Sequence record: NC_052983.1
Strand: one strand, 5' to 3'
Source: Escherichia phage E21
DNA length: 58,536 nucleotides
Shown: positions 1-58,536 of the stretch, in pieces
Layout of the letters: each line of letters begins with the position of its first letter
Position numbering within the stretch: position 1 is the first letter of the stretch
Translations under genes and position numbers: made by a program
Notes under the pieces: model-generated
The model's database searches: none
What the model saw: only the letters and a program-made list of their open reading frames with translations
Told to the model about the DNA's origin: nothing

Positions 1-1128
1 TAACGATGCTGCGATGTGGCGTAGTAACGACTCCTCAAAGTCCGTGCCGATCCCGCCGGGAGTCCCCATCGGTTTTAAGTTCAACTTAGTGCCGGGCATT
101 AAATGCGGGATCTTGGCGCCGTCTATTTCCATGTTTTTAGCAGTCGCGTAGTACGATGCTGCGTTCGTCATCATCTCATGGATAATCTCGCCGAACGGAC
201 GTTGCCCTAAACCTAACTGAGCGTAAACGGCTTCCGGTGGTAGCTCCGACTCAATTGCGGCTGCATACGAGGCATTGATTACCGCGTTTTGTAGCGTTAT
301 CTCCTGAAAGTTCTTAGTCATTCTAATGGTCTTCAATGCTGCAACCATGTCTGAGATACCGCGATTTTGGTGCGGGAGAATTTGCTCCATGATGTGAATA
401 ACCTGTCGACGTCCCCACGGTTTGCGTGATGGAACATATCGCCACATTTGATTCTCACCGTTGATTAAACTCTCTCCCGGGAAACTGTTTTGAATGTAGT
501 ACCCGATTGGTCGTCCGAACGCATCGACATGAACACCGCCTCGAATGTTTTTCGTGTTGGCCGAGTTATTCGGGTTGCTCAGTCGATGCGGGCTAATCAT
601 TTGAATGGCCGTATTGAAAGGACGACCTGCGGTTCTTGACCATTCTGCCGATGCCAATACTTCACCGGAAATCAGTGCTTGGGCCACCGCGAGGCGAACC
701 AAGCCGGTAAAAGAATTGCGTCGTGTGACATCAAACCAGTTTTCCGTTGAGTCCGCAGCCACGTTGAATTTCGACTCTACGACGTCTTGAAACTCCTCCT
801 CCCATGCTTCGGCGTCAGCTCCTTTTAGTCCTAGCGCGGACAAATTCGGCTTAGCGTTTAGCATGTATTGAGAGCCGACGATATTATCTCGATGTATCGA
901 TACGGCACCGGACGCAAAACCGTCATTCTGGATAACGTTTTGAACCCGGGCATCGGCTAATTCTTTTTGTCCGCCGTCTAATTCCTGATCCGGAGAGACT
1001 ATTGCGGGCGTCCAGCGATACATTTCTCGCGAGTTTCGCTGAGCACCCTCATAACCGCCTTGTGCTTTAACCTCCGGGGGATTGTTCGCACTTCTCGCGA
1101 CAAGTTCCTTGATTGATTTCATGCTCAT
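1..1128 (-). CDS. portal protein (lambda gpB-like), N-terminal 376 codons; gene crosses the window junction and continues at 58021..58536
   Basis: Minus-strand ATG at 1128 (MSMKSIKELV...), open to position 1; exactly 376 codons, in frame with the minus ORF that runs off the window end (junction reads ...RHIAASL|NLSYEQFSRDY...); sits between W-like and S49 protease genes as in lambda. Confidence 0.85.
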   Translation of the reverse strand, partial: MSMKSIKELVARSANNPPEVKAQGGYEGAQRNSREMYRWTPAIVSPDQELDGGQKELADARVQNVIQNDGFASGAVSIHRDNIVGSQYMLNAKPNLSALGLKGADAEAWEEEFQDVVESKFNVAADSTENWFDVTRRNSFTGLVRLAVAQALISGEVLASAEWSRTAGRPFNTAIQMISPHRLSNPNNSANTKNIRGGVHVDAFGRPIGYYIQNSFPGESLINGENQMWRYVPSRKPWGRRQVIHIMEQILPHQNRGISDMVAALKTIRMTKNFQEITLQNAVINASYAAAIESELPPEAVYAQLGLGQRPFGEIIHEMMTNAASYYATAKNMEIDGAKIPHLMPGTKLNLKPMGTPGGIGTDFEESLLRHIAASL

Positions 1129-1403
1129 TAGAATAACGCCCCTAGTGGTGCGGAAATTGACCCGAAGCCGACACCGCAATTACAGATCGGGTCGTTCGGG
1201 GCTAACTGACAAATCTGACGTTGTAGCCCGGTAAGATACGCAAGTAGACTCTGACGGTTAGCTGCGGTGAATTCAACACGTTCGCTATTTTGGTCGACAA
1301 ACACTCGGCCAGACACCCCGATTTGTAAATCGTGATATGCTCGGCTCGCTTCAACATATCGCTGTTTTAATACTGCGAGAGTTTCATCGCATGGACGGCT
1401 CAT
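1128..1403 (-). CDS. head-tail joining protein (lambda gpW-like)
   Basis: 91-aa ORF between TerL and portal; segment VFVDQNSERVEFTAANRQSLLAYLTGLQ resembles gpW core ([22 protein letters not shown]) from memory. Confidence 0.55.
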   Translation of the reverse strand: MSRPCDETLAVLKQRYVEASRAYHDLQIGVSGRVFVDQNSERVEFTAANRQSLLAYLTGLQRQICQLAPNDPICNCGVGFGSISAPLGALF

Positions 1404-1415
1404 TTTATTACCTCT

Positions 1416-3491
1416 CTATCCTAATAGTTCACCTAAACGGCTAAAGTCTAACATCGGTCGAGGTTGAAAGGCGAATGGTTTTTCTTCCTCGGGTTCCCTG
1501 ACCATCGTATTATTATCCCATTCCTCCGCCCACGTTGGGGGGTTGTCCCAATTTATCGACTCTACTCGTAATAACTCCGGAGACGTACAAAGGCCCAAAC
1601 AGTAGTAGCTTAAGTCCCATGCTTCGTTTCGGGCTTGCGCTAAATTCTCCCAACCTTTCGCGGTTCTCGTTTCGGCGCATAGCTCCGAGAAAAATTCGTC
1701 CGGTAATTCCCTAGTCATATTATAATAGCCCTTGTGAGGCTCAATACAATCTAGTCGTCCGTTTAATGCGTCTTTCAACAAGTTCGAGTTTAAGAATAAT
1801 ACCGGGATTTCTCCTCTAGCTGCATTCTTATCGTTTTTCCGGTTAGAGTCCGGATAGCTAATACGGGTTCTCGGGTCTGTTACTCGTGTGCCACCTTTCA
1901 ATAAGATGAAGCGAGCATGTTTATTCTTTGTCTTCAAATATCGATAGAACGCGTATGCCATGCCGGTTACGCCAGATTTACCCCCGGAGTCACAACCGGT
2001 CATCTTAATTGACATCATTCTACCGCTACCGTCTGACAACGGATACTCTTTATCTATTACCTGTTTTTCGATAAGTTTCCAGTCTTCTTCGTATGTCGCC
2101 GGCTGTAAGATCATTGCGTCGCCGTCTTCGTCCTTACGCTCCGACTTGTTGATGAAGAACCGGTCTATAACATGAGTGTCATACGGTGAACCCGGGGAAA
2201 TACCGAACACCTGTACTACGAAGCTATTCAATTGAACGTCTATCGTTGCTACGAGGAATCGAACGTCATTCGGAACCATGCCTAGCGGGTAATCTGATGA
2301 CCGGCTTTTCAGTGCTTCCGGTGCGCGGACTGATTCTAACGACTTAGGCTGATACGGCTCACCCATGTTGTTATTCCAGAATTTCTTCAAGGCTTCTTCT
2401 GAGTACGTCCGTTGATATTCGTCAAGGGCATCGAGGTAGATGTTTACCAGTTTTTGCCATGTCGTAAAGGCGGCTGCCGTACCGCGGAGCCAGTAAGAAA
2501 TGAAGTCGGTATGAGGGGCTTTGCCCGTAAGTCTCCCGCTCTTATCAACTTTACAACCCTCCGGAACCCACACTCCGAATAAATTCATTTCAAAGCGTTC
2601 GTCGGGGTGGATCAAACAACCACATTCCGGGCATACCATTTGTACGGTTTCTGCTTTCTCTCGGTTAGATAGCTGTTTTCCGTTGTCCCACGTTAGATGC
2701 TCGAATTTACCCTCGAAATATTCGTCACAGTGAGGACACGGCCATTGCCAACGTCGTCTATCCCCACGGTTGTAAAGCGCAATAATACCGGTACACGGCG
2801 GAGCCTCATGCGGTGACTTAGCTATCCAGTGCGGGTCAAGAATCTCTCTCGACGGGGACGATTCGGCCATAGTCATAGCAAACGAACCAAAGGTTGTTGT
2901 ACGCTGTGTTGCCAAGTCAAATGGATTACCATCACCGCCGATATCGTCGTCCATACGGTCAAAGTCGGTCATCAATATTCTTGGAACCGGTCGTCCGGCC
3001 AATTCGGTCACGGTAGGGTATGTGATAGTTAACATCATACCTGTAATGTATTGTTTATCGAATTTATTGTCGGTGTCTCTACCTTTCAACAATTGCTCGC
3101 CGATTAGCGGGCTGTGTCGGTGAAGACGATCAATACGTCGCATAGAAAAGTCTCGGGCGGCTGCCATTGTCGGACAGAATACCATTGTATCCATCGGTGA
3201 GACTTTGATTGAGTATGACACGCCATTAATGATAATCGCGTCGGTTTTACCTGACTGTGCCGGGCCTACAAACGCCATCTTGCTGTGATTGCGCGAAGTT
3301 AATACGTCCATTGGTTCGACCATATACGGCGTTGTTGTATTCAACCACGGGCCTACATACGACCCGGGAGAATTTACATATCGATATTGAGATGCTGCAT
3401 TAGAAACGGTCAACCTTTCCGGGGGTCGTAAGTTATCCGACATCTTGACCGCGATCTCAAAGAGATTTTTGTATTTAGCCATTCTTGCCAC
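1416..3491 (-). CDS. terminase large subunit (GpA family)
   Basis: 691-aa ORF with Walker A-like GPAQSGKT, followed by W-like and portal genes in lambda order. Confidence 0.9.
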   Translation of the reverse strand: MARMAKYKNLFEIAVKMSDNLRPPERLTVSNAASQYRYVNSPGSYVGPWLNTTTPYMVEPMDVLTSRNHSKMAFVGPAQSGKTDAIIINGVSYSIKVSPMDTMVFCPTMAAARDFSMRRIDRLHRHSPLIGEQLLKGRDTDNKFDKQYITGMMLTITYPTVTELAGRPVPRILMTDFDRMDDDIGGDGNPFDLATQRTTTFGSFAMTMAESSPSREILDPHWIAKSPHEAPPCTGIIALYNRGDRRRWQWPCPHCDEYFEGKFEHLTWDNGKQLSNREKAETVQMVCPECGCLIHPDERFEMNLFGVWVPEGCKVDKSGRLTGKAPHTDFISYWLRGTAAAFTTWQKLVNIYLDALDEYQRTYSEEALKKFWNNNMGEPYQPKSLESVRAPEALKSRSSDYPLGMVPNDVRFLVATIDVQLNSFVVQVFGISPGSPYDTHVIDRFFINKSERKDEDGDAMILQPATYEEDWKLIEKQVIDKEYPLSDGSGRMMSIKMTGCDSGGKSGVTGMAYAFYRYLKTKNKHARFILLKGGTRVTDPRTRISYPDSNRKNDKNAARGEIPVLFLNSNLLKDALNGRLDCIEPHKGYYNMTRELPDEFFSELCAETRTAKGWENLAQARNEAWDLSYYCLGLCTSPELLRVESINWDNPPTWAEEWDNNTMVREPEEEKPFAFQPRPMLDFSRLGELLG

Positions 3492-4059
3492 CTACGGTAC
3501 TCTCTTTGACTTCCGTCTTAGCCCGGTCTCCGAATGCCTCAACGAGTGTTTGCGCCATCTCATTTAGCGCGCCGTCTATCATTTCCGTGATGCGGGTTCT
3601 TTGATGATCGGTGAGGGTGGATTCACGTTCCAGTGAGTCCGTTACTAAGAGTAATGACATGCGTAAGTGTTTAAAAGACTCCGACATTAGCGCTTCTACT
3701 TGGTCGGTAGGCCATAGCTCACCCTCTCTCAACTCGTAGTCCTGCTTAGCTTTCATTCCGTTCCAGAACTCTTTAGAGAGCATTTTAGGAAGCTCGTTGG
3801 GGTGCATTCGCTTAATGTAGGTTTCGACATCATACAGGGGCTTTACTAGGTATGGCGCCACTTCATTTAATTTGTAAATCGGATACCCGCCTCGTTCCCC
3901 GCAAGGAGGAACTTCTCGGATCTTGGGCGTAACGTCTCTACGCTCCATGTTAAATATCTTTGCGATCTGAGTAATGTTAACCCCGTCGAAGATCATCGAC
4001 TCGGATTCACGGTCTAGCTGATTGCTACGACGTCTTGTTGTTACCGGTGCCTTTGCCAT
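3475..4059 (-). CDS. terminase small subunit (Nu1-like, N-terminal HTH)
   Basis: 194-aa ORF directly upstream of TerL with 17-nt overlap; N-terminal region (ITQIAKIF...GERGGYPIYKLNEVAPYL) resembles Nu1 winged-HTH; true start may be the internal Met (MIFDG). Confidence 0.55.
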   Translation of the reverse strand: MAKAPVTTRRRSNQLDRESESMIFDGVNITQIAKIFNMERRDVTPKIREVPPCGERGGYPIYKLNEVAPYLVKPLYDVETYIKRMHPNELPKMLSKEFWNGMKAKQDYELREGELWPTDQVEALMSESFKHLRMSLLLVTDSLERESTLTDHQRTRITEMIDGALNEMAQTLVEAFGDRAKTEVKESTVGGKNG

Positions 4060-4061
4060 AA

Positions 4062-5585
4062 CTAAACTTCCTTTTTCATCGCTTTTCTGAGATCACGTAA
4101 GGTCTTCAAGGCCCAATCTTGGTTTTCTTCCTTACGTCTCAGATTGTTATAAACGTGGCGGTCGGCTAGTTGGACTGTTCGGCCATCTTCATTTGTTCCG
4201 ACCGCAACTAAGTGGTGTACTGTTACTCGGTGCTTTTGACCTTGCCTATCGAGCCGGCCGATAAATTGGTCATAGTTCTCGAACGAATACGGAATGTCAT
4301 AGAAAAGAATTGTATGTCCGCCCCGCTGTAAATTCAAGCCGTGCCCCGCACTTTGAGGGTGTGCCATGTAAACTTTTATTCGCCCCGCGTTCCATTGTTT
4401 TATGTTATTTCCGTCTTTATCCATCTCGACGATATCCGGGAATCGGGCTAATATTCTTTCTCGTGATGACCGAAAGTGATACCCAAGGAAAACATTCTTT
4501 CCGGCTTCCTTTGCTTCTTCCAGAAACACTTCGAGCGCGTCTAGTTTCTCCTCGTGGATATCATAGATGTCGGTCTTCCTTATCGGCTCCTCGTTCTCAT
4601 CTATCCCGTCATAGTACGTGTTGTAAATAACGCCGGAGCACATTTGTAGCAGTTTCAATGCGAGTATCGCTGCCGATTGCGCTTCCACTATGACGTTTTC
4701 CGCTTCGGGTATCATCATGACTAAATTCTTTTGGAAGTCGAAATACTCCTTGGTGATCTTCTTATTGAGTTTTACCGGGATCACCTTTGGCTCATACGGT
4801 ACTCGATCGAGATAGTCTTCTGCTCGCATAACTACGCATATATCTTTTATCTTTTCTAAGATACGCATCTCCGTATCTTCTCTCGGCTTGATGCTGTGGT
4901 TATACGGGTTGTACTCGAAGTATTTATCCCTAAACTTATTGAAGCTACGGCCGAACCGTTTACCGTAATCAAGTAAATATATTTGAGAAAAGAACGAAGT
5001 AAATCCCTCGCCATTTGGGGTGGCCGTCAACTCGATTAGTCGTTTTATCCTCGGTCTGACTTTAGTTAAGTCCTTAAACCGCTTAGATTTGTGAGACTTA
5101 AAGGAACTCGACTCGTCTATGACCACCATATCGAACGGCCACTTGCCTTTGTAATAGTTTACTAGCCAGCTTACATTCTCTCGGTTTATGGATACGATAG
5201 GACTATTGCTATTTAGTACCGCTAGTCTTTCCTTGGGTGTTCCGACTGCCGGCGTTACTTTATACCCACATAGATGACCCCACTCCATGAATTCGTCCGG
5301 CCATGTTACTTTAGCCACCCTACGAGGGCCTATAATGAGAACTCTATCTACTTCAAAGTTATCAAGTAAGTCGGCGATCAGCGTTCCGGTTATTACGGTT
5401 TTGCCTATACCCATTTCGAGGAATAATCCGCAGAATGGAATGTCATGCGCCAGTTGTCGGGCTTCAACTTGATACTCGTGTAAGTCTTCCCGTTGTCTTT
5501 CAACAAGTTTTCTACCTTTCCTGATTTCTTCAAGTAGGTTAACTTTAGTCTTCCCAACCGTACGTTTCGAGAATTTCTTTCGCAT
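4062..5585 (-). CDS. SNF2-family (SF2) helicase
   Basis: 507 aa; Walker A GIGKT, DExx-type VVIDESS, motif III TATP, motif VI GRLDRQGQ. Confidence 0.8.
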   Translation of the reverse strand: MRKKFSKRTVGKTKVNLLEEIRKGRKLVERQREDLHEYQVEARQLAHDIPFCGLFLEMGIGKTVITGTLIADLLDNFEVDRVLIIGPRRVAKVTWPDEFMEWGHLCGYKVTPAVGTPKERLAVLNSNSPIVSINRENVSWLVNYYKGKWPFDMVVIDESSSFKSHKSKRFKDLTKVRPRIKRLIELTATPNGEGFTSFFSQIYLLDYGKRFGRSFNKFRDKYFEYNPYNHSIKPREDTEMRILEKIKDICVVMRAEDYLDRVPYEPKVIPVKLNKKITKEYFDFQKNLVMMIPEAENVIVEAQSAAILALKLLQMCSGVIYNTYYDGIDENEEPIRKTDIYDIHEEKLDALEVFLEEAKEAGKNVFLGYHFRSSRERILARFPDIVEMDKDGNNIKQWNAGRIKVYMAHPQSAGHGLNLQRGGHTILFYDIPYSFENYDQFIGRLDRQGQKHRVTVHHLVAVGTNEDGRTVQLADRHVYNNLRRKEENQDWALKTLRDLRKAMKKEV

Positions 5586-5832
5586 CGTTTAAATTATCCA
5601 CCCAATATACTAAAGCCCCGTAGCGCTTCATCTCGGCCATGCGTAATTCTTGTTGCTTCGACGGCTTCTCTCCGGGGCGTTTGATTTCGATAAAAACTAC
5701 AAAACTGTTTTTAATGAATATCCGGTCTGGTACGCCTCGTTTACCGGGGCTAGTAAATTTAGAAACCCACCAGCCTCGGGCCAAAGCGTATTTTCGGATA
5801 TCCGATTCGACTTTGCTCTCTCTAACAGTCAT
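5545..5832 (-). CDS. VRR-NUC domain nuclease
   Basis: 95 aa; GVPDRIF...FIEIKRPGEKPSKQQ matches the VRR-NUC PD-(D/E)xK signature; overlaps helicase start by 41 nt. Confidence 0.7.
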   Translation of the reverse strand: MTVRESKVESDIRKYALARGWWVSKFTSPGKRGVPDRIFIKNSFVVFIEIKRPGEKPSKQQELRMAEMKRYGALVYWVDNLNDAKEILETYGWED

Positions 5833-7865
5833 TAATCTTTACGGTAAAAATACCCCTCCCACCCTGCTGCTCCTAATGGTAGTCCCGGCGCCCACGATAT
5901 CGGTGCTGCCATACAATCAATGAGGTCGTCTAGCCCTAACAGGTCATCTTCGTCGACTTCCGTTATGATTTCATCGTGAACGTGGAATACGATATCGAAA
6001 CCTATTTCTTCCGCATTAAACATGCCGTTTACTAGGACATCTCTTGCTATGGCTTGAACGATATTCTCAATCAATTTCCCGCCGTGCGTGGTTTGAACAC
6101 CCCAACCGCCTTGATCTTTTTTACCCTCGTACATTATTTCTTGACGAGTGTACGTCTCACCTCTGCGGTTCTTGTAGGTGTTTGTTACTAAGCGTGGGCG
6201 GTAGTAATAAAGTTTCCGCCCCGATGGCAACTTAATCCATAAGAACGGTTTTTTAAACCCGAATACTAACGATCTCCATCGGGTTGTCTTGTGCGTCTTA
6301 ATGGTGGTTTTTACGCAATCTTCAAGTTTATACCAACCGTCAACAATCTCAGGGCACAACTCTCGGAATGCGTCTACCGAAGCGTGAGCCTCCTCTTGTG
6401 TTAGCATGACTCCCATGTTTTCACCGTAACCCCAAAGTCCGGTTTTCTTACCGTCAATAAGTTCGCCACCGCCTAGTCGATATCCGCAACCTAGTGTGGC
6501 CGGTTTTGCCTTTCCTCGGAATGGGAGGGTGTCTTCGTAAGGAATTTTTAGCCATGCTGAGGCGAATGCGCGATATAAGTCTTTTTTAGCCCGCAAGGTA
6601 TCTAGGAACCACTTACAGCCGGTAAGCCAACCTATTACTACCGATTCAATTGATGACAAGTCCGCTACAACGAAGCGACGACCTACCGTTGGGATTAGTG
6701 CGGATCGTAGTAGCCCCGGCAACATATCCATGGGTTCGCCAGCAAAAACGTTTAAAGCCCACATGTCTTGGTCGAGAACTAGCTTTTTAGCGATTTCCGT
6801 AGCTTCGACGTCTTCAAGTATCTTCGGTGTTCTTACGAAGTTGTGAGTTTGTAAGCCCCGCCCGGCGAATCGTCCGGTTCGAGAACCCCCGTAGCATTGA
6901 ATTGTTCCGCGTACCCTACCGTCGTCGTTTTCAATATCTAACATTTTGTTGTATTTCTTTAGAGAGGTTTTGTTAGATTTACGACGAAGTTTAAGAACTC
7001 GACACGCTTTTTCTGTGATCCCATTGTCCGGATACTCGTTTATGACTTTTTTCACGGTGTCAGCTAATAGGTCGTTGAACGGGTATCCCTCTTGTTGTAG
7101 CCACGCTAATAGTTGTTTCTGAGACCCGGGATTGGCTAGCCCTGTAAGTTCTCGCATTTCATCGATAATCTGTGGCTTGCGTGTCTCGGCCATCTTTATT
7201 GCTGCTTCGATGAAGTCGTTATCGATATTTATTCCGCGGTCATTAATTTTCTGGTCTAACGCGTAAACTTCCCACTCAAATTCGATCATGTCATACTTGA
7301 TGTCACTCAGACGGCGGTCGATATTTTCTTCGGCTATCACGTCTTGTCGGCAATAGGCTCCGAATGCTTCCCATTCTTCCGGGTGTGATTCCGCATCGTG
7401 TCTTGTACTTTTGTCGAGTTTAGTTGGCTTTCTTGGTTTACAAAATTTCTGAATTAGGCGTTTACCTGCTGCGTCTTTTGCTTTATCCCCTTTAAAACCT
7501 AGAGCCTTACCAACCATGTCTAACCCGCCGGTAAAACCTCGGTGGTACGCAGCCACCATCGTACAACGCCAGACGTCATACGGTGTGTCGATACCTAGGA
7601 CGTGTTTAGTGATCAACCGCTCAAACTGCGCGTTGAATGCCCGTTTTATGATGTTATCGTCGCGCAAATATCCCTTTAACTCGTCTAAATCTTCTTCGGG
7701 CATTGTGTTGTCCCAAAAACCGATTTCGTCCGAGTCAGTAAACTTCCACGCTACCATTAGAATTTCAGTAGACGGGTGCTGTGCATACTTGTGACCGCCT
7801 ACTTTCTTTATGTCTAGTTCGCTATATGTTTCATAGTCAAAAATTAACGTTCTTTTCGATTCCAC
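5832..7865 (-). CDS. family-A DNA polymerase with N-terminal 3'-5' exonuclease
   Basis: 677 aa; exo I motif FDYETYS, motif B-like RGKAKPATLGCGYRLGG, motif C HVHDEII; GTG start at 7865 preceded by GAGGAG. Confidence 0.9.
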   Translation of the reverse strand: MESKRTLIFDYETYSELDIKKVGGHKYAQHPSTEILMVAWKFTDSDEIGFWDNTMPEEDLDELKGYLRDDNIIKRAFNAQFERLITKHVLGIDTPYDVWRCTMVAAYHRGFTGGLDMVGKALGFKGDKAKDAAGKRLIQKFCKPRKPTKLDKSTRHDAESHPEEWEAFGAYCRQDVIAEENIDRRLSDIKYDMIEFEWEVYALDQKINDRGINIDNDFIEAAIKMAETRKPQIIDEMRELTGLANPGSQKQLLAWLQQEGYPFNDLLADTVKKVINEYPDNGITEKACRVLKLRRKSNKTSLKKYNKMLDIENDDGRVRGTIQCYGGSRTGRFAGRGLQTHNFVRTPKILEDVEATEIAKKLVLDQDMWALNVFAGEPMDMLPGLLRSALIPTVGRRFVVADLSSIESVVIGWLTGCKWFLDTLRAKKDLYRAFASAWLKIPYEDTLPFRGKAKPATLGCGYRLGGGELIDGKKTGLWGYGENMGVMLTQEEAHASVDAFRELCPEIVDGWYKLEDCVKTTIKTHKTTRWRSLVFGFKKPFLWIKLPSGRKLYYYRPRLVTNTYKNRRGETYTRQEIMYEGKKDQGGWGVQTTHGGKLIENIVQAIARDVLVNGMFNAEEIGFDIVFHVHDEIITEVDEDDLLGLDDLIDCMAAPISWAPGLPLGAAGWEGYFYRKD

Positions 7866-7886
7866 GGTCTGCTATCTCCTCAATAC

Positions 7887-7928
7887 AAAAAAGGCCCCTA
7901 TTACGGAGCCTTGAACGGGGCGAACCCC
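7887..7928 (-). terminator. intergenic hairpin(s) with U-run (possible attenuator/terminator between DUF2815 and polymerase genes)
   Basis: Minus RNA GGGG-UUCG-CCCC tetraloop hairpin, alternatively GCCCC...GGGGC followed by CUUUUUUG; then the RBS GAGGAG. Confidence 0.35.
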
Positions 7929-7929
7929 T

Positions 7930-8535
7930 TTAGATGTCGTCTTCTTCGCCTTCACCCCATTCGTCTTCGTCGTCCCACGCTTCGGAATCATCGATTCTTT
8001 CAGCACCGAACGGCTCGCCGTCTTTGATGAATTTGATTGAACGGAGGTTAGCGTTAACTCGTTTTCCGTATTTGTTATCTTGAACCCAAAGACCAATCAA
8101 GGCACTAACATAGCAACCGCCGTATAGGATTTCTTCAATATCGTCTACGTCGATTTCTTCTTTGTCAGCATCTCGACAAACAGGACGTTTCTTTTCCCGG
8201 GCGGAGATAACAAACATATTTTCACATTCAGGTTTGTCCGAAAATTCTTCGTCACCATCTTTGATGAAATACTTCGATGACGGGACTTTCACTTTCGCGT
8301 TTTTCGCTGTTTTAGCTGCTAAATCTTTTAAGACTTCGGCTGTTTCAGAATGAATGTCCTTGTCTAATAAGAATGTAGCACCGAACTTTTTACTGCCGTC
8401 ATCACCCTCTTGTGGTGTTGCTAAGTGTGGGTATGACAAGCGAACATTATCAATTCGGACGTGGCCGTCTTCATAGATTACCGCTACTGTTTTACCTTCA
8501 TGTTTAATACGTTTTACTGGTTTAAGTTTTGCCAT
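7930..8535 (-). CDS. DUF2815-like protein (putative ssDNA-binding)
   Basis: 201 aa with highly acidic C-terminal tail (EWGEGEEDDI); sits between DUF2800-like nuclease and polymerase, the usual DUF2800/DUF2815/PolA arrangement. Confidence 0.5.
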   Translation of the reverse strand: MAKLKPVKRIKHEGKTVAVIYEDGHVRIDNVRLSYPHLATPQEGDDGSKKFGATFLLDKDIHSETAEVLKDLAAKTAKNAKVKVPSSKYFIKDGDEEFSDKPECENMFVISAREKKRPVCRDADKEEIDVDDIEEILYGGCYVSALIGLWVQDNKYGKRVNANLRSIKFIKDGEPFGAERIDDSEAWDDEDEWGEGEEDDI

Positions 8536-8566
8536 TTTCCGGTTTACCTATTTATCGATTTTCGGT

Positions 8567-9895
8567 TTAATCGTCCCAAACTTCTTGATACTTCTCGTTT
8601 AGGTCTTTTCGTGGGTCGTCCTCTGTAACTAACGTCGGTTCGCCCGGTTTTGTAAAAGTCAGGTCAGACAAGATGCTTTTAACAACATCTTTATCATATC
8701 CTAGCTTTTTCAATAGTGTTTCGGCCTGTTTCGGGGATATCATCTTTGTGGGGTTTATTTGACTTTCGTCTAGCCCTACAAATTCTAGTTCTTCCGTGGC
8801 CGTGGACTCCTCAACAAACTGCCGAGTCCCTCTTTTCGCTACCATCTTCAAGCCTTTTATCGGCTTACCCTCCATGATCCGTTTTGATGCTGCTTTCTCA
8901 ACATCTTTGAACCACTTCTCTATCGGCTTGCGATGTGGGTATATTAACGAAATTTCCTCCCATGTCAATAGGGAAGTCTCTTTTAATTGTAAATTTAGTT
9001 CTTCTCTGAGGAGATCTTTTATACTTGCCATGTCGTCCGCCGAGTATCCGAATGGGTTAGGGCTGTATCTGCCGTTCTTGAGATCTAGTATTCTTGCGAA
9101 GTTCGCCGGGCATTTGTAGGATATCTTACACCACTCGCAAGCCTTTTCACTTGGGTAACGTAGAGCGTCCATACTCCACGCTTCTTTGGTGGCTTTTTTC
9201 ACTCGCTCCCCGAAAGCGATAATCTCCGAACGGGTCATCTTAAACCGGCCAAAATTATATTTTCTCGGTTGACAGATACGGATCTCTATATCTTCGAAGT
9301 GATACTTTTCGTCGAACTCTCTAAAGAATCCGTATGCGTACAATTTCAATTGAGTATTGTCGTCAGTAGAAACGTGAATGAATTGCCCGTATTTCAAATC
9401 GGTTATGATTAATTTACCGGGTTGGCATACAGCGTGGTCACACGTACCGCCTTGTCGGATAAACTTAATCGGGCTTTCATCTTCCCCGTTTAGCTCGTCT
9501 GCGTCCGGGTTGGCGATCGGCATTAAGTCCGTGAACCACACTTTAGTTTCTACAAACTGATCGCCTTTGTTCTCACCGCACATCTTAATGTATTCTTGAA
9601 GATACTCGAACATTTCGTGGTCGACCGGGATCTCGAATCGATTTCCGTTCTCCTCGTGTACCTGAGTTGTATTTAATAAGTGGTCGGGCCTGTTCCCGGT
9701 TCTCAACCACTCCTCAGCAATAGCGTGGGCGATGGTTCCCTCGGCTGCCTCGAACCCGGCTGAATCTTCCTCCAAGATGCTAGGTACTAGCGACCCGGGG
9801 CAATTCATCCAAGTTGCGGAGTATGACGGTGCGAATATCGAATGTCCGTCATTTTCGCAAGCCAACATAAGTCGATGTAAAAATGATTTATCCAT
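8567..9895 (-). CDS. DUF2800-like PD-(D/E)xK nuclease with Cas4-like Cys cluster
   Basis: ITDLKYG (D..K) motif plus C-terminal CEWCKISYKC cysteines; start moved from the track call (9931) to ATG 9895 (MDKSF), which has RBS AGAGG and lies 3' of the terminator hairpin. Confidence 0.75.
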   Translation of the reverse strand: MDKSFLHRLMLACENDGHSIFAPSYSATWMNCPGSLVPSILEEDSAGFEAAEGTIAHAIAEEWLRTGNRPDHLLNTTQVHEENGNRFEIPVDHEMFEYLQEYIKMCGENKGDQFVETKVWFTDLMPIANPDADELNGEDESPIKFIRQGGTCDHAVCQPGKLIITDLKYGQFIHVSTDDNTQLKLYAYGFFREFDEKYHFEDIEIRICQPRKYNFGRFKMTRSEIIAFGERVKKATKEAWSMDALRYPSEKACEWCKISYKCPANFARILDLKNGRYSPNPFGYSADDMASIKDLLREELNLQLKETSLLTWEEISLIYPHRKPIEKWFKDVEKAASKRIMEGKPIKGLKMVAKRGTRQFVEESTATEELEFVGLDESQINPTKMISPKQAETLLKKLGYDKDVVKSILSDLTFTKPGEPTLVTEDDPRKDLNEKYQEVWDD

Positions 9896-9909
9896 ACTAC
9901 CTCTAATAC

Positions 9910-9935
9910 AAAAAAGGGACTGCCTAAGCAATCCC
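9910..9935 (-). terminator. rho-independent terminator
   Basis: Minus RNA GGGAUUGC-UUAG-GCAGUCCC (8-bp stem, one G.U) followed by UUUUUU. Confidence 0.65.
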
Positions 9936-9955
9936 TATCATTCAGTTAGTTGATA

Positions 9956-10438
9956 TTACATATCGTCGTCATCGCCTGAGTCGTCATCTGATTCACCGTT
10001 AAGAGATGCTTCACACGCTTGGAAAACAGCTTCATACTTATCTTCTGGGATCTGGCCCATCTTCTCAACACCGCCGACTTCATTGATGATGCGAACCGCT
10101 TCTTCTTTGTCGATATCAGCTCGAACTTTGCGAAGCGCTTCGGTGATGTCTGATTTAGTGTATTTAGGTTTATCCGCCGGCTTGTCAGCTTGTTTTTCAG
10201 ATTTTTTAGAATTAGATTTTTTATCCGCTTTCTTTTCTTCTGTCTTAGTCTCTGACTTGCTTTCTGCTTTAGTTTCAGATTTGCTTTCAGCTTTAGTGTC
10301 GGCATTAGTTTCAGTTTTACCCGATGCTACGCCGTTAGCTACCAACGCTTCGATGTTTCCGTTTAACTTCTCGATATTCTCGTTTAAAGTTGCGAAGCTA
10401 GCTAATAACATTTCTAAAACGCCGTTTTGTTGTGACAT
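9956..10438 (-). CDS. hypothetical protein, coiled-coil N-terminus, K/E/T-rich tandem repeats, acidic C-terminus
   Basis: 160 aa; KAESKSETKAESKSETK repeats encoded by tandem nucleotide repeats around 10183..10312; first gene after the divergent promoter. Confidence 0.5.
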   Translation of the reverse strand: MSQQNGVLEMLLASFATLNENIEKLNGNIEALVANGVASGKTETNADTKAESKSETKAESKSETKTEEKKADKKSNSKKSEKQADKPADKPKYTKSDITEALRKVRADIDKEEAVRIINEVGGVEKMGQIPEDKYEAVFQACEASLNGESDDDSGDDDDM

Positions 10439-10489
10439 AATTCAAATTCCTTAATTAGTTGACTGGATTGTCTCGTTTCGACACGGCCT

Positions 10490-10517
10490 ATAATACTCGT
10501 TATGAAATCCCTGTCAA
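10490..10517 (-). promoter_or_regulatory. sigma70-like promoter for the minus-strand replication/structural operon
   Basis: Minus-strand TTGACA (10512..10517), 16-nt spacer, TATTAT (10490..10495); about 45 nt upstream of ATG 10438. Confidence 0.45.
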
Positions 10518-10711
10518 CACCTTTTTGACGAAATTTTTATATCGGGTATCCACCTCAATGTTAGGCCACCCGAAAAGTTTCATTGCCGGTAAGATGTTTA
10601 TCGCCTTTTAGGTGATACTTTTATCCTCTCAACTGATATCGCTCTCAGGTGGCCGTAGATTTAAGTCCGTTCACGTATTGACTTTCTGTTTTAAGTGGAA
10701 TATCCCGCGCG

Positions 10712-10741
10712 TTGACTTATCTATAATTCTTGCGGTATTAT
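10712..10741 (+). promoter_or_regulatory. sigma70-like promoter for the plus-strand primase operon
   Basis: TTGACT (10712..10717), 18-nt spacer, TATTAT (10736..10741), upstream of RBS AAGGAG and ATG 10791. Confidence 0.4.
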
Positions 10742-10790
10742 CTGCGTCTACCCTCGGGTTAGATTTATCACAACTAAGGAGCAAGTATTT

Positions 10791-11075
10791 ATGAAAGAGA
10801 GTAATTTCCCATCGTGGGCGAAGAACAATAAAACGGGTCGACTTAAATTCATGATCCGGCATTTAGCCAGTTTCGCTTCGGAGGAGGGCCACCTAGTTTT
10901 CCTGTGCCGAGACGCTAAACTGTCGGTTCGTGGTGTCTCACAAGCAATCGACCGAGGAGAATTCACCTTTCAAATGGCGGATAAACTCGTTAAGGCTGCA
11001 AGCGTTGCTGGAAACCCGGACGTCACAGTTATGAACCTATTAAAACCTATGGAATCATTTAAAGAGGACAAATAA
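10791..11075 (+). CDS. hypothetical protein
   Basis: 94 aa; RBS AAGGAG 9 nt upstream; stop overlaps primase start (TAATG). Confidence 0.5.
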   Translation: MKESNFPSWAKNNKTGRLKFMIRHLASFASEEGHLVFLCRDAKLSVRGVSQAIDRGEFTFQMADKLVKAASVAGNPDVTVMNLLKPMESFKEDK

Positions 11076-13750
11076 TGTCTAACGTTTTCAAATCTCGTGG
11101 CCCTGAACTTTTCGACAATGGATACGAAGTCGTACCTATTACTCGTATCGACGCAACTGACAGCAAAGGGAAATTATTGTCTGGCGCGGGTAAAGCCCCG
11201 GCGTTAAAAGGGTGGCAGAAAATAGAGATCACTTCTGACATCGTTAATGAATGGGCGACGGGTAGTCGCTCTCGCTGTGGTGTGGGTATTCGTACCCACC
11301 GTAACCCTGCTGTCGATATCGACTGTTTAGACGCCGAAGCGTCAGAACACATGACGGCTTTCGTTGAGTCGGAAGTGGGCTTTGCTCCTATCCGTGTTGG
11401 GCGTGAACCTAAAGCGCTACTCCTCTATTATACAGAACGTCCTTTCACAAAAGTAAAATCAACCATCTTCGTTGATGAAAACGGGAATGAAAACGCTGTC
11501 GAGATATTAGGAAGCGGGCAACAATTCGTTGCTTACGGTATCCACCCGGGAACTAAGAAACCGTATAAATGGGTTACTAAAGGCGAGTCGCCTGCGGAAA
11601 ACCAAGCGGATTTTGACCTTGAAGAAATCACACTAGAAGACGCGAGAAAAATTATTGCGGAATTCGACCGGTATGCGAAAGAGCGCGGTTGGAAACCTTT
11701 AAAAAGTAAAAGCGGTACGGTCATCAAGCCATCTTTGGGCTACTACTTAGATGCTCCGGAAGAACTATCAGACTGGTCGGACGAGTCGGACTTTGACGAT
11801 GATGAAGACGATTGGGTCACTACTGATGATATCACCGATAAATGGGACGGTACTTACGAAGAACTTTACGAAATCTTCGAAAATGATATCGAACCATCTT
11901 ACGATTACCACACTTGGATTCCTGTTCTGGCTGCACTTAAAGACGCCGAACGTGAGCCGGACGAGTTTAAAGAGATCGCGAGAATGTGGTCTGCTCGGGC
12001 CGAGGAGTCTTTCGATAACGATGCCTTTGAAGATAAATGGGAAAACGGTAATTTCAATCGTGTTGGTAAATACGCTAAGACATTACGAGGAGTAATTGCC
12101 GAAGCGGAAAAGATCCAAGGCGTTCGCGAAATTGAGGACGTAGTTATACCTTTATTCGAAAAAGCTACTGACTTGGCCGAGTGGACTTTAGCTGCCGACC
12201 GCCTACGTGAAACGTGGGCTTTCGGTTTAGAAAGAGAGACGGCCATAAACATTGCTTGCGAAAAGTATAAGAAAGTCACTAACGGGTTAAAACTTACGGA
12301 CGTTCAAAAGAAACGATATCTTAGTATCGATTACTCTCTCTTTGACGCTCCCGAATGGTTGGCTCCTTGGGTTTATTGTACTACGGATAACGAGTTTATT
12401 AACTTAGACAATAGAACCAGAATGAACCCTAAATCTTTCGCGAATGCCTATAACCGAGAAACTGTGAAGAAATTCGGGGTAGCTGCGGACGTTTTCGCCA
12501 CGGTTGAAAGACCCGTTCCTGTTATCCACGATACGATGTATTACCCGTTGATGCACGGTGAGATGCCTAAGAACAAATGGAAGCGGGTTCCGGGTATTAA
12601 TGACAAGCGTGTTTTCGAATACAACGGTTTGACGTTCTTAAATACCTTTGACCATCGTTCCATGCCTGAGACCGCAACAAAAATTTCGACCGCTGGATAT
12701 AAGGCGATCGGGGAGGTAAAACGATACTTCGAAATACAGTATCCAGATCCAGACGAACGAAGACATGCGATGGACTGGATCGCGTGGGTTATCAATAATC
12801 CTGTTAGAAAGATTAACTATATGCTTCTCGTTCTTGGTGGTCAGGGTTCCGGTAAAACCATCGTTAAGAAGTTTATGGAACACATGCTCGGCTCTGATAA
12901 CGTCTCTACGATTTCGAATAAGGTTATCCATGGTAATTTTACCGGGTGGCAGTCTGGTCACATGCTCAAAGTTATTGAGGAAATATCGGTGAGTGGTCAT
13001 CGCTACGACGTTATGAACTCATTGAAAGAGCCGATATCGAATGAAACGTTACAGATCGAAGCGAAGTACCGTGACCCACGCCAGTGTGTGAATACTTCGT
13101 CGTATATGGCATTTACCAATGATGTTGGTGCTTTGCCTCTTACATCAAGTGACCGTCGCTTCTTGTTAGTTCGTAGTGCGTTCCAGCACAAGCGTGAAGT
13201 CACTGAATACCTACGGAAAGACCCTAATTACTTTAAACGGTTTGAGAAAGCCTTTACTAAACACGCACCGGAGATCCGCAAATGGTTTAGCGAGTGGGAG
13301 TATTCCGAGGGCTTCAAACACGATGGTAACGCTCCTGAAACGGTGAGTATGGGAAGCATGTCTTTAGCGTCAGAAGACGATTTCACCTCCGTAGTAATGG
13401 GGGCCGTAGATGATTGTGAGAAAGAGTTAGAATTTACATCGGGGATCACAGACGAAGTAATTTTCATTCCATCGGCAGTAGATTTAGTCCGAGATAGGTC
13501 TAAGGTTCCTAACGGGAAAATAATATATCGCATACTCGCTGAATATGGTTTCTTCCGGCCTGTGGATTCTCGTACACAAATAAGATTTAATGACGTAAGA
13601 GGACAAGTTGTTGTCGCGAATAGACATAAATGGCTCTATCCTGATGGGAGTGTCAACGTAGATAAGATTAAAGAGCATTTAGAGGAGAACGAACGCCGGG
13701 TAGAAGAACAAGAAAGCAAGAGAGAGTTAGAAGAAACTGACGTTTTCTAA
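11075..13750 (+). CDS. DNA primase-helicase (prim-pol-like N-terminus, P-loop D5/SF3-type C-terminus)
   Basis: 891 aa; Walker A LGGQGSGKT and Walker B-like region in C-terminal half; acidic linker; typical phage primase/helicase layout. Confidence 0.8.
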   Translation: MSNVFKSRGPELFDNGYEVVPITRIDATDSKGKLLSGAGKAPALKGWQKIEITSDIVNEWATGSRSRCGVGIRTHRNPAVDIDCLDAEASEHMTAFVESEVGFAPIRVGREPKALLLYYTERPFTKVKSTIFVDENGNENAVEILGSGQQFVAYGIHPGTKKPYKWVTKGESPAENQADFDLEEITLEDARKIIAEFDRYAKERGWKPLKSKSGTVIKPSLGYYLDAPEELSDWSDESDFDDDEDDWVTTDDITDKWDGTYEELYEIFENDIEPSYDYHTWIPVLAALKDAEREPDEFKEIARMWSARAEESFDNDAFEDKWENGNFNRVGKYAKTLRGVIAEAEKIQGVREIEDVVIPLFEKATDLAEWTLAADRLRETWAFGLERETAINIACEKYKKVTNGLKLTDVQKKRYLSIDYSLFDAPEWLAPWVYCTTDNEFINLDNRTRMNPKSFANAYNRETVKKFGVAADVFATVERPVPVIHDTMYYPLMHGEMPKNKWKRVPGINDKRVFEYNGLTFLNTFDHRSMPETATKISTAGYKAIGEVKRYFEIQYPDPDERRHAMDWIAWVINNPVRKINYMLLVLGGQGSGKTIVKKFMEHMLGSDNVSTISNKVIHGNFTGWQSGHMLKVIEEISVSGHRYDVMNSLKEPISNETLQIEAKYRDPRQCVNTSSYMAFTNDVGALPLTSSDRRFLLVRSAFQHKREVTEYLRKDPNYFKRFEKAFTKHAPEIRKWFSEWEYSEGFKHDGNAPETVSMGSMSLASEDDFTSVVMGAVDDCEKELEFTSGITDEVIFIPSAVDLVRDRSKVPNGKIIYRILAEYGFFRPVDSRTQIRFNDVRGQVVVANRHKWLYPDGSVNVDKIKEHLEENERRVEEQESKRELEETDVF

Positions 13751-13773
13751 AATATCGCGATTTTCGGTTTAAA

Positions 13774-13800
13774 GAGGTCACATTACGTGGCCTTTTTTAT
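13774..13800 (+). terminator. rho-independent terminator after primase-helicase
   Basis: AGGUCAC-AUUAC-GUGGCCU (7-bp stem, one G.U) followed by UUUUUUAUU. Confidence 0.7.
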
Positions 13801-13806
13801 TGCCCG

Positions 13807-13828
13807 AAAAACGACGCTCCCGATCGGG
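13807..13828. repeat. 21-bp box AAAAACGACG(C/T)TCCCGATCGG, copy 1 (contains perfect palindrome CCCGATCGGG)
   Basis: Repeated with one mismatch at 14787..14807; flanks the ORF-free region. Confidence 0.7.
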
Positions 13829-13854
13829 AATGCACGTTTGGTCAAAAAATGAGC

Positions 13855-13871
13855 GTACAAAATTTATACAG
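13855..13871. repeat. near-palindromic box GTACAAAATTTATACAG, copy 1
   Basis: Second copy TGTACAAATTTTATACAG at 13974..13991; half-site GTTGTACAAAAA at 14080. Confidence 0.6.
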
Positions 13872-13973
13872 AAAAACGTTCAATATTTAACCGATTTTCG
13901 GGTGATCGGATTTTTTGAGTGAATTTCCAATTTTTCATTTTTCCATTTTTTGGTCGAAAAACACCGAAAATGC

Positions 13974-13991
13974 TGTACAAATTTTATACAG
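13974..13991. repeat. near-palindromic box TGTACAAATTTTATACAG, copy 2
   Basis: Direct repeat of 13855..13871, about 120 bp apart. Confidence 0.6.
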
Positions 13992-14786
13992 GGTTTTTTG
14001 ACACAAAGTGTGTCGGTCATGTGTTCCGACGTGTGCGTGCCAGTTAACGTGTTGATTTTATTGAAAACGCATTTTTTATGTTGTACAAAAATCACCCAAC
14101 ACACATGATCGAATTACCTTTATATAGCTTATATATATATTTTTCTATTTTTCCTTTCCTATCTATTTTTTCTTTCTTCTGGAATTTCTATTTTATTATC
14201 TATTACTGTGTTTGCTGTGTCAGAAAGAAAGTAATATAGTAAAAACAATAACTTACCTTGGAACACCTATTGGAACATCAGCCGGCACAGCAATTTCCTG
14301 TGACACACCACCAGCCATGGTAATACCTAAAACGGCGCATAACTATTTGATATTATTACGGAATTACCTAAAATACCGGTCATTACGGTAAACCCGCCCT
14401 CCCGATCTACTAGCTACGCTAGACCCGAATTAATCTAATTAAATCAACGATTTGCGACGAGGGGCTATGGCAGATCCCGGACAAATTTCTGGAAGACGGC
14501 TCTGCGCACCCCCGCCCAACCGGACAACTCGTCCAAGTACCTTTTTCGATTTAAAAGTGATTCTTCTCTAGAAAGCACGGAGAGCGACGCACAGGCTTTA
14601 GCAATAGGGGACATCATCTAACACCGCGATCGCCTCGCACAATCGCACACGCTTACAATTTGAAGCACATCTAACCCACAACACCGCCCACCCGAACACC
14701 CAAACATCGAAACATCACGAAAAGCGGTTATATTTGTAAAAACGTCATGCGGTACAACCGCACACCCGAACACCCGCACAAAACGT

Positions 14787-14807
14787 AAAAACGACGTTCC
14801 CGATCGG
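14787..14807. repeat. 21-bp box AAAAACGACGTTCCCGATCGG, copy 2
   Basis: Direct repeat of 13807..13828. Confidence 0.7.
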
Positions 14808-15012
14808 CGTGTTCACCCGAGGCGCTATACCCCCGCTCAACGGATACGACCGACAAACTTAAAACCCCCTTTAAGTCGGAACAAACAAAGCGCCGTCTTC
14901 CGCCCTCAATCGAACCACACGGGCATAACTCATCGTAGGTAATACATCGGCCTTACCTAGCGGGCAAAACACGCTGAGGACGCAACACATGGCTTTACGG
15001 CAATTTTCCATA

Positions 15013-15067
15013 GGGTGGGGGGGAATGGGGGAGAGTGAGGGCTTGGGGTGGTGGTGTTGGGTGGGTA
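15013..15067 (+). other. G-run tract with G-quadruplex potential (C-rich on the transcribed minus strand)
   Basis: GGGTGGGGGGG..GGGGG..GGG..GGGG..GGTGG..GGGTGGG within 55 nt, directly 3' of the minus-strand small membrane protein gene. Confidence 0.5.
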
Positions 15068-15160
15068 GGCGCTGGCGCGACCGCATGGACAGACTGACGG
15101 CTAAGAACGAGAAAAGCCCCGCACGAATGCGAGGCCTTGGGGGTGGACTGTGTGGGACGG

Positions 15161-15400
15161 CTACCGGATTGTTAGGGCGACGCCTCCGGCGAACACCAAG
15201 ATCGCAACGCAAACCATGAAGACGACCATCATGATAGCGCCGATTGATTCGAGAACTAACGTAGTGCGGTGTAGACCGTCGAAACCGTGGTTTTGTAGGG
15301 CGCGGAAAAAGAACGAGAGAATATAAATCGAAATTAGGCCGAAGAAACACACGGCGCCCACGTTGTACACACCGGAGAGTAGCATCTTGAGAATGCTCAT
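15161..15400 (-). CDS. small membrane protein (2-3 predicted TM helices)
   Basis: Hydrophobic segments VGAVCFFGLISIYILSFFF and IGAIMMVVFMVCVAILVFAGGVAL; start set at internal ATG 15400 (ATGA overlap with upstream gene). Confidence 0.45.
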   Translation of the reverse strand: MSILKMLLSGVYNVGAVCFFGLISIYILSFFFRALQNHGFDGLHRTTLVLESIGAIMMVVFMVCVAILVFAGGVALTIR

Positions 15401-15975
15401 TTTCGACCGCCTCGTGCTTTTCGTTCTGCGATTATGTCTTTCTGGCAATAGTCGCTGAGTTGTTCCCAGTCGTCGGGGATCTCGACGTAATCGCCACCGT
15501 CTAGGCGGGAGGACATCAACGACTCAGAAAAGTAAATCCGCTCATTGGTTCGCACGTTCACGTACTCCGCAAACATTCCGCGAGGGTGTTCTGTCCCACT
15601 TCGTTGTAACGTTGCCCCCGTGTGTGCGATGGGGTCTTTTCCATTTTTGACGTAGACTAGCGCAGGGAATTTAAAACGGTCTTCCTGATCCTGAGTTTGT
15701 TCGTCCTCCTCGAACTTTACGCCACAGAACGGGCAATAATTCATAAACACAGGAAAATCAGATTTTGTTACCGTCGAGTAGAGCGTCCCGTCCGGTCTAC
15801 GCTCTTGATACTCTATGGTGAAGTCTAGAAAATATCGGGTTTTCAACTTTTTATTTTCAATAGCTAACACTTCTGTTTTCCACTCCGCCGAGTGTATTAT
15901 TGCGCCGTTCGGCAACTTACCGGCCACCCGATCAGCCATCGATTTTTGAATACGATCGAAACAGTTACAACTCAT
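15397..15975 (-). CDS. hypothetical protein with CxC...CPFC cysteine pairs
   Basis: 192-aa ORF, no antisense competitor of similar length. Confidence 0.5.
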   Translation of the reverse strand: MSCNCFDRIQKSMADRVAGKLPNGAIIHSAEWKTEVLAIENKKLKTRYFLDFTIEYQERRPDGTLYSTVTKSDFPVFMNYCPFCGVKFEEDEQTQDQEDRFKFPALVYVKNGKDPIAHTGATLQRSGTEHPRGMFAEYVNVRTNERIYFSESLMSSRLDGGDYVEIPDDWEQLSDYCQKDIIAERKARGGRK

Positions 15976-16184
15976 AATAATTGACTCCTAACAGACGAGT
16001 AGATGACGAAACACGCGCCCACCATCACAAAGGTGATTCCGGCTAAACTTACAGCGCGTAATTTCTCAAAGGTTTCGCTTCGGGTCGCTTTGTTCGTCCC
16101 CACGATACACAGGACAGCCACGCCGAACCCTAACACCATCAAAACGACACCGAGACAAAACGGCCAAGCGTTGATTATTTCCAT
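15972..16184 (-). CDS. small membrane protein (2 TM)
   Basis: 70 aa, two hydrophobic helices; ATGA overlap with downstream gene. Confidence 0.45.
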   Translation of the reverse strand: MEIINAWPFCLGVVLMVLGFGVAVLCIVGTNKATRSETFEKLRAVSLAGITFVMVGACFVIYSSVRSQLL

Positions 16185-16197
16185 TTTCGGCCACCCC

Positions 16198-16887
16198 CTA
16201 GCGATCCATAAATTGAGTATTTGCTATTCCGTGTGGGTTAATGACAATATCCCCGTAGGTGTCCGCGACAACGTTTAACACAATCCCCACGCTAGAATCG
16301 AACTGGTCGCAAAATAAATCGCCATCGCTGACTAGGTAAGGCTGGCGGAGTGTTTGCAGGTCAGTTAATACGGTGAGTGTGTTCAAGTTCTCCCCCGCGT
16401 CTAGCTCTGATTGCGTTAGTTCCTCGTCCTCTAGAACTTTCTCCCCTTGACATACTAGAACCGATTTACCGTTATCTTTCGCCAAGGGTGAGGTAATTAA
16501 ATAACAATCGTTTTTCCATGTGCCGAGATTCACGCCACCAATCAACGACGGAATGATTAACGGCGTTTTGACCTCACCTAGTAGTGTATTTATCGGCAAT
16601 AAATCAACGTGGAGAAAGTCGAACGAGTGAAAGCCGGTATTATGCGCTACGATCAGCTTTTCCATGCCATGCGCCCAAAAGCGCACACGGTTAAACCTAT
16701 CTTCCGGAACCATGCCAAGAGACTCAACGTCGCCCAGTTCATGACCCATTTTATGCAAGTGGTACGAAGCCCCACTGGCTTTAGTGCGGAAATCTTCAAA
16801 GCTAATATTTGTATGGAAAACGGCGCCCGCTTTAGTGTGGATCTTCATGTCAAACGTGTTTTGAGTACAACCAGTTAATACGATCAT
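16198..16887 (-). CDS. hypothetical protein
   Basis: 229-aa ORF; RBS AAAGGA upstream. Confidence 0.5.
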   Translation of the reverse strand: MIVLTGCTQNTFDMKIHTKAGAVFHTNISFEDFRTKASGASYHLHKMGHELGDVESLGMVPEDRFNRVRFWAHGMEKLIVAHNTGFHSFDFLHVDLLPINTLLGEVKTPLIIPSLIGGVNLGTWKNDCYLITSPLAKDNGKSVLVCQGEKVLEDEELTQSELDAGENLNTLTVLTDLQTLRQPYLVSDGDLFCDQFDSSVGIVLNVVADTYGDIVINPHGIANTQFMDR

Positions 16888-16936
16888 TTTTTAAATCCTT
16901 TAGTTTTAGTTTTAATTCAAGCCAAATTATTAAATA

Positions 16937-17737
16937 TTAGTTTCTTTGAGGTAACGGGCGAAACTCAATGCGACGAGAACCACCCTCAATCATGAAATTC
17001 TCGATCACTGATGACAGTCGGGCTTTCTGGTTTACTGCGATAGTCTCATAGTCACCGCGCCAACCGTACACCCGTAAAACTTTCGTCGGCGCACTATGCG
17101 ATAGAATGGCGAGGTTCCCATTGCGTATATCGTAGGCCAAACGGTCGAGGGTGTATATCATTGACCACACATATTGTAAGTCGTTATTAAACATCGTATT
17201 TATAGACACGATAATCTTGATCGCCCCTTGATTGTTTATAGCACTTTTGAAGTTTAGAACTTGGCCACGATATACGACACCAAACGACTTGCGAACGATC
17301 AAGAGGCTATCCATAAGCACTAAATCCAATGGGTCGGCTTTCTCCGCTTTACGCGTCATCTCCTTGATTCCTCTACGTTGCTGTGCGCTTGGTTGCATTG
17401 ATTTACGCAATGATACGTGAAGCGGTTTATCTAGGGATACGGTTTTATTTGATAACTCGGTCAAGTAGTCAACAGAACCACACGCACGGATCTTGTTCTC
17501 GACGATATTAAAACTTCCGGCTTCTACGGTTTCGGTTGCCACTTTCTCGCCCACGATAACGGTGATAAAGGCTTTATACGTTAGTTTTTCGCCGGCGGAA
17601 TATTTAACTTTGATAGATGCGGTCGCGTCTTTATTCGTGTAAGTAACCGTTTCATAGTGCGTAGGATTAGCTTTGATAACGTTACAAATTTGACGTAATT
17701 CCGCACGTTCTGAAGCACCGATAGTAATCTTTTTCAT
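16937..17737 (-). CDS. hypothetical protein
   Basis: 266 aa; preceded by promoter/leader cassette A and RBS GAGGA. Confidence 0.55.
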   Translation of the reverse strand: MKKITIGASERAELRQICNVIKANPTHYETVTYTNKDATASIKVKYSAGEKLTYKAFITVIVGEKVATETVEAGSFNIVENKIRACGSVDYLTELSNKTVSLDKPLHVSLRKSMQPSAQQRRGIKEMTRKAEKADPLDLVLMDSLLIVRKSFGVVYRGQVLNFKSAINNQGAIKIIVSINTMFNNDLQYVWSMIYTLDRLAYDIRNGNLAILSHSAPTKVLRVYGWRGDYETIAVNQKARLSSVIENFMIEGGSRRIEFRPLPQRN

Positions 17738-17790
17738 TTTAAAATCCTCAATACTGGTTAAAGTTTCCGGTTCGTTCCGGCTATGTGTGT

Positions 17791-17819
17791 AATATAATGC
17801 TACCGCTTTCAGGTGTCAA
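17791..17819 (-). promoter_or_regulatory. sigma70-like promoter, cassette A (TTGACA-17-TATATT) with conserved leader
   Basis: Minus-strand TTGACAcctgaaagcggtagcatTATATT; ~85-bp cassette repeated near-identically at 19510..19590 and 21000..21075. Confidence 0.6.
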
Positions 17820-17898
17820 CATGTTTTTATAATTATTTTAGATAATAAAAAAGGACGGCCACCAGAAAAGATGACCGCCCCGATTGTTGATGCTTCGA

Positions 17899-18120
17899 TT
17901 ACCGTGTGAGCATCGTAACCACGGATTTTTTAACCATTTCCAAGGAATCCCCGCCAAGGCTCACACCTTGCCCGCAGAAAGTCCACGGCTTGAGGTGGTG
18001 TGGTGTCTTGGCAATCGTCCCGATCCATACACCGCCCGCAACAACGTAATAAATATTTTCGCCTCGCTCTTGGTAAATCTCGATCGTCTTATCCAAGGTT
18101 GGATTATTTACCGGCTTCAT
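17899..18120 (-). CDS. hypothetical protein
   Basis: Track ORF 17899..18174 trimmed to internal Met (MKPVNN) to limit overlap with upstream gene. Confidence 0.35.
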   Translation of the reverse strand: MKPVNNPTLDKTIEIYQERGENIYYVVAGGVWIGTIAKTPHHLKPWTFCGQGVSLGGDSLEMVKKSVVTMLTR

Positions 18121-18754
18121 TTTCTCCCCCTTTAATCTTAACGAGTTCTTGCTTGTACTCGGATCCGAGCACATAATTTTTATTTTCTTCCTTGGGATAA
18201 GGCAATACCGGATATCGAAGCAACTTTTTATACTTCTTCACGACCGAACGGCTCCCCGTAAAATAAACGTAACGATGCTTAGATGTTCTGACTTGTCGAT
18301 ACGTCTTGCTTTCCTTTCCTTGATAATGCCGAGAGTGTTTACCTTGCTCCGTGTATTTATCGGTGCGCGCTTTCGTCGCCCCCGTGTAGATGAAATTAGA
18401 CGCTTGATAAATATATCCGTTGTGGTTCATACCGCGATCCGCATACGACACGATGACAAGGTTTTCACTTTTCAACTCAGCCATAGCGAAGGCGATCAAC
18501 TGCGACGGAGCGTTACGGATTGGACGAATAAAACAAAGTCGGTTTAACTCAAAAACGTGGCTTTTGTACTCCTCGCCCAATATTCCAACACATAGCGGGT
18601 TGCTGGCCGGCTTACCGATAGTTAGAACCCCGACAAGCTCCTCGTCTTCGAAGAACCCGAAAGCGTAAGATATGCTAGGTCGACGTTTCGCATAATGGTA
18701 GTTTAGGATTATGTCTAAACAGTCTTTAGGATCAACGCGTCTCATCGTGTACAC
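18104..18754 (-). CDS. hypothetical protein with GNAT-like C-terminal motif (possible acyltransferase / Mom-like)
   Basis: 216 aa; ...IVSYADRGMNHNGYIYQASNFIYTG resembles GNAT motif B; assignment is tentative. Confidence 0.45.
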   Translation of the reverse strand: MYTMRRVDPKDCLDIILNYHYAKRRPSISYAFGFFEDEELVGVLTIGKPASNPLCVGILGEEYKSHVFELNRLCFIRPIRNAPSQLIAFAMAELKSENLVIVSYADRGMNHNGYIYQASNFIYTGATKARTDKYTEQGKHSRHYQGKESKTYRQVRTSKHRYVYFTGSRSVVKKYKKLLRYPVLPYPKEENKNYVLGSEYKQELVKIKGGENEAGK

Positions 18755-18757
18755 GTT

Positions 18758-19498
18758 TTAACCCTCCCACGTCCACGATTCTGAGGCGTCACGAACAATA
18801 ATTTCGGCCGGACGATTCGCGCGTATCGCAACGTCTTTACCATCAACGAAGTAGACCGCGAAAAAATGCCCGAACACGTCGCCATCTTTCACGTGGATTT
18901 CTCGCCCGTCGTCTTCGCAGTAGAACACTGTAAGCCCGTCAACTGATGCTTCGTTGTTCACTTCGAAACCAAGGCTTGACAGGCCGTCTAACAGTGGGCG
19001 CATTGTGTCGAAACTTTCAGGGAGTGACGCCAAGATCAAGGCGTCTAAATCGCTAACCGCGTTACGTTTAAGCGTCACACACCCGCCGATCGTGAAAGTT
19101 ATGTCCCAACCTTCGGCTTCTTCGCCACGGCTAAAAAATATGGCTTTTAATTCTTTCCCGTCGATTGTTTTCGCAAATGTTGTCGCTCCGTGAGATTTAT
19201 CAAGGTCTAAAGAGAACCCCAGCGCTTTCATTACGGCGATAGTTCGTGCGGATAAGTCCGCATCATTGGCCATATGACAGCTCGCACCATGATCGAACAC
19301 GCTCACCTCGACGCTCTCAAATAGGTAACGTGCTAGTGGAATGAATTTATCGAAATCCGCAATTAATGCTATCGCCCCCGATAATGTTTTAACATCGCCC
19401 ACCTTGGCGCGAGGGTTAACTGTCAAAATATAATTACGAACACTTTCGGGCATATCAAAAGGGCTGTTATCGGTTACAACGTTAGAAATGAAAGTCAT
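18758..19498 (-). CDS. hypothetical protein
   Basis: 246 aa; preceded by promoter cassette B and RBS GAGGA. Confidence 0.55.
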   Translation of the reverse strand: MTFISNVVTDNSPFDMPESVRNYILTVNPRAKVGDVKTLSGAIALIADFDKFIPLARYLFESVEVSVFDHGASCHMANDADLSARTIAVMKALGFSLDLDKSHGATTFAKTIDGKELKAIFFSRGEEAEGWDITFTIGGCVTLKRNAVSDLDALILASLPESFDTMRPLLDGLSSLGFEVNNEASVDGLTVFYCEDDGREIHVKDGDVFGHFFAVYFVDGKDVAIRANRPAEIIVRDASESWTWEG

Positions 19499-19552
19499 GA
19501 TTTAAATCCTCAAAACTGGTTTAAGTTTCCGGTTCGTTCCGGCGATGTGAGT

Positions 19553-19581
19553 AATATAATACTACCGCTTTCAGGTGTCAA
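19553..19581 (-). promoter_or_regulatory. sigma70-like promoter, cassette B (TTGACA-17-TATATT)
   Basis: Near-identical to cassettes A and C. Confidence 0.6.
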
Positions 19582-19609
19582 CAAGTTTTTTATAAATATT
19601 TTAGGCAAT

Positions 19610-19650
19610 AAAAAACCTCTTACCGTGGCACCGAATAAGAGGTTTTAGTT
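19610..19650 (-). terminator. rho-independent terminator (structurally bidirectional)
   Basis: CCUCUUA-13 nt loop-UAAGAGG; U6 on minus strand, UUUUAGUU on plus. Confidence 0.65.
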
Positions 19651-19729
19651 ACTAACTTGTTTTCATGTTTTCAAATCAAGGCTATATTAACGGATATTTT
19701 TCAACTTGTAAACAATAAATTTCTCAGCG

Positions 19730-19758
19730 GAAAAGAAAAAAGCCCGCATATACGGGCT
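19730..19758 (-). terminator. rho-independent terminator
   Basis: Minus RNA AGCCCG-UAUAUG-CGGGCU followed by UUUUUCUUUUCC. Confidence 0.65.
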
Positions 19759-20047
19759 TAAAATATAAGGCTTAATGACCTAAAATTACGCAAACTTTAC
19801 GAAGTGTGGCACAAGCAACCCAAATCAACCAACGGATGCGAACTTATCCACCGTTGAGCCGAACAATAACACCGTTACGTGGTGCTGTCAAGCGTCGCTA
19901 CACATAGCCCAATTGAACCGCGCCACGGTGAATATATCCCACAGGATACGCACTTTAATCGAAACAAAACTAGCCCGTTACTACTGCGAGCCTCAGATCT
20001 AAACGGCTTACCGCATGAACAATAATACCAGTTTTTCTTTTCCCTGA

Positions 20048-20413
20048 TCACCATACAGACCCCCTTACGTTCGTTAGCGTGTCCCTATAACTCCGGTATA
20101 AATTTTTTGCGCCTCGTATCCATTCGCCGGCGATCTCCCCCGAGAAAAGAACCGGCTCGTAAACCGGATAAGTGACATTAGGGTAATCCGTTCTTACGTC
20201 GTCGATCCTAACGTATGCCCTCCGGTGTCCATAAGAATATCGGACGGTTAGGACTCTAAGCAACTTGTTGTTAACATGGAACACCACGCCATAAGAGTAA
20301 TTAAATTCCGGTAATGATAAATCGTTGCTAGGCCTCCCGATAGCCACTACCGGTAGATTTAGAAACTCATTACAAACCTCATAAAATTTGAAACAATTTA
20401 CTGAGTTACCCAT
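20048..20413 (-). CDS. hypothetical protein
   Basis: Track ORF 20048..20515 trimmed to internal Met (MGNSVN), which overlaps the stop of the upstream gene. Confidence 0.45.
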   Translation of the reverse strand: MGNSVNCFKFYEVCNEFLNLPVVAIGRPSNDLSLPEFNYSYGVVFHVNNKLLRVLTVRYSYGHRRAYVRIDDVRTDYPNVTYPVYEPVLFSGEIAGEWIRGAKNLYRSYRDTLTNVRGSVW

Positions 20414-20975
20414 GATATACAACCCCGCGCAGTTCCAGACCTCGGAAATTATAATAAATTTCAGACTCTCCGGCTTCGTTCGGCGCCCACATGCACACAG
20501 AAAAGTCGCCAGCATCGAACTCTCTTAGGTGTGGAATGTGACCGAAACGGCACCCGCCAGTGATTACCAGTTCGTCGATTGTTCCGAACTCCTCGCAACC
20601 CTCGACAACTTCTTCCAGTGCTTCGGCCAGTTCTTCGATGTAGGCTTCCACTTGTTCACGCCAAGACGCGCTTATTAATGCGTTAGCTTCCATCATCAAA
20701 CATTTTAATGAACTTTTGCACCCGCTGAAATCTAAAGGCGTTTCTAGCTCAACAGAATCAAACTCGCTAGACTGGACGATCTCCCATGCTTCCCCGAAGT
20801 AGTCGACGCTGATACATTCCGGCGCATTCATAAGATTATTTTCTTCGAAAAGGTCGCGTAATTGATTTTCGAAATCTCCGCGGGTATCTAATGAAGTTCC
20901 TTTAGGTAGACCCGTACTAACATCATCAACGATAGATTGGAAGATAGACGCTTTAGTGTATGCTAATTCTGCCAT
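20406..20975 (-). CDS. strongly acidic hypothetical protein (DNA-mimic-like composition)
   Basis: 189 aa from ATG 20975 (RBS GAGGA 8 nt upstream); ~40 D/E versus ~11 K/R; preceded by promoter cassette C. Confidence 0.5.
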   Translation of the reverse strand: MAELAYTKASIFQSIVDDVSTGLPKGTSLDTRGDFENQLRDLFEENNLMNAPECISVDYFGEAWEIVQSSEFDSVELETPLDFSGCKSSLKCLMMEANALISASWREQVEAYIEELAEALEEVVEGCEEFGTIDELVITGGCRFGHIPHLREFDAGDFSVCMWAPNEAGESEIYYNFRGLELRGVVYHG

Positions 20976-21029
20976 GGTAATACTCCTCAATACTGGTTAA
21001 AGTTTCCGGTTCGTTCCGGCTATGTGTGT

Positions 21030-21058
21030 AATATAATACTACCGCTTTCAGGTGTCAA
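21030..21058 (-). promoter_or_regulatory. sigma70-like promoter, cassette C (TTGACA-17-TATATT)
   Basis: Near-identical to cassettes A and B. Confidence 0.6.
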
Positions 21059-21080
21059 CATGTTTTTGTGATTATTTTAA

Positions 21081-21482
21081 TCAATCGGGGAAATAGGGAA
21101 TTTTACACTCACATAAGGTCAGATTTTCTATGTGGGTAAAAATAACCTCTAAGTGCAACGTCTTCCAGCACTGACCAGAATTAAGGAAATGCCGGCGGAT
21201 AATGAGCCAGCCCCGATCATCTTCGACTATTCCGGATATGCGAAGGCTTACAATAGTTTTGTTGTCTGAGTAAGCCGGTTTACTCTCCGGATCAGCTCGG
21301 AAGTAAAACGCATTAGCTAGGTTTAAAATAGTCTGTATGTCGTGCGTAGATAGTTGTAACTCTTTTTCGTGCGGACTCAAGAACGAAGAAAGCCGGGATC
21401 TCGCCCGGCGTGAATTGGTATCTTTAGGAACTGATGAAAAGTATGTCACACCGTCCACCCCATCAACTGTATAATCGCTCAA
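21081..21482 (-). CDS. hypothetical protein
   Basis: 133 aa; TTG start with RBS GAGGTG upstream. Confidence 0.4.
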   Translation of the reverse strand: MSDYTVDGVDGVTYFSSVPKDTNSRRARSRLSSFLSPHEKELQLSTHDIQTILNLANAFYFRADPESKPAYSDNKTIVSLRISGIVEDDRGWLIIRRHFLNSGQCWKTLHLEVIFTHIENLTLCECKIPYFPD

Positions 21483-21654
21483 AACTTTTCACCTCTCGAT
21501 GTGTAACCGTTCGATTATATGAAATGTTACGAGTTAACATAAAGCGCATATCCCACGCCGGACAGAATAGCGAACCGTCTGCGTTTACCGTAACTTTTTC
21601 GTCGTCAGCGATTAAAATCATACCGCTGTTTAATGTGATTTTATTCTTCATCAT
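21463..21654 (-). CDS. hypothetical small protein
   Basis: Track ORF trimmed to internal Met (MMKNKITL). Confidence 0.3.
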   Translation of the reverse strand: MMKNKITLNSGMILIADDEKVTVNADGSLFCPAWDMRFMLTRNISYNRTVTHREVKSFERLYS

Positions 21655-21883
21655 TACCGCCCCCACGTATCGCAGATATAAACGCCTCCCCGCTCTCCTG
21701 ATCAGGCCACGCAATCCCGCCGACCACCCCAAACGCTACCCCATAAAGACAGAAACGCGCGACGGTTAGATCACCATATACGGCCAAAGTTCCCACCGCC
21801 CCCGCGAACCCTACCGCACAAAGAGACGCGACGACAAAACCAAACGCCCCGCGAGCCTCTAAATTATTTAATTTCTTAGCCAT
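21641..21883 (-). CDS. small membrane protein (2 TM)
   Basis: 80 aa; hydrophobic helices FGFVVASLCAVGFAGAVGTLAV and FCLYGVAFGVVGGIAW. Confidence 0.45.
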   Translation of the reverse strand: MAKKLNNLEARGAFGFVVASLCAVGFAGAVGTLAVYGDLTVARFCLYGVAFGVVGGIAWPDQESGEAFISAIRGGGNDEE

Positions 21884-21894
21884 CGATAAACTCC

Positions 21895-22221
21895 TTACGG
21901 GTGAATAATAATATTATCGTTGCGAGTTCGAACCGGCTCCGATAAATACATATTAGCCACCTTACCGCTTTTTATATCCTTTTTAATCTCGGACACCATC
22001 AAGCCCGACCGGATAATTACAGAAGACGGGCTACTCACTCTTTCTTCTGATATCGCAACAGGGAAAGGGAAATCATTCAATAAGTTATCGATGAACTTTT
22101 CCAGATAATCCGCGTCGGCTTTATGGGAGAGAACGACATATTGCTCATAGTTCGCCTCGATCCCTGTGACAGTCAGACGATGCGCAGAACGGAAAAGATC
22201 GAAAGGAATTTGTTTGCTCAT
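21895..22221 (-). CDS. hypothetical protein
   Basis: Start at ATG 22221 (MSKQIPFD) with RBS GAGG; downstream of promoter D. Confidence 0.45.
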   Translation of the reverse strand: MSKQIPFDLFRSAHRLTVTGIEANYEQYVVLSHKADADYLEKFIDNLLNDFPFPVAISEERVSSPSSVIIRSGLMVSEIKKDIKSGKVANMYLSEPVRTRNDNIIIHP

Positions 22222-22253
22222 TACTAAAACCTCAGTTTGTTTGTGTGCTGAGA

Positions 22254-22282
22254 ATATTAGCAACACCTCGGGCCGGTGTCAA
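22254..22282 (-). promoter_or_regulatory. sigma70-like promoter D (TTGACA-17-TAATAT), shares the -35/upstream element of cassettes A-C
   Basis: Minus-strand TTGACAccggcccgaggtgttgcTAATAT. Confidence 0.45.
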
Positions 22283-22287
22283 CAAGT

Positions 22288-22562
22288 TTTTATCTATAAA
22301 AATTCTGACGGAACAAAGGAAACGCGCCCACCGGTGCGCCCGTACATACATATAAGTCGGCCAGTTTGTACTTATCTACAAAAATTTCGGGCTTACTTCA
22401 AAAACCTCGCGGGCCGATGATTTTCTGTGACGATTTAAAAACTTTTCCGGCCGGCTTACTTCAAAAACCTCGCGGGCTGAAAAAATTCCCGTGAGAAATA
22501 AAAACCGGCCAATGGATTTATCTACAAAAATTAGAACCTTACTTCAAAAACCTCGCCGGTTG
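22288..22562. repeat. iteron-like direct repeat array (3x TATCTAyAAAAATT and 3x CTTACTTCAAAAACCTCGC(G/C)GG)
   Basis: Motif A at 22291, 22373, 22519; motif B at 22392, 22455, 22538; in the divergent control region between minus promoter D and plus promoter 22621. Confidence 0.7.
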
Positions 22563-22620
22563 ACGGAAATCCTCGGGTAACATCGATTAAAACTTTACGG
22601 CCAAAAATACATAAAAACGT

Positions 22621-22649
22621 TTGACACCGCAAACAGGTTAGATTAGTAT
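22621..22649 (+). promoter_or_regulatory. sigma70-like promoter of plus-strand early operon (TTGACA-17-TAGTAT)
   Basis: TTGACAccgcaaacaggttagatTAGTAT, then RBS AAGGGG and ATG 22691. Confidence 0.5.
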
Positions 22650-22690
22650 TCTCGGACATTAAAGATGATTAGTCACAACAAGGGGAAAAC

Positions 22691-23122
22691 ATGATCGAGT
22701 CAGAAGATATTATTTTCGTAAACGGCGACAAACCTAAAATCGATAACTCGCCAGCGCTAGAAAGACGCAACACGGTTAGTGTAGAACTAGAACGAGAGTT
22801 AACCGCAGCGTCTTCGATTCCGGACAAACTTACAGTAGTACCAACAAAAGGGAGACCAACCAGCATGGTAGGTATGATCGTATCGTTAGATGTCGGAGAC
22901 GTGTTCACTAAATCCGAGTTTATTCTTGAAGTTTCAGGTCTCGACGCCATGAGCGAGAGCGTAGACCTGACTACACGAAAAGAAAAACTCAGACAAAGCG
23001 TAAAAGCGTCTATGACACACGCTAAAAAGAAAACTAAGGGCGAATATACTTTAGAAACGCACCACTTTATTACGCCGTTGGGTCGCCTTTACATTCAAGT
23101 TTTAGTGACCCGTATTTCCTGA
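22691..23122 (+). CDS. hypothetical protein
   Basis: 143-aa ORF, first gene after promoter. Confidence 0.5.
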   Translation: MIESEDIIFVNGDKPKIDNSPALERRNTVSVELERELTAASSIPDKLTVVPTKGRPTSMVGMIVSLDVGDVFTKSEFILEVSGLDAMSESVDLTTRKEKLRQSVKASMTHAKKKTKGEYTLETHHFITPLGRLYIQVLVTRIS

Positions 23123-23203
23123 GCAATTTTTTGTAGGTTTCACGTTTTTTAAAAAGGCGTGACACCCTATGGTAAACAACCACCCTATCGGAGAGAAAAA
23201 CCA

Positions 23204-23515
23204 ATGGAACGCAACGACAATTTAGAGCACACCACCCCCGCAGACCCGGATACGCAAATCGTCAAGTTGTTAGAGGGGAACCCGGATCTTTTAAAGCACT
23301 TTTATAAACTTTCCGCATTAGCGGGAAACGTGGGGGAGATGGAACGCTCTTTCGAAGAACGAGTTGACGCCGTGTTTAAAGTAGGTATCCGCCTAGTCAT
23401 GGTCGCGAGCAACCGGAAAAACCTTATCGTAACCGATGACGATGTGGCAAAGGCGGAGAACTCAACACTGGAAGTTAGCGAAAATAACGGCAATGTTAAA
23501 TATATGATCAAGTAG
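23204..23515 (+). CDS. hypothetical protein
   Basis: Start set at MERNDN, which has RBS GGAGAG; the upstream ATG lacks an RBS. Confidence 0.45.
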   Translation: MERNDNLEHTTPADPDTQIVKLLEGNPDLLKHFYKLSALAGNVGEMERSFEERVDAVFKVGIRLVMVASNRKNLIVTDDDVAKAENSTLEVSENNGNVKYMIK

Positions 23516-23520
23516 GTAAT

Positions 23521-23841
23521 ATGAAAAATTCAAACGTAGCACTCGCCATTGATTCCGTTTTGGTAAAAAAGAAAATTGATATTATCCCGGTTTTTAAATC
23601 GTTAGAGGAAGAATATCAAATGCGGATACAAGCGTCGTGGTCAGGCATCACCGCGCACACGCCAGAACGACGCATCTACACCCACGGCCACCCGACTACT
23701 AAGATGGCAACAACACCGGAACAACGTACAACGTATCGCCTCCGTCTATTGAAATTCCTACGGTGGCTCTACGCGAACAACTACACAACGGGGCCACTGT
23801 TAGAAATCAAATCGTGGCTAGAGGAGCAAGAGGAATGGTAA
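23521..23841 (+). CDS. hypothetical protein
   Basis: 106-aa ORF. Confidence 0.45.
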   Translation: MKNSNVALAIDSVLVKKKIDIIPVFKSLEEEYQMRIQASWSGITAHTPERRIYTHGHPTTKMATTPEQRTTYRLRLLKFLRWLYANNYTTGPLLEIKSWLEEQEEW

Positions 23842-24182
23842 AGGTCTTATACAACAGCGAACAAGCGCAAGTAAACCAGTTGCGAGACCAGATTAAATCG
23901 CACACTGAGTCGTTTGAAACAGCGATGGCCGAAGTCGACCAGATCATTAAAGAAAATATCGAGACATACCTAAACGATATATCCGGGTTAATGATGTCGA
24001 TAGTTAGAGTGTATGACAACGCGGAGATTGAGGACAAAGCGGTGGCCTTAGATCTTGTTCACTCTAAAGCGGTAACTCGTTTAGCTGCTATCGAAGATAA
24101 GAGCATAGAACTACGCGCCCATATTGAAAACTTAGTATCCACCATTAAAACCGGAGTGATTAAAAACAATGAAACCATTTGA
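23835..24182 (+). CDS. hypothetical protein (coiled-coil-like)
   Basis: Start set at MVKVLYN with RBS GAGGAGCAAGAGGA; overlaps previous stop. Confidence 0.45.
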   Translation: MVKVLYNSEQAQVNQLRDQIKSHTESFETAMAEVDQIIKENIETYLNDISGLMMSIVRVYDNAEIEDKAVALDLVHSKAVTRLAAIEDKSIELRAHIENLVSTIKTGVIKNNETI

Positions 24183-25257
24183 TAAATTTATTGCTTTTGC
24201 AATATCTGAACCAGCAGACCCTAACAATACGACTTCGTTTTCCGCATTAGCTAACGGGACAGAAGACCAACTAAAACAACTAGGCCGAGAACTAGAAACA
24301 AGCCTGAGAAACTTACCGATCGGAGACCCAAGCGCTATGCAGTGGACGCGCCACGGTTTTGCTAAACCCGACGAGAACGCCGAACCGATCACCGTTGTAG
24401 ATGAAGTCCTAGGGGACATGGAAGACACACCATACGTTATGATAGACGAAGCGGGTAAATATCTTGTGTTCACTTTCGAAGAACGTGCTCGAATGCTAAG
24501 CCCGACAACGATCAAGGACGAATTAGAGGTTAAAGTAAAAGATTGGATAGAACGAGTTGGTGACACCCCGACAAAACGTGAACGTAATGATATGCGCGAT
24601 GAAATCATCAATGACTTGTTGCCAAAGGCCACAATAAAGCGCACCAAGACATACGCCATGATCATCAAGGGTGTTCTTATTGTCTTCGCCGGTAGCAATA
24701 ACATCGGTGAAAAAGTAGCATCGGCCGTAAGAAAGGTAGTAGGGTCTCTCCCAGTAGTACCATGGTTTGAGCATTCGGCCCTCATTACGGAGTTTCTAAA
24801 GAAAATCGCTACGGTAGACTTTGACCCGGAAGATGCAGTAGGCCAAGCGCTAGATAAATTTGAGATTGTCCGTAGTGCTAAAGTCTCCGCTGAAACCGGT
24901 GCGTACACTTTCAAAGATGTTTTTGACATCACGAATGACGTTTCCTTCAAAGAAGCGCTAGGACAAACTAACGGATACTCATACCCTCTCGGGATCACCG
25001 AAGCGAATTTAGAATTACGACATGACGCCACAGACAGCCCTATCGGTTTTGTTCTTACGGCCAAAGGCGTTTTAAAGAGCGTAAATTGGAATGACGAGCC
25101 GGAAAATATTTTCGACGACTCAGTGTTTGACACGAACGAGGAACGGGAGCGTGCTCGATTTATTTTCTCTACGTGGGACGCTTACACCTTAGTTACGGCC
25201 GTGCTAGGAGCGCTACACAACGCAAACGCAAACCGATTTGTAGAAGACGATATGTAA
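24169..25257 (+). CDS. rdgC: RdgC-like recombination-associated protein
   Basis: 362 aa; block RNDMRDEIINDLLPKA...VRKVVGSLPVVPW closely parallels the E. coli RdgC core (...LRKSLGSLPVVPL) from memory. Confidence 0.7.
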   Translation: MKPFDKFIAFAISEPADPNNTTSFSALANGTEDQLKQLGRELETSLRNLPIGDPSAMQWTRHGFAKPDENAEPITVVDEVLGDMEDTPYVMIDEAGKYLVFTFEERARMLSPTTIKDELEVKVKDWIERVGDTPTKRERNDMRDEIINDLLPKATIKRTKTYAMIIKGVLIVFAGSNNIGEKVASAVRKVVGSLPVVPWFEHSALITEFLKKIATVDFDPEDAVGQALDKFEIVRSAKVSAETGAYTFKDVFDITNDVSFKEALGQTNGYSYPLGITEANLELRHDATDSPIGFVLTAKGVLKSVNWNDEPENIFDDSVFDTNEERERARFIFSTWDAYTLVTAVLGALHNANANRFVEDDM

Positions 25258-25259
25258 TT

Positions 25260-25460
25260 ATGAATACAGAACGTAAAAAACTGGCGTCTAACCTGACAAG
25301 ACTAAAAGTCGGAGAGTCTTTCTTCGTAGAATGTCTTCCGAAAGACCTAGCCCACGTTCGACGCCTAGCTTATAAGCTGAATATTAAGTTATCCATGGTT
25401 CGTGTCGATGTCGACCCGATCTACGGTACATTGGGGACGAGGATATCTCGCGTCAAGTAA
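25260..25460 (+). CDS. hypothetical small basic protein
   Basis: 66-aa ORF from internal Met of track ORF 25173..25460. Confidence 0.35.
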   Translation: MNTERKKLASNLTRLKVGESFFVECLPKDLAHVRRLAYKLNIKLSMVRVDVDPIYGTLGTRISRVK

Positions 25461-25467
25461 AAACGCA

Positions 25468-25503
25468 TTGACACCTTGCGGGGGATTAGTTACGATTCCC
25501 CCG
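25468..25503 (+). promoter_or_regulatory. sigma70-like promoter (TTGACA-17-TACGAT) overlapped by a 7-bp inverted repeat (operator-like)
   Basis: TTGACAccttgcgggggattagtTACGAT; inverted repeat CGGGGGA..11 nt..TCCCCCG spans the -10. Confidence 0.45.
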
Positions 25504-25526
25504 TATTATAAACGTAAGAGGCTCAC

Positions 25527-26345
25527 ATGATTAAACTTATGCACTATGCGGATTACGACTACCGCGACCCAAGTAAACATGAACACCGAATATTCCCGGT
25601 TCCGGCCGGAATTAGAGTCGGGGTGATCATTAAACGCGTTAAGTCCATCGCGAACCCAACAAAGATTGAGGTGTGGCAATACGACGAAAAAGGTAACGCG
25701 ATTACTGACCTTACCGGCTTCGCCCCACACATCGAGGAAATATGTTTAAAAGCGTACCAATGGCTTACAGAACATACATTATCTCTATCCGGGATCTCTG
25801 ATACTGAGTCCGATGCGTATGACTCCGGGATCGTAATCGATGGGTATTTCCAAGATATCCGTCCCAACTATGGAACGGCCGACGAGACATTAGACCAGTT
25901 GGAAGAATGGTTATTAGATGAATTCGAGACGACGGACGAAACTAAAACCATATTTCAATATCTGGCCGTTACGACCTACGAGTCAGCGCTTCGCGGTAAA
26001 GACGGTAAAGACATTCATCTACGCCGTTCTAACCTACGCCATGCGTTGTGCGCATCGAACAATGCTGACCACACCCGAGCAAATATCTCTGTCTCGGATA
26101 ATGTGCCACGTTTTACCGTGTGGCCGATGTCTATGTCACCTCGTTCTTGGGATATGAGCAAGCCCGGCCCGAACGCTTGGGACTCCATGGCGGGCGTCGC
26201 AGCACCAAGAGGTCAACAATTCGAAGACCAGTTAAATACATGCTTTGAGCGCGGTTTTATCGGCGGGCTAGATATGCGAGCGTTTCACGGCTGGAATACA
26301 AGAGTTACCGCGTACCAGTTTATTACTGAGGACGCAACGTTATGA
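25527..26345 (+). CDS. hypothetical protein
   Basis: 272-aa ORF; RBS AAGAGG. Confidence 0.5.
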   Translation: MIKLMHYADYDYRDPSKHEHRIFPVPAGIRVGVIIKRVKSIANPTKIEVWQYDEKGNAITDLTGFAPHIEEICLKAYQWLTEHTLSLSGISDTESDAYDSGIVIDGYFQDIRPNYGTADETLDQLEEWLLDEFETTDETKTIFQYLAVTTYESALRGKDGKDIHLRRSNLRHALCASNNADHTRANISVSDNVPRFTVWPMSMSPRSWDMSKPGPNAWDSMAGVAAPRGQQFEDQLNTCFERGFIGGLDMRAFHGWNTRVTAYQFITEDATL

Positions 26346-27109
26346 TTGACGGGGAATTGGATATTATGGCACTACCACAGATTAAAGACTTTGCCGGATA
26401 CGATGGCCCGTTAGACCACCCGATCATTATGCCTGTTCCGTCCCTCATGAGGGCGGAAGTCTATGTATCCCACGATTTAAAGGATATAGAAATCAACGGC
26501 GTTTTTCGCGACGGAACCTATTCTGCGTCGAGATGGACGGGGTTATGCCCGGAATTAGAAGAACAATTTTTATTCCTAGCGGAGTTGTTGAAAGACGACT
26601 TTAAGGAAAAATGTATCCTCCCATTTAGAGTTGGTCGAGACAAGTCCGAACTACGGGAAGTCGATAGATTTATCCCGGGGATCACCGGAAACATCGGTTT
26701 TGAAGTGTATTTACATGACACCGGGGATTTCGGCACCAAGTATACTCAGAAATACTTAGCCAACAGTAAGATGACGGGAGAGAAAGACGACGGCGGGCTA
26801 GTATCCGCCTCGATCGTGAGCGCTTACGGGTTCGGGGAACTAACGCCAGTTTCGCGCGAGGTAATAGACGTTGTGCGGATTTACGAAAGACGTTATCAGA
26901 TTAGCCACCGACTCAACCTCATGGACGACGAGGGGTATTTGCTGTCATTAGCTCCCGGAGAACTGAAACGCGTTGACGCGGTACGAACTGCTGAATTCTA
27001 TTTCGAACAAGGATACCCCAACGTGATTATTCTCAATTCCGGACGTCCGTACAACTCCGACGCTACCGGACAAATGTATTACTATTCACCGGAGACATAC
27101 GACTTATGA
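26342..27109 (+). CDS. hypothetical protein
   Basis: 255-aa ORF, ATGA overlap with neighbours. Confidence 0.5.
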   Translation: MIDGELDIMALPQIKDFAGYDGPLDHPIIMPVPSLMRAEVYVSHDLKDIEINGVFRDGTYSASRWTGLCPELEEQFLFLAELLKDDFKEKCILPFRVGRDKSELREVDRFIPGITGNIGFEVYLHDTGDFGTKYTQKYLANSKMTGEKDDGGLVSASIVSAYGFGELTPVSREVIDVVRIYERRYQISHRLNLMDDEGYLLSLAPGELKRVDAVRTAEFYFEQGYPNVIILNSGRPYNSDATGQMYYYSPETYDL

Positions 27110-27552
27110 CCGAGCACAAGAAATTAACCCGCGTGTACGGCGCTAACCTTTGTACTTTTTGCGGTAGAGCATGGGAAGACGGAGAAGAAATCCCCGATTG
27201 CGTTGCGCCCCAAGAGGAGGTTCAAAAAACACGCAAGAAATTTTTCCGGGCATACTTCCCGGCGCCAACCCACTTTACCGCATGGTTGTTATATGGGAAT
27301 AACGGTAAAGCGATGGTCGCCTATGCGGATCATCGGGAGGTGGCTTTACGCATCGGGTATTATTGGACGAGAAACAGAAAAGATATTGTAAAGGTAGAAG
27401 AATCGGCGGAGCTAACCCGTTTTGCTGTTTGGCAATCCGTACCCTATATTGAGATTAATCCGGTAATTATTAATAAACTAAACCAGTTAAGCAAAAAAGG
27501 GGATAACATAATAATATCTCCCGCTAATTTTAAAAAGGCCATTTATGACTAA
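27106..27552 (+). CDS. hypothetical protein
   Basis: 148-aa ORF. Confidence 0.5.
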   Translation: MTEHKKLTRVYGANLCTFCGRAWEDGEEIPDCVAPQEEVQKTRKKFFRAYFPAPTHFTAWLLYGNNGKAMVAYADHREVALRIGYYWTRNRKDIVKVEESAELTRFAVWQSVPYIEINPVIINKLNQLSKKGDNIIISPANFKKAIYD

Positions 27553-28177
27553 GTTAGATGAAGTACGCAAATTATCATACTCGTTCAAACTGCCCGAAGA
27601 TGTCCGAGAGGGAACCTATGTAGTTTTACGCTTCGAATCTGAGGTAGGAAAGTGGTATCAGAACGCAAATATTGTTAGCTATATGCTCGGTGTTATCAGC
27701 CACACTACTAAGACACAATTCCAAGTTTCTTGTGAGGGTTTATCCTCCCCGATGCGTTTCGGGCGCGATGGCGGTATCCGCGCAGACAGCAAGGGACAAG
27801 TTGGTGGCGCACTAAGAACGTCAGTATTCCTTGCCGGTAGTGCAGATACCGCAGAAGAATACATCAAGGGCCAAGTAGAACAACACAACGACCCCGAAGT
27901 AGTAAGACGCGAGCCAACGTTCCACTTAAAAAATGCTGACGATTTGATAGGTATCATCGTCAAGCTGGACAAGCTGATAAACGATGCGACAACGCTATGG
28001 GGCGCAATACCTGAAAAATGGAAAGGCCGAGAGCAACGACGTAGCCGAAACGACCGAATACCGCATGATATGTTAGTAGCGATCTTGTGTAATCCGGACG
28101 CATCGGACATATTAGCAGACCTATTTAAGTCCATAGCTAAAGCATTCGGAGTATCAACCAAAAAAGAGGAAGAATGA
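27545..28177 (+). CDS. hypothetical protein
   Basis: 210-aa ORF. Confidence 0.5.
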   Translation: MTKLDEVRKLSYSFKLPEDVREGTYVVLRFESEVGKWYQNANIVSYMLGVISHTTKTQFQVSCEGLSSPMRFGRDGGIRADSKGQVGGALRTSVFLAGSADTAEEYIKGQVEQHNDPEVVRREPTFHLKNADDLIGIIVKLDKLINDATTLWGAIPEKWKGREQRRSRNDRIPHDMLVAILCNPDASDILADLFKSIAKAFGVSTKKEEE

Positions 28178-28914
28178 TGATCAATCCCTACGCGGTGGAA
28201 TTACAGAAATTGAAAGACGCCAAGAAACACATTCCAAAGCAGATAAAAGACCAATGGCGTACTCCGGACTGGCTTTTCTACGCGCTAAACTCTTTATACG
28301 GCCCGTTCTTGGTAGATTTGTTTTCAGATGGACAGAATGCTAAGTGCTCCCGGTATTTCATGGCCGAGGATAATGCGCTACAACAGAACTGGAAAGAAGC
28401 ACTAGAAGACGCCAAGTTTGAATTCCTTATCGATGCAGACTGTGCGGGGTACGATGCTACTGACGATCTAAAGACGGCCAAGTGTTTTGCTAACCCGCCA
28501 TACAGCCCGGCTAAGTATATCGGTAAAGGGCGTAAGAATAGAATACCGCTCTGTGGTATGCGAAATATCATGGCTAAGGCCTACGAGGAACACAAGGCCG
28601 GTTGCCCTTCATTCTGGTTGCTTAAATCCGCCACGTCAGAAGATTGGTGGCCTAACGAGACCGCAAGCCAGATAATCCACATCAAGGGTAGAATTGCTTT
28701 CGAGAAACCGGTGTGGTTTAGAGATGAGGTCGTAGACCGCGTGGAAAGTAGTGCTGCTTTCGGTGCGTCCGTTGCTATTTTTAACGGAATAAACGATATT
28801 CAAGAACCGGAAGCCTACATCAGTCGAGATACCTTAAAATTAATAGGGGAGCCACTTGCTGAAATTAATGCGGAAAGACGCGCCGAGTGGATAGCTAGTT
28901 TCGACGATCTATAA
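28174..28914 (+). CDS. phage-type DNA N6-adenine methyltransferase
   Basis: N-terminal WRTPDWLF and catalytic-type FANPPY motifs typical of the phage Dam family; RBS GAGGAAGA. Confidence 0.7.
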   Translation: MMINPYAVELQKLKDAKKHIPKQIKDQWRTPDWLFYALNSLYGPFLVDLFSDGQNAKCSRYFMAEDNALQQNWKEALEDAKFEFLIDADCAGYDATDDLKTAKCFANPPYSPAKYIGKGRKNRIPLCGMRNIMAKAYEEHKAGCPSFWLLKSATSEDWWPNETASQIIHIKGRIAFEKPVWFRDEVVDRVESSAAFGASVAIFNGINDIQEPEAYISRDTLKLIGEPLAEINAERRAEWIASFDDL

Positions 28915-28919
28915 TTTAA

Positions 28920-28938
28920 GGGGGCCTTGTGGCCTCCC
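28920..28938 (+). other. stable stem-loop immediately 3' of the methyltransferase gene (no U-run)
   Basis: GGGGGCC-UUGU-GGCCUCCC, 7 bp with one G.U. Confidence 0.35.
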
Positions 28939-29155
28939 TATTAAAAGGTAAATCCCGTGAAAATTCTAAAGTATACATTGCTTGTGTTGATTGTGATTTC
29001 TGCGGTTGTCGGCTCATACATGGCAATACGATCAACCTCATGCGCGGAGTATGGCCAGAAGAACAAAGTTGCGACCGAATACTCATTGTACGAGGGTTGT
29101 GTGATAAAAAACTCCGGCCACCCGTAAAAAAGTTCACCTCAAGCGAGAAAAATAG

Positions 29156-29184
29156 TTGACACCGCGATCCGGAGTCGATAGTAT
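29156..29184 (+). promoter_or_regulatory. sigma70-like promoter (TTGACA-17-TAGTAT), same family as 22621
   Basis: TTGACAccgcgatccggagtcgaTAGTAT, then RBS AAGGGGG and ATG 29216. Confidence 0.5.
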
Positions 29185-29215
29185 ACCCCTACACCAAGAG
29201 ATAAGGGGGTACGAC

Positions 29216-29749
29216 ATGGATCATAAGTACAAGGTTTCGGACAGGAATACCGTCGCCCGAGTAGTGGGCCGTCATCGCCAATGGTGCGACGCATACGTTG
29301 AGGTAAAACGTATCGTTCGTGAAATGTCCGAAAAAGGGATAACCGATCTGGAAGTTGACGCGATGCCGATCCACGCGCACCTAAACCGGATTGCTGGTTT
29401 CAACTCATTTTTTGCCAACACTCAAAACGAATGGTGGCTAAGATTTAGACCATTTGAAGCCTACCCACAAGATAACGGGAAGACGCTAATTAAGTACCGC
29501 GACTCCCACCCGTGTAACATCTGGCGAAAAGTAGAAAAGATGGAATTCGACCGAGAAGATTTAGAACGAAGAATAAGTCGTATCGAACAAATATTACAAG
29601 GACAGCCGGAAACAATCGCATACGATAGAAAAGTATTTCGAATTCGTAGAACACAAGAATTATCTCAAACCGGCATGTCAAACCGAAAAGCGAGAAAAAT
29701 CGCATGGGAGGAAGCCGGTAGAGAATTCCCGGGAGAAGACCATGTTTGA
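29216..29749 (+). CDS. hypothetical protein
   Basis: Start moved from track call 29156 (which begins inside the promoter) to ATG 29216 (MDHKYK). Confidence 0.5.
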   Translation: MDHKYKVSDRNTVARVVGRHRQWCDAYVEVKRIVREMSEKGITDLEVDAMPIHAHLNRIAGFNSFFANTQNEWWLRFRPFEAYPQDNGKTLIKYRDSHPCNIWRKVEKMEFDREDLERRISRIEQILQGQPETIAYDRKVFRIRRTQELSQTGMSNRKARKIAWEEAGREFPGEDHV

Positions 29750-29993
29750 TGAAATACGGAGAATAAAACGGAAATATGAAATGTTGCCTCCCGGAGATAA
29801 CATACCTCTGTATGGCGATTTCATTGAGTTTAAGGACGAATTTAACGGAGCAACATATATTGGGGAGGTGTTAGATCACCATTTCAGTTCAACACCTCAC
29901 GATCAAATTTGGAATGTCTTCGTAGACGGCGTGACCATATCTGCGAAACAATCTGAGATAACAAGAGTATACCGACGCAAACGGAGAAAATAG
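29742..29993 (+). CDS. hypothetical protein
   Basis: 83-aa ORF. Confidence 0.4.
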   Translation: MFDEIRRIKRKYEMLPPGDNIPLYGDFIEFKDEFNGATYIGEVLDHHFSSTPHDQIWNVFVDGVTISAKQSEITRVYRRKRRK

Positions 29994-29994
29994 C

Positions 29995-30858
29995 ATGAAA
30001 GACCTAACAAAACCTTTAGTAGAAATCGATATCGACGTTAGAACGGATTACCTACCTCACGGTGTTTTATCCGTTGATATCAAAACCGAGGAAATATCTC
30101 ACGAACTAAAATCGTTACTAGCCGATACATTTGAAGCCATGGTAGTTCGTTTGATTTCTTCGGAGAGAAAATACCAAAGAGGGAACTCTTACCAGAACGA
30201 AGAACTAGCGCAAAGCGGTGAACTCGCATTCCGGATCGCCGACCGGCTTAAAAATTTCCAAGATATTGACGCCATGAATTTGATTATGTTTTCCATGTAC
30301 CATCAGGCGTATTCTGGACAACAAATTCATCTAATGGATAGTTGTATTAAAGATTTCCATCGCGGGGTGGTAGACGCGTATAACTTCATTGATTCTACTT
30401 GCCCTCCCGGTTGTGCTGAGGAAGCGTTCCGAACACTGCTTATGAGCGAGTTAGTCGACACTACCATGAAAGAACTCGGCAAAGGCGATAAAACCTCATA
30501 CAAGATGTTAGGTGGCGATACGGCCAAGTTATCCGTTAACCCCCCTAAGTCCCTAAAAGCATTTGCGGATCAACTAGGCGACGAGGAGCTTTACATCTAT
30601 AACATTCTAGGCATGAATTTTGTGATCCCATGGTGGGGCGATACCGTAGTAGCGAATAAGGAAAAACAACTACTCGTGTTCCCGGGTGTACCATATGTTG
30701 ATCGAGAGACCGATAGATGGCGTTCACCAGACTGTGAAGATTTCCAAAAAGACGGTCTCGTTATCGGCACAATAGATGTCTCGAAAGAAAGAGAATATCT
30801 CATTGATGGTTTTATTCTATCTCTGTCCGCATTCAACCGCAAACCGCTAGAGGGCTAA
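29995..30858 (+). CDS. hypothetical protein
   Basis: 287-aa ORF. Confidence 0.5.
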   Translation: MKDLTKPLVEIDIDVRTDYLPHGVLSVDIKTEEISHELKSLLADTFEAMVVRLISSERKYQRGNSYQNEELAQSGELAFRIADRLKNFQDIDAMNLIMFSMYHQAYSGQQIHLMDSCIKDFHRGVVDAYNFIDSTCPPGCAEEAFRTLLMSELVDTTMKELGKGDKTSYKMLGGDTAKLSVNPPKSLKAFADQLGDEELYIYNILGMNFVIPWWGDTVVANKEKQLLVFPGVPYVDRETDRWRSPDCEDFQKDGLVIGTIDVSKEREYLIDGFILSLSAFNRKPLEG

Positions 30859-30860
30859 AA

Positions 30861-31325
30861 ATGAAATTAGTATACATAGCTGGCCCATACCGCGCAGACA
30901 CCAAAGAGGGCGTGGCTGAAAATATCCGTAAGGCACAAGTAATCGGGCTATCTCTAACCACCAACGGACATACATTAGGGGTATTCCCCGTGATCCCTCA
31001 CATGAATACGGCGCACTTTGAGACCCACACTTTAACCGTATCACAAAAATTCAGCGCTTTTATTGAGCCGGTGCCAGATGAATACTGGCTACAAGGAACA
31101 ATGGCATTGATGGAAAAATGCGATGCGGTTTTATTGACGCACCCACAAGCCGGCATAACAAGCAAGGGAACGCGGGCGGAGGTTATGCGCGCTATTGAGT
31201 TGGGTATTCCTGTTTATGACCACATAAACGGTCTACTATCTGACCTTAGAGACGAATCAACGCCTCTACGAAGTATTAATGTTTTGAATGACAAGCGAGA
31301 ATTTCTCGGGGCGGTTGATGAGTGA
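30861..31325 (+). CDS. DUF4406-like / nucleoside 2-deoxyribosyltransferase-like protein
   Basis: N-terminal MKLVYIAGPYRA motif typical of this Rossmann-like family; RBS AGAGGG. Confidence 0.5.
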   Translation: MKLVYIAGPYRADTKEGVAENIRKAQVIGLSLTTNGHTLGVFPVIPHMNTAHFETHTLTVSQKFSAFIEPVPDEYWLQGTMALMEKCDAVLLTHPQAGITSKGTRAEVMRAIELGIPVYDHINGLLSDLRDESTPLRSINVLNDKREFLGAVDE

Positions 31326-31391
31326 TGTAGCGTACTTAATAGTCGTTGCGATGTGTGCCTTAGTTATAACACTAGGGATACGGAAATAACT

Positions 31392-31410
31392 AAGGGGCGT
31401 AATGCCCCTT
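31392..31410. terminator. bidirectional rho-independent terminator at the convergent junction of the plus early operon and the minus lysis/structural operon
   Basis: AAGGGGC-GUAAU-GCCCCUU perfect 7-bp stem; U-rich on both sides. Confidence 0.7.
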
Positions 31411-31420
31411 TACTTTATTA

Positions 31421-31660
31421 TCAAAACCGGCAAGACCGCTCACCGTCTTCACCACCCCAACCGCACAACCTTTGTCCTAGGCAGTTATGAAATAAAACTT
31501 GGTCGGCCGTTTTAGTAGAAAAGATATCATCTTCACCAATGTAAATCGGTCTGGCTGTTTGGCAAAACGACGGGTTATTTACGGTCTTTACGCAACCAAC
31601 CACTGCGAAGACGATCAGAACTACCGCCGTCCGGTAAGCTATTAATCCCCGAATCGACAT
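31421..31660 (-). CDS. o-spanin-like lipoprotein (Rz1-like)
   Basis: 79 aa; signal sequence with lipobox-like VVGC; Cys/Pro-rich; overlaps the 3' end of the i-spanin candidate in another frame. Confidence 0.5.
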   Translation of the reverse strand: MSIRGLIAYRTAVVLIVFAVVGCVKTVNNPSFCQTARPIYIGEDDIFSTKTADQVLFHNCLGQRLCGWGGEDGERSCRF

Positions 31661-31832
31661 CTTGTTTTACCTCATTAACTCGTTCTTGTTCAATATGGTT
31701 ATCGATAATATCTTCGATAACTTTCTCGTTCTTTCCGTCCTGTTTTCCTTTACGCCACGTTAGGAATAGGAGGACAAAAAAGGCGACGACCCCTAGAGCC
31801 ATCGCCTTGATTTTAGCCCAAAAGGACATCAC
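31575..31832 (-). CDS. i-spanin-like protein (Rz-like)
   Basis: 85 aa; N-terminal TM helix followed by a charged segment. Confidence 0.5.
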   Translation of the reverse strand: MMSFWAKIKAMALGVVAFFVLLFLTWRKGKQDGKNEKVIEDIIDNHIEQERVNEVKQDVDSGINSLPDGGSSDRLRSGWLRKDRK

Positions 31833-32533
31833 TGCCCCAATTTGAATTTACGGTAGCGGACATAGCCGAGGTAAATCCCGATCCCGACGGTGGCGACGCC
31901 GAGGAAGATTCTAGCGTAGTCGCCAGATGAAAGGTCTCCCGAGGCATTGTGTACCGCCTCCTTGACCGGCTGGACGACCTCAACCAACTGAGCGACGCCT
32001 AGTGCTGCGGTGCCGGCTGCTACGGTTGCAGTAGAATTAACGACTTTCGGTTTCTTAGTCACCCCGGCCATACGGAGGGCTTCTTCGATAGTCTCGTCAG
32101 AATACCAAGTGTTTACCGTTTTGCCTTTGAGTGGCCCATTGAAGCCGTTTTCTGTACCGATGATGCCTGACACCAATAAAAACAACTGGTCGTAGTCGTG
32201 CATATCGATAACTTCGTCGTCCGGGCCAACGCCTAGTAGGTCTGCTAAGTTTTTAGCGTATACGTTGGTATTATTCCCTTTCTCCGACCCCGGCGCCCAA
32301 CGCTCAACGATTTCACGCGCGGAGTCGATGCGAGAGCCGTTCTTTGATTTGCGCTTATCGTAATACGTGATTAACGTTACTGCGATCGCACGAATACCAT
32401 AAACCGGATTTACGAATTCACAAAAGCGAGGAGACGTTCTCTCCGCTTTCGGTACTAGCCCCTGCCAAGGAGATCCCCACTCCAAGTTACCCGGGTTATT
32501 TTGTCTGATACCTTTAGGCTTTAAATTCGCCAT
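31829..32533 (-). CDS. putative endolysin / cell-wall hydrolase with C-terminal hydrophobic anchor (family unresolved)
   Basis: Sits between holin-like and spanin genes; start set at ATG 32533 (MANLKPKGIRQNNPGNLEW) with RBS AGGGG; C-terminal hydrophobic stretch FLGVATVGIGIYLGYV. Confidence 0.4.
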   Translation of the reverse strand: MANLKPKGIRQNNPGNLEWGSPWQGLVPKAERTSPRFCEFVNPVYGIRAIAVTLITYYDKRKSKNGSRIDSAREIVERWAPGSEKGNNTNVYAKNLADLLGVGPDDEVIDMHDYDQLFLLVSGIIGTENGFNGPLKGKTVNTWYSDETIEEALRMAGVTKKPKVVNSTATVAAGTAALGVAQLVEVVQPVKEAVHNASGDLSSGDYARIFLGVATVGIGIYLGYVRYRKFKLGQ

Positions 32534-32543
32534 GGTGTTGCCC

Positions 32544-32888
32544 CTATTTTTTATCTGCGAGTTTTTGAACGCTAGTTTTAATGTCTCTAAGGTCTTCGCG
32601 AACTTCACCTCGAAACTGGTTTATTTGTTGTGCGGTATTATGTTTTATATCGGCGATTTCCCGCTCGGCTTGCGTTGTTCGTTGTTCTAGGACTCTAACG
32701 TCAGCCGTGACCAACAAAACATCGTTTCTAACATTGCTAAACTGGTTATTAACCCACATTATACCGCTACACAACGCTGCTATTAGCGAAAGGATAGTCG
32801 GGATATTGATCGCCAAGTCAATGCGAACGCCTCCCGTACCTCCATCTCTACCCGCCATATTGCCCCCGTTATCGGTTCTTATATCCAT
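32544..32888 (-). CDS. holin-like membrane protein (1 TM plus coiled-coil)
   Basis: 114 aa; TM INIPTILSLIAALCSGIMWV; first gene of the lysis cassette. Confidence 0.35.
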   Translation of the reverse strand: MDIRTDNGGNMAGRDGGTGGVRIDLAINIPTILSLIAALCSGIMWVNNQFSNVRNDVLLVTADVRVLEQRTTQAEREIADIKHNTAQQINQFRGEVREDLRDIKTSVQKLADKK

Positions 32889-34854
32889 ATATCATCTTAC
32901 ACACGATCCTAACGCGATGTCTCTGCGGTGGGTGTGGCATGTGATATAACGAAGAATCGACGCGCACAACATTTTGATACACGGACGTAGACTTTATGTC
33001 TGAAAGAACTGAGTCTTTATCCGGGTACTCAGCTACCGTTGCCAGCGAAGATGAAACCTGAGCGGAATTAATTCGCGAATAAACCGTACTTTTATCAGGG
33101 TATCTGGCCGAGAACGCAACGTTAGCCGAAGTTTGTGTCGTCAACGATAAGGAGTTTAGCGTATTTGCGGGCAAATAGTTAGCCTTACACGCGATATTTT
33201 GTGTTACTAATCCCGCGAAATCATACATTAAAAACGATTTCACCGGCGGGTAGTCAACCGAGTTAGCGATATTAAATGCTACTAAGTCCGTTTGGCCAAC
33301 TGTCATCGGTAGACGAATATCAGGGTACGATGCCGTTACCGCGATATTTTTAGCTAAACTACCCGTTTCAACATAACTCTGAGGTTCTTCCGTAGACGGG
33401 AACGAACTCGTAACCATGGTGTGTTGCGATAGGCCCGAAATAAAGTCGCCTTTCCTCGCAACTTCGTCCGGAGTTGGCATCGGAGATTTTATCCCGGAAA
33501 CAATGGATAGTGAGGCGACATCTTCCGTAGATATCGGCATACCGTCGTCACGTTTCATCGCAGTAGACGTAACGTATTGAGTAACATGGTTTCCTTTCTC
33601 AAGTTCTACCACGTTATCAAGAGGCGGGTAAAACCGTTTAGGCGCAGTCATCAACGATAGGATCGGTACGGAATACGTTTCGGTGTAACTGTCTTTGTGT
33701 GCCGGCCCGAAGTCCGATTCTAATAACATCGCCACCGTAGCAGACCCTACCGCATTTAAAACGAAGTACGACTCTAGCGGAGGTTGCGGGCTATCTTGTA
33801 CGGCCAAAATATTAACTGACGGTGAAGATATATCTGACCAACTCCATGTTGCGTCGACCCCAATCGCCGATAAGGACACAACGGAACTAACGTCCTCCGG
33901 GGAAATCGGTAGTTCATCAATGACCGACTCAACTTGTGACAATAAAACTTGGCCGACATCAGTATCGGATTGCGGATATACATAATCCGATGACAGAATC
34001 GCTTGAGTGAAAACCTGAGACGATTTCTCCACTCCGACGGTCGGATCATCGCCTACCGGTATCGAGGCTAAACTGACAATCTGAGGGACGTTTTCAACCC
34101 CTACTCGTGCCGGAGGTGTGGACGGGTACGACGACAATTGAACGACACTCCCGGAAGATGTGAAAGAGTTAGGGAGGCCGAACAAATCCGTCGGAACCGA
34201 TGCTAAATGTGTTACCGTACCGACGTCAGCCGGTCTTGTCTCCCATTTTATCGGAGATGAGTAGGAAACCAACGATACAACGCTAGGAGAGTCAACCCCG
34301 GATCTCGGGATATATTCGATATCCAAAGACTGACAAACGAGCATAACCTCGGAACCCATCTCCGTGTTCGACCATGTATCGACCGGGCGGGGTTGCGGTA
34401 GCCCTTGGTTTACGAGGTGGACGTTTTGCCCGATAAACTTCATGGACGTAGTGTCGTATTCCGTACCAACGACCACCAGTTGCGTAAAAGACTTCACATC
34501 AAGTTTAGAGATCGGCAACGCTTCAACCCATGAATAGGTCGCGGTATTTATTACCCCACCAATGATATTGTTTGAAATCTCAAACTGGTACGACGTGTTA
34601 TAGACAACTTGGTTTAGCGCTTGTGGGACAGTAATTACCGTTCTTGCAGTTGAATCGGTACTATATACTATATTAGAAACGACCGACCTAGCACGAAATG
34701 GCGGTATTTGGTAGACCACGTTTCGGTGCTGCGACCGAAAACGCAGTTTCGCGGAGACCTGATATAGAACATTCCGGTGGGTAGACCTTGCCCTAAAGTC
34801 AGGCAAGATCTGATAAACGACAGCCCGCGAAGTGTTCCTTGCGTTGACTGCCAT
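32869..34854 (-). CDS. tail fibre-like protein with N-terminal tandem repeats
   Basis: 661 aa, S/T/V-rich; N-terminal repeats RARSTHRNVLYQV / RFRSQHRNVVYQI / RARSVVSNIVYS. Confidence 0.5.
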   Translation of the reverse strand: MAVNARNTSRAVVYQILPDFRARSTHRNVLYQVSAKLRFRSQHRNVVYQIPPFRARSVVSNIVYSTDSTARTVITVPQALNQVVYNTSYQFEISNNIIGGVINTATYSWVEALPISKLDVKSFTQLVVVGTEYDTTSMKFIGQNVHLVNQGLPQPRPVDTWSNTEMGSEVMLVCQSLDIEYIPRSGVDSPSVVSLVSYSSPIKWETRPADVGTVTHLASVPTDLFGLPNSFTSSGSVVQLSSYPSTPPARVGVENVPQIVSLASIPVGDDPTVGVEKSSQVFTQAILSSDYVYPQSDTDVGQVLLSQVESVIDELPISPEDVSSVVSLSAIGVDATWSWSDISSPSVNILAVQDSPQPPLESYFVLNAVGSATVAMLLESDFGPAHKDSYTETYSVPILSLMTAPKRFYPPLDNVVELEKGNHVTQYVTSTAMKRDDGMPISTEDVASLSIVSGIKSPMPTPDEVARKGDFISGLSQHTMVTSSFPSTEEPQSYVETGSLAKNIAVTASYPDIRLPMTVGQTDLVAFNIANSVDYPPVKSFLMYDFAGLVTQNIACKANYLPANTLNSLSLTTQTSANVAFSARYPDKSTVYSRINSAQVSSSLATVAEYPDKDSVLSDIKSTSVYQNVVRVDSSLYHMPHPPQRHRVRIVCKMIYGYKNR

Positions 34855-34857
34855 GGG

Positions 34858-36498
34858 TTATACCTCTTTCACTGATATACCGTAAGCAGTATTGGATATT
34901 TCTTCAGGAGAGGTGGGGGTTGTATAAGTAATCGTGTGAGCTACGGACGAATAGCGCCCGCCATTCGAAGCCTTTAGTTCGGTAGACCCCAATTCTCTTT
35001 CTCCTAGTAGCGATACGACCTCGCCGTCAGCGGACGGGGCACGAACTATCGATTTTACTTGAACTCCTAAGATATTCCCGGCGAAATCCGGCATAGAACT
35101 ACCATCGGTTTTATACATGTCTCGGTCTCCAGCCCCACCGGATAACTCGGCCCCCTCATCAACAACATTCGACCCCATGGGGGCACCAACCACGCTAGCA
35201 TTAGAATCGAAACTTTGTGGCCGTTTGAATGATGTCTCGATATCCGAGTTAGGAGCGTCTCCCCATACGCGAGTTGACGGCCCGAAGACAACTTCTCCGT
35301 CGGAAGCACTGGACTCCCCTACCACGATATCACTAATCAATACCGGGCCGGACTCCTCCGCCATCTCCGGATAGTGATACGTCGGGTAAACTGACACGTT
35401 GTACTTATGATTCATCTGAAAATTAAACTGCAACCCTGTAAGAAAGTTCTCTGAGTTTACCCGATCCGAAGTAGCTAAATTTGACGTATCCTCGGGCGGA
35501 ATCCAGAACTCGTCATTGGCTCCAGAAACGTTCCAACTGCTGACGGGTTCCCCATCGATGAATACTTTCACGGAGGGTCGAGTTACATAATTGTTTGTAG
35601 CGGAGTTTATCCTCAACAAAATTTCTATATGGTAATCTCGGTCGAACTCAAATTTGAAAAAATGACCGTCTCTCCCCGGTACCGTCGGGTTGGGTATATC
35701 CGTAGCTAATTCGTTGTTAGGTCTTAAGCACACCCACGGAAGACCATCTGAATAAGTGCAAGTCTCCGTATCTCCCGGTGTTCCTGACCCTAGATTTATA
35801 CGTTTAGAACTCCCAAAAATTATATAACTAGCGAAGAACCCCGGACATAAACTGGATAGCCCATAATTCCTCCAGTTAGTTTGGTATCCCGGTCGAACCT
35901 TAATCGACGGGTATCCGACAGAAAAATACCAAGCTAGTCTAGTGGTCTTATCCGTACGTCTATTAAATCTAGCTACAAAAGATATGCTAGTTTGACGCCC
36001 TGCCGGAGCCGATACCGACGGTCTAGGAATGCGATAGCGAATTGAGAAGCAGTTAGGAGACCCCGACCAGTTATCACTGCTACTTGTAGAAGTAAGGGGT
36101 CTACCGACCATCTTTTTTCCGGGGAACATGAAGCGCTTTCTTCCGGGTCTAGTCGGGCAAGGTACAATAGAAAAACCGCTCGGGGATAACTCCGGTCGAA
36201 TACTCGGACTATTGAACGGATACCCGAAAGGGTAGCTAGGCGACCACGGTGCGGATACGGGAGCATAGAGGCCGGAAGCTCTAAAAGTATACAACATAGC
36301 CCCAGTATTACCGCCATTAAATAAGCCACGACTATCTACCGTGAATAGCGGGATCTTAGATACGTCTAGAGAGCCATTAGGAGCGTAAGAATCGTCAGGC
36401 AACCAACTTTCATCGCTATAACCTCCCGTCAACATAGGGTATGTAGCGATGTCTAATTGCTGAAATGATTCGGTGAATAGGATATCAGGTATTGCCAC
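34858..36498 (-). CDS. tail fibre / structural protein
   Basis: 546-aa ORF in the distal tail region, G/S/P-rich. Confidence 0.5.
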   Translation of the reverse strand: MAIPDILFTESFQQLDIATYPMLTGGYSDESWLPDDSYAPNGSLDVSKIPLFTVDSRGLFNGGNTGAMLYTFRASGLYAPVSAPWSPSYPFGYPFNSPSIRPELSPSGFSIVPCPTRPGRKRFMFPGKKMVGRPLTSTSSSDNWSGSPNCFSIRYRIPRPSVSAPAGRQTSISFVARFNRRTDKTTRLAWYFSVGYPSIKVRPGYQTNWRNYGLSSLCPGFFASYIIFGSSKRINLGSGTPGDTETCTYSDGLPWVCLRPNNELATDIPNPTVPGRDGHFFKFEFDRDYHIEILLRINSATNNYVTRPSVKVFIDGEPVSSWNVSGANDEFWIPPEDTSNLATSDRVNSENFLTGLQFNFQMNHKYNVSVYPTYHYPEMAEESGPVLISDIVVGESSASDGEVVFGPSTRVWGDAPNSDIETSFKRPQSFDSNASVVGAPMGSNVVDEGAELSGGAGDRDMYKTDGSSMPDFAGNILGVQVKSIVRAPSADGEVVSLLGERELGSTELKASNGGRYSSVAHTITYTTPTSPEEISNTAYGISVKEV

Positions 36499-36507
36499 AA
36501 TCGCCCC

Positions 36508-37524
36508 CTATCGAGTCACGATGCCGAACTGCAATGCTTCGACAGCGCCTTTATTCCAGTCGGTATTACCCGGAGTTTGTTCGTGGGTAACTTGGTAGTA
36601 TTTATAGTCTTCGGTCAACGGTACTTGGACTTCTTTCTCAGAACCCCCGTCAGTCTGGATCACCATACCGAGTTTGCGGTCGTCTAAGTCCCCTTTACGG
36701 GCATACGCAATCACCGACACGCCGAAAACCTTGTTGTTAGTCGGTAGGATCGTATTAGAACGGAAAATGTCTTTAGCTCCCGACTTGTTAGACTGTAAAT
36801 ACGGTGCGTTAGGTCTCCCCGGCTCCAGTTGGGAGGCAACTTGGTAGTGATTTTCGTTAGTGCCGTTAACGATCTCCCATTCGGTCGTAACATCAGAAGT
36901 AGGAGCGCGGGTAGCAACCTCAATCGGCCCTAGGCGGGAAGTGTTTACCGACCCCGAATCGTCCATAGCGTAAAAATCATCTAGGTACTGGATACCCGCA
37001 TTGGGCGCTGTACCCACTTGCCCCCATACCAGAACGAGTTTTTCAGGCCAAGAAGTAGTAAGGGTCGCCTCGATTTGCTTTTCGTTATTAACCCATACGG
37101 TTACTTTCTTAGCGGACTTATCAAGTTCTATCTCGAAAAAATACCACGCATTAAGGATCAGCGGGTTTACCCCTTTTTGGCCATCAATTTCTAGCTTACC
37201 GTCTTCGCTATCCCACTCCACGTCGACCAAGTTCTCAACCCGACATACTCGCATACGAGAACCATTGGCTTTCATCGCGAAACCGAAACACGCGTAGTTT
37301 CCGGCCGGAGTGAACCCCCATGATAGCGACGCATTGGTTGCGGAGTTACGTTCTACGGTAAATTTAAGGCTCTTAGCGCCGTCACGACGACCTAGGTCAA
37401 TCTGGAACGTATCGTCAGTAGCATTTCGGATATCATACCCGGCTGCTTTTAAGTACGGCTCGACTACGGAACCTTTCTTGCCGATATCTGCGTAGTGGTC
37501 GAAACCGTCTTGATGTTTTAACAT
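36508..37524 (-). CDS. tail-associated protein, paralogue 1 (possible LamG/concanavalin-like lectin fold)
   Basis: 338 aa; shares M..F.DGF, WYFFEIELDK..V.VN and RLGPIEV.TR.PT.DV..EW blocks with the next two genes. Confidence 0.55.
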   Translation of the reverse strand: MLKHQDGFDHYADIGKKGSVVEPYLKAAGYDIRNATDDTFQIDLGRRDGAKSLKFTVERNSATNASLSWGFTPAGNYACFGFAMKANGSRMRVCRVENLVDVEWDSEDGKLEIDGQKGVNPLILNAWYFFEIELDKSAKKVTVWVNNEKQIEATLTTSWPEKLVLVWGQVGTAPNAGIQYLDDFYAMDDSGSVNTSRLGPIEVATRAPTSDVTTEWEIVNGTNENHYQVASQLEPGRPNAPYLQSNKSGAKDIFRSNTILPTNNKVFGVSVIAYARKGDLDDRKLGMVIQTDGGSEKEVQVPLTEDYKYYQVTHEQTPGNTDWNKGAVEALQFGIVTR

Positions 37525-37536
37525 GTGGTGCCCCTT

Positions 37537-38520
37537 TTATGGTCTAATAACTACACCGAACGGAGTTTCAGGGATATTATCGCGATCCCAATTAGCGCCG
37601 AGCGGAGAATTTTCGAATACAGCATAACTTATTTTGTCAGTCAAGGTAAGTTTTTCATCTACCTTTTCCAACTGTTTGTCTTTCTCGCCAACCACCAACC
37701 CGAGTTGTCTATTATCTACGTCAGATTTACGGTTGATCGCGGTGACACTCACGGCCAAGATGTCGCCTTTAGCGTCGAGCGGGATTTCACTTTTGAAAGT
37801 ATCCATCGCGCCGGAGACGTTAGACTGAATATATTCGTCCTCTTTCGGAGGGCGATTACTGACAAGAGACCAGTGGTTATCGCCTTTCGATGGCGACCAT
37901 TCGCTCACCACGTCCACCGTCGGCATTCGGGTGAGTATTTCAATCGGGCCAACTCGGTCAACGTATTTGCCGGCTTGCGCATCGATAAAAACGATATCAT
38001 CTAATTTTTTACCGCCAGAACCGCCCGGCCATTCGCATTTGTAGTCTGTCATGAAACGAACACTATCCGGTAGTTGTCCAGCTAAGTCCGCACCGTTATT
38101 AATAAAAACTTGGAAAGTATTTGTTTCTTTGTTGATGACGATCTCGAAATAGTACCAGATACCTAGGAGCAAGATAGCTTGACCCGTAACACCGGCCAAG
38201 GAGACTTTACCATTGTCGCGGTTCCAAGCGAGCACCCCAAAACCGGGAATACGGATAATATCGTCCCGCACTTTGTCCGCACAATACGCAAAACCGATAA
38301 CCACACGGTTAGTCTCGGAGTTAAAAAGTCGAGACAGTGTTGCCGGGCTTGCTGCGTTCTCGTTTACATCACCTAGGTATAAGCATCGGGTTTCTGTATT
38401 ACGTCCCTCCGCAATACGGATCGGCGGTACTGCGTTGTACCCCGAGTTGTTGAGTAAATTTACCATCTTATCCGACGGCATATCTTTTAGCTGGTCGAAA
38501 CCGTCCATAAATTGCATCAT
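37537..38520 (-). CDS. tail-associated protein, paralogue 2
   Basis: 327 aa; WYYFEIVINK and RVGPIEILTRMPTVDVVSEW blocks. Confidence 0.55.
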   Translation of the reverse strand: MMQFMDGFDQLKDMPSDKMVNLLNNSGYNAVPPIRIAEGRNTETRCLYLGDVNENAASPATLSRLFNSETNRVVIGFAYCADKVRDDIIRIPGFGVLAWNRDNGKVSLAGVTGQAILLLGIWYYFEIVINKETNTFQVFINNGADLAGQLPDSVRFMTDYKCEWPGGSGGKKLDDIVFIDAQAGKYVDRVGPIEILTRMPTVDVVSEWSPSKGDNHWSLVSNRPPKEDEYIQSNVSGAMDTFKSEIPLDAKGDILAVSVTAINRKSDVDNRQLGLVVGEKDKQLEKVDEKLTLTDKISYAVFENSPLGANWDRDNIPETPFGVVIRP

Positions 38521-38530
38521 AATTAAGCCC

Positions 38531-39451
38531 TTACGCTTTTAGAGTTATTCCGAAAGTTGAGTCCGGTATTACGTGCTCCGGGAGCACTCCAAGTTCTGAG
38601 TAGCGGTACTCCCAATCACGAGGTAACGTAGCTTCGTTTTTAACTAGCTCGTTTGTGAACACATCTACGCTAACTGGATCTACGGTGGCTTTTCGGAGGA
38701 GTGTTATCACCGAAACACCTTTTACTTCTGTCTCCTCTGATAGCACGGTTTCCGAGGTGAAAGAATCCGTAGCACCATTCGTCCCCGTATAGATGAACCG
38801 GTCAACTAAGTTCGGTAGTGCGGGAGCTACGACCTCATGGTGAGATTCCCCACCGGAAACACCCCAATCTTTCGATACGTCTTTCGTCGGAACGCGAGTA
38901 GTGACGGTGATAGGCCCGACTCTCGTAGTGTCGGCATAATACAAGTCATCGAAGCGAATGTCCGCAAAATCCGACTCGTCGAAGTCCCGCAATGTTATTG
39001 TGAGCGTGTCTGCCGTCGCTACGCCATCTGGTATCGAAACCGTAATGTCTTTTTTACCATTGATATAGACGTCGGCCGTCTTTGCGTCTTTGTTTACTTC
39101 CACTTCTAGATAGTACCAGTTGTTACGCAATGGGATAACGTAACCTGACTCTCCCTCGGACTGTAATAACCCTGTGGTCTGGTCTACACCAACTTTAAGC
39201 GTACTATCCCCGCCTGAGATGCCTACGAGATTTCCTCTCGTGGTCATATTGAACGCGAAACCTACGGTAAAATTGCCGGTATCAGATGGGAAATCTCGGG
39301 ATATTCGACCTCGGCCGAGTAGGACGCTTGCGCCGTTCTTACGTCCTGCGCCGAAGCCGAAAGACCCCGAAACGGTATACCCGGCTCTACGCATGAAAGC
39401 CGGGGAATCCCCATCGAAGGCGAACTGTTCGAACCCCTCGAAGAAAAACAT
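38531..39451 (-). CDS. tail-associated protein, paralogue 3
   Basis: 306 aa; WYYLEVEVNK and RVGPITVTTRVPTKDVSKDW blocks. Confidence 0.55.
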   Translation of the reverse strand: MFFFEGFEQFAFDGDSPAFMRRAGYTVSGSFGFGAGRKNGASVLLGRGRISRDFPSDTGNFTVGFAFNMTTRGNLVGISGGDSTLKVGVDQTTGLLQSEGESGYVIPLRNNWYYLEVEVNKDAKTADVYINGKKDITVSIPDGVATADTLTITLRDFDESDFADIRFDDLYYADTTRVGPITVTTRVPTKDVSKDWGVSGGESHHEVVAPALPNLVDRFIYTGTNGATDSFTSETVLSEETEVKGVSVITLLRKATVDPVSVDVFTNELVKNEATLPRDWEYRYSELGVLPEHVIPDSTFGITLKA

Positions 39452-40194
39452 TAAGCCCCCTGAATCATTAATCTAATAATAAAGCCGAAGTTAACGGCTG
39501 AGTCGATTGTATCAACCGGAGCTAAGATTGTCAGCCTGTCACCTTTGAAAAATCTCACGGCAACGCTACCAGACGTCACGAAAGTGGCGTTATATTGCCC
39601 CCGATCGACAGTGAATGTGCCGACAGTTTGGTTATTTCTCTGCACAGTGAACTTAGCTTTATCGAGAAAAGCACTACGGGCGTCGAATTGAGATTGTGCC
39701 ATGTTAGCCGGTAGGTACATATTGTCGATAATTGGCAAGTGTACGAGCACTTCCGATGGATACATCTTCTCCGAAATAGTCGCGGATACATCAAACGCCA
39801 TAGGTACAACATCGGGAGATGGGTTAGGGTTGATCGGGTCAACTCCGGTATTCTCAATACGCCACGTCTCCCCGTCCCACCAGATAAACTCACTGGTCGG
39901 GTCTAAGAATGCTCGCCAACCTCGTTTGGGTTCGATGAATTGCCACACGCCGTCGATCAATACGGCCAGTTTTCTTTCTTGGCCAACCCAAGGGCCAGTC
40001 GGGTTTTTATAGATAAAATAGGTGTCGCCGTTTTTAGCGTCAGCCGGTGGCGCACTAAACGTGATAGATTGTAGGCGTAGAAACGTAACAGTATCTAAGG
40101 TGGTTAGCGTCTCGTTCATTGGGCCACCCCAAAAATCCTCGCCTCTCACCCAACCATAGGAAAGCCCCATGTTAGGGGCAATTTTCATTGGCAT
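39451..40194 (-). CDS. hypothetical tail protein downstream of J-like gene
   Basis: 247 aa; ATGA overlap with J-like gene. Confidence 0.45.
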   Translation of the reverse strand: MPMKIAPNMGLSYGWVRGEDFWGGPMNETLTTLDTVTFLRLQSITFSAPPADAKNGDTYFIYKNPTGPWVGQERKLAVLIDGVWQFIEPKRGWRAFLDPTSEFIWWDGETWRIENTGVDPINPNPSPDVVPMAFDVSATISEKMYPSEVLVHLPIIDNMYLPANMAQSQFDARSAFLDKAKFTVQRNNQTVGTFTVDRGQYNATFVTSGSVAVRFFKGDRLTILAPVDTIDSAVNFGFIIRLMIQGA

Positions 40195-43100
40195 TATTCA
40201 GTATCCTCTTTGACGTCTTGGTCTGGTAGTCGTTCCGCCCAATCATGATCCCACTTGTTTGACCAACCGGCAACAACCAACGGTGGCGGAGGCTCGACCG
40301 GATCAGGGTCAGGGTTGCCCGGATTAGGTTCTGGATCAGGGTTGCCCGGGTCGGGGTCGGGGTTCGGTCTATCAGGCTGACCCGGATCTGGATTGCCGGG
40401 GTTCGTACCACCGCCAGTTCCGCCACCGCCAGTTTCGCCACCGCCAGTTCCCGGGTCAGGTCTTCCCGGATTGGGGTCAACATCTCGCTTGGCCGGAATT
40501 GAGGGTACTTTACACTGAGTATTATATCCTTGCCAGCTACTAAGCTCGTTTTCATCGACAGCGGATACCGTGATCGAAACATAGACGTAGCCGGTGGATT
40601 CCGTCAAGATCCCTACTCGTCTGCCGAACGCGTGTAAGTCTTCGGCCTTGATCGTCATTCCTGCGTCGCGAGTATAATACGTCCCCATGGTGATAGTAAC
40701 TGTGCGATTGCTGTATCTAGGAGTATATCGTTTCCCGATCCACACTCGATACATTACGTCGCTTGGCCGTTGTTGTCCCACATCAAGATGGTCTAACACG
40801 GTTTCCCCTTGACGAACTCGGTTACGGTGCGCCCACGTCATCACTAAGTCTTTGCCTTGCGGGTCATAGTAGTCAAAGTTATCGGCCAGTGCGTCCCACC
40901 CTTTGAAAAAGTGCTCACCGTTGCCGAGCAAGAACCCCGGTGGATATGGTCTATCCGCGCGTAGTTTCACTTCCAGTTGTTTGTTTACCACGTCTTTAGG
41001 CTGGATTTCTGCTGCGAGAGAATGAGGCCTTACGGCAACTACGCAAGTCTGGCCGTCGTGATATTTACGTTGCCCGGAAGCTATTTGTTTGTCGACAAAC
41101 CACACAACTTGACCTTTCCCATGAAGTGCGGGGATTGTATCAACACAACCACGGCCAACCGTAATACGTTTACCATCGATGCCCCGGATCACCATCGCTT
41201 CGGCTCCGACGAAAATCACGTCGCCCGGCATCGCGTCCTCAGTAGGAACCCCGTCAGAATCCGACGTAGCATCGAGGATTATCTCATTATCCAGATATGA
41301 GATTGCCTTAGACAGAATCCCCCACGGCGTCCACGGTTGCGCCCCTTGGTTCACGTACTCTGTATCGTTCTTCTCTTTCTCGAACAAATCGTACCCGTCG
41401 GTTACACGGTCTGACGGTCTAGCTACCGTAGCGAAGAATTGTGAGGCGGACGGTTCGAACCCATGGCGTAGCAACATTAAGTAAGGGAACTCAAACAGTT
41501 GGCTATCTACGATAGGAACTAATTTGCCTTGTTGCGAAACCGGTTGTCGCACATAGCTAACATTCACGCCATCAGGTAGGCCCCCGCCACCGGAAGATAG
41601 ATCTTCGCTCTCCTGTGCTACGGATTGGTTGACAAAACTAACCATGGCTTTTGCGTCTACGGCCGTCTCTCCGTCTTTATCTTCGGGGTCGATTTTATCG
41701 GACACCTGAGCGACAGATTGGTTTAAGAAACTAACATACGCCATTTGAGGCGGTTTCTTGAAAACGGTGATCGGTATTAAGTAGTTTTGCCACGATTCGA
41801 ACCCGTCGCGCATAGACTCTAATCTCAAGTACCCAGCAACCGGATCTATGGCTGACGCTTCCACGTTCAAATCTAGGCTCGCTTGGCCGTAAGTGTAGAC
41901 AAACTGTGTGCCGGTAATCCCGTTTTCTCTGCGGATTACTTCACCCTTAGCGTTTAGGATACTAATTCGGTATGTCGTTCCCGGCTCCGGCCCGATACTA
42001 TCTTGCTCATGATAAATAGGCTTGTCTTGTTGCATCGGTCTATCTCGGTGCGCCCACGTTATCGTCAAGGCGTCAGGCACTTCGGCCTCTCCGACGTCCG
42101 CTCGTAAAACATGGCCATTAAACCAAGGGTTCGGTTCCGTGCTTTCCACTGAGGTGAGTTCTACTTTACCCGGAGCGTATGGGCGGTAGAATCGGTAATT
42201 GAAAGTCAGTTCATCTTCGGACACGTTAGACTCGTCGAGAACCCCACCCGATAGCGTCCATGGGAGTATCTTCACCGATAAGGTTTCTCCCGCTTGTCGG
42301 GTTGTCAGGTCAAGCCCGCCACCTTGAACCATATCCCACACTACGGAGCCAGCGGGGTGTTGGTGAGGTACGGTGTCGTACACGCCTCGACGTATTTCGA
42401 CTAACCCGTCTTCCTCGATAGACTGGATCATGATTATTTCTTGGTTGACGTAAAAAACGTCCCCGACTTCAATCAAGTCTTCATCTACCGGATCTTTCAT
42501 TCGGATATAGCGGTCTAAATATCCAAGGTCAACCGGTAATTCGAATAGCGCAGTGAAATCCCCCGCACCTGTTTTCTCATACTTTCCAGTGGTCGGGTTT
42601 TGGACGTGCATCTCGAACGCCATCGTTACCGGTGAGCCTTTTTCCGCCTGTGCCCGCAAATACCCGAAAGACGGCTTGATGGCCTCAAACTCTCCTAGTG
42701 GGAATAGGGACGACAATTCTGCGTATGTCGCCTCATAAACTAAACGTCTGGCCGGAACCGGGTTTAGGTTCGGTTTAGGGAAAGACGGGTCTTGAACACC
42801 AGTAAACGTGTTCAGGTCGAACGAGAACGTGTCTTGTACGCAAGATAATCGTATCTGACCATCGGATTGTTTACTCTCCTCTGTGTCCGCTACACGAACG
42901 ATTACGCTCTCAAGTCCGCGTGTCTTTGGGTCGGAAATCTTCAAAACGTCTCCCGGTTGTACTCGCCATGCTCGACGGTCACAAACTAGGGTGAACCGGC
43001 GGACGTTAGTAGACGCAACACGTAAGTCTCTTTCTGCTATGATAGTGGCCAGTTTTGCGGTTGGCACCCCCTCATACGTGAATGTGTCGCTTTTGATGGC

Positions 43101-44015
43101 GCCGGAAGTCTGAATCAGGGCTAGGTTCTGTGCTCGAACTTGACTCTCTTTACCGACGATCGGGTTGAACCATTTAACGACACACTCATTCATCAGACCA
43201 TGGATTGCGCCGTTAGTCGCTTCCTCGATTTGTAGTAACCCGCTCTCAAAACCGTACACCGGCAAGTTATCCGCATCGTAGTCATTACGAAGTAACTTGA
43301 GTTTGAAAGTACCGGTAAACTTATCGACGTATAACACGCCTGAAATGTGGTTAAGTATATTCTGGATAAAAGACTCTAGGGTGTCTTGGCGTCTCCACGC
43401 AATACAGATCCCGAACCCCTCCTCGAACAACGTATCGGCCACCTTTCGGAACTCCGAGTCAAACAGTAGGTCACGAGAGATACCTCGGCCCCAATCTCGG
43501 TTTGTCATACACTCGTAAATAACGTGAGCCGGGTTCATCGCCTTGATGGGATACTCTTTCCCCTCGTCATCGTGGCCGGTAAGTTCTATGACCGCTTTTT
43601 CCGGATACCACACCCCACCGTCCCAACCTTTTAAGATGCGACGTATTTTAAATCGCCACGCTTTCGGGTATGGGTTCATGGCCGACACTAAACCATCGAA
43701 ATAGCCGGTAGCTACTCCGCGAAACTCCGGTTGGCTCCCACCGCCCAACATGGATTTAAGTTTGTCGCTAACGACCTGATCCTTATCGCCCATGTAGAGT
43801 TCGAAACCACCCTCAATGCCTCCCTCCGCTTTCTTACCCCCGAAAAGATTTTCAGCCCGTATCCGAAAGAACGAGGACTCTTTAACGGAACCACGCCAAG
43901 CGGTTCTTCCGCCGACCTCGATTTCCATCAATTCATCAATAGGGCCACGGCCGATCCCCATGTGTAGCCCCATATAGTAGGAGTAGCCGGCCGTCGCCTT
44001 TTTAAATTTACCCAC
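40194..44015 (-). CDS. host specificity / central tail fibre protein (lambda gpJ-like) with C-terminal Pro/Gly/Asn-rich repeat
   Basis: 1273 aa; size and position after tail-tip genes; low-complexity C-terminus (PNPGRPDPGTGGGETGGGG...PDPDP). Confidence 0.75.
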   Translation of the reverse strand: MGKFKKATAGYSYYMGLHMGIGRGPIDELMEIEVGGRTAWRGSVKESSFFRIRAENLFGGKKAEGGIEGGFELYMGDKDQVVSDKLKSMLGGGSQPEFRGVATGYFDGLVSAMNPYPKAWRFKIRRILKGWDGGVWYPEKAVIELTGHDDEGKEYPIKAMNPAHVIYECMTNRDWGRGISRDLLFDSEFRKVADTLFEEGFGICIAWRRQDTLESFIQNILNHISGVLYVDKFTGTFKLKLLRNDYDADNLPVYGFESGLLQIEEATNGAIHGLMNECVVKWFNPIVGKESQVRAQNLALIQTSGAIKSDTFTYEGVPTAKLATIIAERDLRVASTNVRRFTLVCDRRAWRVQPGDVLKISDPKTRGLESVIVRVADTEESKQSDGQIRLSCVQDTFSFDLNTFTGVQDPSFPKPNLNPVPARRLVYEATYAELSSLFPLGEFEAIKPSFGYLRAQAEKGSPVTMAFEMHVQNPTTGKYEKTGAGDFTALFELPVDLGYLDRYIRMKDPVDEDLIEVGDVFYVNQEIIMIQSIEEDGLVEIRRGVYDTVPHQHPAGSVVWDMVQGGGLDLTTRQAGETLSVKILPWTLSGGVLDESNVSEDELTFNYRFYRPYAPGKVELTSVESTEPNPWFNGHVLRADVGEAEVPDALTITWAHRDRPMQQDKPIYHEQDSIGPEPGTTYRISILNAKGEVIRRENGITGTQFVYTYGQASLDLNVEASAIDPVAGYLRLESMRDGFESWQNYLIPITVFKKPPQMAYVSFLNQSVAQVSDKIDPEDKDGETAVDAKAMVSFVNQSVAQESEDLSSGGGGLPDGVNVSYVRQPVSQQGKLVPIVDSQLFEFPYLMLLRHGFEPSASQFFATVARPSDRVTDGYDLFEKEKNDTEYVNQGAQPWTPWGILSKAISYLDNEIILDATSDSDGVPTEDAMPGDVIFVGAEAMVIRGIDGKRITVGRGCVDTIPALHGKGQVVWFVDKQIASGQRKYHDGQTCVVAVRPHSLAAEIQPKDVVNKQLEVKLRADRPYPPGFLLGNGEHFFKGWDALADNFDYYDPQGKDLVMTWAHRNRVRQGETVLDHLDVGQQRPSDVMYRVWIGKRYTPRYSNRTVTITMGTYYTRDAGMTIKAEDLHAFGRRVGILTESTGYVYVSITVSAVDENELSSWQGYNTQCKVPSIPAKRDVDPNPGRPDPGTGGGETGGGGTGGGTNPGNPDPGQPDRPNPDPDPGNPDPEPNPGNPDPDPVEPPPPLVVAGWSNKWDHDWAERLPDQDVKEDTE
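40293..40494 (-). repeat. coding low-complexity repeat (PNPG/PDPG units) at C-terminus of the J-like protein
   Basis: Repeated GGATCAGGGTTGCCCGG-like units visible in the DNA. Confidence 0.6.
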
Positions 44016-44217
44016 GTTTTACCTCACTATCAGCGAGTGCGATTTCTACCACACGTCGTATCATCGGGTTTGTGTTGTTAGCCAGTTGCGGGGTGATCAG
44101 CAACCCGTTCTGTAAAAAGTCTCTTTCGTCAACACCGATCCGCTCTAATACCCGGCCTACGCCGTTAGCACAATATCCGGCTTGACGAACATGTTTGATG
44201 TAAATTCTTTTTTCCAT
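44008..44217 (-). CDS. hypothetical small tail-tip protein
   Basis: 69 aa; may be part of a split gene together with 44217..44453. Confidence 0.3.
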   Translation of the reverse strand: MEKRIYIKHVRQAGYCANGVGRVLERIGVDERDFLQNGLLITPQLANNTNPMIRRVVEIALADSEVKRG

Positions 44218-44453
44218 TATTTTTTAGCCTGACTTGCTTTGATTTTTGAAGTTCTCATATCGCCGTAACCTAACACCTGCCAATCTCCTGTCCAGCACTC
44301 CCCGAAATATACGGTTTGCGGTGTGCCGTCTTCAATCTGAGGTATGTTAGAGTCATCAAACGTCGGCGGTTTTGCCGAAGCCGGTTTCGGGGTTAACGCA
44401 ATTGAGATCAGCAAACTTGCGACCATGGCTGCTAAAGCCCATTCGATACCCAT
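44217..44453 (-). CDS. hypothetical small tail-tip protein with N-terminal hydrophobic segment
   Basis: 78-aa ORF. Confidence 0.3.
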   Translation of the reverse strand: MGIEWALAAMVASLLISIALTPKPASAKPPTFDDSNIPQIEDGTPQTVYFGECWTGDWQVLGYGDMRTSKIKASQAKK

Positions 44454-44465
44454 AATTTATACTCC

Positions 44466-45281
44466 TTAGTAAACCGGATTTCCGTCAAACGGAGAACGCC
44501 CCGGCATTGATGGTATTCCGCCATAATTAGCGAGGTTATTAAACTTATCTCGGCAAGATGCCACGGTTCGAGGACAGCCGGGAAATACCTTTATGATCAT
44601 TCCGCCGGTAATTCCGCCCACGGTTCCGAAAATTTCTATTGAGTCGTAGCTGTGTGCCTGAATAGCGCGTCTCTCCACCCCGCGGAGTTTATCTACCCAT
44701 TCGATGTATCCGCCGGCGAAATAGGATTCCCCGTAAGGTGCTAAATCCTTAGACATGATATTGTTTGACCCGACGCTTTGTATCGTAGCTTCGACCATAA
44801 ACTCGGCCGGGTTTACGCCACATGACGAATTGTATAACGCGTGGGGGCACGAGCGAGACCACGCTAAACGTAAACCGTTTTGCTCCATCGACGCGGAAAG
44901 GGTGTTACACGTAATCTTAGCTGCGGCAGCGTTAGCAGTATCTAGTTGTAGCACTTCGCCGACGTAACAGACGGCTGCTTCGGTATCGCCACGGTGGAAC
45001 CTGCGGATCTTTAACGTTACTGCATTGATTGGTGGTGTGCCCCGGAACAAATCGACTATTACCGCCGACTGAGGCATTAAGATGGTTAGGCTATCCGATT
45101 GGGCGTCACTTGTTTGGCGTATCCCGTCATCTTCCATGGGGGTGCCAAGCCAAGTTTGCCCTAACATCTGGATATCTTTTTTAGCGGAAGTGTATCGCCA
45201 ATAATTGTCGTTCAGCCGAAACTCATATAAGTAAATCGGCTGACCGTCATCAGTGGATATTTCTAGTTGATTATATGCCAT
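44466..45281 (-). CDS. minor tail protein (gpL / BR0599-like position)
   Basis: 271 aa with Cys-containing C-terminus; between distal tail protein and J-like gene. Confidence 0.45.
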   Translation of the reverse strand: MAYNQLEISTDDGQPIYLYEFRLNDNYWRYTSAKKDIQMLGQTWLGTPMEDDGIRQTSDAQSDSLTILMPQSAVIVDLFRGTPPINAVTLKIRRFHRGDTEAAVCYVGEVLQLDTANAAAAKITCNTLSASMEQNGLRLAWSRSCPHALYNSSCGVNPAEFMVEATIQSVGSNNIMSKDLAPYGESYFAGGYIEWVDKLRGVERRAIQAHSYDSIEIFGTVGGITGGMIIKVFPGCPRTVASCRDKFNNLANYGGIPSMPGRSPFDGNPVY

Positions 45282-45302
45282 TATAACCCCTTTTTGTCGG
45301 GG

Positions 45303-46991
45303 CTAAACGGTTCGCTCCATCGGAATATTTACGAATACGAGCGTAACTGTGCTTACTCCCCGACTATCAGTTAATCGTTGGAACTCAATAGAATCTATAT
45401 CTAAGCGAGTTATCGGCATATAGCATACACGACGAACGTCACTCATTGCAATGTTAGGTAGTGTCTCTGCTAAGAATAGCCACTCCTCCCCTCGCATAGT
45501 TCTACTTGAGATTATCGTGTTGTAAAAAACTCGGCCGTCAAACAACTCGATCATGATGTGTTTTCGGGTGTTCTGGCTACTTTGGCCGTAAAGCGTATAG
45601 CCTGATGGGTGTACTCTAAGCGCCCCGTCGTTGGTATTGATATCTTGTATCAGTTCAAATTCATCTCGGTACGTCGGTAAGTGAAATGATTTCCACCGGC
45701 CATTCATTGTGTGGATCATCTCTACGAATTTACGCATATCCTCACGGCCGTTAATATGGAACCCGAGTCGTTCCCATTGTTGCGCTTGACCTCCCGGATA
45801 GGCCATTGAAATACCGCCCACCTGACCATCGAAAAATACTGCATTCGACCCGTATGTAAATGCGATATCCCTAAAGTTAGGTTCCATAGTGAACACACGC
45901 AATCCGGTATTTTTGTAAACCGGAGCGTCCCACTTCTCAAATATTGTCGGGTCTTCGGTTACGCTGAATTGTAGTTGAGTCGTGCTAACTTGATCCGTGA
46001 GTTGCGATACTTCGGCCGTTAGTTCCACGCGAGATTGTCGCATAGGCGTTATTGTGCTACCGAGAATGAAATCTCTTTGTAAACCATACCGTAATACGAT
46101 TTTATTGTCGGAGTATTCTTTGATGACATTCAACTCAAAAGCGAGCATGTCGTAAGGTTCTCTAATGATCACCGTATCATTAACGCGTAGCGGTATGTCT
46201 TTAAAGTCCCCCAACACTTCCACGGTAGCCACGGTTAGTTTGTTGTCTACGACTTCTTCGTAAAACCATAAGGGGACTAAACCCTCGTTAGGGCCAACGG
46301 CCGTAAGGTATCCGTCAATTAGGTTTCTCGTTACTCCGAAACTAGCAAAACTCGCCGTCAAGTGTTGTCTCGGTTGCTCTCTTAGTCGTCTACGTTGTTC
46401 CGCGCCCGTTTCTGATTGAAGAACGTCAGTGAGCCACGATAGCCCCTCAACTACGCCATCTTTCCAGTTTGGTTTCGGTAGGAACACCGGCAATTGTAGT
46501 CGATTGTCTACCGAGAACGGAGGTCGTGGGGGCATATCTTCCATTTCGATAGGAACGATATTCCCTATATACTCATTCGCTCTCGATACTTCAAATACTT
46601 CTCCGGTACTATCATGTATCACGTAGATGAAATACGCTGGCTCATTAGTCGCGTTGGCCGTATACCAGATATCGAATTTAATTACCGCGTTGGCCGTTAT
46701 CGAAAATTTTGCGGTAGTGGGCGTAGTCCAAGACCCACCGTTACTAACATTATCCGCGATGACGGTTCCCTCAAGACCAACACCGCCGAAGCCGTTAGCG
46801 ATCATCGATATCGTATATTCCCCCGCCGGAAAACGAGTCCATTTAGACCCGTAATATTTTTGACCGACGTCGGGCTTGTCATAGATTTCTTGGGCGAATA
46901 TTTGGTACGCCCCCGAAAGGCGGGCGCTCTGTTCTGGCGCCAACCCCTCGGAATTTGTCTCCCTAAACGGCCGTAATCCTAATAGTGCCAT
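45303..46991 (-). CDS. minor/distal tail protein
   Basis: 562 aa, immediately downstream of tape measure gene. Confidence 0.5.
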   Translation of the reverse strand: MALLGLRPFRETNSEGLAPEQSARLSGAYQIFAQEIYDKPDVGQKYYGSKWTRFPAGEYTISMIANGFGGVGLEGTVIADNVSNGGSWTTPTTAKFSITANAVIKFDIWYTANATNEPAYFIYVIHDSTGEVFEVSRANEYIGNIVPIEMEDMPPRPPFSVDNRLQLPVFLPKPNWKDGVVEGLSWLTDVLQSETGAEQRRRLREQPRQHLTASFASFGVTRNLIDGYLTAVGPNEGLVPLWFYEEVVDNKLTVATVEVLGDFKDIPLRVNDTVIIREPYDMLAFELNVIKEYSDNKIVLRYGLQRDFILGSTITPMRQSRVELTAEVSQLTDQVSTTQLQFSVTEDPTIFEKWDAPVYKNTGLRVFTMEPNFRDIAFTYGSNAVFFDGQVGGISMAYPGGQAQQWERLGFHINGREDMRKFVEMIHTMNGRWKSFHLPTYRDEFELIQDINTNDGALRVHPSGYTLYGQSSQNTRKHIMIELFDGRVFYNTIISSRTMRGEEWLFLAETLPNIAMSDVRRVCYMPITRLDIDSIEFQRLTDSRGVSTVTLVFVNIPMERTV

Positions 46992-46996
46992 CTATG

Positions 46997-49900
46997 TTAT
47001 GTCCTCTTAGAGCTTCCGCGATTTAATATGCTACGGATCGCGGGTGATTTTCGGTTTAAGTTAACAATCATAACCTGCTCGCCCTCGGCCGTTGCCATGG
47101 CTTCCGGTATCTTGCTACGGTCATCAACTGCTACTAGTTTGATGTTTGTCGGGCCGGCTTGTCCTCCCGGTCTTGCTGCCTGTCCGCCATTTGCGATATT
47201 TCTAGGGTCGTTCTTGGATAAGACTTCTTCCCCTCGCTCTAATATTGTCGGTATTTCGTTAGGCTTAATTCCGGGCATTCCCCCGTTATGGAACTTCGGA
47301 GCCGATGCAAATGTAGAGGGAGCCACGGTTCTAGACCTACCTCCGCTCCCGACCGCACCGCCGGAGTGTTTTACCGGGGCTACCACACCGCCCATCGATA
47401 CTGCTGCTGCTCCTACCCCTCCACCCATGCCGGCTATCGCATTGAGTACCATTTGTTGCATTATTGCCATAGCTATTTGTTTTAGGAAATCTGCGAAAAA
47501 CTGAGCCACTGCGACGCCTAGGTTTGCGAATGCGTCTCCGATACTTTCTGCCCCAGTTGCGACTTTAACGATCCCATCATAAGCCGAGTTGATCGCCGTG
47601 TCGAAACCTCCTAGAACCCCGTTTACAACTTGGCTGTCTAGTTTAGTGAATTCACCCTCAACGCCTTGTAGTTCGGAACGTATTTTACTAATACCAGTTG
47701 TTATCCGGACTAGTTCTTCTTCACTGAATAATGTAGATGACTGCGCCACTTGGTTGCTAAGAGCGTCTAGTGATGAAGATATCGCCCCTATTGACCCCTC
47801 ATTTATGGCCTTGATCGCGTCAGCTTGTTGCTGGTCATCAATCAAGCCCGCTTTTCTTTTGGCGTTGATTTCTTCAATCTTGTTCTTTTTGATCTCTAAT
47901 TGCGCATTAACTGCATCTTGAAGACGCTTAACCTCCTCGACTTGCATTTTCTCTGAGAGATAGAGGTTTGTTTTCTCTCGTAGCTTCTCCAAGTTGTCGG
48001 CCAGTTGTTTGCCCTCTTGTCCGCCTATGGCTAGGGCCTCTTTTTTCAACGCATTAATCTTAACGTTTGACTTCTCGATCTCCGCGTTAATTCGGTCATC
48101 GAGAGACGACTCCGGATCAGCCTTAGTTTGACGTCTGTTAACTTCTGCGTTCATTCTTTCAAGCGCTTGCGTGATAGCATCGATCTTGCGCTTACGCTTA
48201 TCTAGGCCACCGCTAGAACTTTGTTGAGCATTGAATAGCATCGTCTCTGACCGTTTCGCGTGAGCTACTAGGTCGTCGATTTGCTTTTTCATCTCGTCGC
48301 CCTCTTTGCCACCGATGGCTTTCGCTTTTTCATACATCTTAGCGTATTCTTCATCGATGATTTGTAGGCGTCCTGCGAGGCTCTTACGTTGTGCTGCTTT
48401 TCTGGCTGCTAGGTCGGCTTTCTCCTCCGCGTTCTGGCGTTTCTCGATCTCCTTTTTCAACGCACGCATGTCGAGGTCTCTTTGACCTATTCCCGTTCCG
48501 GGGTCTTTCTGAAACTCGAATCCGCTTTGTTTCTTGGCTAACTGTTCTGCAGCCTTGCTCACCAGTTCCATTGAACCGATTACGGCTCCGGCGGTCTTTC
48601 CGGCATTGTCTGCCACCGTTTCCATGGCTTTTTCGTGGACATAAGATACGTCGCCGGTCATCTTATCCCAATTGTCTACGATATCTTTGCTGAGCTTATT
48701 CGAAGACTCGAATATCTCACGGTCAGCTTTCGTCAGGTCGTCAGTAATACCCATGACCCATGCGCTTAGTGAGTCCCCCACCACAGGTAACATTCCTAAC
48801 AGGTCTGCCAACCACTTGCCAACTTGTTTGATGGAATCACCGAACAACGTAGTTATTGGCCTGACGAACGACACTAATAAATCATATATCGCAGTACCCG
48901 GTACTTTCGCATAATCGATTAGCATCTTGCCGAGGTACTTAGCCCGCTCGATCGTCTCGTCGCAAAACTTCCGGAACGCTTCGTTGTTCTCGTAGAGAAT
49001 GGAAACCATATCCCACGCTAACAGGGCCACCCCGACAAACGGTATCGCTCTTAGTAGAAGTTTCAGCGCACCGGTGAGTAGTCCTGTGCTAGCAATTAGA
49101 GATCCGATACCTCCTACCAAGCGTTTTCCTAGAGGCAATACCGTTGAAATGACGCCCTTAACTTCCTTGAATACGGATATCAAATTCCGGCCGGTGGATA
49201 CTAAGATCTTTATCACCTTTATCGATGCTAAGACCTTTAGGGCGTCTATTAGTAGGTCTACATTATCCACGGCCCATATCACCCCGTCGGCAATCGCGGA
49301 GAACGCTGTTCCGAGTTTTTCGGCTGCTTCTTTACCTCGGTCTGATGTGATGAACTCCGTCAGTTTCTCCAACATCGAGGTATACGCTTCGATGAACCCG
49401 GATTTTGATATCGCCAGTTTGAGGTTGAACATCGCATTTGATGCTCTAGCTTCGATCGCATCTACGCCTTTTTGCGCTTCGGCGAGTTGCGCTTCGATAG
49501 CTTTGCCTTGTTCGTTCGCGAAGTTAATCACGGATCTGGCGTCTACCTCGCCATTCTCCATCATCTTTGTAAATTCGGGTATGGTCTTACCTAAACTTTT
49601 CGCGAACATCGCTACGGCGCCGGGGAGACGTTCACCTAATTGTTGCCTCAACTCCTCTGCATAAACTTGTCCTTTCGAGAGCATTTGTTCCAAGGCCAAG
49701 AACACGCCGTTCATATCATCGTCGGATAGGTGATATACGCGAGCCGTCTTTGCGATATTCTCAAAGATAAATTTAGCTTCTTTCTGCGATAGGCCTACTT
49801 CCTTAGCCGATACCGCAAACTTGGTATATGCCTTACTTAGTGTTTCAATTTTAATACCGAGCGCATCTGAGAGGCCTAACATATACTCCCATTCTTTCGC

Positions 49901-51328
49901 TCGTTCTTCCGGGCCAGACCCCACCACCGTTCCGATTTTAACCATGGCTTGTTGTTGAACCTTAAAGGCCTCTACCGCACCTTTCGCCATGTCTACGGCG
50001 CCTTGAACCCCGATGTAGGCTGACGCCAGACTAAGAACGTCACCACGCATTCTCTGCATGAATGACAACGTGGTACGTCCCTCGTCTCGGAAGAATGAAA
50101 AGGCTTTGCCGGAAGATCGGGCGCTACCGGACAACCGCTCTAACGATGCTCGGAGGTTATTAATACCGCCCACCGAGTTTTGTACTAATCCCCGGAGTCG
50201 TTGTTGTTCCGCTCCTAGGTTTCTAGTATCAATACCGGCTGACCGTAACGCGGATTGAGTCTGTCTAGCGGAAGCCGTTTCATTCCGTAACGCTTGGCTT
50301 GCTTCGCGTAGTCGAGCATTAGACGCTTGAAGTTTTGCGCCCATCTCGGCATTCGCTGTGCCGGCTTGTCTTACCTGATTTGCTAAGTTCTTAGCGTCGG
50401 CCTGTGCTGATCGGTATTCCGCTCTCGCTTTTCTCACCGCTTCGGTTTGACGTTGGAAAGTCTCGATCATGCGGGACATTCCTATCGCCGATTTCGCGGA
50501 GGCTTCTAGGGCCTTTAGGTCTGAATTCATACCGCTAGCGTCTTTGCGCCAACGTTTTGATGCCGTAGCTAAATCGTTTATCTGTTTTTCTAGTGTACCT
50601 ATCTTACGCCTAGCTGCTTCTGCCGGAGCCATCAAGTCGGCCATTTGCCCGGACATTGACGGTAAAGACGAGATCACTCGGCCAAGTGTTTGATAGCCTT
50701 TCGTGCTCGCTACCAGTTGGTTTGCTTGTAACTTCAAACTTGCTAGTAGTTGGGCGTGGGCTTTCTGTGCGCGAGTCGGCACGTCACCTATGATCTTCTC
50801 TTGGCGGGCTAGCGCTTGGTTTGTCCGGGTTACTTCATCACGTATTCTTTTCTGTGCGGTCGCAATATCATTCGACGAAATCCCGAAACGAGATAGTTCC
50901 TTGGCGGTCTTTTGTACGCTCTTGGTCGACCGGTCTTGTTGGTCGGTCAAACGCTTTACCGCTCGTTCTGCTTTGTCTAAGTCGGACTGCATTTTCTTAG
51001 TGACATTAGACGCACCGTTCATAGCGGAGGAAAGGTCACTATGTTTTTTCTTGGCTTCGGCCAATTGAGTGTTTACCTTATTAAGCGCCTCTTTCTGGCG
51101 GGTAAACATCTCTGTTAAAGAATTAAGCCGGAGCAATTGTTGTCCGGCATTCTCTAATTTCTTATATTGTTGTTCTAGTTCTCTGACCGAAGCGTCACCT
51201 CGTTTCGCTGCGTCCGCGTTACGGGTCTGCGCCGATGTTAAGTCATCTAACGTCTTTGATACTTGCTTTAGCGTTTTCTGACTATCATCTCTGGCTCTGA
51301 TCCGTAGTTCTACGTCTCTATTTGCCAC
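46997..51328 (-). CDS. tail tape measure protein
   Basis: 1443 aa, coiled-coil rich; GTG start with RBS AAAGGGG; downstream of G/GT chaperone. Confidence 0.9.
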   Translation of the reverse strand: MANRDVELRIRARDDSQKTLKQVSKTLDDLTSAQTRNADAAKRGDASVRELEQQYKKLENAGQQLLRLNSLTEMFTRQKEALNKVNTQLAEAKKKHSDLSSAMNGASNVTKKMQSDLDKAERAVKRLTDQQDRSTKSVQKTAKELSRFGISSNDIATAQKRIRDEVTRTNQALARQEKIIGDVPTRAQKAHAQLLASLKLQANQLVASTKGYQTLGRVISSLPSMSGQMADLMAPAEAARRKIGTLEKQINDLATASKRWRKDASGMNSDLKALEASAKSAIGMSRMIETFQRQTEAVRKARAEYRSAQADAKNLANQVRQAGTANAEMGAKLQASNARLREASQALRNETASARQTQSALRSAGIDTRNLGAEQQRLRGLVQNSVGGINNLRASLERLSGSARSSGKAFSFFRDEGRTTLSFMQRMRGDVLSLASAYIGVQGAVDMAKGAVEAFKVQQQAMVKIGTVVGSGPEERAKEWEYMLGLSDALGIKIETLSKAYTKFAVSAKEVGLSQKEAKFIFENIAKTARVYHLSDDDMNGVFLALEQMLSKGQVYAEELRQQLGERLPGAVAMFAKSLGKTIPEFTKMMENGEVDARSVINFANEQGKAIEAQLAEAQKGVDAIEARASNAMFNLKLAISKSGFIEAYTSMLEKLTEFITSDRGKEAAEKLGTAFSAIADGVIWAVDNVDLLIDALKVLASIKVIKILVSTGRNLISVFKEVKGVISTVLPLGKRLVGGIGSLIASTGLLTGALKLLLRAIPFVGVALLAWDMVSILYENNEAFRKFCDETIERAKYLGKMLIDYAKVPGTAIYDLLVSFVRPITTLFGDSIKQVGKWLADLLGMLPVVGDSLSAWVMGITDDLTKADREIFESSNKLSKDIVDNWDKMTGDVSYVHEKAMETVADNAGKTAGAVIGSMELVSKAAEQLAKKQSGFEFQKDPGTGIGQRDLDMRALKKEIEKRQNAEEKADLAARKAAQRKSLAGRLQIIDEEYAKMYEKAKAIGGKEGDEMKKQIDDLVAHAKRSETMLFNAQQSSSGGLDKRKRKIDAITQALERMNAEVNRRQTKADPESSLDDRINAEIEKSNVKINALKKEALAIGGQEGKQLADNLEKLREKTNLYLSEKMQVEEVKRLQDAVNAQLEIKKNKIEEINAKRKAGLIDDQQQADAIKAINEGSIGAISSSLDALSNQVAQSSTLFSEEELVRITTGISKIRSELQGVEGEFTKLDSQVVNGVLGGFDTAINSAYDGIVKVATGAESIGDAFANLGVAVAQFFADFLKQIAMAIMQQMVLNAIAGMGGGVGAAAVSMGGVVAPVKHSGGAVGSGGRSRTVAPSTFASAPKFHNGGMPGIKPNEIPTILERGEEVLSKNDPRNIANGGQAARPGGQAGPTNIKLVAVDDRSKIPEAMATAEGEQVMIVNLNRKSPAIRSILNRGSSKRT

Positions 51329-51583
51329 CTTGTAGCCCCTTTATCGTCTTGTTGAAAATCTTAGCGCCCTCTTTCCCCCATACGGCGGAGGCGATACATT
51401 GTTGCATTAATATTGCTTCCGTTGCTATTTGATTATTAACTCGCTTGATAACAATGTCTACTTCGGCCTGTACCATGCCGATCGGGTAGTGTCGTGCGAA
51501 CGTATGACCGTGGGACAGGAGGAGGCTAACCCCCTCCCTGATTTTCTCCGCATAGGAGATGAAAAAGTTTAACCCTTTTTCTT
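51318..51583 (-). CDS. T-extension of tail assembly chaperone (G-T fusion via programmed -1 frameshift)
   Basis: -1 frame is open for ~85 codons from the slippery AAAAAG just before the G stop down to a stop at 51318..51320, overlapping the tape measure start; no start codon of its own in the upstream part. Confidence 0.5.
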
Positions 51584-52021
51584 GGCTTTCTTGGCCGGAA
51601 CTGTTTTCCCGTTCGCTTCTCCCACTTTCTCCATTACGTTCGCCATGATCTTTTTTAGCGTAGCAATGTCCGAGAAAGTTAACTCAAATACGGCCATCAT
51701 TAAATCGTATTGCGCCGTTATCGGTAGGAGGGAGGCTTTATCGGCCATGGTAGGTTCGTCCGCAGAAACCGCGATAATGCTACTAATTAGCCCCGGTGCG
51801 GAGGATATCAGGGTGAGCAAGTAGTTAGCGAATACTAAACTATCTAATTCTTTCCCGGCCCCAACTCCTTGTGAATATAAGTCGAATACGCCGTCTAAAT
51901 CTTGGGCGTGTAACTGGATTAATCGAGAGATATCGTTTAGTGATAAGCCTCGAACTTCGATGGAAATAGAATCATTGATAGTTACGCTTTTTTTCGTTGG
52001 TTCGAATGCGGATAATGACAT
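51569..52021 (-). CDS. tail assembly chaperone (gpG-like)
   Basis: 150 aa from ATG 52021 (RBS GAGG); between major tail protein and tape measure; ends ...AKKAKKKG at the slippery site. Confidence 0.6.
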   Translation of the reverse strand: MSLSAFEPTKKSVTINDSISIEVRGLSLNDISRLIQLHAQDLDGVFDLYSQGVGAGKELDSLVFANYLLTLISSAPGLISSIIAVSADEPTMADKASLLPITAQYDLMMAVFELTFSDIATLKKIMANVMEKVGEANGKTVPAKKAKKKG

Positions 52022-52091
52022 TGTGATTACCTCAATAGTTGTTGACCTGAGTAGTTTATCCGCTGACAGGAAATATTTCAAACGTTAAAAC

Positions 52092-52113
52092 AAAAAAGAC
52101 GCCCGGAGGCGCC
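52092..52113 (-). terminator. rho-independent terminator directly after the major tail protein gene
   Basis: Minus RNA GGCGCC-UCCG-GGCGUC followed by UUUUUUGUUUU. Confidence 0.6.
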
Positions 52114-52159
52114 TTATATTATCCTAATTACAAATACGCGTATCCGAGGGTACGTGGCG

Positions 52160-53347
52160 TTACTTTGGGTTGACGGTAACTTCCTCCGTCGCACTTCCTC
52201 CGTCGCTATCGGTTACTGTTATCGTAACTTTTGTCGCGGAACCGGACACGGGGCCTACCGTAAGATTCACAGTGGCCTCTCCCGTAACCCCGTCTGTCTC
52301 TACACCGTCAGGGTGACTATCGGCCAGTTCCACCTCGTCGGAGCTAAAGGCAAAGACCACTTTTGTTTTTCTCGGAGCGCCGTCTTTCGTAGCTTTTACC
52401 TTAGCTACTAAAGTATCACCCTCAGTACCGGAGGTCGGAGTAACGCTAAGAGTTAGACGGTATTCCGGCTCCGGATCAGGCTTTGGGGGCGTAGATGCTC
52501 TTGCCATCGCTGACTCGATGTAAACCTGCTCCACTTTGCGGTTTTTGCGAAGAACGCTAAAGGTAAACCCAATTTGTTGCCAGTCGTCACCTTTAAGTGC
52601 ATAGTCTCCGTCAGGTTGTAACATGACTTTGGGCCAGTAGAAATCTTTCGCGCTACCTACCGGGTTAGCTGACAAGAATCGCAGTGAGCCGTAGATCATG
52701 CGGTTACGGGCAATGATGATTTCGCGAGCCTGCGCCTCGATGTCATACTGGACTACTAACTGCTGACCGTTTTTAATTTCAGTAGCGGTAGGTTCGATAT
52801 AGATACGTCCTAACTCTAGGTCGTAGTCGATCTGGCCGGCAAAATTTACTTTAGTTACACCGTCGATAGTTGACACATCGCCATCGCCTAGGTTGATGGT
52901 TGTATCACCGTCCGCCACGTAAACTAACAGATTCTCGATGTTACGAACGCCCATCGGTAGGATATCCGTTGTGCCGAGTTGGTAGTGACGACCTAATGCC
53001 ACGTTTTCGAATACTTCTTTGTTGCCTGTCACCTGAGTCTGAGTAACATGCGTTTTGTCCCCTAGGAAGAACAACGCTAGGTTGTCCGCGGAGATATGGT
53101 CGGTTGTGAATGAACCAGAACGAGAATGCTCTAGCATCACGGTTAGGTCTTTTTCACGCATACCATAATCAGACGAATAATGGTCTAACGTTTCTGTGTC
53201 AGAAGATAGTGATAACTCCGGGGTATTACCGAAATACATTTCGCCATGCTCGGAGTTGTTACAACCGTCGACGAACTTGTCGAAGAATAGTCGACCACGC
53301 CCTACGACGTAATTCTGGTCGTTGCTGCTTGTACATGGTTGTGCCAT
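52160..53347 (-). CDS. major tail (tube) protein with C-terminal Ig-like domain
   Basis: 395 aa; position upstream of G/GT; C-terminal T/S/V-rich beta-strand region after a Pro-rich linker (PPKPDPEPE). Confidence 0.7.
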   Translation of the reverse strand: MAQPCTSSNDQNYVVGRGRLFFDKFVDGCNNSEHGEMYFGNTPELSLSSDTETLDHYSSDYGMREKDLTVMLEHSRSGSFTTDHISADNLALFFLGDKTHVTQTQVTGNKEVFENVALGRHYQLGTTDILPMGVRNIENLLVYVADGDTTINLGDGDVSTIDGVTKVNFAGQIDYDLELGRIYIEPTATEIKNGQQLVVQYDIEAQAREIIIARNRMIYGSLRFLSANPVGSAKDFYWPKVMLQPDGDYALKGDDWQQIGFTFSVLRKNRKVEQVYIESAMARASTPPKPDPEPEYRLTLSVTPTSGTEGDTLVAKVKATKDGAPRKTKVVFAFSSDEVELADSHPDGVETDGVTGEATVNLTVGPVSGSATKVTITVTDSDGGSATEEVTVNPK

Positions 53348-53350
53348 GGT

Positions 53351-53863
53351 TTACCCTCTTGCTTGATTAGTGATGCCGATTACTATCGGGAGGTAGAAAA
53401 ACGCCTTAGATGATACCTCAACTTCGCTTGGTCTGACAACCTCGTCACCTAAAGTTAATTCAAAAATCCGCCCACCTAGTCGATAATACTCCGGGTATAG
53501 CGGTTTACCGGTCTCCGGCCGTACCGCATTAATCTTTTGTAACGCACATATTACGTCTTGTACTAGCTCGTATACCGGGTCGGTTTCTTGTTTAGGGTCT
53601 ATCGGGTCGACCCACCCTTGTATTAATAGGTTCCAGCCGGTTTTGTTTATGATCTTGAAGTCATCAGCGTAATCAGCGTAATTAGCCCCTTTCGCTTCAA
53701 GTATACTCACCAAAGGTACGGGGTCGTTATCTCCAAAAACGGTTCTACCGCGATAGACACTTCCGGCCAAACTATACGGCCGTATATTTTCGTTACCGTC
53801 CGATGATACTGTTTCTAGTAGAGACGTTAGTGCTTTTAGTATTTCTAATTTTTTACTTGCCAT
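53351..53863 (-). CDS. tail terminator / tail completion protein (lambda gpU position)
   Basis: 170 aa, immediately upstream of major tail gene. Confidence 0.4.
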   Translation of the reverse strand: MASKKLEILKALTSLLETVSSDGNENIRPYSLAGSVYRGRTVFGDNDPVPLVSILEAKGANYADYADDFKIINKTGWNLLIQGWVDPIDPKQETDPVYELVQDVICALQKINAVRPETGKPLYPEYYRLGGRIFELTLGDEVVRPSEVEVSSKAFFYLPIVIGITNQARG

Positions 53864-54470
53864 TGCTTAATCTCTCAAACTGCCGGAAGAACTCGCCTTC
53901 AACTAACTTCGCGATCTGAGGTGACACTTTTCCGGCCGTAGTTTCCATAACCTGATTTACCGATGGGGCGTAAAGGAGGGCCACTCGCCCGGGAACAAGC
54001 CACGCTTTGTGGGCGCTTGCTTTGTTGTTAAGTTTCTCCCCGGGAGAGAGACGAACTGCTAGTCCGGTGTTGTAATTGTCTTCTGACATACTCGCACCTG
54101 CTTTCAGTTTAACAAGAAACGCTTTCTTAAGAAAGGTTGTTCTCCCCCGACGAACTTTAACTGTTACCCCGGACTTACCCATCGTTCCGGAGGTGGCAAA
54201 ACGCGCTAGGCTGGTGGCCCTTTTCCTCGCGAGTATTGTCGCTTCTAGTTTATTGTCTGAGGCGTATCGAGCCACTTTCAGTCTGTCACCTTTTAGGTAT
54301 CCCCTAGGGAAACTTATCTCGGCCAACATTCCGTCCCGTAGCGCTTTCATGCCTGACCGGCGGACTACCGTATTTATCGCTAAACGCATAGACCGCGCCG
54401 TCATCTTCGGCATACCGTCGAAATACAGTTTTAACGCATTAACGCCCACCGTCTCCACCGATATCGCCAT
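53853..54470 (-). CDS. tail completion protein (gpZ / HK97 gp10-like position)
   Basis: 205 aa, basic. Confidence 0.45.
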   Translation of the reverse strand: MAISVETVGVNALKLYFDGMPKMTARSMRLAINTVVRRSGMKALRDGMLAEISFPRGYLKGDRLKVARYASDNKLEATILARKRATSLARFATSGTMGKSGVTVKVRRGRTTFLKKAFLVKLKAGASMSEDNYNTGLAVRLSPGEKLNNKASAHKAWLVPGRVALLYAPSVNQVMETTAGKVSPQIAKLVEGEFFRQFERLSNGK

Positions 54471-54472
54471 GA

Positions 54473-54826
54473 TTATATCCTTTTAACTTGCCACTTTGAT
54501 TCGACCGGGCCGTTGTACGGCTCTTGCGCTACCAACGACACTCGGATATCTTCGAATCCCGGGTCTGTCAATTGAATGATATTTCCGTATGCTAGTACGA
54601 CACCTTTTTCTTTCAGTTCGTCTCTATCGAAGATCATTCGGTCTACTCCGTCAATAACTTCTGAATAGCCCGCTTCCATGAGGTCGCCCATGATTGCTAT
54701 CTTATTGTGATATCGGACATACAGGGCGACCGGCTCCTGATTCCCTCTTATCAAGATAGCAGATAGGCGAAAGGCGGAATGAACCGCCTTTCTCATTTTA
54801 TATTTTTGTCTAGCCCAAGCGGTCAT
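54473..54826 (-). CDS. head-tail adaptor (gpFII-like position)
   Basis: 117 aa, same length as lambda FII. Confidence 0.4.
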   Translation of the reverse strand: MTAWARQKYKMRKAVHSAFRLSAILIRGNQEPVALYVRYHNKIAIMGDLMEAGYSEVIDGVDRMIFDRDELKEKGVVLAYGNIIQLTDPGFEDIRVSLVAQEPYNGPVESKWQVKRI

Positions 54827-55173
54827 TATAGATCGTCGTCAGCGTCGGTCTTCGCTTTGGCTCCTTTCTTATTGCTCTTTGCCGTGTCTGCGGATTTAGC
54901 TTGTTCGGCTGCGAGTTCTGCACGGGCTTGTTCTAGTGCTTCTCGTTTGATGGCTTCCATATCAACCGTCTTTTCGACGAGGGCCTTTGCCACAGATTGA
55001 TTAATCTTAATGTGGCCGATAGCGCTAGGGTTAGTTGCGTTAATCTGTTCTAACTCGGAGGTTGTGAGTTCAACTACATCGCCGATGGCCGGAACGAATT
55101 GCTGGCCGTTACGACGTAAGATGATCGTTTGAAGCGCCACGCGTTGTACTACAGTTTCTTTGGTCTCTGACAT
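54826..55173 (-). CDS. hypothetical head completion protein (gpFI position)
   Basis: 115 aa, directly after capsid gene; Ala/Lys-rich acidic-ended C-terminus. Confidence 0.3.
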   Translation of the reverse strand: MSETKETVVQRVALQTIILRRNGQQFVPAIGDVVELTTSELEQINATNPSAIGHIKINQSVAKALVEKTVDMEAIKREALEQARAELAAEQAKSADTAKSNKKGAKAKTDADDDL

Positions 55174-55200
55174 GATATTTTCTCAACTTGAATTCAATTT

Positions 55201-55222
55201 CGGGCGGTCATCTGACCACCCG
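55201..55222 (-). other. 22-bp imperfect palindrome / RNA hairpin between major capsid and FI-position genes
   Basis: CGGGCGGTCA-TC-TGACCACCCG (one mismatch); no U-run. Confidence 0.4.
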
Positions 55223-55236
55223 CATATTAGTATTAC

Positions 55237-56304
55237 TTACTTGGTGGATACCATCAGTAAGAATGAAGTGTTAGGATCGCGTGGAACCATTAACGGAGCC
55301 GATTGCGTCATCACATAATCAACACTTGGGTCTTCTTCTTCCCACATTTTAGGGAACATTTCTAATGAACGGAAGCCCGCTTTCTTGTCGTGGATTGCAC
55401 CGAAGCAACGGTAGCCCTCGATAGCACGAGATACACCTACGATACCGCCTTGTGGTACTAGGTATTCTTCTTTGCCGTCTTGGTTAACGAATTTCTGCGT
55501 GTTGACGTAGATATCCATTGCACCCGCGCCATTTACACCCGCGATACGGCCCATGTATTCAATGCCCTCAAGGCCATCTGAGATACGCGTAATCAATGTT
55601 TCAGAACCTTTGAAACGAGTATCCATCAAGCCGTGATCGCCGAACAATTCGTCTTTGTTGATCTTGACGAATAAATCCCAAGCGTCTTGGCCGAAGATGT
55701 AGTCACGAACAACCGTACCGCTAGCAGACTTGTCATTAACCAGTTGCTTGCCTAAGCGTAAGTCTTTAAAGGTCTGCTCCGATGTGATGCCGGGAGCCGT
55801 CCAGTCGGTTGTGATGGTCAGCGACGGGTCACGTCGGAAGTCTACACGGGTTTTCGGATAGTCCGGCCCTTCAACATCAACGTAGCCATAGATCACCGCT
55901 GACGCTGCCATAACCTCGAACGTATTCTCGATCATTGACTTATGTTTGCGTAGCGTTTCTGCGACGGCCATCTTGAATTTTTGGTCTGGCGTCAAGGAAC
56001 CAGTTAGTAGGTTTTCGCCCGGGCGACGAGGAAACACCATCGATGGGTCGATAGCATGTTTAGGTTTCAGGTACGCCGGTTTAAACGCTACGGTGTGGAA
56101 ACCTTTCTCTTTGATCACCACGCCTTGTACGTTAGGAGCGACGAACGGTGCTACGCGTTTGTAGTTGTCGCTTACTTTATCGATCGCGATTTCGTCGGTA
56201 TCAAAGTTGATCGTGTTCGGGAAGAACCCTAAGAAAAACGACGGTAGCGATTCGATTTTACGCAATACCGGTAAAAGTTGTACGGTTGAATACTGTCCAG
56301 CCAT
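55237..56304 (-). CDS. major capsid protein (lambda gpE-like)
   Basis: 355 aa; C-terminal ...MTQSAPLMVPRDPNTSF parallels lambda E ...MIQSAPLMLLADPDEFV from memory. Confidence 0.9.
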   Translation of the reverse strand: MAGQYSTVQLLPVLRKIESLPSFFLGFFPNTINFDTDEIAIDKVSDNYKRVAPFVAPNVQGVVIKEKGFHTVAFKPAYLKPKHAIDPSMVFPRRPGENLLTGSLTPDQKFKMAVAETLRKHKSMIENTFEVMAASAVIYGYVDVEGPDYPKTRVDFRRDPSLTITTDWTAPGITSEQTFKDLRLGKQLVNDKSASGTVVRDYIFGQDAWDLFVKINKDELFGDHGLMDTRFKGSETLITRISDGLEGIEYMGRIAGVNGAGAMDIYVNTQKFVNQDGKEEYLVPQGGIVGVSRAIEGYRCFGAIHDKKAGFRSLEMFPKMWEEEDPSVDYVMTQSAPLMVPRDPNTSFLLMVSTK

Positions 56305-56316
56305 TGTCTGCCCCTA

Positions 56317-56733
56317 TTAATACAGTTTTTTGATAATGATTGTTGAGCGACCTAACTCGAAAAGCGATTTGGCTTTCACTAGGTCATCAATGGCTTTCGG
56401 CCATGTGATCGCATCGATATTAAACGTACCGCCGGTGTAGAACTGTACTGTCTGACCGCTTTTCGTTGCTTGTGCCGAGATCCCGACTGGTAATATCGCC
56501 GTTGCAGTCCCCTCACCCTCGTCACCGCCGGAACCCGTACCCGGATAAACCGTGTCGTCAAATGCTGCGATAGTGCCGTCTTCTTTACGATATACCACTT
56601 GGTACATATCGATATCGCTTGACGCCACGCCGTTGTCCGTATGGATCGGTGACTCGCCGGCGAAAATCTGAGTTGGTTCCCATGCGTTAAGGTCGCGAGA
56701 ACCTGCTAACATATCTACGTTTGTGTTTTTCAC
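56317..56733 (-). CDS. head decoration protein (lambda gpD-like)
   Basis: 138 aa; QFYTGGTFNIDAITWPKA parallels gpD TFYKSGTFRYEDVLWPEA. Confidence 0.7.
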   Translation of the reverse strand: MKNTNVDMLAGSRDLNAWEPTQIFAGESPIHTDNGVASSDIDMYQVVYRKEDGTIAAFDDTVYPGTGSGGDEGEGTATAILPVGISAQATKSGQTVQFYTGGTFNIDAITWPKAIDDLVKAKSLFELGRSTIIIKKLY

Positions 56734-56746
56734 GATAAACCCCTAA

Positions 56747-58024
56747 TTAGTTACCGAAATAGCCAAGACCTGAAAGGTCGTCTAATAACGAGTTATTCTC
56801 GTCCGTTGCTAAGGGCTTATCCGTGTCCTGTGGCTCGGCTTTGATGCCCGGCTGTTCGCCTTCGTCCATTGCTTTCTTAAAAGCGTTCGGCTTTTCTTCT
56901 TGCTTTGGTTCTTCCGCTTTCTCAACCGGAGAAGCGTTAAGCATTGCCTTAGCATCTTCTTCGCTCATTGAGGTGTTGAACGCGATGTGTTGTGCTAACG
57001 ATTCGCGCCCTTTTGCTTCATCACAACCAAGAATGCCCTTGATACGCGCTTGTTCTGCTTTCGCACCTTTAGCTTGTTCTTCGGACGCATTGATTGTCGG
57101 TTGCTCCGCGTTTGTGTTTTTTACGGCCATATCAGTTTCGCTCTCTGTTCCGTTAATGAAGTTGTGTAATGCCATTTCTGGCGATTCAACGCGGTCAACT
57201 AGACCTAAGTCTTTAGCATCATTCGCGTCGTATGTTTTCGCTTCGGTGTCGAATACTAGCTTTTCCGACAAACCGCGATTTCTTGCTACGGTTGCTACAA
57301 ACGTTTTTCTACAAGCGTTGACGCCTGATTGTAGCTCTGCTCTCGCTTGATCGCTAAGTTCCTCGAAAGGGTTGGTTTCTGCCTTTCTGTCGCCGGCGCG
57401 TATCACAGATACTTTAATTCCTACGTCAGACAACATTTTAGACATATCAGCGTGAATAATCAACGCCCCAATTGAACCCGCGCCACCCGAGGGCGTGATA
57501 CTTATCGCGTCACACGCACTTGCGATCGCGTAAGCAGCAGAATAGCAACTTGAGTTGATGACGGCCAGTGTAGGTTTTTCACCGCGACGACTGAAAATCT
57601 CGTCCGATAGTTCCATACAACCGGCTGCCTCGCCTCCACCCGAATTAACGTCATAGACGATTCTCTCGACGTCCGGATCATTCAAGGCCATTGCGTGTGC
57701 TCTACGAATATAGCTATATCCTGTAACGAATCCCCAAGAACCGCCGAAGCGGTTAATTAGAGAGCCGTGTACCGGAATGAAAGCGGTTCCGTTAGAGAAT
57801 CCGTATGGTTTGTTAGTTGGTGCGCTGTTAGACACCCCATACGTCATACACACGTTGTTTAGCATTGTTGACCAAGTTTCGTCAGTCATGTCGGCCTCTA
57901 CGTTAGCTAGCAACTGTAAGTTACTCCCCATAGAACCGACTGAACGTTCGTCCAGAAACGCCGGGCGTAGATTAATAGCTTGTACCGCTTGTACGGCAGC
58001 AGCTTGATAAGTGCCTTGCGTCAT
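56747..58024 (-). CDS. prohead protease / scaffold (S49 ClpP-like, lambda gpC-like)
   Basis: 425 aa; S49-type core (SGGGEAAGCMELSDEI...INSSCYSAAYAIASACD); between portal and decoration genes. Confidence 0.85.
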   Translation of the reverse strand: MTQGTYQAAAVQAVQAINLRPAFLDERSVGSMGSNLQLLANVEADMTDETWSTMLNNVCMTYGVSNSAPTNKPYGFSNGTAFIPVHGSLINRFGGSWGFVTGYSYIRRAHAMALNDPDVERIVYDVNSGGGEAAGCMELSDEIFSRRGEKPTLAVINSSCYSAAYAIASACDAISITPSGGAGSIGALIIHADMSKMLSDVGIKVSVIRAGDRKAETNPFEELSDQARAELQSGVNACRKTFVATVARNRGLSEKLVFDTEAKTYDANDAKDLGLVDRVESPEMALHNFINGTESETDMAVKNTNAEQPTINASEEQAKGAKAEQARIKGILGCDEAKGRESLAQHIAFNTSMSEEDAKAMLNASPVEKAEEPKQEEKPNAFKKAMDEGEQPGIKAEPQDTDKPLATDENNSLLDDLSGLGYFGN

Positions 58025-58536
58025 TCCGAATCCCCACTGTTAGTTTCTTCGTCATCTTCCGAGTTTGTTTTCTCGTTAGCGGATATATTACTCACATCTC
58101 CGGAGAAAACAAGCCCGTATTTATCTTTTATTCGTTTTTCTCGTTCTAACTGCCTAAAAATCTCTCTCCAGTCTTCGCCGAGTCGAGCGATTTCTTTCTC
58201 ACGAGTGCTCAGACCACTGTTAATTCTCATGATAGCTGCTTCGGTCTCTTTCTTCTCGTCGATTTGACCGCGGGCTGCACCTATCCAGTCGCAACGAATT
58301 AAACAGTCTTTCACTAACGGTTCGTAAAACCAGTCGCTCGTTTTTCCTCGTGGCAACGGGATTTCGTTTTTGTTTATCATCTCCTCTAACCACAACGCAT
58401 AAATGTTTGTAGCGAAAGCATCAGCAATGATCTTTTTGCGAGACTGCATGAATTTCCATGTTTCCCCCATTGAGGCTCTCGCGGAAGAATAGTTAGTCTT
58501 CGTGTAGTCTCGGCTAAACTGTTCGTATGAAAGGTT
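58021..58536 (-). CDS. portal protein, C-terminal 171 codons (continuation of the gene at 1..1128 across the circular junction)
   Basis: Minus ORF open to the window end, in frame with the N-terminal segment; ends with acidic tail ...EDDEETNSGDSE; stop overlaps protease start. Confidence 0.85.
   Translation of the reverse strand, partial: NLSYEQFSRDYTKTNYSSARASMGETWKFMQSRKKIIADAFATNIYALWLEEMINKNEIPLPRGKTSDWFYEPLVKDCLIRCDWIGAARGQIDEKKETEAAIMRINSGLSTREKEIARLGEDWREIFRQLEREKRIKDKYGLVFSGDVSNISANEKTNSEDDEETNSGDSE

What the first reader, a model, noticed from the sequence alone, without database searches (positions are those of the whole stretch)
25468..29184. Family of plus-strand promoters TTGACACC-N-TA(G/C)(T/G)AT, one overlapped by a 7-bp inverted repeat
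Promoters at 22621, 25468 and 29156 share -35 TTGACAcc and a TAGTAT/TACGAT -10 with a 17-nt spacer. The one at 25468 is spanned by the inverted repeat CGGGGGA..TCCCCCG covering the -10, an operator-like arrangement, which suggests this promoter is separately regulated within the early operon.
Basis: seen in the sequence. Interest (0 to 1): 0.4.

Follow-up and report, generated by a model that had tools for sequence, protein, structure and literature searches.

The report
Phage promoter with embedded stem-loop
The three sites belong to a family of seven near-consensus host-polymerase promoters in a Proteus phage, and the inverted repeat around one of them is evolutionarily maintained, but as a base-paired stem-loop of a promoter-plus-attenuator cassette already known from T4-type phages, not as a repressor operator.

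Summary
The window is a complete Proteus siphophage genome (Casjensviridae, Lavrentievavirus; 97% identical to pPM_01). TTGACACC occurs 7 times (1.7 expected). Each copy has an A-tract upstream, a 17-nt spacer and a TAnnAT -10, lies in an intergenic gap and points at the next gene. Four are on the minus strand (17819, 19581, 21058, 22282) and three on the plus strand (22621, 25468, 29156). The family recurs at syntenic positions in at least nine other Casjensviridae genera.

The inverted repeat at 25468 is real: 7 bp, extendable to 9 (25477-25485 / 25497-25505), with the -10 in its loop. Alone it is weakly significant, but orthologs settle it. In six sequence variants from four lineages the pairing is kept by different sequences (CGGGGGA/TCCCCCG, TATCGGGA/TCTCGATA, GTCCCGGG/CTCGGGAC). 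Five of 9 pairs show compensatory double changes, and G·T pairs occur on the sense strand. Sixty-two other family promoters lack this symmetry.

That pattern indicates base pairing, not protein half-sites. There is no second copy and no recognisable repressor. Distant genera have a canonical terminator just upstream of this promoter; this clade has none. The anatomy matches PeSL promoter/stem-loop cassettes of T4-type phages. No transcript ends were mapped.

The parts
22609..22649 (+). Promoter P22621: A-tract ACATAAAAAC (22609-22618), -35 TTGACA (22621-22626) plus CC, 17-nt spacer, -10 TAGTAT (22644-22649). Predicted start near 22656. It is the first promoter of the rightward cluster and drives 22691-25460 (DUF7609 protein ... 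RdgC ... 66-aa protein).
   Evidence: Syntenic orthologs in Kokobel1, Saba, L020 and L021. Pfam hits.
25456..25496 (+). Promoter P25468: A-tract AGTAAAAACG, which contains the upstream gene's TAA stop (25458-25460); -35 TTGACA (25468-25473) plus CC; 17-nt spacer; -10 TACGAT (25491-25496). Predicted start near 25503. It sits in the 66-bp gap between the 66-aa ORF (stop 25460) and the 272-aa ORF (ATG 25527).
   Evidence: -35, T-12, A-11, A-8 and T-7 are invariant in 7 orthologous sequences while -10 positions 3-4 vary. A promoter at this syntenic place is found in 11 genomes.
25477..25505 (+). Predicted RNA hairpin of -15.6 kcal/mol. It is present only in transcripts that start upstream, because the predicted start of P25468 lies inside the 3' arm.
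   Evidence: Covariation in orthologs.
25506..25529 (+). A/U-rich tail (TTATAAACGT), Shine-Dalgarno AAGAGG (25516-25521) and ATG (25527-25529) of the 272-aa gene. This is the 3' end of the cassette.
   Evidence: A/U-rich tails also follow the stem in all orthologs.
25527..28914 (+). Transcription unit served by P25468: four proteins of unknown function (272, 255, 148 and 210 aa) plus a Dam-family N6-adenine methyltransferase (28174-28914).
29144..29184 (+). Promoter P29156: A-tract CGAGAAAAAT, -35 TTGACA (29156-29161) plus CC, 17-nt spacer, -10 TAGTAT (29179-29184). Predicted start near 29191. It drives 29216-31325, which ends at the bidirectional hairpin 31392-31410.
22254..22294 (-). Promoter P22282, the minus-strand divergent partner of P22621: -35 22282-22277 plus CC, -10 TAATAT 22259-22254. 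Its spacer makes a perfect ACACC-N7-GGTGT dyad with the -35.
21030..21070 (-). Promoter P21058 (minus strand), part of a 96-nt repeated cassette (20984-21079).
19553..19593 (-). Promoter P19581 (minus strand), part of the repeated cassette (19507-19602). A terminator-like hairpin with a T-tract lies immediately upstream (score d = +8.8).
17791..17831 (-). Promoter P17819 (minus strand), part of the repeated cassette (17745-17840). A canonical terminator (17881-17852, score d = +38) lies immediately upstream.

Best explanation
The three sites are members of a seven-member family of promoters read by the host's sigma70 RNA polymerase. Each has a proximal UP-like A-tract, a consensus -35, a 17-bp spacer and a TAnnAT -10, and one heads each transcription unit of the phage's two divergent non-structural gene clusters.

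P25468 is in addition a composite cassette. Its spacer and discriminator double as the two arms of a GC-rich stem-loop whose loop holds the -10. The predicted start of P25468 lies inside the 3' arm, so the hairpin can form only in RNA that reads through from P22621; no terminator separates the two units.

Inferred mechanism: the hairpin, followed by an A/U-rich stretch, attenuates, terminates or 3'-end-stabilises the upstream transcript, while the promoter re-initiates. Expression of the next unit (four unknown proteins plus Dam) is then set by P25468 rather than by accumulated upstream transcription. This is the arrangement described for PeSL cassettes of T4-type phages.

Shown: the motif family, its synteny, and the compensatory conservation of the stem. 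Inferred: transcription starts, that the stem acts as RNA, and what it does to the transcript.
For: Promoter family:
- 7 exact TTGACACC against 1.7 expected.
- All have an A-tract, a 17-nt spacer and TAnnAT, and are intergenic and co-oriented with the next gene.
- They are the top sigma70-like scores in the genome.
- Syntenic orthologs occur in Kokobel1, Saba, Stilesk, SLP-22, JC01, Enc34, JS26, A18P4, Seifer and four metagenomic contigs.
- Only the functionally critical -10 positions are invariant.

Stem:
- Symmetry about the -10 scores 8, 7, 7 and 7 of 9 pairs in the window, Kokobel1, L020 and L021. The 55 non-orthologous family promoters score mean 2.3, maximum 5. The seven distant orthologs score 1-5.
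- On 7 sequences, 85.2% of cells are paired against 67.8 +/- 4.1 in shuffles (0/500). Five of 9 pairs show changes on both sides. Covariation is 0.423 against 0.158 (0/500). Slid controls give 20-63% paired and covariation <=0.185.
- RNAalifold finds the same helix unaided.
- There are 4 G.T pairs on the sense strand against 1 A/C.
- The close relatives L020 and L022 differ by T:A to G:C at one pair.
- Hairpin energies are -7.3 to -15.6 kcal/mol.

Context:
- In seven distant genera a canonical terminator (d = +4 to +23) lies immediately upstream of the syntenic promoter. In this clade the upstream stop codon abuts the A-tract and no such terminator exists.

Precedent:
- PeSLs combine a sigma70 consensus promoter, an AT-rich upstream region holding the upstream stop codon, and a polyG-loop-polyC stem-loop with G-T pairs. 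[quoted passage not shown] An SD and ATG sit at the 3' end.
- One such stem-loop reduced lacZ expression like rrnB T1 (PMC2839356; PMC4122927).
Against: - No transcript 5' or 3' ends are available for this phage or any close relative.
- The hairpin is not a canonical intrinsic terminator. The loop is 11-13 nt and there is no U-tract. My d'Aubenton-Carafa-type score is -25 in the window and -45 to -59 in the orthologs, around the 90th-99th percentile of random windows but below zero.
- The Kokobel-type stems are weak (-7 to -9 kcal/mol).
- The comparative set is small: 7 sequences, 6 variants, about 3-4 independent lineages. The shuffle control ignores relatedness.
- The preference for the sense strand is slight (85% against 80%).
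- Only one of the seven promoters has the embedded stem, so this genome is not a PeSL-rich system.
- The one replacement found between the window and PM87 is not bounded by cassettes.
Confidence: 0.55

Rival explanations
1. Operator. A dimeric phage or host repressor binds the two arms on duplex DNA across the -10 and switches P25468 off or on independently of the other promoters.
For: The dyad is symmetric and centred on the -10 (position -12), a classic repressor location. A core CGGG...C(C/T)CG is shared by five of seven orthologs. Most early proteins have unknown function, so an unrecognised DNA binder cannot be excluded.
Against: - The outer arm positions co-vary through several different pair types between close relatives, which protein half-sites do not require.
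- The stem extent shifts between lineages.
- G.T pairs interrupt the symmetry in 3 of 7 sequences at one position.
- Half-site centres are about 18 bp apart in the window and about 23 bp in L020, an inconsistent geometry.
- No second site exists in the genome.
- No HTH, RHH or other DNA-binding domain was detected.
- There were no PDB sequence matches for three small conserved proteins.
Confidence: 0.12
2. Translational or stability element of the long mRNA. The hairpin, together with pairing of CCUU (just after the -35) to the GAGG Shine-Dalgarno, masks the ribosome-binding site of the 272-aa gene in read-through transcripts, or protects the upstream mRNA's 3' end after cleavage in the A/U-rich tail. 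The gene would then be translated mainly from P25468-initiated RNA.
For: - The minimum-free-energy fold of 25461-25530 pairs the -35/CC region with the SD and ATG region (-18.7 kcal/mol, z = -2.0).
- RNAalifold adds an outer helix CCUU/GAGG, kept in most of the seven sequences.
- An A/U-rich single-stranded stretch next to a stem resembles RNase E sites (own knowledge).
Against: The outer helix consists mainly of invariant promoter and SD bases, so it has no covariation support. It closes a large internal loop and is thermodynamically marginal. The z-score is modest.
Confidence: 0.15
3. No separate function. The G-run and C-run are local versions of family-wide features (G-rich spacer at -20/-19, pyrimidine-rich discriminator), and their complementarity is incidental. 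The C-rich discriminator could simply make the open complex short-lived, as in stringently controlled promoters.
For: - GG at spacer positions 10-11 occurs in nearly all family members, and GGGG(T) in all Saba promoters.
- Discriminators are TCTC, TCCC or ACCC in many members.
- 7-bp inverted repeats are common in the genome.
- The Saba ortholog has the G-run but no matching C-run.
Against: L020 and L022 reverse the polarity (CCCGGG on the left, CTCGGG on the right) yet keep the pairing, so composition is not what is conserved. The four closest orthologs are the four best of 66 promoters for this symmetry. The covariation measures exceed all shuffles and all slid controls.
Confidence: 0.08

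Closest known systems
PeSL (promoter-early stem-loop) cassettes of T4-type myoviruses RB49/phi1, PST and nt-1 (Arbiol et al. 2010, PMC2839356; Comeau et al. 2014, PMC4122927)
   Same: [quoted passage not shown]
- A stem-loop rich in polyG followed by polyC, with G-T pairs, placed inside the promoter and overlapping the -10.
- An SD and start codon at the 3' end.
- The whole cassette fills a short intergenic gap between small genes of unknown function.
- The proposed role is attenuation or termination of upstream transcription plus re-initiation.
   Different: - A different virus family (Casjensviridae siphovirus) and host (Proteus).
- Only one of seven promoters has the embedded stem. Two others have ordinary upstream terminators.
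- No evidence here for cassette-mediated gene shuffling or mini-circles.
- Terminator activity is untested, and the canonical-terminator score is negative.
Tandem terminator-promoter modules at the same syntenic junction in other Casjensviridae (Saba, Stilesk, SLP-22, JC01, Enc34, JS26, Seifer)
   Same: The same gene junction (after RdgC plus one or two small ORFs), the same promoter family, and a hairpin that acts on transcripts coming from upstream.
   Different: There the hairpin is a canonical intrinsic terminator with a U-tract and lies upstream of the -35 (d = +4 to +23). Here the gap is about 45 bp shorter, the hairpin is interleaved with the promoter and the U-tract is missing.
Repressor operators overlapping promoter cores (lambda OR/OL, LexA boxes, P1 C1 operators)
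   Same: A dyad-symmetric sequence overlapping the -10 and spacer of a sigma70 promoter.
   Different: Operator half-sites are conserved in sequence and usually recur at several promoters alongside a recognisable repressor gene. Here the arms co-vary, the site is unique and no repressor is detectable.
Strong early promoters of virulent coliphages with UP-like A-tracts (T5 and T7 A-type early promoters; own knowledge)
   Same: A near-consensus -35, 17-bp spacing, an A-rich tract at about -40 to -45, and use of unmodified host RNA polymerase immediately after infection.
   Different: This family also keeps 'CC' at -29/-28 and 'GG' at -20/-19. These are part of a dyad with the -35 that is much stronger in sister genera.

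Membership tests
sigma70-dependent promoter | -35 hexamer close to TTGACA | tested here: met
   6/6 at all seven sites.
sigma70-dependent promoter | 17 +/- 1 bp spacer and a -10 hexamer with A-11 and T-7 | tested here: met
   The spacer is 17 nt at all seven sites. The -10 hexamers are TAGTAT, TACGAT, TAGTAT, TAATAT and TATATT x3. In orthologs T-12, A-11, A-8 and T-7 are invariant and positions 3-4 vary.
sigma70-dependent promoter | Position and orientation: upstream of a gene with a ribosome-binding site, in non-coding DNA | tested here: met
   All seven are intergenic, 30-45 nt upstream of an SD and start codon, and co-oriented with the cluster they precede.
sigma70-dependent promoter | Transcription starts 6-8 nt downstream of the -10 | not testable with these tools
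   No TSS data exist. The only family transcriptome (JS26, PMC8754663) gives cluster-level timing, not ends.
PeSL composite promoter/stem-loop cassette | [quoted passage not shown] | tested here: met
   TAA 25458-25460 lies inside AGTAAAAACG, directly upstream of the -35. Definition from PMC2839356.
PeSL composite promoter/stem-loop cassette | Stable stem-loop, often polyG...polyC with G-T pairs, placed within the promoter (between the boxes or overlapping the -10) | tested here: met
   TGCGGGGGA / TCCCCCGTA around the -10, -15.6 kcal/mol, one G.T pair. It is conserved by covariation.
PeSL composite promoter/stem-loop cassette | SD and start codon at the 3' end of the cassette | tested here: met
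   AAGAGG 25516-25521, ATG 25527.
PeSL composite promoter/stem-loop cassette | The stem-loop terminates or attenuates transcription from upstream | tested here: inconclusive
   It is positionally equivalent to canonical terminators in seven other genera. Its own score is below zero for lack of a U-tract. A reporter or Term-seq experiment is needed.
PeSL composite promoter/stem-loop cassette | Many copies flanking ORFans, with indels between close relatives bounded by cassettes | tested here: not met
   Seven promoters flank small unknown genes and three share a 96-nt repeat. Only one has an embedded stem. The one replacement against PM87 (window 16195-16949) is not cassette-bounded.
Repressor operator | Half-site sequence conserved among relatives that share the regulator | tested here: not met
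   The arms differ between lineages and even between the close pair L020/L022, with compensatory changes.
Repressor operator | A cognate DNA-binding protein is encoded and/or further operator copies exist | tested here: not met
   No DNA-binding Pfam domain or annotated PHROG in 30 proteins of the two clusters. No other copy within 3 mismatches beyond chance. Absence of detectable homology is not proof of absence.
Canonical intrinsic (Rho-independent) terminator | GC-rich stem, short loop, and a run of U immediately 3' of the stem | tested here: not met
   The stem is GC-rich, but the loop is 11-13 nt and the tail is UAUUAUAAAC or similar. d = -25 to -59, against +4 to +38 for canonical terminators scored the same way. 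The consensus scan did not flag it.
Described RNA family (Rfam) | Match to a curated covariance model at gathering score | tested here: not met
   0 matches in the whole window.

The most novel reading that the evidence does not exclude
Across at least ten Casjensviridae genera, the early/middle promoters carry a second dyad of fixed geometry, centred 12 nt into the promoter (about -24). It pairs the 3' part of the -35 with the spacer: GACAC(C/A)-N7-(G/T)GTGTC.
- It is perfect in Aeromonas phage A18P4 (GACACC-N7-GGTGTC, five promoters).
- It reads ACACA-N7-TGTGT in the Jacunavirus, Redjacvirus and Enchivirus phages examined, and GACATGC..GCnTGTC in JS26.
- It is degenerate (ACC-N7-GGT) in this window.
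The half-sites are uniform within a genome and co-vary between genera. In JS26 the dyad-bearing promoters are exactly those of the middle-expressed cluster. The rival reading is that these are further PeSL-type stem-loops overlapping the -35.
Probability: 0.2. Interest if true: 0.6.

Novelty: new member of a known kind. Interest (0 to 1): 0.3.

Why it matters
For this phage group, which is used in Proteus and Providencia phage-therapy studies and is annotated almost entirely as 'hypothetical', this gives the first explicit map of transcription units. There are seven host-type promoters, two divergent clusters, and terminators or attenuators between units.

It also shows that the promoter/stem-loop cassette described in T4-type myoviruses occurs in an unrelated siphovirus family. 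Here the stem is supported by compensatory evolution rather than by repetition alone.

Practically, the DNA at 25456-25529 encodes two overlapping signals, a promoter on DNA and a stem on RNA. Engineering or reporter work at this junction must respect both.

It does not reveal a new regulatory principle.

Tried and rejected
1. Genome-wide count of perfect 7-bp inverted repeats: not enriched, so the repeat alone proves little.
2. Search for further copies of the dyad with up to 3 mismatches: none beyond chance.
3. Pfam and PHROGs on 30 proteins of the two clusters, plus PDB sequence search on three small conserved proteins: no DNA-binding candidate.
4. The 'GntR regulator' annotated in Aeromonas phage A18P4: no homolog in the window, and the annotation looks doubtful.
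5. AlphaFold2 of the DUF7609 protein, the first gene after the divergent promoters and conserved family-wide: mean pLDDT 52 from a 5-sequence alignment. It was unusable, so no fold search was run.
6. IMG/VR scans by protein and by DNA pattern found only Kokobel1. Two metagenome-contig scans found nothing. The informative orthologs came instead from the protein-cluster database.
7. A second -10-like element after the stem (TATTAT 25504-25509; TATAAT in Kokobel1) as a sigma70 pause signal or alternative -10: most Lavrentievaviruses have AATTAT and L020/L022 have nothing similar. Dropped.
8. Canonical intrinsic terminator: rejected by score (the first attempt was flawed because the hairpin picker absorbed the U-tracts).
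9. RNase III site: the stem is too short (own knowledge).
10. JS26 RNA-seq supplement: no per-gene phage counts are held, so differential timing across the syntenic junction could not be read.
11. Cassette-bounded indels against PM87: not found.
12. Covariation test of the P29156 leader hairpin: impossible because its 3' arm is the invariant SD.
13. Rfam: no hits.

Full report
IDENTITY OF THE WINDOW. The 58,536-bp window is a complete, circularly permuted genome of a Proteus siphophage. Region 21000-30000 is 96-98% identical to 26 GenBank phages of the genus Lavrentievavirus (Casjensviridae), for example pPM_01, PM87 and P2-71. Two divergent clusters of mostly unknown genes meet at 22222-22691. 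One is a leftward cluster (about 15161-22266, minus strand, including a Mom-family protein). The other is a rightward cluster (22691-31325, plus strand). The rightward cluster encodes a DUF7609 protein, RdgC, a Dam-family methyltransferase and a nucleoside-deoxyribosyltransferase-like protein.

THE OBSERVATION. The three plus-strand sites are exactly as described. TTGACACC occurs seven times in the window against 1.69 expected, and none of 100 shuffles reaches seven. The other four copies are on the minus strand at 17819, 19581, 21058 and 22282. All seven share AAAAAC-like A-tracts at about -44 to -39, a 17-nt spacer and a TAnnAT -10. All lie in intergenic gaps 30-45 nt upstream of a ribosome-binding site, and all point into the cluster they precede. 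They are the top sigma70-like matches in the genome. The only comparable sites, 10517(-) and 10712(+), form a separate divergent pair beside the replication genes and lack the CC signature. The finding is therefore real, but it is a seven-member, two-strand family.

CONSERVATION OF THE FAMILY. Providencia phage Kokobel1 belongs to a different genus and is about 70% identical here. It has eight TTGACACC sites, seven of them syntenic with the window's seven. The same promoter architecture, in genus-specific dialects, heads the same junctions in the following phages:
- Saba: TTGACTaCC..GGGGT.
- Stilesk, SLP-22, JC01, Enc34 and Seifer: TTGACAcacg..gtgt.
- JS26: TTGACAtgc..gc.tgt.
- Aeromonas phage A18P4: TTGACACC-GGTTTTA-GGTGTC.
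A promoter after RdgC plus one or two small ORFs, the position of P25468, is present in eleven genomes. I found no description of these promoters in the searchable literature.

For JS26, RNA-seq classes the leftward small-gene cluster as early (5 min) and the rightward RdgC/methylase cluster as middle (20 min) (PMC8754663; bioRxiv 10.64898/2025.12.19.695335). 'Early operon' is thus uncertain for the plus-strand units.

THE INVERTED REPEAT IN THE WINDOW ALONE. The arms are CGGGGGA (25479-25485) and TCCCCCG (25497-25503). They flank the -10 (25491-25496), which sits in the 11-nt loop, and pairing extends to 25477-25485 with 25497-25505. Perfect 7-bp repeats are common: 40 in the window against 50.6 +/- 8.4 in shuffles. 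No second copy of this dyad exists. Among 44 family promoters the longest repeat across the -10 is usually 3-4 bp, and a chimeric null gives 7 bp or more in 0.7%. After correcting for seven promoters this is about 5%. Both arms also resemble family-wide features, namely a G-rich spacer and a pyrimidine-rich discriminator. Within the genus the region is nearly invariant, although phage P-07 loses the innermost pair. On this evidence alone I would have called it unproven.

THE INVERTED REPEAT IN ORTHOLOGS. A protein search with the DUF7609 gene and with the 272-aa downstream gene found four metagenome-assembled relatives with the same gene order (L020, L021, L022, L023). Adding Kokobel1 and P-07 gives seven sequences and six variants from about four lineages. 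The arms are:
- Window: TGCGGGGGA...TCCCCCGTA.
- Kokobel1: CTGACGGGA...TCCCGAGAG.
- L021: TAACGGGA...TCCCGGTA.
- L023: TATCGGGA...TCTCGATA.
- L020: TTCCCGGG...CTCGGGAA.
- L022: GTCCCGGG...CTCGGGAC.
The pairing is centred on the same base (position 24 from the first T of the -35) in all of them.

Among 66 family promoters, the four best scores for symmetry about that centre are the P25468 orthologs of the window, Kokobel1, L020 and L021 (8, 7, 7 and 7 of 9). Non-orthologs average 2.3 with a maximum of 5, and the more distant orthologs (Saba, Stilesk, SLP-22, JC01, Enc34, JS26, Seifer) score 1-5.

Formal counting gives the following:
- 85.2% of cells are paired, against 67.8 +/- 4.1% in shuffles (0 of 500 as high).
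- Five of nine pairs have changes on both sides.
- Ten cells are doubly changed (0 of 500).
- Covariation is 0.423 against 0.158 (0 of 500).
- All slid controls are clearly lower.
RNAalifold predicts the same helix unaided. The shuffle control ignores relatedness and the set is small, so these are not probabilities. But multiple pair types occur at single positions (T:A, C:G and G:C; G:C, C:G and T:A; C:G and A:T), and there is a T:A to G:C switch between the close relatives L020 and L022. This is hard to explain except by selection for base pairing.

Meanwhile the -35 and the T-12, A-11, A-8 and T-7 positions of the -10 stay invariant inside and beside the stem. Promoter and stem are therefore both under selection on the same DNA.

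OPERATOR OR STEM. A protein operator predicts conserved half-sites, or free variation at unrecognised positions. It does not predict compensatory variation. The stem's extent also moves (k = 6-12 in the window, 7-14 in L020/L022). One internal pair is G:C in four sequences and G.T in three. G.T pairs number four on the sense strand against one A/C, which gives 85% paired as sense RNA, 80% as antisense and 79% as strict duplex symmetry. No repressor-like protein is detectable. I therefore read the repeat as a nucleic-acid stem, most simply in sense RNA. The predicted start of P25468 (about 25503) lies in the 3' arm, so only transcripts coming from upstream (P22621) contain the hairpin. No terminator separates the units: the upstream stop codon, 25458-25460, lies inside the A-tract.

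WHAT THE STEM DOES (INFERENCE). In all seven distant genera a canonical intrinsic terminator lies immediately upstream of the syntenic promoter, with scores of +4 to +23 in my implementation of the d'Aubenton-Carafa rule. Terminators upstream of P17819 and P19581 score +38 and +8.8. In the window's clade the gap is about 45 bp shorter, there is no such terminator, and the embedded hairpin (-7.3 to -15.6 kcal/mol) is followed by an A/U-rich stretch without a U-run. Its scores are -25 to -59, near the 90th-99th percentile of random windows but below zero. It occupies the terminator's place but is not a canonical terminator.

The literature supplies an exact anatomical precedent. PeSL cassettes of T4-type phages RB49/phi1 are sigma70-consensus promoters with an AT-rich upstream region that holds the upstream stop codon. 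[quoted passage not shown] An SD and ATG sit at the 3' end. One such stem-loop reduced reporter expression like rrnB T1 (PMC2839356; PMC4122927). P25468 meets every anatomical criterion.

My best explanation is therefore a PeSL-like composite. The stem attenuates, terminates or 3'-stabilises the upstream transcript, and the promoter re-initiates. A variant is that the stem, together with CCUU/GAGG pairing, masks the ribosome-binding site in long transcripts. That outer helix is made largely of invariant bases and cannot be tested by covariation. The PeSL property of mediating gene shuffling is not evidenced: the one replacement against PM87 (window 16195-16949) is not cassette-bounded.

A SECOND, FAMILY-WIDE DYAD. 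While comparing genera I found that the 'CC' after the -35 and a conserved 'GG(T)' at spacer positions 10-12 are the remains of a dyad centred on position 12 (about -24). Its consensus is GACAC(C/A)-N7-(G/T)GTGTC. Mean complementary pairs out of 9 about that centre are 4.2 (window), 4.5 (Kokobel1), 4.4 (Saba), 5.8 (Stilesk) and 6.8 (SLP-22). The background at other centres is about 2.2, and no other centre is raised in all five. The dyad is a perfect GACACC/GGTGTC in five A18P4 promoters and scores 7 of 9 in JC01. In the window it is perfect only at P22282 (ACACC-N7-GGTGT).

Half-sites are uniform within a genome and differ between genera, which is what a co-evolving regulator would produce. 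PeSL-type stem-loops 'overlapping the -35' are an alternative. In JS26 the dyad-bearing promoters are those of the middle cluster, whereas the early cluster uses TTGCAT...TATATT promoters. I could not identify a binding protein; the AlphaFold model of the conserved DUF7609 protein was too poor to use. This is the most novel reading left open.

VERDICT. This is a new member of a known kind (a phage promoter/stem-loop cassette), of modest interest. Nothing here was tested experimentally. Transcript 5' and 3' end mapping and compensatory stem mutants in a read-through reporter would decide it.

Noticed in passing
window 22393-22413, 22456-22476, 22539-22559: Three direct repeats CTTACTTCAAAAACCTCGC(G/C)GG, spaced 63 and 83 bp, lie between the divergent promoters P22282 and P22621. 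JS26 has 5-6 similar repeats (ggtacttgagaaagccagcgagacc) in its equivalent region (L013 6300-7140). They look like iterons: an origin of replication or regulator binding sites. pPM_01 annotates a 42-aa ORF across them, which is probably spurious.
   Followed up: partly
window 17745-17840, 19507-19602, 20984-21079 (minus strand): A 96-nt cassette is repeated three times at 85-97% identity. It comprises an A/T-rich UP region, the promoter, a 5' leader with a small hairpin (GCCGGAACGAACCGGA) and an SD. Two copies are preceded by terminators. Kokobel1 and JS26 leftward leaders are similar.
   Followed up: partly
all family promoters; e.g. window 22282-22260 (minus); L017 776, 2802, 5176, 7276; L012 1903, 4661, 11341: A family-wide dyad joins the -35 to the spacer, GACAC(C/A)-N7-(G/T)GTGTC, centred about -24. 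It is present in at least ten Casjensviridae genera with genus-specific half-sites and is degenerate in this window. It could be a common operator or a PeSL-type stem overlapping the -35.
   Followed up: partly
window 28957-29127 (+): An unannotated 56-aa small membrane-protein gene (VKILKYTLLVLIVISAVVGSYMAIRSTSCAEYG...) is homologous to Kokobel1 gp04 and Saba gp33. pPM_01 instead annotates a 41-aa ORF on the opposite strand there. The window's copy ends earlier than its homologs.
   Followed up: partly
window 29184-29211 (+): The leader of P29156 can fold TACCCCT...AGGGGGTA, burying the Shine-Dalgarno sequence of the 177-aa gene. Orthologs keep a pyrimidine-rich 5' arm opposite the invariant AGGGGGTAC. 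Covariation cannot be tested because the 3' arm never varies.
   Followed up: partly
L011 14136 and 17101; L014 14444 and 15772: In Stilesk and Enc34, two rightward promoters are followed within about 10 nt of the -10 by terminator-like leader hairpins (ACTCCCG..CGGGAGTTTTT) before the first gene. This suggests leader attenuation or antitermination control in those genera.
   Followed up: no
L013 (JS26) 2960-3090 and 6300-6420, minus strand: JS26's early (leftward) promoters are a different type (aaaaa..TTGCATccg.c.catattcgg.cTATATT) from its rightward TTGACA dyad promoters. This matches the early-versus-middle split seen by RNA-seq.
   Followed up: partly
window 10517 (-) and 10712 (+): A second divergent pair of strong sigma70-like promoters lies beside the replication genes: TTGACA-16-TATTAT with an A-tract, and TTGACT-18-TATTAT. 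Both lack the CC...GG signature.
   Followed up: no
whole window versus GenBank records: Records labelled Staphylococcus phage SVV09-A, Enterococcus phage AS-M1_NWU, Pseudomonas phage E21 and four 'Salmonella' phages are 96-99% identical to this Proteus phage. Those host assignments look doubtful.
   Followed up: no
window 18107-18754 (-), 28174-28914 (+), 30861-31325 (+): A Mom-family protein, a Dam-family methyltransferase (annotated elsewhere as PAPS reductase) and a nucleoside 2-deoxyribosyltransferase-like protein are encoded. This set hints at DNA modification.
   Followed up: no
window 16195-16949 versus PM87 1677-2981 (L024): A 754-bp segment holding the 229-aa ORF 16198-16887 is replaced by an unrelated 1.3-kb segment in PM87. 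The flanks are 90-96% identical.
   Followed up: no
window 20990-21464 (-): A 133-aa ORF (21081-21482, TTG start) fills a 490-bp stretch left unannotated in pPM_01, between P22282 and P21058. It has no Pfam or PHROG hit.
   Followed up: no

Follow-up and report, generated by a model that had tools for sequence, protein, structure and literature searches.

The Dam proteins of phages VT-2 and HP1 are specific for GATC. Both phages are among those that carry genes for Dam-like proteins (PMC7556043). We found no solved structure for any member of the phage Dam family. A second group of proteins relevant here shares the fold of the nucleoside 2'-deoxyribosyltransferases (NDTs) and of DNPH1, in which Tyr24, Asp80 and Glu104 form a triad, Ser98 binds phosphate and Glu104 is the nucleophile (PMC10483697). 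The families DUF7768, DUF4406 and DUF1937 have no assigned function, so that membership of them yields no mechanism.

The window analyzed here, a stretch of 58,536 nucleotides from the record of Escherichia phage E21 (NC_052983.1), is a complete Proteus phage genome of the genus Lavrentievavirus (Casjensviridae). An initial annotation made from the sequence had described a Dam-family methyltransferase gene and a DUF4406-like gene spanning positions 28174-31325, and both open reading frames lie exactly there: the first gene occupies 28174-28914 (+ strand, 246 aa) and the last 30861-31325 (+ strand, 154 aa; hereafter the NDT-like gene). Across 100% of its length, the region shares 97-99% identity with Proteus phages PLY284, P2-71, DanisaurMW and pPM_01, in whose records both genes are annotated likewise, and the two genes are 97-100% identical to named genes in more than 20 deposited Proteus phage genomes. 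Both are real, correctly placed, ordinary and already known; they belong to large families, to which the window itself adds little. We consider it highly probable that the locus holds a Dam-family methyltransferase and, in a separate unit, an independent DUF7768 protein of the NDT fold. They would be accessory genes of a lytic Proteus siphovirus, each independent of the other, and would form no two-gene system.

The product of 28174..28914 (+) clearly belongs to the phage Dam family, and its profile matches and motifs predict an orphan, SAM-dependent N6-adenine DNA methyltransferase. It matches Pfam PF05869 (E 9.1e-30; 104 bits, cut-off 28.1), the NCBIfam equivalog model TIGR01712, "phage N-6-adenine-methyltransferase" (117.1 bits, cut-off 97.05), phrog_111 (E 1.2e-61) and the PADLOC model MTase_II (E 1.6e-44). 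No nuclease is adjacent to it, and searches of the neighbouring genes with Pfam and PADLOC models found neither a nuclease nor another defence domain. Three sequence blocks can be located in the translation. WRTPDW (aa 28-33; 28255..28272, +) belongs to the N-terminal block DQWRTP, in which D26, Q27, W28 and T30 are invariant in an alignment of 34 homologues. The same alignment has D48, L49, F50 and D52 invariant in the D-L-F-x-D block DLFSD (aa 48-52; 28315..28329, +), presumably the SAM-binding motif I, and N107, P108, P109, Y110 and S111 invariant around NPPY (aa 107-110; 28492..28503, +), a catalytic motif IV of the (D/N)PP(Y/F) type. Because these columns are invariant or nearly so across 34 sequences, WRTPDW and NPPY are family signatures and not chance tetrapeptides.

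The AF2 model of this protein (pLDDT 93.8) has a predicted fold resembling class I SAM-dependent N6-adenine methyltransferases, with DLFSD where the first beta strand (E45-48) ends. Its best PDB matches are the N6-adenine methyltransferases PCIF1, TrmM, HsdM and M.TaqI, at TM scores of only 0.3-0.4. PF05869, TIGR01712 and the predicted fold thus agree with the N6-adenine methyltransferase that had been proposed from WRTPDW and NPPY. Several RefSeq records mislabel the gene "phosphoadenosine phosphosulfate reductase".

The protein shares 46% identity with the chi-like phage Dam and 38% with the Stx2-phage enzyme. GATC, as in the characterized members, would be the most likely target; as an extrapolation from relatives at no more than 38% identity, we give this assignment about an even chance. 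The genome contains 215 GATC sites against 245 +/- 16 expected, and the motif is neither enriched nor avoided. The enzyme would flip the target adenine into the NPPY pocket and methylate N6 on replicating phage DNA, so that progeny DNA would be fully methylated whatever the host Dam does. Such full methylation would shield the DNA from methylation-sensitive nucleases with GATC-containing cleavage sites, would avoid MutH cleavage, or both. Protection against restriction, which had been put forward as plausible, is a reasonable, putative role.

The host genus is probably Dam-positive itself, which makes the benefit of a phage copy less evident and GATC-directed restriction unlikely as the main threat. 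The enzyme could instead serve phage physiology, through expression timing, packaging-site recognition or the avoidance of MutH on unmethylated replicating DNA, and its maintenance across the Casjensviridae at 46% identity suggests a core function and not a strain-specific one. However, the promoters examined show no GATC cluster, there is none in 19292-19995 upstream of a Mom-like unit, and a regulatory role has no direct evidence. We regard such a physiological role as somewhat unlikely; it is also compatible with protection, as the two are not mutually exclusive.

The two genes had been assigned to the end of one early operon. The NDT-like gene is indeed the last gene on the + strand: it is followed by a hairpin at 31392-31410 and then by a convergent lysis cassette on the - strand. 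A single operon, however, does not fit the + strand block, which is split by a strong extended promoter motif occurring three times, at 22621, 25468 and 29156. This motif has seven matches, against 0.03 expected by shuffling. The copy at 25468..25496 (+), a sigma-70-like promoter of the form TTGACACC-N7-GG-N6-TACGAT, lies in the intergenic gap before the gene at 25527 and heads the unit that ends with Dam. The copy at 29156..29184 (+), TTGACACC-N7-GG-N6-TAGTAT, lies in a gap 30 nt before the ribosome-binding site and ATG of the gene at 29216 and heads the last unit, of four genes.

Two hairpins accompany these promoters. Directly after the Dam stop codon there is a GC-rich hairpin without a T-run (28918..28940, +; -16.3 kcal/mol, z only -1.66), which is possibly a weak terminator or attenuator. 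The hairpin at 31392..31410, found on both strands (-13.4 and -15.1 kcal/mol; z -2.3 and -2.8), resembles a bidirectional terminator at the boundary between the + strand block and the lysis cassette. All of these promoter and terminator calls are pattern matches. Since the three motifs place Dam and the NDT-like gene in different units, we infer that the "operon" consists of at least three promoter-headed units, with Dam ending one and the NDT-like gene ending the next. Host RNA polymerase would transcribe the two genes from separate sigma-70-type promoters: the Dam transcript would start from 25468, and the NDT-like transcript from 29156, its gene being the last of four before the bidirectional terminator.

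The roughly 2 kb between the two genes hold a small ORF and three other genes, which the initial annotation did not mention. The small ORF (28957..29127, +; 56 aa, GTG start) has one hydrophobic stretch resembling a membrane helix and weak PHROG matches (E about 1e-3); a 57% identical ORF can be found in Providencia phage Kokobel1, and relatives annotate different coordinates. The 177-aa product of 29216..29749 (+) is conserved in related Morganellaceae phages, with 78% identity in the Kokobel1 locus and 62% in the Saba locus. It matches phrog_35002, of unknown function (E 6.6e-128), and no Pfam, NCBIfam or PADLOC model. An 83-aa protein (29742..29993, +) matches phrog_18367, also of unknown function (E 2.1e-8), with no significant Pfam match. 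The 287-aa product of 29995..30858 (+) is a near-ORFan with only four homologous clusters among 5.8 billion proteins; in relatives each half is a gene of its own, residues 33-160 and 179-282 matching two adjacent Saba genes.

The initial annotation had also linked phage proteins of the NDT-like type to nucleotide metabolism or DNA modification; taken as a hint, the second link would make Dam and the NDT-like protein, perhaps together with the intervening genes, one DNA hypermodification pathway. The two genes do share a strand and fit within 3.2 kb, and the block is kept in Lavrentievavirus, Kokobel1 and Saba-type phages. Nevertheless, between them are a promoter-like site and a hairpin, and the intervening proteins have no enzyme-like domains in Pfam or NCBIfam. 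Among 44 representative phage loci, only 10 have Dam no more than 6 kb from the NDT-like gene, in varying order and at distances from -7 to 4.9 kb, and we found no fixed partner gene for the NDT-like gene, the neighbours of which are heterogeneous. Normal digestion by EcoRI and HindIII has been reported for DNA of the near-identical phage RP6 (PMC10194311). With neither a fixed partner nor resistance of RP6 DNA to these enzymes, the link to DNA modification finds no support, and a shared hypermodification pathway is very improbable.

The NDT-like gene (30861..31325, +) encodes a DUF7768 protein of the NDT/DNPH1 fold, a putative N-glycosidase or transferase with Glu107 as its nucleophile. The protein starts MKLVYIAGPYRA; in an alignment of 42 homologues M1, Y5, A7, G8 and P9 of this segment are invariant, and Y10 is present in 41. 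It passes the DUF7768 model (PF24963) marginally, at 28.1 bits against a cut-off of 26, and homologues at 47-97% identity carry precomputed PF24963 assignments. The gene had been called DUF4406-like on account of this N-terminus, a call that failing profile searches were to refute. The profile search does not support the family: DUF4406 (PF14359) scores 13 bits against a cut-off of 22 (E 0.14), over residues 74-118 only. The superfamily was recognized correctly, in that the NDT-like fold is confirmed, the sister model DUF7768 is passed and NDTs are the best characterized structural neighbours. Many homologues match DUF7768, DUF4406 and DUF1937 jointly, although for this protein DUF1937 and PF05014 (16 bits against 28.8) also stay under their cut-offs. 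On these profile scores, the gene should be named a DUF7768/NDT-fold protein, and neither a DUF4406 protein nor a demonstrated nucleoside 2-deoxyribosyltransferase.

Tyr5, Ser101 and Glu107 are invariant among the homologues. In profile alignments, S101-x-G-T-x-x-E107 pairs with the D-x-G-T-x-x-E motif of Trypanosoma brucei NDT and with S-x-G-x-x-x-E of the protein of PDB entry 1t1j; Ser101 and Glu107 align with Ser98 and Glu104 of DNPH1, and Tyr5 with Tyr24. The sequence link to characterized enzymes is weak (hmmsearch E 0.014-0.07; hhalign probability 2.5%). By spacing and by hhalign, in an alignment of low confidence, the acid/base Asp (Asp80 of DNPH1, Asp72 of NDT) corresponds to Thr80, a column in which 32 of 42 homologues have Thr and 8 have Asp. 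The family has further invariant residues in His47, Asn49 and Cys87. Thr80 may mean that catalysis is impaired, that a different residue takes over, for example the invariant His47 or Asn49, or that the protein only binds a ligand.

At the position equivalent to Ser101, NDTs have an Asp that binds the 5'-OH (Asp92 of L. leichmannii NDT). Because the phage protein has a DNPH1-like Ser at this 5'-binding position and not the Asp of T. brucei NDT, a 5'-phosphorylated nucleotide would be a likelier substrate than a free nucleoside. We tentatively favour a nucleotide N-glycosidase, in which cleavage of the N-glycosidic bond would proceed by way of a covalent (deoxy)ribosyl-Glu107 intermediate; its most likely role would be to reshape or clean the nucleotide pool during infection.

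The name in GenBank and PHROG implies instead a genuine nucleoside 2'-deoxyribosyltransferase that exchanges bases between free deoxynucleosides for salvage. In keeping with this, the protein matches phrog_355, "nucleoside 2-deoxyribosyltransferase" (E 1.4e-20), its best characterized structural neighbours are such enzymes, the Tyr and the nucleophilic Glu are kept, and some phage NDTs of the PF05014 family are active transferases (bioRxiv 10.1101/2025.10.22.683976). However, the sub-threshold PF05014 score, the replacement of the T. brucei Asp by a Ser as in nucleotide-specific DNPH1, and the Thr at the acid/base position argue against it. In the same study two of three purified metagenome-derived NDTs showed no transfer with dA, dG or dZ, so that the family name is no guarantee of activity. 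We consider a true transferase unlikely.

The genomic neighbourhood of homologues raises another alternative, in which the DUF7768 protein is a counter-defence factor that hydrolyses or sequesters an immune signal or substrate derived from nucleotides, for instance the ADPR-derived signals of Thoeris, cyclic nucleotides or NAD-related compounds. In two related phage contigs a sponge gene lies directly upstream of the DUF7768 gene, with overlapping stop and start codons; one sponge is of the Acb2/Tad1-hairpin type (locus L003) and the other Tad2-like (locus L009). Other DUF7768 neighbours, including DNA methyltransferases and a weak Mom-family match, are of the kind that anti-restriction islands typically carry. 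Of 43 representative loci, however, only 2 have a sponge as neighbour, and these cases may just mark a variable accessory slot; moreover, the DUF7768 protein matched no PADLOC model, and its active-site pattern is closer to nucleotide N-glycosidases than to TIR NADases. We therefore view a counter-defence function as quite doubtful, and an equally doubtful extension of it would make DUF7768 proteins in general widespread phage nucleotide N-glycosidases that destroy either a nucleotide-derived immune signal or a toxic nucleotide produced by host defence. The DUF7768/DUF4406/DUF1937 group, which keeps a DNPH1-like Tyr/Ser/Glu active site, comprises about 16,000 (16,331) clusters at 50% identity, and a function assigned to this small, soluble-looking protein could extend to thousands of phage genes.

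Compared with known systems, the methyltransferase resembles the Dam proteins of coliphage T1, Haemophilus phage HP1 and the Stx2 phages VT-2 and 933W in passing both PF05869 and TIGR01712, in having the same invariant DQWxTP, DLFxD and NPPYS blocks, and in being a stand-alone phage gene with no partner nuclease. Relative to the core models PF05869 and TIGR01712, which span 165-169 positions, it has about 45 additional residues; these lie in insertions between DLFxD and NPPY and after NPPY, which close relatives share. The NDT-like protein resembles the PF05014 NDTs of Lactobacillus, Trypanosoma brucei and Chroococcidiopsis in its N-terminal Y-x-A-G-P strand and its G-T-x-x-E nucleophile motif, both of which align, and differs from them in its sub-cut-off score, in the Ser for the Asp of the T. 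brucei enzyme and in the Thr at the acid/base Asp. The S-x-G-x-x-x-E motif is common to it and PDB 1t1j, a hypothetical DUF1937 protein of Pseudomonas aeruginosa. For human and rat DNPH1 (Rcl), the 2'-deoxynucleoside 5'-phosphate N-hydrolase, the Tyr, the Ser that acts as 5'-phosphate ligand and the nucleophilic Glu have aligned equivalents in the phage protein, which differs in having Thr80 for Asp80 and additional invariant His47, Asn49 and Cys87; the profile match between the two is not significant.

Twenty-eight phage records match the 3.5 kb region around both genes, 23 of them covering at least 80% of the query; each of the matches listed (20 of 28) spans the entire query, with 96.6-99% identity. 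Almost all come from siphoviruses of Proteus mirabilis (PLY284, P2-71, DanisaurMW, pPM_01, PM87, RP6 and others), whose genomes of 58-59 kb are the same size as the window and whose records give Casjensviridae, genus Lavrentievavirus, as their taxonomy. These records already name one gene a DNA (N6-adenine) methyltransferase and the other a (putative) nucleoside 2-deoxyribosyltransferase (NDT) or nucleosidase, and the genes under study had therefore previously been deposited and named. There is nothing new in the genes, their names or their arrangement, all of which GenBank already has for numerous near-identical phages. Some matching records (OR699184-OR699187, OR506460 and others) are labelled as Salmonella, Enterococcus, Staphylococcus or Pseudomonas phages: four Salmonella and one Enterococcus record are among the matches listed, at 97-98% identity to the region, and the Staphylococcus and Pseudomonas records are among the other eight. 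Since such a host range is implausible for a single phage species, mislabelling or contamination is suggested.

The initial annotation placed both open reading frames (ORFs) exactly, at 28174-28914 (plus strand, 246 aa) and 30861-31325 (plus strand, 154 aa), and it correctly called the first an adenine methyltransferase. The encoded protein matches the Pfam Dam family PF05869 (104 bits, E = 9.1e-30) and scores 117.1 bits against the NCBIfam equivalog TIGR01712, "phage N-6-adenine-methyltransferase", which has a cut-off of 97.05. PADLOC assigns it as a type II methyltransferase, and no nuclease-like gene was found by PADLOC among its neighbours. The motifs that had suggested this function, WRTPDW and NPPY, were located at residues 28-33 and 107-110, and fall in invariant blocks (DQW-T, DLF-D and NPPYS) of an alignment of 34 homologues. 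The nearest PDB folds to an AlphaFold model built from the family alignment (pLDDT 93.8) are PCIF1/CAPAM, TrmM, type I HsdM and M.TaqI, with TM-scores of just 0.3-0.4; all four are SAM-dependent N6-adenine methyltransferases. A direct sequence search against the PDB returned chance matches only and no true chain, and a solved structure seems to be absent for the Dam family. The protein extends about 45 residues beyond the core models and its close relatives are likewise long (220-300 aa). Identity is 46% with the Dam proteins of chi-like phages of Salmonella, Klebsiella and Serratia, and 38% with those of Stx2-converting phages. Its profile matches and fold model show the product of 28174-28914 to be a member of the phage Dam family of N6-adenine methyltransferases.

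This gene is called "phosphoadenosine phosphosulfate reductase" in NC_028812, NC_052981, OR672055, NC_052979 and others, comprising several RefSeq and pharokka-style records. The protein matches phrog_33262 through its C-terminal Dam part alone (profile positions 285-482 of 495), and the label is explained by phrog_33262 being a fusion family. Judged by this match, the reductase name is a propagated misannotation.

Characterised Dam members from T1, HP1 and VT-2 methylate GATC. Avoidance or enrichment of this site was sought in the window as a clue to the specificity of the enzyme, and the count of 215, against 245 +/- 16 expected, was not significant. EcoRI and HindIII both cut the DNA of RP6, a near-identical phage (PMC10194311), which argues against indiscriminate adenine methylation. 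We infer that GATC may be the target of the Dam enzyme and that its role would be protective for the phage.

The phage also encodes a full-length Mom-like DNA modification protein (18104-18754, minus strand; PF25680, E = 1.6e-35; phrog_1384, E = 1.5e-69), whose counterpart relatives already annotate as Mom-like. The phage may therefore carry Mu-type N6-carbamoylmethyl-adenine as a further adenine modification in addition to methylation by Dam. Mu-style control of the Mom-like gene by Dam is not evident, because GATC sites, single or clustered, are absent just upstream of the gene's promoter at 19581.

Seven copies of an extended sigma-70-type motif, TTGACACC-N7-GG-N6-TAnnAT, are present in the window (0.03 expected from shuffling), and all of them are confined to 12 kb (17.8-29.2 kb). 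Four are on the minus strand (17791-17819, 19553-19581, 21030-21058 and 22254-22282) and three on the plus strand (22621-22649, 25468-25496 and 29156-29184); together they split a divergent, putatively early region into short units. Each plus-strand copy lies in a gap ahead of a gene block, with an A-tract upstream of it, and the plus-strand block therefore comprises three or more predicted units. The predicted unit that starts at 25468 has Dam as its final gene, and a GC-rich hairpin without a T-run (z -1.66) lies 3' of Dam. The predicted unit from 29156 contains the genes at 29216-29749, 29742-29993 and 29995-30858 and the NDT-like gene, and is closed by a bidirectional terminator-like hairpin (31392-31410, both strands; pattern scan and folding), beyond which lie convergent spanin, endolysin and holin genes. 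Placing both genes at the end of the early operon, as was done earlier, is sound as geography and fails in detail, since at least three promoter-headed units are predicted. No tRNA gene and no Rfam family was found on scanning the window.

The start and frame of the short gene after Dam (28929-29159 and 28957-29127 in the window) differ between the annotations of relatives. We consider the 56-aa frame with a GTG start at 28957 (28957-29127, plus strand) more likely to be the real gene, given its 57% conservation in Providencia phage Kokobel1, a hydrophobic stretch resembling a membrane helix and weak PHROG matches. The three plus-strand ORFs that follow (29216-29749, 29742-29993 and 29995-30858) carry no recognisable domain and had no matches in Pfam, NCBIfam or PADLOC. 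The last encodes a 287-aa near-ORFan with only four homologous clusters in a large protein database. Its residues 33-160 and 179-282 match adjacent but separate genes of Proteus phage Saba (5131-5646 and 5636-6001 of the Saba locus, L013), and a 122-aa Kokobel1 gene aligns with residues 4-111; on these alignments, the protein is modular.

Eighty viral loci were retrieved, and removing redundancy among all loci left 44 representatives. A recurring partner of the DUF7768 gene was sought by searching six heuristically picked same-strand ORFs, three on each side of it, against Pfam at 43 representative phage loci; each neighbour family was present in at most three. DNA methyltransferases were commonest (C5 and N6_N4 three times each, Dam twice), followed by replication and recombination genes (SSB, RdgC, RusA, primases and helicases), with one occurrence each of MazG and dNMP kinase. 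A PF05869-type Dam gene lies within 6 kb of the DUF7768 gene in 10 of the 44 representatives, on either side and at distances from overlapping to 4.9 kb. With co-occurrence at so few loci and in changing order, we rejected a functional Dam/NDT pair; their proximity reflects common descent of chi-like phages. The proposed link of the NDT-like gene to DNA modification found no evidence in this analysis. At a 102 kb contig (L007, 3788-6321), a DUF4406/DUF7768 gene directly follows a 738-aa fusion of Helicase_C and N6_N4 methyltransferase, with DUF5131 and a weak Mom-family gene nearby, and this neighbourhood looks like a DNA-modification island.

Acb2/Tad1-hairpin and Tad2-like proteins are sponges of immune signalling nucleotides. 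In two related metagenomic phage contigs of 65-68 kb, such a gene lies directly upstream of the DUF7768 gene with overlapping stop and start codons: an 82-aa Acb2/Tad1-hairpin protein in one (L003, 5753-6411) and a 176-aa Tad2-like protein in the other (L009, 5468-6411). This slot holds alternative anti-defence sponges, and it is because of these neighbours that we weigh a counter-defence role, for this protein or across the widespread family, in which DUF7768 proteins would hydrolyse or sequester a nucleotide-derived immune signal. With just two of 43 loci in its favour, such a role seems improbable, and we prefer to read the protein as a putative NDT-like enzyme.

The initial annotation assigned this last gene to DUF4406, and the profile check came out against that family (13 bits, cut-off 22), although the NDT-like superfamily was correctly recognised. 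The protein narrowly passes DUF7768 (PF24963; 28.1 bits against 26), matches PHROG 355, nucleoside 2-deoxyribosyltransferase (E = 1.4e-20), and falls below the cut-offs of the true NDT model (16 bits against 28.8) and of DUF1937 (17.7 against 23). Its homologues often match DUF7768, DUF4406 and DUF1937 simultaneously, and these are therefore overlapping models of one superfamily. Foldseek matched its AlphaFold model (pLDDT 89) to NDTs and DNPH1/Rcl with probability 1.0; a direct sequence search against the PDB gave chance matches only, and a profile search with the family gave weak yet consistent alignments to NDT and 1t1j. Scanning all 1.84 billion representatives gave 16,331 family clusters with E <= 1e-3, of which 5,723 reach E <= 1e-10. 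HNH_3, the one fusion found in ten longer members, is uninformative on function. The remaining interest lies in the chemistry of this family.

The protein begins with MKLVYIAGPYRA, in which M1, Y5, A7, G8 and P9 are invariant among 42 homologues; P46, H47, N49, C87, S101, G103, E107 and A111 are also invariant in the family. In family-profile alignments, its S101-x-G-T-x-x-E107 corresponds to D-x-G-T-x-x-E of Trypanosoma brucei NDT and to S-x-G-x-x-x-E of 1t1j. An hhalign comparison of low probability pairs Ser98, Glu104 and Asp80 of DNPH1 with S101, E107 and Thr80. The proposed nucleophile of DNPH1 is Glu104, tuned by Tyr24; Asp80 is the proposed acid/base and Ser98 a 5'-phosphate binder (PMC10483697). 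A catalytic role for DNPH1 His56, which would have corresponded to His47 of the phage protein, was dropped, as this source does not support it. The NDT-like protein would be an N-glycosidase or transferase working via a ribosyl-Glu107 intermediate, and its substrate is more likely to be a 5'-phosphorylated nucleotide than a nucleoside; the catalytic competence of this putative enzyme is uncertain. Relative to DNPH1, the Tyr, the Glu and a phosphate-type Ser are kept, whereas the Asp position is occupied by Thr, as in 32 of 42 homologues, with Asp in eight, DUF4406-like members among them.

Follow-up and report, generated by a model that had tools for sequence, protein, structure and literature searches.

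The 234-aa protein encoded in the lysis cassette of Escherichia phage E21 is, by homology, an endolysin of the Enc34/M4Lys type, with an activity known from its homologues, and the locus itself is a lysis cassette of the ordinary kind for a Chi-like Proteus siphophage, one that belongs to the genus Lavrentievavirus in the family Casjensviridae. For this enzyme, the present analysis established the homology and the fold, the catalytic residues, the architecture, the synteny and the charge distribution. For the endolysin family, descriptions, a crystal structure and assays are already in the literature, which also treats its C-terminal transmembrane domain (TMD) as unusual. Taken as one joint statement, the reading of the locus as a Chi-like Proteus phage cassette with an Enc34/M4Lys-type endolysin, including the tethered-hairpin lysis mechanism proposed below, is one that we consider very probable.

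The lysis cassette and the identity of the endolysin

The window, by which we mean the whole stretch of 58,536 nucleotides that was analysed (NC_052983.1), is a near-complete Lavrentievavirus (Casjensviridae) genome with 98% identity to the Proteus phages DanisaurMW and pPM_01, whose orthologue of the 234-aa protein is annotated in RefSeq as 'endolysin'; a 100% identical copy of the protein is present in one other deposited phage record. Four lysis genes, for a one-TMD protein, the 234-aa protein, an i-spanin and an o-spanin, occupy positions 31421-32888 on the minus strand, with the following features:

32544..32888, minus strand: putative holin or 'lysis protein B', Enc34 ORF38 family (ORF, hydropathy, homology)
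32533-31829, minus strand: endolysin, 234-aa ORF (ORF list)
32045..32533, minus strand: Enc34/PHA02564-type endolysin catalytic domain, residues 1-163 (PDB 7Q47, phrog_873, AF2/Foldseek)
32150-32152, minus strand: codon of the predicted catalytic Glu128 (alignment to Enc34 E131)
31952..32038, minus strand: helix 1 of the endolysin C-terminal membrane domain, approximately residues 166-194 (hydropathy, alignment, AF2)
31856..31921, minus strand: helix 2 of the endolysin C-terminal membrane domain, approximately residues 205-226 (hydropathy, alignment, AF2)
31829..31855, minus strand: basic C-terminal tail of the endolysin, RYRKFKLGQ (net +4), and stop codon (sequence, charge)
31575..31832, minus strand: i-spanin with N-terminal TMD, 85 aa (phrog_1026, Enc34 ORF40, 'Chi' spanin family)
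31421..31660, minus strand: o-spanin lipoprotein, 79 aa, lipobox VVG-C (phrog_1275, Enc34 ORF41)
31392..31410, no strand assigned: GC-rich hairpin AAGGGGC-GTAAT-GCCCCTT (consensus scan only), likely a bidirectional terminator closing the cassette

An earlier note on this DNA had read the gene order as a Gram-negative lysis cassette, and this was borne out: the four ORFs lie where the note had placed them, and the four genes are homologous to Enc34 ORF38-41 and collinear with them, in the order found in that Hafnia phage, which belongs to Enchivirus as opposed to the Proteus Lavrentievavirus studied here. The o-spanin gene had been described as embedded, whereas it is in fact overlapped, having 86 nt (31575-31660) in common with the i-spanin gene and extending past the i-spanin stop, and the same out-of-frame arrangement is seen in Enc34 and Chi. 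The i-spanin matches phrog_1026 (E=1e-16) and is 35% identical to Enc34 ORF40 (E=2e-13), and the o-spanin matches phrog_1275 (E=4e-17) and is 60% identical to Enc34 ORF41 (E=3e-23). With an N-terminal TMD in the former and a lipobox Cys in the latter, the pair is by its sequence features a two-component, overlapped spanin of the 'Chi' family, which is listed in PMC6139136. Two starts are available to the i-spanin, GTG at 31832 (85 aa) and ATG at 31829 (84 aa); the latter, which shares the A of the endolysin TGA stop, may be the one used. The o-spanin gene and a deoxyribosyltransferase gene are convergent, with the hairpin at 31392..31410 between them.

The 234-aa protein starts MANLKPKGIRQNNPGNLEW and ends ARIFLGVATVGIGIYLGYVRYRKFKLGQ. 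By phmmer, its residues 5-163 match the Enc34 endolysin's crystallised catalytic domain (PDB 7Q47) with E=9e-53, and by BLASTP it is 50.8% identical to full-length Enc34 ORF39 (E=8e-90), an alignment which covers the membrane domain too; among the PHROGs it matches phrog_873, 'endolysin' (E=1e-67). The AF2 model, with pLDDT of 80-96 across most of the catalytic domain, has an all-helical fold resembling the lysozyme alpha-lobe, and the only significant Foldseek matches in the PDB are the two 7Q47 chains (E=1e-14, TM(target) 0.75-0.79), so that the structure prediction proposed in the earlier note as a check returns the 7Q47 fold. Residues W79, Y92 and E128 align with W79, Y95 and E131 of Enc34 and are invariant in 46 homologues (50-83% identity). 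By analogy, the catalytic domain would be a glycosidase in which Glu128 serves as general acid while Trp79 and Tyr92 position the substrate. Enc34 ORF39 (Cernooka et al. 2022, PMC8943055) has the same catalytic domain, Trp/Tyr/Glu residues, two-helix TMD and basic tail; the 234-aa protein is 8 residues shorter, without the insertions that follow the WAP motif and precede the NxWY motif. The family, which had been left unresolved, can thus be given as PHA02564, of Enc34 type and with a lysozyme-like alpha-lobe fold. Pfam returns zero families for the protein at E<=1, and no muralytic domain match, so the earlier statement that no lysozyme, amidase or peptidase motif could be recognised was accurate.

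The earlier note had named, as evidence against a lysin, a match to a non-lytic family together with a canonical endolysin elsewhere in the genome; neither was found: a Pfam search of 30 other ORFs, comprising all tail and large ORFs plus the unassigned early genes, gave no peptidoglycan-hydrolase domain, and the pPM_01 annotation contains no second endolysin. The suggestion of an unusual membrane-tethered enzyme is instead supported, the protein being a close homologue of the assayed Enc34 and M4Lys endolysins.

A two-helix membrane domain at the C-terminus

The C-terminal hydrophobic anchor that had been pointed out is present, the flagged segment being helix 2, but the domain consists of two helices and not one. 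Such an anchor had been called atypical, which agrees with its publication as unusual (PMC6498227, PMC7143992, PMC8943055). The catalytic domain is joined by what would be a short linker to this two-helix domain and its basic tail. In the AF2 model the helices span 167-197 and 205-233, with low pLDDT (42-52) for helix 1. Helix 1 is weakly hydrophobic and Ala/Gly/Thr-rich (mean Kyte-Doolittle 1.3, approximately 57-58% G/A/S/T, 1-2 charged residues), and carries the conserved Gln182 plus an acidic residue. Helix 2, with a mean Kyte-Doolittle value of 1.9, has no charged residue, is preceded by the invariant Ser203-Gly204 and is followed by the basic tail RYRKFK; in the homologue alignment, the conserved positions of the membrane domain include Q182, S203, G204 and G212. 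This succession of a SAR-like first helix, an uncharged second helix and a basic tail is also how a class II holin or pinholin is laid out. When searched alone against Pfam and PHROGs at E<=10, the membrane domain recovered only its own phrog_873 and noise, and membership of a known holin family was rejected, no such family in Pfam or PHROGs being matched.

Averaged over the 46 homologues, the segment before helix 1 has a net charge of +2.65, the loop between the helices one of -1.4 and the tail one of +2.65, a pattern which under the positive-inside rule fits an N-in/C-in hairpin. These charge counts and a crude hydropathy analysis thus favour a hairpin with a cytoplasmic tail. For the Siskin homologue, the published prediction is the same N-in/C-in topology (O'Leary et al. 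2019, PMC6498227), and for M4Lys Bai et al. predicted the opposite one, with a periplasmic N-terminus (PMC7143992).

The SAR endolysins, among them P1 Lyz and phage 21 R, are likewise muralytic enzymes tethered to the membrane, and they too have a weakly hydrophobic, Gly/Ala/Ser/Thr-rich helix. Unlike in those enzymes, the anchor here is C-terminal and composed of two helices, the catalytic fold is unrelated to T4- and P1-type lysozymes, and the lysis brought about by a homologue is insensitive to azide. Nor is there an N-terminal signal-anchor of the SAR type: the first 36 residues of the 234-aa protein contain no hydrophobic window, and the sole N-terminal stretch scoring at least 1.0, residues 37-58, largely coincides with a helix of the catalytic core (43-60 in the model).

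The function of the membrane domain can be approached through its homologues. The C-terminal TMD architecture was reported for 'lysis protein A' of Chi and Siskin (O'Leary et al. 2019, PMC6498227), and this protein and M4Lys of Salmonella phage BSPM4 share both family and architecture with the 234-aa protein. Chivirus homologues are approximately 57% identical over their full length; the M4Lys sequence has itself diverged, and the identity to it is deduced through other Chiviruses. M4Lys has mainly an N-acetylglucosaminidase-type activity (Bai et al. 2020, PMC7143992) and degrades peptidoglycan without its TMD; the full-length protein lyses E. coli alone, despite azide, in a holin- and Sec-independent manner, while removal of the TMD, or deletion of the last 13 residues, leads to loss of lysis, and the TMD by itself is bacteriostatic (PMC7143992). 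The catalytic domain of Enc34 is active on permeabilised cells, with toxicity arising from the full-length protein only (PMC8943055). LysAP, an endolysin of Acidovorax phage AP1, likewise carries its TMD at the C-terminus, with basic residues after it, and this TMD is needed for both lysis and membrane localisation (PMC8879335). By analogy with its homologues M4Lys and Enc34 ORF39, the E21 enzyme would be muralytic and would lyse cells in a manner dependent on its TMD and independent of holin and Sec. Lysis by the homologues without a holin was observed under strong recombinant over-expression only, and is possibly an artefact according to the Enc34 authors (PMC8943055).

The upstream gene and the route to lysis

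The longest ORF of the upstream gene (32888-32544) encodes 114 aa; residues 21-47 form its one hydrophobic stretch, and the tail behind it is coiled-coil-like. Translation probably starts at Met11 (position 32858), giving 104 aa, as suggested by a GGGGG Shine-Dalgarno-like run 5 nt upstream of that codon and by the lengths of the closest database homologues (102-105 aa) and of pPM_01 gp34, annotated as 104 aa. The TMD opens with a family-invariant D-L-x-x-N-x-P-T, and the helical tail comprises approximately 68 aa. Homologues occur in 149 phage records, nearly all of them Chi-like, and the protein is 34% identical to the Enc34 'holin' ORF38 (E=1e-18). Calling it a holin-like gene with one transmembrane segment was correct as to the single TMD and matches the provisional label in the literature, but neither Pfam nor PHROGs gives a holin match. 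The family assigned in PHROGs, phrog_7686 (E=1e-43), is labelled 'Rz-like spanin', a label we did not adopt: the cassette already has a complete i-/o-spanin pair further downstream, and the label probably reflects a TMD-plus-coiled-coil composition. An exhaustive HMMER search also brought up five proteins of 930-2148 aa, in each of which 6-11 stretches matched; these were discarded as relatives, since the two of the five that were inspected are repeat proteins in which '...LTINQPT...' motifs mimic DLTINxPT by chance.

As to the mechanism of lysis, we propose that the endolysin would be made without a signal sequence and anchored on the cytoplasmic side of the inner membrane by an N-in/C-in helical hairpin. 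We infer that the hairpin itself may perturb the membrane in a holin-like manner, such that sufficient accumulation would breach the membrane and allow the catalytic domain to reach the murein, with the 104-aa membrane protein possibly tuning this breach and the overlapped spanin pair then disrupting the outer membrane. Gene content elsewhere supports self-sufficiency of the endolysin: in Aeromonas phage LAh_7 the same TMD-endolysin and spanins occur without any small TMD gene upstream, and in E. coli phage CMS-2020a an unrelated small TMD gene takes the upstream position.

A stronger version of this proposal, in which Chi-like phages lyse without a true holin, the endolysin hairpin both timing lysis and exporting its own enzyme under antiholin- or releasin-like regulation by the upstream protein, is something we would put forward only tentatively. 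The 104-aa protein would then be a membrane-tethered, cytoplasmic regulator of the endolysin membrane domain, a role that we regard as possible yet rather improbable. Its absence from LAh_7 and replacement in CMS-2020a speak for such a role, as do data on ORF_37 of BSPM4, which holds the same cassette position and which in E. coli is non-toxic, does not act as a holin, fails to rescue a TMD-less endolysin and delays lysis slightly rather than speeding it (PMC7143992), although expression in E. coli may not mirror infection. HolAP, the partner of LysAP, in contrast arrests growth and enhances lysis, neither of which ORF_37 does (PMC8879335, PMC7143992). The architecture, an N-terminal TMD and a helical tail of approximately 70 aa, resembles that of the Mu releasin gp25 (Chamblee et al. 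2022, PMC9239132), and the Siskin homologue is predicted to be N-out/C-in (O'Leary et al. 2019, PMC6498227); the charges flanking the TMD in the upstream family (mean -0.45 before, 0 in the first 15 residues after) are biased only weakly and are a weak topology signal. Of 22 family members, 5 show faint collinear matches to DUF2730 (PF10805), the best at E=0.012, and in a one-to-one BLASTP with Mu gp25 the E value is 0.003. However, the Pfam match of the upstream protein itself (13.9 bits, E=0.06-0.08) is below the cut-off of 24.9, and homology to DUF2730 was rejected because hhalign assigns a probability of only 3.1% to the match between the family profile and Mu gp25, coiled-coil families unrelated to DUF2730 score equally well or better, and Enc34 ORF38 has no DUF2730 match. 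Mu gp25 also lacks the DLxxNxPT motif of the upstream family, and its gene lies downstream of the endolysin gene, as opposed to 5' of it here. The Pseudomonas Mu-like phage MP22 carries an Enc34-type catalytic domain; a pairing with a DUF2730 gene was discarded, none of six neighbouring ORFs matching.

One could also speculate that only helix 2 spans the membrane (N-out/C-in), in a mirror image of a SAR endolysin, with an inactive tethered enzyme in the periplasm being freed or activated upon depolarisation by an upstream pinholin. We consider this unlikely. Phobius and Phyre2 predicted N-out/C-in for M4Lys, which has three basic residues in its tail (PMC7143992), the Enc34 authors raise a SAR-like tether-and-release with a pinholin partner (PMC8943055), and the hydrophobicity of helix 1 is too weak for a confident TMD assignment. 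Against this, export of an N-terminal domain of approximately 200 residues by way of a C-terminal anchor corresponds to no known pathway (PMC8943055), lysis by M4Lys is azide-insensitive and BSPM4 ORF_37 neither harms cells nor speeds lysis (PMC7143992), and the basic segment before helix 1 and the acidic inter-helix loop fit the hairpin. Finally, the domain was first catalogued as virion protein 'V' or P5 and forms part of tape-measure, injection and internal virion proteins (phrog_7182, phrog_2276, phrog_992), of Kayfunavirus internal virion protein D and of Gp29 in PDB 9VVP, yet it is very improbable that the 234-aa protein is a virion-associated entry hydrolase, given that it is a small stand-alone protein with a membrane domain, encoded between a holin-like gene and spanins, that homologues lyse cells from within (PMC7143992), and that the ORFs scanned contain no other endolysin candidate.

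Meaning for the endolysin family

The main yield of the analysis is the correction of an annotation gap: a lysin considered unresolved falls in a published, structurally solved endolysin family, which goes unmentioned in a 2026 paper on Proteus phage endolysins. The catalytic domain might possibly be useful as an enzybiotic against P. mirabilis. The Enc34 study of 2022 raises the same export puzzle (PMC8943055), and the holin tests made so far on the protein in the position of the partner 'holin' in BSPM4 have turned out negative (PMC7143992). For work on export and timing, the Proteus member provides one more sequence-diverse example.

Layout and genomic context of the lysis genes

Along its entire length the window shares 96-98.5% identity with about 26 Proteus phage genomes, each about 58.5 kb long, and is thus essentially a single complete phage genome. 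These near-identical phages, among them DanisaurMW, pPM_01, PM87 and RP6, are classified in the genus Lavrentievavirus, family Casjensviridae (Chi-like siphophages). Genomes 96-98% identical to the window also stand in the databases under the names "Enterococcus phage AS-M1_NWU", "Staphylococcus phage SVV09-A", "Pseudomonas phage E21" and several "Salmonella phage SD-1x" entries; for a Lavrentievavirus of Proteus whose spanin cassette is of the Gram-negative kind such hosts are implausible, and the names probably reflect contamination or mis-assignment.

Four closely spaced ORFs occupy 31421-32888 on the minus strand, confirming the four-gene lysis cassette that the earlier note had placed there. 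The features of the region are as follows.

34854-32869, minus strand: 661-aa ORF directly upstream of the cassette, with a short repeated motif (..RNVVYQI..FRARS..) in its N-terminal part
32888-32544, minus strand: putative holin ORF, 114 aa, one hydrophobic stretch (residues 21-47), then a coiled-coil-like tail
32533-31829, minus strand: endolysin ORF, 234 aa
31832-31575, minus strand: i-spanin ORF, 85 aa, N-terminal transmembrane domain (TMD)
31660-31421, minus strand: o-spanin ORF, 79 aa, signal/lipobox ...VFAVVG|C
31392-31410: GC-rich hairpin closing the cassette, between it and the convergent deoxyribosyltransferase gene
30861-31325, plus strand: counterpart of a nucleoside 2-deoxyribosyltransferase (annotation from pPM_01), convergent with the cassette

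The TGA stop of the endolysin overlaps the start codon of the i-spanin, which is either GTG or an ATG at 31829 that shares the A of the stop and may be the alternative start of an 84-aa product. The o-spanin gene had been described as embedded; it is instead overlapped with the i-spanin gene, the two sharing 86 nt, and these spanins are indeed listed as the "Chi" family, of overlapped architecture, by Kongari et al. (PMC6139136). For the first gene, Met11 is the most likely start and gives 104 aa: a GGGGG run lies 5 nt upstream, database homologues measure 102-105 aa, pPM_01 gp34 has 104 aa, and the longest ORF would overlap the 661-aa ORF by 20 nt. The latter, for which Pfam gives no match, probably encodes a tail fibre or receptor-binding protein. 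A hint that phages of this group modify their DNA bases comes from pPM_01, in whose annotation a PAPS-reductase-like protein and a Mom-like DNA modification protein also appear.

Assignment of the 234-aa protein

Pfam holds no model for the 234-aa protein, which explains why no muralytic motif had been recognised in it from sequence. Its family, previously called unresolved, is the published Enc34/M4Lys type. In PHROGs the protein falls in phrog_873 "endolysin" (E=1e-67), residues 5-163 match the PDB entry for the Enc34 endolysin's catalytic domain (7Q47_A, E=9e-53), and an alignment with full-length Enc34 ORF39, membrane domain included, shows 50.8% identity across 236 columns. The structure prediction proposed as a check agrees: in an AlphaFold2 model built from 46 homologues the catalytic domain is confidently predicted, and the only significant Foldseek matches in the PDB are both 7Q47 chains (E=1e-14, target-normalised TM 0.75-0.79). 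Glu131, Trp79 and Tyr95, named as catalytic or substrate-positioning in Enc34 (PMC8943055), align with Glu128, Trp79 and Tyr92, which are invariant across the 46-sequence alignment. Together, these lines of evidence argue that the protein belongs to the Enc34-type endolysin family (NCBI PHA02564) in every respect that can be tested computationally. The annotation of close relatives concurs, since the pPM_01 orthologue gp33 is already an "endolysin" in RefSeq and "lysis protein A" in GenBank records; a protein of 100% identity is encoded by another deposited phage record, and an identical entry is present in the protein collection searched.

The rest of the cassette follows the same pattern. 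Enc34 ORF38-41 have the same order as the four genes here, with identities of 34% (E=1e-18) between the putative holin and ORF38 ("holin"), 35% between the i-spanin and ORF40 and 60% between the o-spanin and ORF41; homology and orthologous gene order thus support the suggestion of an unusual membrane-tethered lysin in a Gram-negative cassette. The earlier note would have been contradicted by a non-lytic family together with a canonical endolysin elsewhere. Neither is seen: the protein falls in an endolysin family, Pfam finds no peptidoglycan-hydrolase domain in 30 further ORFs, which take in every tail protein, the tape measure and the unassigned early genes, and the pPM_01 annotation contains no second endolysin. 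PDB 9VVP chain L (Gp29, 1295 aa; E=3e-7), a large phage protein of solved structure, likewise begins with an Enc34-type catalytic domain and illustrates the use of this domain as a virion-borne lysin elsewhere.

The C-terminal membrane domain

Endolysins with a C-terminal TMD are already known as a kind, from work on Siskin, M4Lys, Enc34 and LysAP of Acidovorax phage AP1 (PMC8879335). In the Chi-like phage Siskin, O'Leary et al. (2019) described two proteins that they termed potentially new classes: a putative endolysin whose C-terminal part carries two TMDs (N-in, C-in), and a putative holin with a single TMD (N-out, C-in) (PMC6498227). For M4Lys of phage BSPM4, Bai et al. (2020) found that the TMD-less protein degrades peptidoglycan to mainly N-acetylglucosaminidase-type products, that the full-length protein on its own lyses E. 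coli, azide notwithstanding, that lysis is abolished by TMD deletion or by loss of the last 13 residues alone, and that the TMD by itself is bacteriostatic (PMC7143992). Cernooka et al. (2022) solved the Enc34 catalytic domain, showed that it acts on permeabilised cells of E. coli, P. aeruginosa and Hafnia, and saw in its fold a relationship to the alpha-lobe of lysozyme-like GH73/GH23 enzymes; the anchor's atypical position, also remarked on in the earlier note, is a puzzle they had discussed, as a C-terminal anchor is unable to serve as an export signal (PMC8943055).

The C-terminal membrane region comprises two helices (about 166-194 and 205-226) rather than one, the hydrophobic segment noted before being the second of them, and is followed by a basic tail. 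Across the 46 homologues its conservation goes beyond plain hydrophobicity: Gly179, Gln182 and Val190 in helix 1 and Gly212 in helix 2 are nearly invariant, and Ala193 and, just before helix 2, Ser203-Gly204 are invariant. On admittedly crude scales, helix 1, for which AlphaFold2 confidence is low, is weakly hydrophobic (mean Kyte-Doolittle 1.3, 57% Gly/Ala/Ser/Thr, mostly one or two charged residues, summed insertion energy about +7.5), and helix 2 is uncharged and more hydrophobic (mean 1.9, energy about +2). The 15 residues ahead of helix 1 and the tail each average a net charge of +2.65, against -1.4 for the loop; by the positive-inside rule this pattern favours an N-in/C-in hairpin that tethers the catalytic domain at the cytoplasmic face. 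The predicted layout, in which the first helix is weakly hydrophobic, the second is rich in small residues and the tail is basic and cytoplasmic, resembles that of class II holins and pinholins, with no sequence relation to holin families detectable in Pfam or PHROGs.

The upstream one-TMD protein

An exhaustive HMMER search recovered only about 20 full-length clusters of the putative holin's family, a family of Chi-like phages (50% identity level, 1.8 billion representative proteins). When aligned, they share an invariant D-L-x-x-N-x-P-T at the N-terminal border of their single TMD, together with a conserved LRxExRxDLRDIK-like helix. Pfam does not assign the family, and its PHROGs and RefSeq name, "Rz-like spanin", is probably wrong, given the complete spanin pair downstream. 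Five proteins of 930-2148 aa also give 6-11 matches each to residues 8-43 of the 104-aa form used as query; in the two inspected, "...CDSxVxLxLTINQPT..." repeats bear a chance likeness to DLTINxPT, and we rejected them as homologues.

In BSPM4 the corresponding "lysis protein B" (ORF_37) shows no toxicity, fails to rescue the TMD-less enzyme and causes a slight delay in lysis (PMC7143992). These data and the protein's architecture recall the "releasin" gp25 of phage Mu (DUF2730), which is cytoplasmic but tethered to the membrane and takes the place of a holin there (PMC9239132), so that a regulator or releasin-like role can be entertained as a minority hypothesis. Homology to DUF2730 is not supported: the score of 13.9 bits falls short of the 24.9 cut-off, only 5 of 22 relatives give matches, all faint, unrelated coiled-coil families match equally well, and hhalign gives a probability of 3% against gp25. 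The flanking charges give only a weak N-out/C-in signal. On these results we retain the label putative holin.

Two other loci suggest that an ORF38-like partner is not obligatory for this endolysin type, and may be interchangeable or dispensable. Aeromonas phage LAh_7 (525-3074 of its locus) has the same TMD-endolysin and spanins with no small TMD gene upstream, a 473-aa protein lying directly there; E. coli phage CMS-2020a (1643-3073) has the same TMD-bearing endolysin and spanin pair and no ORF38-like gene, in whose position lies an unrelated protein of 111 aa with its TMD at the C-terminus. An intrinsically membrane-active hairpin would fit such a non-obligatory partner. The route of these enzymes to the wall, and the presence of a true holin in these phages, are questions for the whole family that the literature already recognises.

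Follow-up and report, generated by a model that had tools for sequence, protein, structure and literature searches.

A tail-tip protein of the J type that ends in a flexible Pro/Gly-rich stretch raises the question of what is carried on such an ending. The J protein of phage lambda is encoded downstream of the genes for the tape measure and the hub, serves as a trimeric tip and terminates in a globular LamB-binding domain. The J-like protein encoded in the window (the whole 58,536-nt stretch of Escherichia phage E21, NC_052983.1, that was analysed) belongs to the same PF13550 family and shares the gene position and the trimeric tip role, but it ends in a disordered linker and a 28-aa tail. A sequence-only reading of the locus had taken the linker for a flexible tether and had proposed that receptor recognition is delegated to the proteins encoded downstream.

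The source is a PM87-like Proteus phage, a Chi-like siphophage (Casjensviridae, Lavrentievavirus), and the 1273-aa protein is its trimeric tail-tip hub (J-like, BH2P). The open reading frame starts with GTG, and its TAA stop codon overlaps the ATG of the next gene. Pfam Phage-tail_3 (PF13550) is matched by aa 210–376 with a score of 30.5 bits (gathering threshold 23), and phrog_6284 ('tail protein') covers the protein end to end, in agreement with the earlier description of a J-like host-specificity protein. Phmmer aligned residues 3–1265 with 4–1284 of Chi gp30/BH2P (PDB 8VJH_A, E = 0), and BLASTP gave 42% identity with Chi gp30 over the full length, including the C-terminal extension; the JBD30 hub (8RK3_o) was matched with E = 1.5e-120. 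The gene is preceded by those for the tape measure (46997–51328), a 562-aa distal tail protein, a 271-aa BR0599 hub and two small proteins of 78 and 69 aa, the latter without a match in a PDB search. This is the position of J/Phage-tail_3 hubs, after the tape measure, the distal tail protein and the BH1P/gpL-like hub. The neighbourhood is that of Chi (tape measure, distal tail protein, BH1P, two small genes, J, DUF2793, three paralogues and two larger genes), and Chi gp30/YSD1_29 (BH2P; PDB 8VJH) has the same order of modules, a Pro-rich linker and a GWSxxWDHGWA tail. The phages differ in host genus and genus-level taxon (here Lavrentievavirus), the linker sequences are unrelated except in composition, and the distal gp35- and gp36-like genes are barely similar. 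The gene is thus an ordinary orthologue of a protein that has already been studied, and for this window the result is mainly one of annotation.

The features of the locus are itemized in Table 1. Starting at the N terminus, the chain forms the hub core, which is the counterpart of the entire short hubs (~720–750 aa) and of the portion of Chi gp30 for which a model was built; the short homologues, at ~737 aa, span 55–60% of the 1273-aa query. In 8vjh_A 769 of the 1296 residues of Chi gp30 are modelled, the remainder being the C-terminal half, and a passage of PMC12264135 describes the C-terminal region of gp30 as 'too flexible to be analyzed'. Following the core, the chain passes through linker 1 and then folds as module 2, a duplication of the hub's own aa ~430–745 (internal BLASTP of aa 865–1076 against 457–669, 28% identity, E = 2e-13). 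A Foldseek search with module 2 matched the hubs of JBD30 and Chi (gp30), with a sequence identity of only 20%. The chain then continues as linker 2, and the 28 residues that follow it are LVVAGWSNKWDHDWAERLPDQDVKEDTE.

Table 1. Features of the J-like gene and of the genes downstream, in window positions
Feature	Position	Strand	Basis or remark
J-like tail-tip protein (BH2P/Chi gp30 orthologue), 1273 aa	40194..44015	(-)	ORF, Pfam, phrog and PDB matches
Hub core, aa 1-745	41781..44015	(-)	aligned to JBD30 hub residues 4-717
Linker 1, aa ~746-833, predicted disordered	41517..41780	(-)	AF2 pLDDT 33-44
Linker-1 motif AYVSFLNQSVAQ, aa 759-770	41706-41741	(-)	one of three tandem ~12-aa repeats
Linker-1 motif AMVSFVNQSVAQ, aa 790-801	41613-41648	(-)	one of three tandem ~12-aa repeats
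Linker-1 motif VNVSYVRQPVSQ, aa 817-828	41532-41567	(-)	one of three tandem ~12-aa repeats
Module 2, aa ~834-1177, globular beta module	40485..41516	(-)	AF2 pLDDT > 90
Linker 2, aa 1178-1245, acidic low-complexity tether	40281..40484	(-)	composition, pLDDT, homologues
Conserved peptide GWSNKWDHDWAERLP, aa 1250-1264, proposed DUF2793-docking helix	40224..40268	(-)	conservation, AF2, co-occurrence
DUF2793 protein, 247 aa (Chi gp31 orthologue)	39451..40194	(-)	Pfam PF10983, E=3e-23; start overlaps J stop at 40194
Paralogue 1, 306 aa (Chi gp32-like)	38531..39451	(-)	phrog_2448; 33% identical to Chi gp32
Paralogue 2, 327 aa (Chi gp33-like)	37537..38520	(-)	phrog_2448; 46% identical to Chi gp33
Paralogue 3, 338 aa (Chi gp34-like)	36508..37524	(-)	phrog_2448; 59% identical to Chi gp34
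Distal tail gene, 546 aa, gp35-like	34858-36498	(-)	30% identity over 113 aa to Chi gp35
Distal tail gene, ~661 aa, gp36-like	32869-34857	(-)	27% identity over 508 aa to Chi gp36

Within linker 2, 56 of the 68 residues are Pro, Gly, Asn or Asp, compared with 24.8% elsewhere in the chain (binomial p = 3e-23), and the net charge is −11. It is predicted to be disordered (AF2 pLDDT < 50). In the AF2 prediction only a 12-residue helix is ordered after aa ~1184, and a receptor-binding domain of the lambda type is absent from the prediction. Most of what had been read from the sequence about this region holds. The repetitive Pro/Gly/Asn/Asp-rich linker, put at ~65 aa, is real, and its proposed flexibility agrees with the low pLDDT, with the conservation of its composition and length, and with the unmodelled C-terminal half of Chi gp30. 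The description of the ending as non-globular is correct for the residues after aa ~1184, but it overlooked the duplicated globular module and the conserved motif; a short tail does follow the linker, but it comprises 28 residues rather than ~35 and carries that motif. The role of linker 2 as a tether holding the downstream 247-aa DUF2793 protein is well supported, if indirectly. A 136-aa open reading frame in an alternative frame (40172–40582) was considered as an overlapping gene, and was rejected because the repetitive, GC-rich DNA accounts for it.

The tail contains the most conserved segment of the C-terminal region. Among 50 homologues (26–67% identity) W1251 and W1259 are invariant, and D1256, A1260 and H1257 are conserved at 94, 92 and 88% respectively. 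The mean pairwise identity of these homologues is 0.59 in the terminal motif, 0.40 in the module and 0.30 at the linker positions other than Pro and Gly. The peptide is predicted to be helical (block-mean pLDDT 74–78), and after the glycine its hydrophobic residues are spaced i, i+4, i+8 (G1250-W1251...W1255...W1259), a pattern found in 53 loci. Variants based on Tyr/Gly or Leu/Gly occupy the same position (GYGSGYGYSYGG, GLGFRLGEELGG). In the Trp-type proteins 9–14 further residues follow the motif, whereas in JBD30-type tails it lies at the very C terminus. One lineage has its hub distributed over three genes, of which the last still ends in a Pro-rich linker and AAHWDLNWDRHWDAY, directly before the DUF2793 gene. 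A Shine–Dalgarno or other nucleotide signal for the next gene was rejected as the origin of the motif, which lies 42–69 nt upstream of the stop codon and whose W/Y/F/L substitutions are at the protein level.

The adjacent 247-aa protein comprises an N-terminal 'thigh' attachment domain (aa 1–118) and a C1q/TNF-like jelly-roll head (aa ~133–244). It is predicted by AF2 with pLDDT 86, the N-domain having one helix (aa 25–36) per monomer. Foldseek relates the N-domain to the 7-7-1 and R4C fibres and the C-domain to C1q-like trimers, and the DUF2793 profile matches 8GTC_S (R4C fibre, E = 2e-12) and 8RK3_a (the JBD30 receptor-binding protein). Its 38 homologues from related phages, including Cronobacter phage JC01, are all 244–248 aa long and 41–80% identical over the full length. 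Because of this full-length conservation, and of its 51% identity to Chi gp31, the 247-aa protein resembles a conserved adaptor or knob rather than a determinant of specificity. The 247-aa gene and three paralogues do follow J immediately, as had been noted, but the delegation of receptor recognition to them is unproven; the 247-aa protein is conserved, and the published fibre data point to the J-like protein itself. The 546-aa and ~661-aa distal proteins, being the most divergent from Chi, are candidate specificity determinants. PDB searches with the ~661-aa protein and the 338-aa paralogue gave no matches.

Occurrence of the peptide was compared with the presence of its putative partner in loci gathered from the hub side, scored for a C-terminal G-Φ-x3-Φ-x3-Φ pattern and a DUF2793 gene immediately downstream. 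Over 139 assessable loci both were present in 53 and neither in 85; the motif never occurred alone, and DUF2793 occurred without it at a single locus (L129). In the viral loci both were present in 38 and both absent in 31, with none discordant. With a strict pattern the viral counts are 35/0/3/36 (both/motif only/DUF2793 only/neither), or 19/0/3/26 per 70%-identity cluster (Fisher p = 1.3e-10). A second scan, of bacterial genome contigs, gave 15 loci with both, 54 with neither, one with DUF2793 only and none with the motif only, and is not independent since some lineages recur from the viral set. The two features change state jointly ~10 times on a tree of the hub N-terminal region, which as a UPGMA tree on p-distances is a rough phylogeny only. 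One locus with both (L056) is 79% identical in the hub body to two with neither (L061 and L063). From these comparisons the peptide and the partner gene appear to be exchanged together. The co-occurrence could come partly from linkage, the adjacent hub 3′ end and next gene being exchanged as one recombination cassette.

A structural precedent is JBD30 (PDB 8RK3), where a homologous hub, gp53, ends in HGLGFRLGEELGGVS, with the hydrophobic-periodic C-terminal peptide GLGFRLGEELGG, and is followed by the gene for the receptor-binding protein gp54, a DUF2793 protein. The hub C terminus is inserted there in the middle of a three-helix bundle, to which the N-terminal DUF2793 thigh domains of the receptor-binding-protein trimer contribute (PMC11445458). 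In JBD30 the peptide is placed directly on the last hub domain, and the receptor-binding protein makes a rigid tripod of three trimers; in the present protein the duplicated module and the disordered linker of 68 aa lie between, the motif is built on Trp and there are extra paralogous genes. By analogy, the arrangement is most likely a flexible version of the attachment already seen in that solved structure. RcGTA g15 and the roseophage R4C megatron (PDB 6TEH-series, 8GTC) are also three-fold tip proteins followed by a DUF2793 fibre gene, with the fibre-binding part on a linker so that it can be mobile. Unlike the present protein, the megatron binds its fibre by a globular domain at the C terminus (RcGTA aa 985–1304), on a ~20-residue linker, and RcCronus gp18 lacks a terminal aromatic motif; a search of PDB sequences with the J-like protein, whose C terminus is linker and peptide, gave no megatron match at E ≤ 1e-3.

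We propose that the C-terminal peptide, held on a flexible tether, docks the 247-aa DUF2793 protein encoded next door, a reading to which we assign a probability of about 0.68 based upon sequence comparison, predicted structures and the analogy with JBD30. The conical tip is made up of residues 1–745, and each subunit extends from it an arm, probably flexible, that comprises the linker (746–833), module 2 (834–1177), the acidic Pro-rich linker (1178–1245) and finally GWSNKWDHDWAERLP. The last would be the counterpart of the G-Φ-G-x-x-Φ-G-x-x-Φ-GG tail of short hubs such as JBD30 gp53; as a predicted helix with aromatic residues at i, i+4 and i+8, it may capture a trimer of the 247-aa protein with its C1q-like head. 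One hub peptide would be bound per DUF2793 trimer, with three per virion. Since a long flexible tether would separate the plug from the last hub domain, the DUF2793 knob should be mobile in the virion, and not part of a rigid tripod. Several points count against docking, among them the partial explanation of the co-occurrence by linkage and the one locus (L129) with DUF2793 but without the motif. The Trp-type motif differs from the Gly-rich tail of the JBD30 type and does not lie at the very C terminus, and in electron micrographs Chi-like phages have a single long fibre, not obviously three tethered knobs. In addition, RcGTA-like phages hold DUF2793 fibres by a globular domain, and therefore a peptide is not the sole way to hold DUF2793.

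In a different assignment, the thin flexible flagellum-binding fibre would be the C-terminal half of the J-like protein, Pro-rich stretch included, and the motif would serve in trimerisation, capping or contact with the receptor. Immunogold labelling is reported to assign the long flexible fibre of YSD1 to YSD1_29, described as the 'identical homologue' of Chi BH2P, and anti-YSD1_29 antibodies are reported to block infection (PMC12264135); that a BH2P forms or carries such a fibre is known from immunogold and SAXS on YSD1 only. The long fibre is absent from relatives with a compact J, and the C-terminal half is flexible or unmodelled in the Chi gp30 structure. Yet each chain provides ~525 residues, over half of which belong to a single compact module, and this is too short alone for the ~220 nm fibre reported for Chi, and the tracking of DUF2793 by the motif in short hubs that have neither extension nor fibre would be left unexplained. 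We consider this assignment unlikely as a replacement for docking, with which it is compatible, not exclusive.

Trp-rich amphipathic peptides often partition into membrane interfaces. The peptide might be membrane-active, entering the outer-membrane interface during infection, or else a latch folded back on module 2, its association with DUF2793 arising from genetic linkage. The hub 3′ end does adjoin the next gene, so that cassette exchange would yield co-occurrence, and the helix is predicted with moderate confidence in a single chain. Against this, the Tyr/Gly and Leu/Gly variants are not like membrane peptides yet lie at the same position, the JBD30 structure places the tail inside the receptor-binding-protein trimer, and linkage in the absence of selection would hardly produce agreement at 138 of the 139 loci with ~10 joint changes of state. 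Such a role seems improbable.

Linker 2 contains a 15-nt tandem repeat (40408–40451); over the last ~370 nt of four related, aligned Lavrentievavirus genomes indels are confined to the Gly and Pro tracts, with a 4-nt insertion there in one deposited genome. That the stretch is functionally neutral low-complexity DNA expanded by slippage, with no role as a spacer, is nevertheless very improbable, as it is retained in 50 of 50 homologues down to 26% identity with variable sequence but bounded length (82–121 aa from Y1164 to W1251) and a consistently acidic, Pro-rich, hydrophobic-poor composition, and a Pro-rich linker is kept even in the split-gene lineage.

The three paralogues are pairwise 27–31% identical (E 1e-28 to 1e-46) and were found only with long hubs. 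As counted by eye, the repeats of linker 1 number three in each of the 47 other homologues inspected, whereas the Castellaniella lineage (P0066/P0067) has two. The number of repeats equals that of paralogues, three and three in every lineage checked and two and two in the Castellaniella prophage, which is the only clear 2/2 lineage; the L193 lineage is ambiguous.

The match of three linker-1 motifs to three downstream paralogues is more novel than the peptide-docking result. Linker 1 (aa 746–833), and not linker 2, holds a candidate docking site for the paralogues. More speculatively, and with low confidence, the J-like protein might be a multivalent scaffold with four short linear docking motifs on every arm, in which each linker-1 repeat recruits one paralogue and the Trp helix recruits the DUF2793 trimer, so that the long fibre of Chi-like phages would be globular proteins strung on disordered hub tethers.

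A tethered arrangement could explain the resistance of the distal half of the Chi tail tip to cryo-EM, and it suggests where the attachment points of gp31–gp36 on that tip may be sought. If docking is true, siphophage hubs in many lineages share a rule by which a short C-terminal peptide specifies the downstream fibre or receptor-binding module. Such a rule would be a sequence-level handle with which the composition of the tail tip might be predicted or re-engineered, and thus one for swapping receptor-binding modules, for example in therapeutic Proteus, Salmonella or Pseudomonas phages.

The open reading frame of the J-like protein is intact, and Pfam Phage-tail_3 is present. The 3.8-kb region is 97–99% identical in nucleotide sequence to ∼26 deposited Proteus phage genomes (58–59 kb; e.g. 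PM87, PLY284 and NotEvenPhaged); PM87 is classified as Casjensviridae, Lavrentievavirus, the family being that of the flagellotropic Salmonella phage Chi. Near-identical genomes (97–98%) are also deposited as Enterococcus, Pseudomonas, Salmonella and Staphylococcus phages (OR506460.1, PV596763.1, OR699184-7 and others), host labels that are improbable for tail genes so nearly identical and that may be erroneous. The 271-aa hub of BR0599/phiJL001-gp84 type contains four cysteines in two CxxxxxxxC/CxxxxxC-like pairs (CPHALYNSSC ... CPRTVASC), which resemble the Fe–S cluster site reported in lambda gpL and in the hub proteins of RcGTA/R4C.

Tail genes in their listed order, with the segments of the J-like protein; positions are those of the window
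Feature	Position	Strand	Remarks
Tape measure protein	46997-51328	-	first in listed order
562-aa distal-tail-type protein		-	after tape measure
271-aa BR0599/gp84-type hub	44466-45281	-	after 562-aa protein
Two small genes, 78 and 69 aa		-	between 271-aa hub and J-like gene
J-like protein, 1273 aa	40194-44015	-	after the 78- and 69-aa genes
First copy of duplicated domains	in 41781-42726	-	aa 457-669
Linker 1	41517-41780	-	aa 746-833
Linker 1 repeats	41706-41741, 41613-41648, 41532-41567	-	counted by eye
Module 2 (second copy)	40485-41516	-	self-alignment aa 865-1076
Disordered segment (AlphaFold2)			aa 745-827
Beta-rich module (AlphaFold2)			aa ∼834-1184, confident, pLDDT > 90
Disordered segment (AlphaFold2)			aa 1191-1250
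Short helix WSNKWDHDWAER (AlphaFold2)			aa 1251-1262, block-mean pLDDT 74-78
4-nt insertion of OR506460.1	around 40395-40420		Gly-rich tract of linker 2
247-aa DUF2793 protein	39451-40194	-	directly after J-like gene
DUF2793 N-domain	39841-40194	-	
Three paralogues, 306, 327 and 338 aa		-	after 247-aa gene
546-aa and ∼661-aa proteins		-	end of listed order, after paralogues

The region beyond the hub core (aa 1–745) was modelled by AlphaFold2 as residues 745–1273 with a 50-sequence alignment (mean pLDDT 78.8). The model of module 2, located between the two linkers, matches the JBD30 hub and Chi gp30 in Foldseek with only 20% identity, and a BLASTP self-comparison aligns the two copies listed (28% identity, E = 2e-13). 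The distal domains of the hub are therefore duplicated internally as module 2. The Chi tail-tip entry 8VJH has 769 of 1296 residues modelled, so the whole C-terminal extension is left out of that structure, in agreement with the published description of the Chi-type C-terminal region as 'too flexible to be analyzed' (PMC12264135). One lineage of viral contigs (L064, L069, L186-L191 and L197) has the J-like protein split over three genes in a row (∼500, ∼620 and ∼815 aa). A Pro-rich stretch closes the first, and a Pro-rich linker and AAHWDLNWDRHWDAY close the last, with DUF2793 directly next; the middle paralogue is roughly double its usual size.

Linker 2 (aa 1178–1245) has P, G, N or D at 56 of 68 positions, compared with 24.8% elsewhere in the protein (p = 3e-23). 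It has a net charge of -11, contains a 15-nt tandem repeat and is followed by 28 residues; the sequence-only reading had seen this linker correctly, with lengths of ∼65 and ∼35 aa that are corrected here. Its length is bounded, with 82–121 aa from the invariant Y1164 to W1251 in the 50-sequence alignment, and its composition is kept (median 30% Pro, 16% Gly, 18% acidic and 3% basic). When the last ∼370 nt of the gene are aligned for four related Lavrentievavirus genomes, indels occur only in Gly and Pro tracts. The 4-nt insertion in OR506460.1 (L166) causes a frameshift that cuts the annotated CDS short, and stems either from a sequencing error or from slippage of the repeat.

While the linker sequence varies freely among ∼64 full-length homologues (35–99% identity), the end is always [G]W[SG]xx[WY]DHxWAxxLP. 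In the 50-sequence alignment W1251 and W1259 are invariant, and D1256, A1260 and H1257 are 94, 92 and 88% conserved. The motif has a mean pairwise identity of 0.59, against 0.40 in module 2 and 0.30 at linker positions other than P and G. Short hubs of ∼720–750 aa are homologous to residues 1–745 (34–40% identity), and many carry directly on their last domain a tail spaced i, i+4, i+8 like W1251, W1255 and W1259: GWGLNWGNDFGGQ in BcepNazgul, GYGSGYGYSYGGV in Ab18, GLGNNLGNYLGGL in PAE1, GYGNGYGFGYGV in N133 and GLGFRLGEELGG in P. aeruginosa prophages. Hubs lacking the motif have other tails, e.g. LLRTEVGDDLVTEAGDFILAD in Lysobacter, and other genes next. Short hubs without DUF2793 downstream often end in repeated tails of LLRTEvGDdLVTEAGDfiL- or RITEDGxxRVTEDG-type (L005, L026, L029, L097, L105, L110, L113-L116 and other prophage loci), and such a tail may be another kind of docking peptide, serving a different protein encoded downstream.

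The motif and DUF2793 occur together. A survey of 80 viral loci and 73 from bacterial genome contigs recorded whether the hub's final 30 aa contain the motif and whether a DUF2793 gene starts ≤500 nt downstream. The strict pattern gave 35 viral loci with both, 36 with neither, three with DUF2793 alone and none with the motif alone. The pattern was relaxed in response to these three discordant loci, so that the final viral counts (38 with both, 31 with neither, none with either alone) are partly fitted. Grouped at 70% identity, 19 viral clusters have both, 26 neither, three DUF2793 alone and none the motif alone (Fisher p = 1.3e-10); pooled loci, which are non-independent, give p = 6e-38. The bacterial contigs divide as 15, 54, one and none in the same order. 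The sole locus with DUF2793 after a hub without the C-terminal motif in any frame is L129, a Janthinobacterium MAG contig, where the hub may be truncated or the attachment may work differently. A rough UPGMA tree built on the hub N-terminus requires ∼10 changes each for motif and DUF2793, always jointly; L056, with both, and L061/L063, with neither, are 79% identical in the hub body.

The J stop codon shares its last base with the start of the 247-aa gene. The model of its product (pLDDT 86) has an N-domain with one helix (aa 25–36), resembling the fibres of R4C and Agrobacterium phage 7-7-1, and a C-terminal jelly-roll like trimeric C1q/TNF heads. The best structural match of the N-domain is the 7-7-1 tail fibre (PDB 9RKV); that phage is also flagellotropic, with a different morphology.

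The J-like protein matches the JBD30 baseplate hub (8RK3 chain o) with E = 1.5e-120. The C-terminal end of that hub is ...ERHGLGFRLGEELGGVS, and the next protein, gp54, is deposited as a 'DUF2793 domain-containing protein' and matches the DUF2793 profile built here. The JBD30 structure paper (PMC11445458) reports that this hub end inserts centrally into the helical bundle made by the thigh domains of the receptor-binding-protein trimer. From the observed anatomy, conservation, co-occurrence and homology we infer, with a probability of roughly 0.7, that a trimer of the 247-aa protein would receive the terminal peptide as a plug, with linker 2, acidic and rich in Pro, making the attachment mobile instead of rigid; this covers contact, stoichiometry and behaviour in the virion. 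The earlier proposal of a tether tied to the next gene is thus supported. Already known are the orthology with the structurally studied Chi gp30, the docking principle from JBD30 (PMC11445458) and the flexibility of the C-terminal half. In literature that did not include the key Chi paper, we found no statement of a general peptide/DUF2793 rule, of a plug carried in Chi-like phages by a conserved disordered tether, or of the repeat/paralogue correspondence described below.

In published immunogold and neutralisation work the long flexible fibre is assigned to the J-like protein itself (PMC12264135). This is in part a rival to docking, and is compatible with downstream proteins strung onto that fibre. 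In Klebsiella phages PIN1/PIN2, which are related, the J-like protein is described as compact, and these phages lack the long fibre. The sequence-only reading had receptor recognition delegated to the downstream proteins. Delegation is not established, because the fibre is assigned to the J-like protein, because 38 homologues of the 247-aa protein in related phages show conservation from end to end (all 244–248 aa, 41–80% identity), unlike DUF2793 proteins in general, whose C-termini are described as hypervariable, and because divergence from Chi rises along the operon. Hardly any alignment to Chi is possible for the 546-aa and ∼661-aa proteins, which are therefore better candidates for host specificity.

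The three paralogues downstream, noted earlier, are genuine (27–31% identity) and are found only beside long hubs. In Casjensviridae relatives whose hub is compact (N133, 755 aa), the motif sits directly on the hub, a DUF2793 protein and a large putative spike are encoded, and paralogues are absent. Linker 1, predicted to be disordered, contains three tandem ∼12-aa repeats (AYVSFLNQSVAQ, AMVSFVNQSVAQ and VNVSYVRQPVSQ), more alike within one phage than compared with those of other phages; three were counted by eye in all 47 other homologues inspected. Loci with three repeats all have three paralogues, the split-gene lineage included; in the Castellaniella prophage lineage two repeats go with exactly two paralogues. 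In the L193 lineage, with two paralogues, the repeat match is ambiguous. Because repeat number matches paralogue number, the correspondence, with repeats counted by eye and Castellaniella as the one clear exception to three, suggests that the linker 1 repeats may be docking sites for the paralogues.
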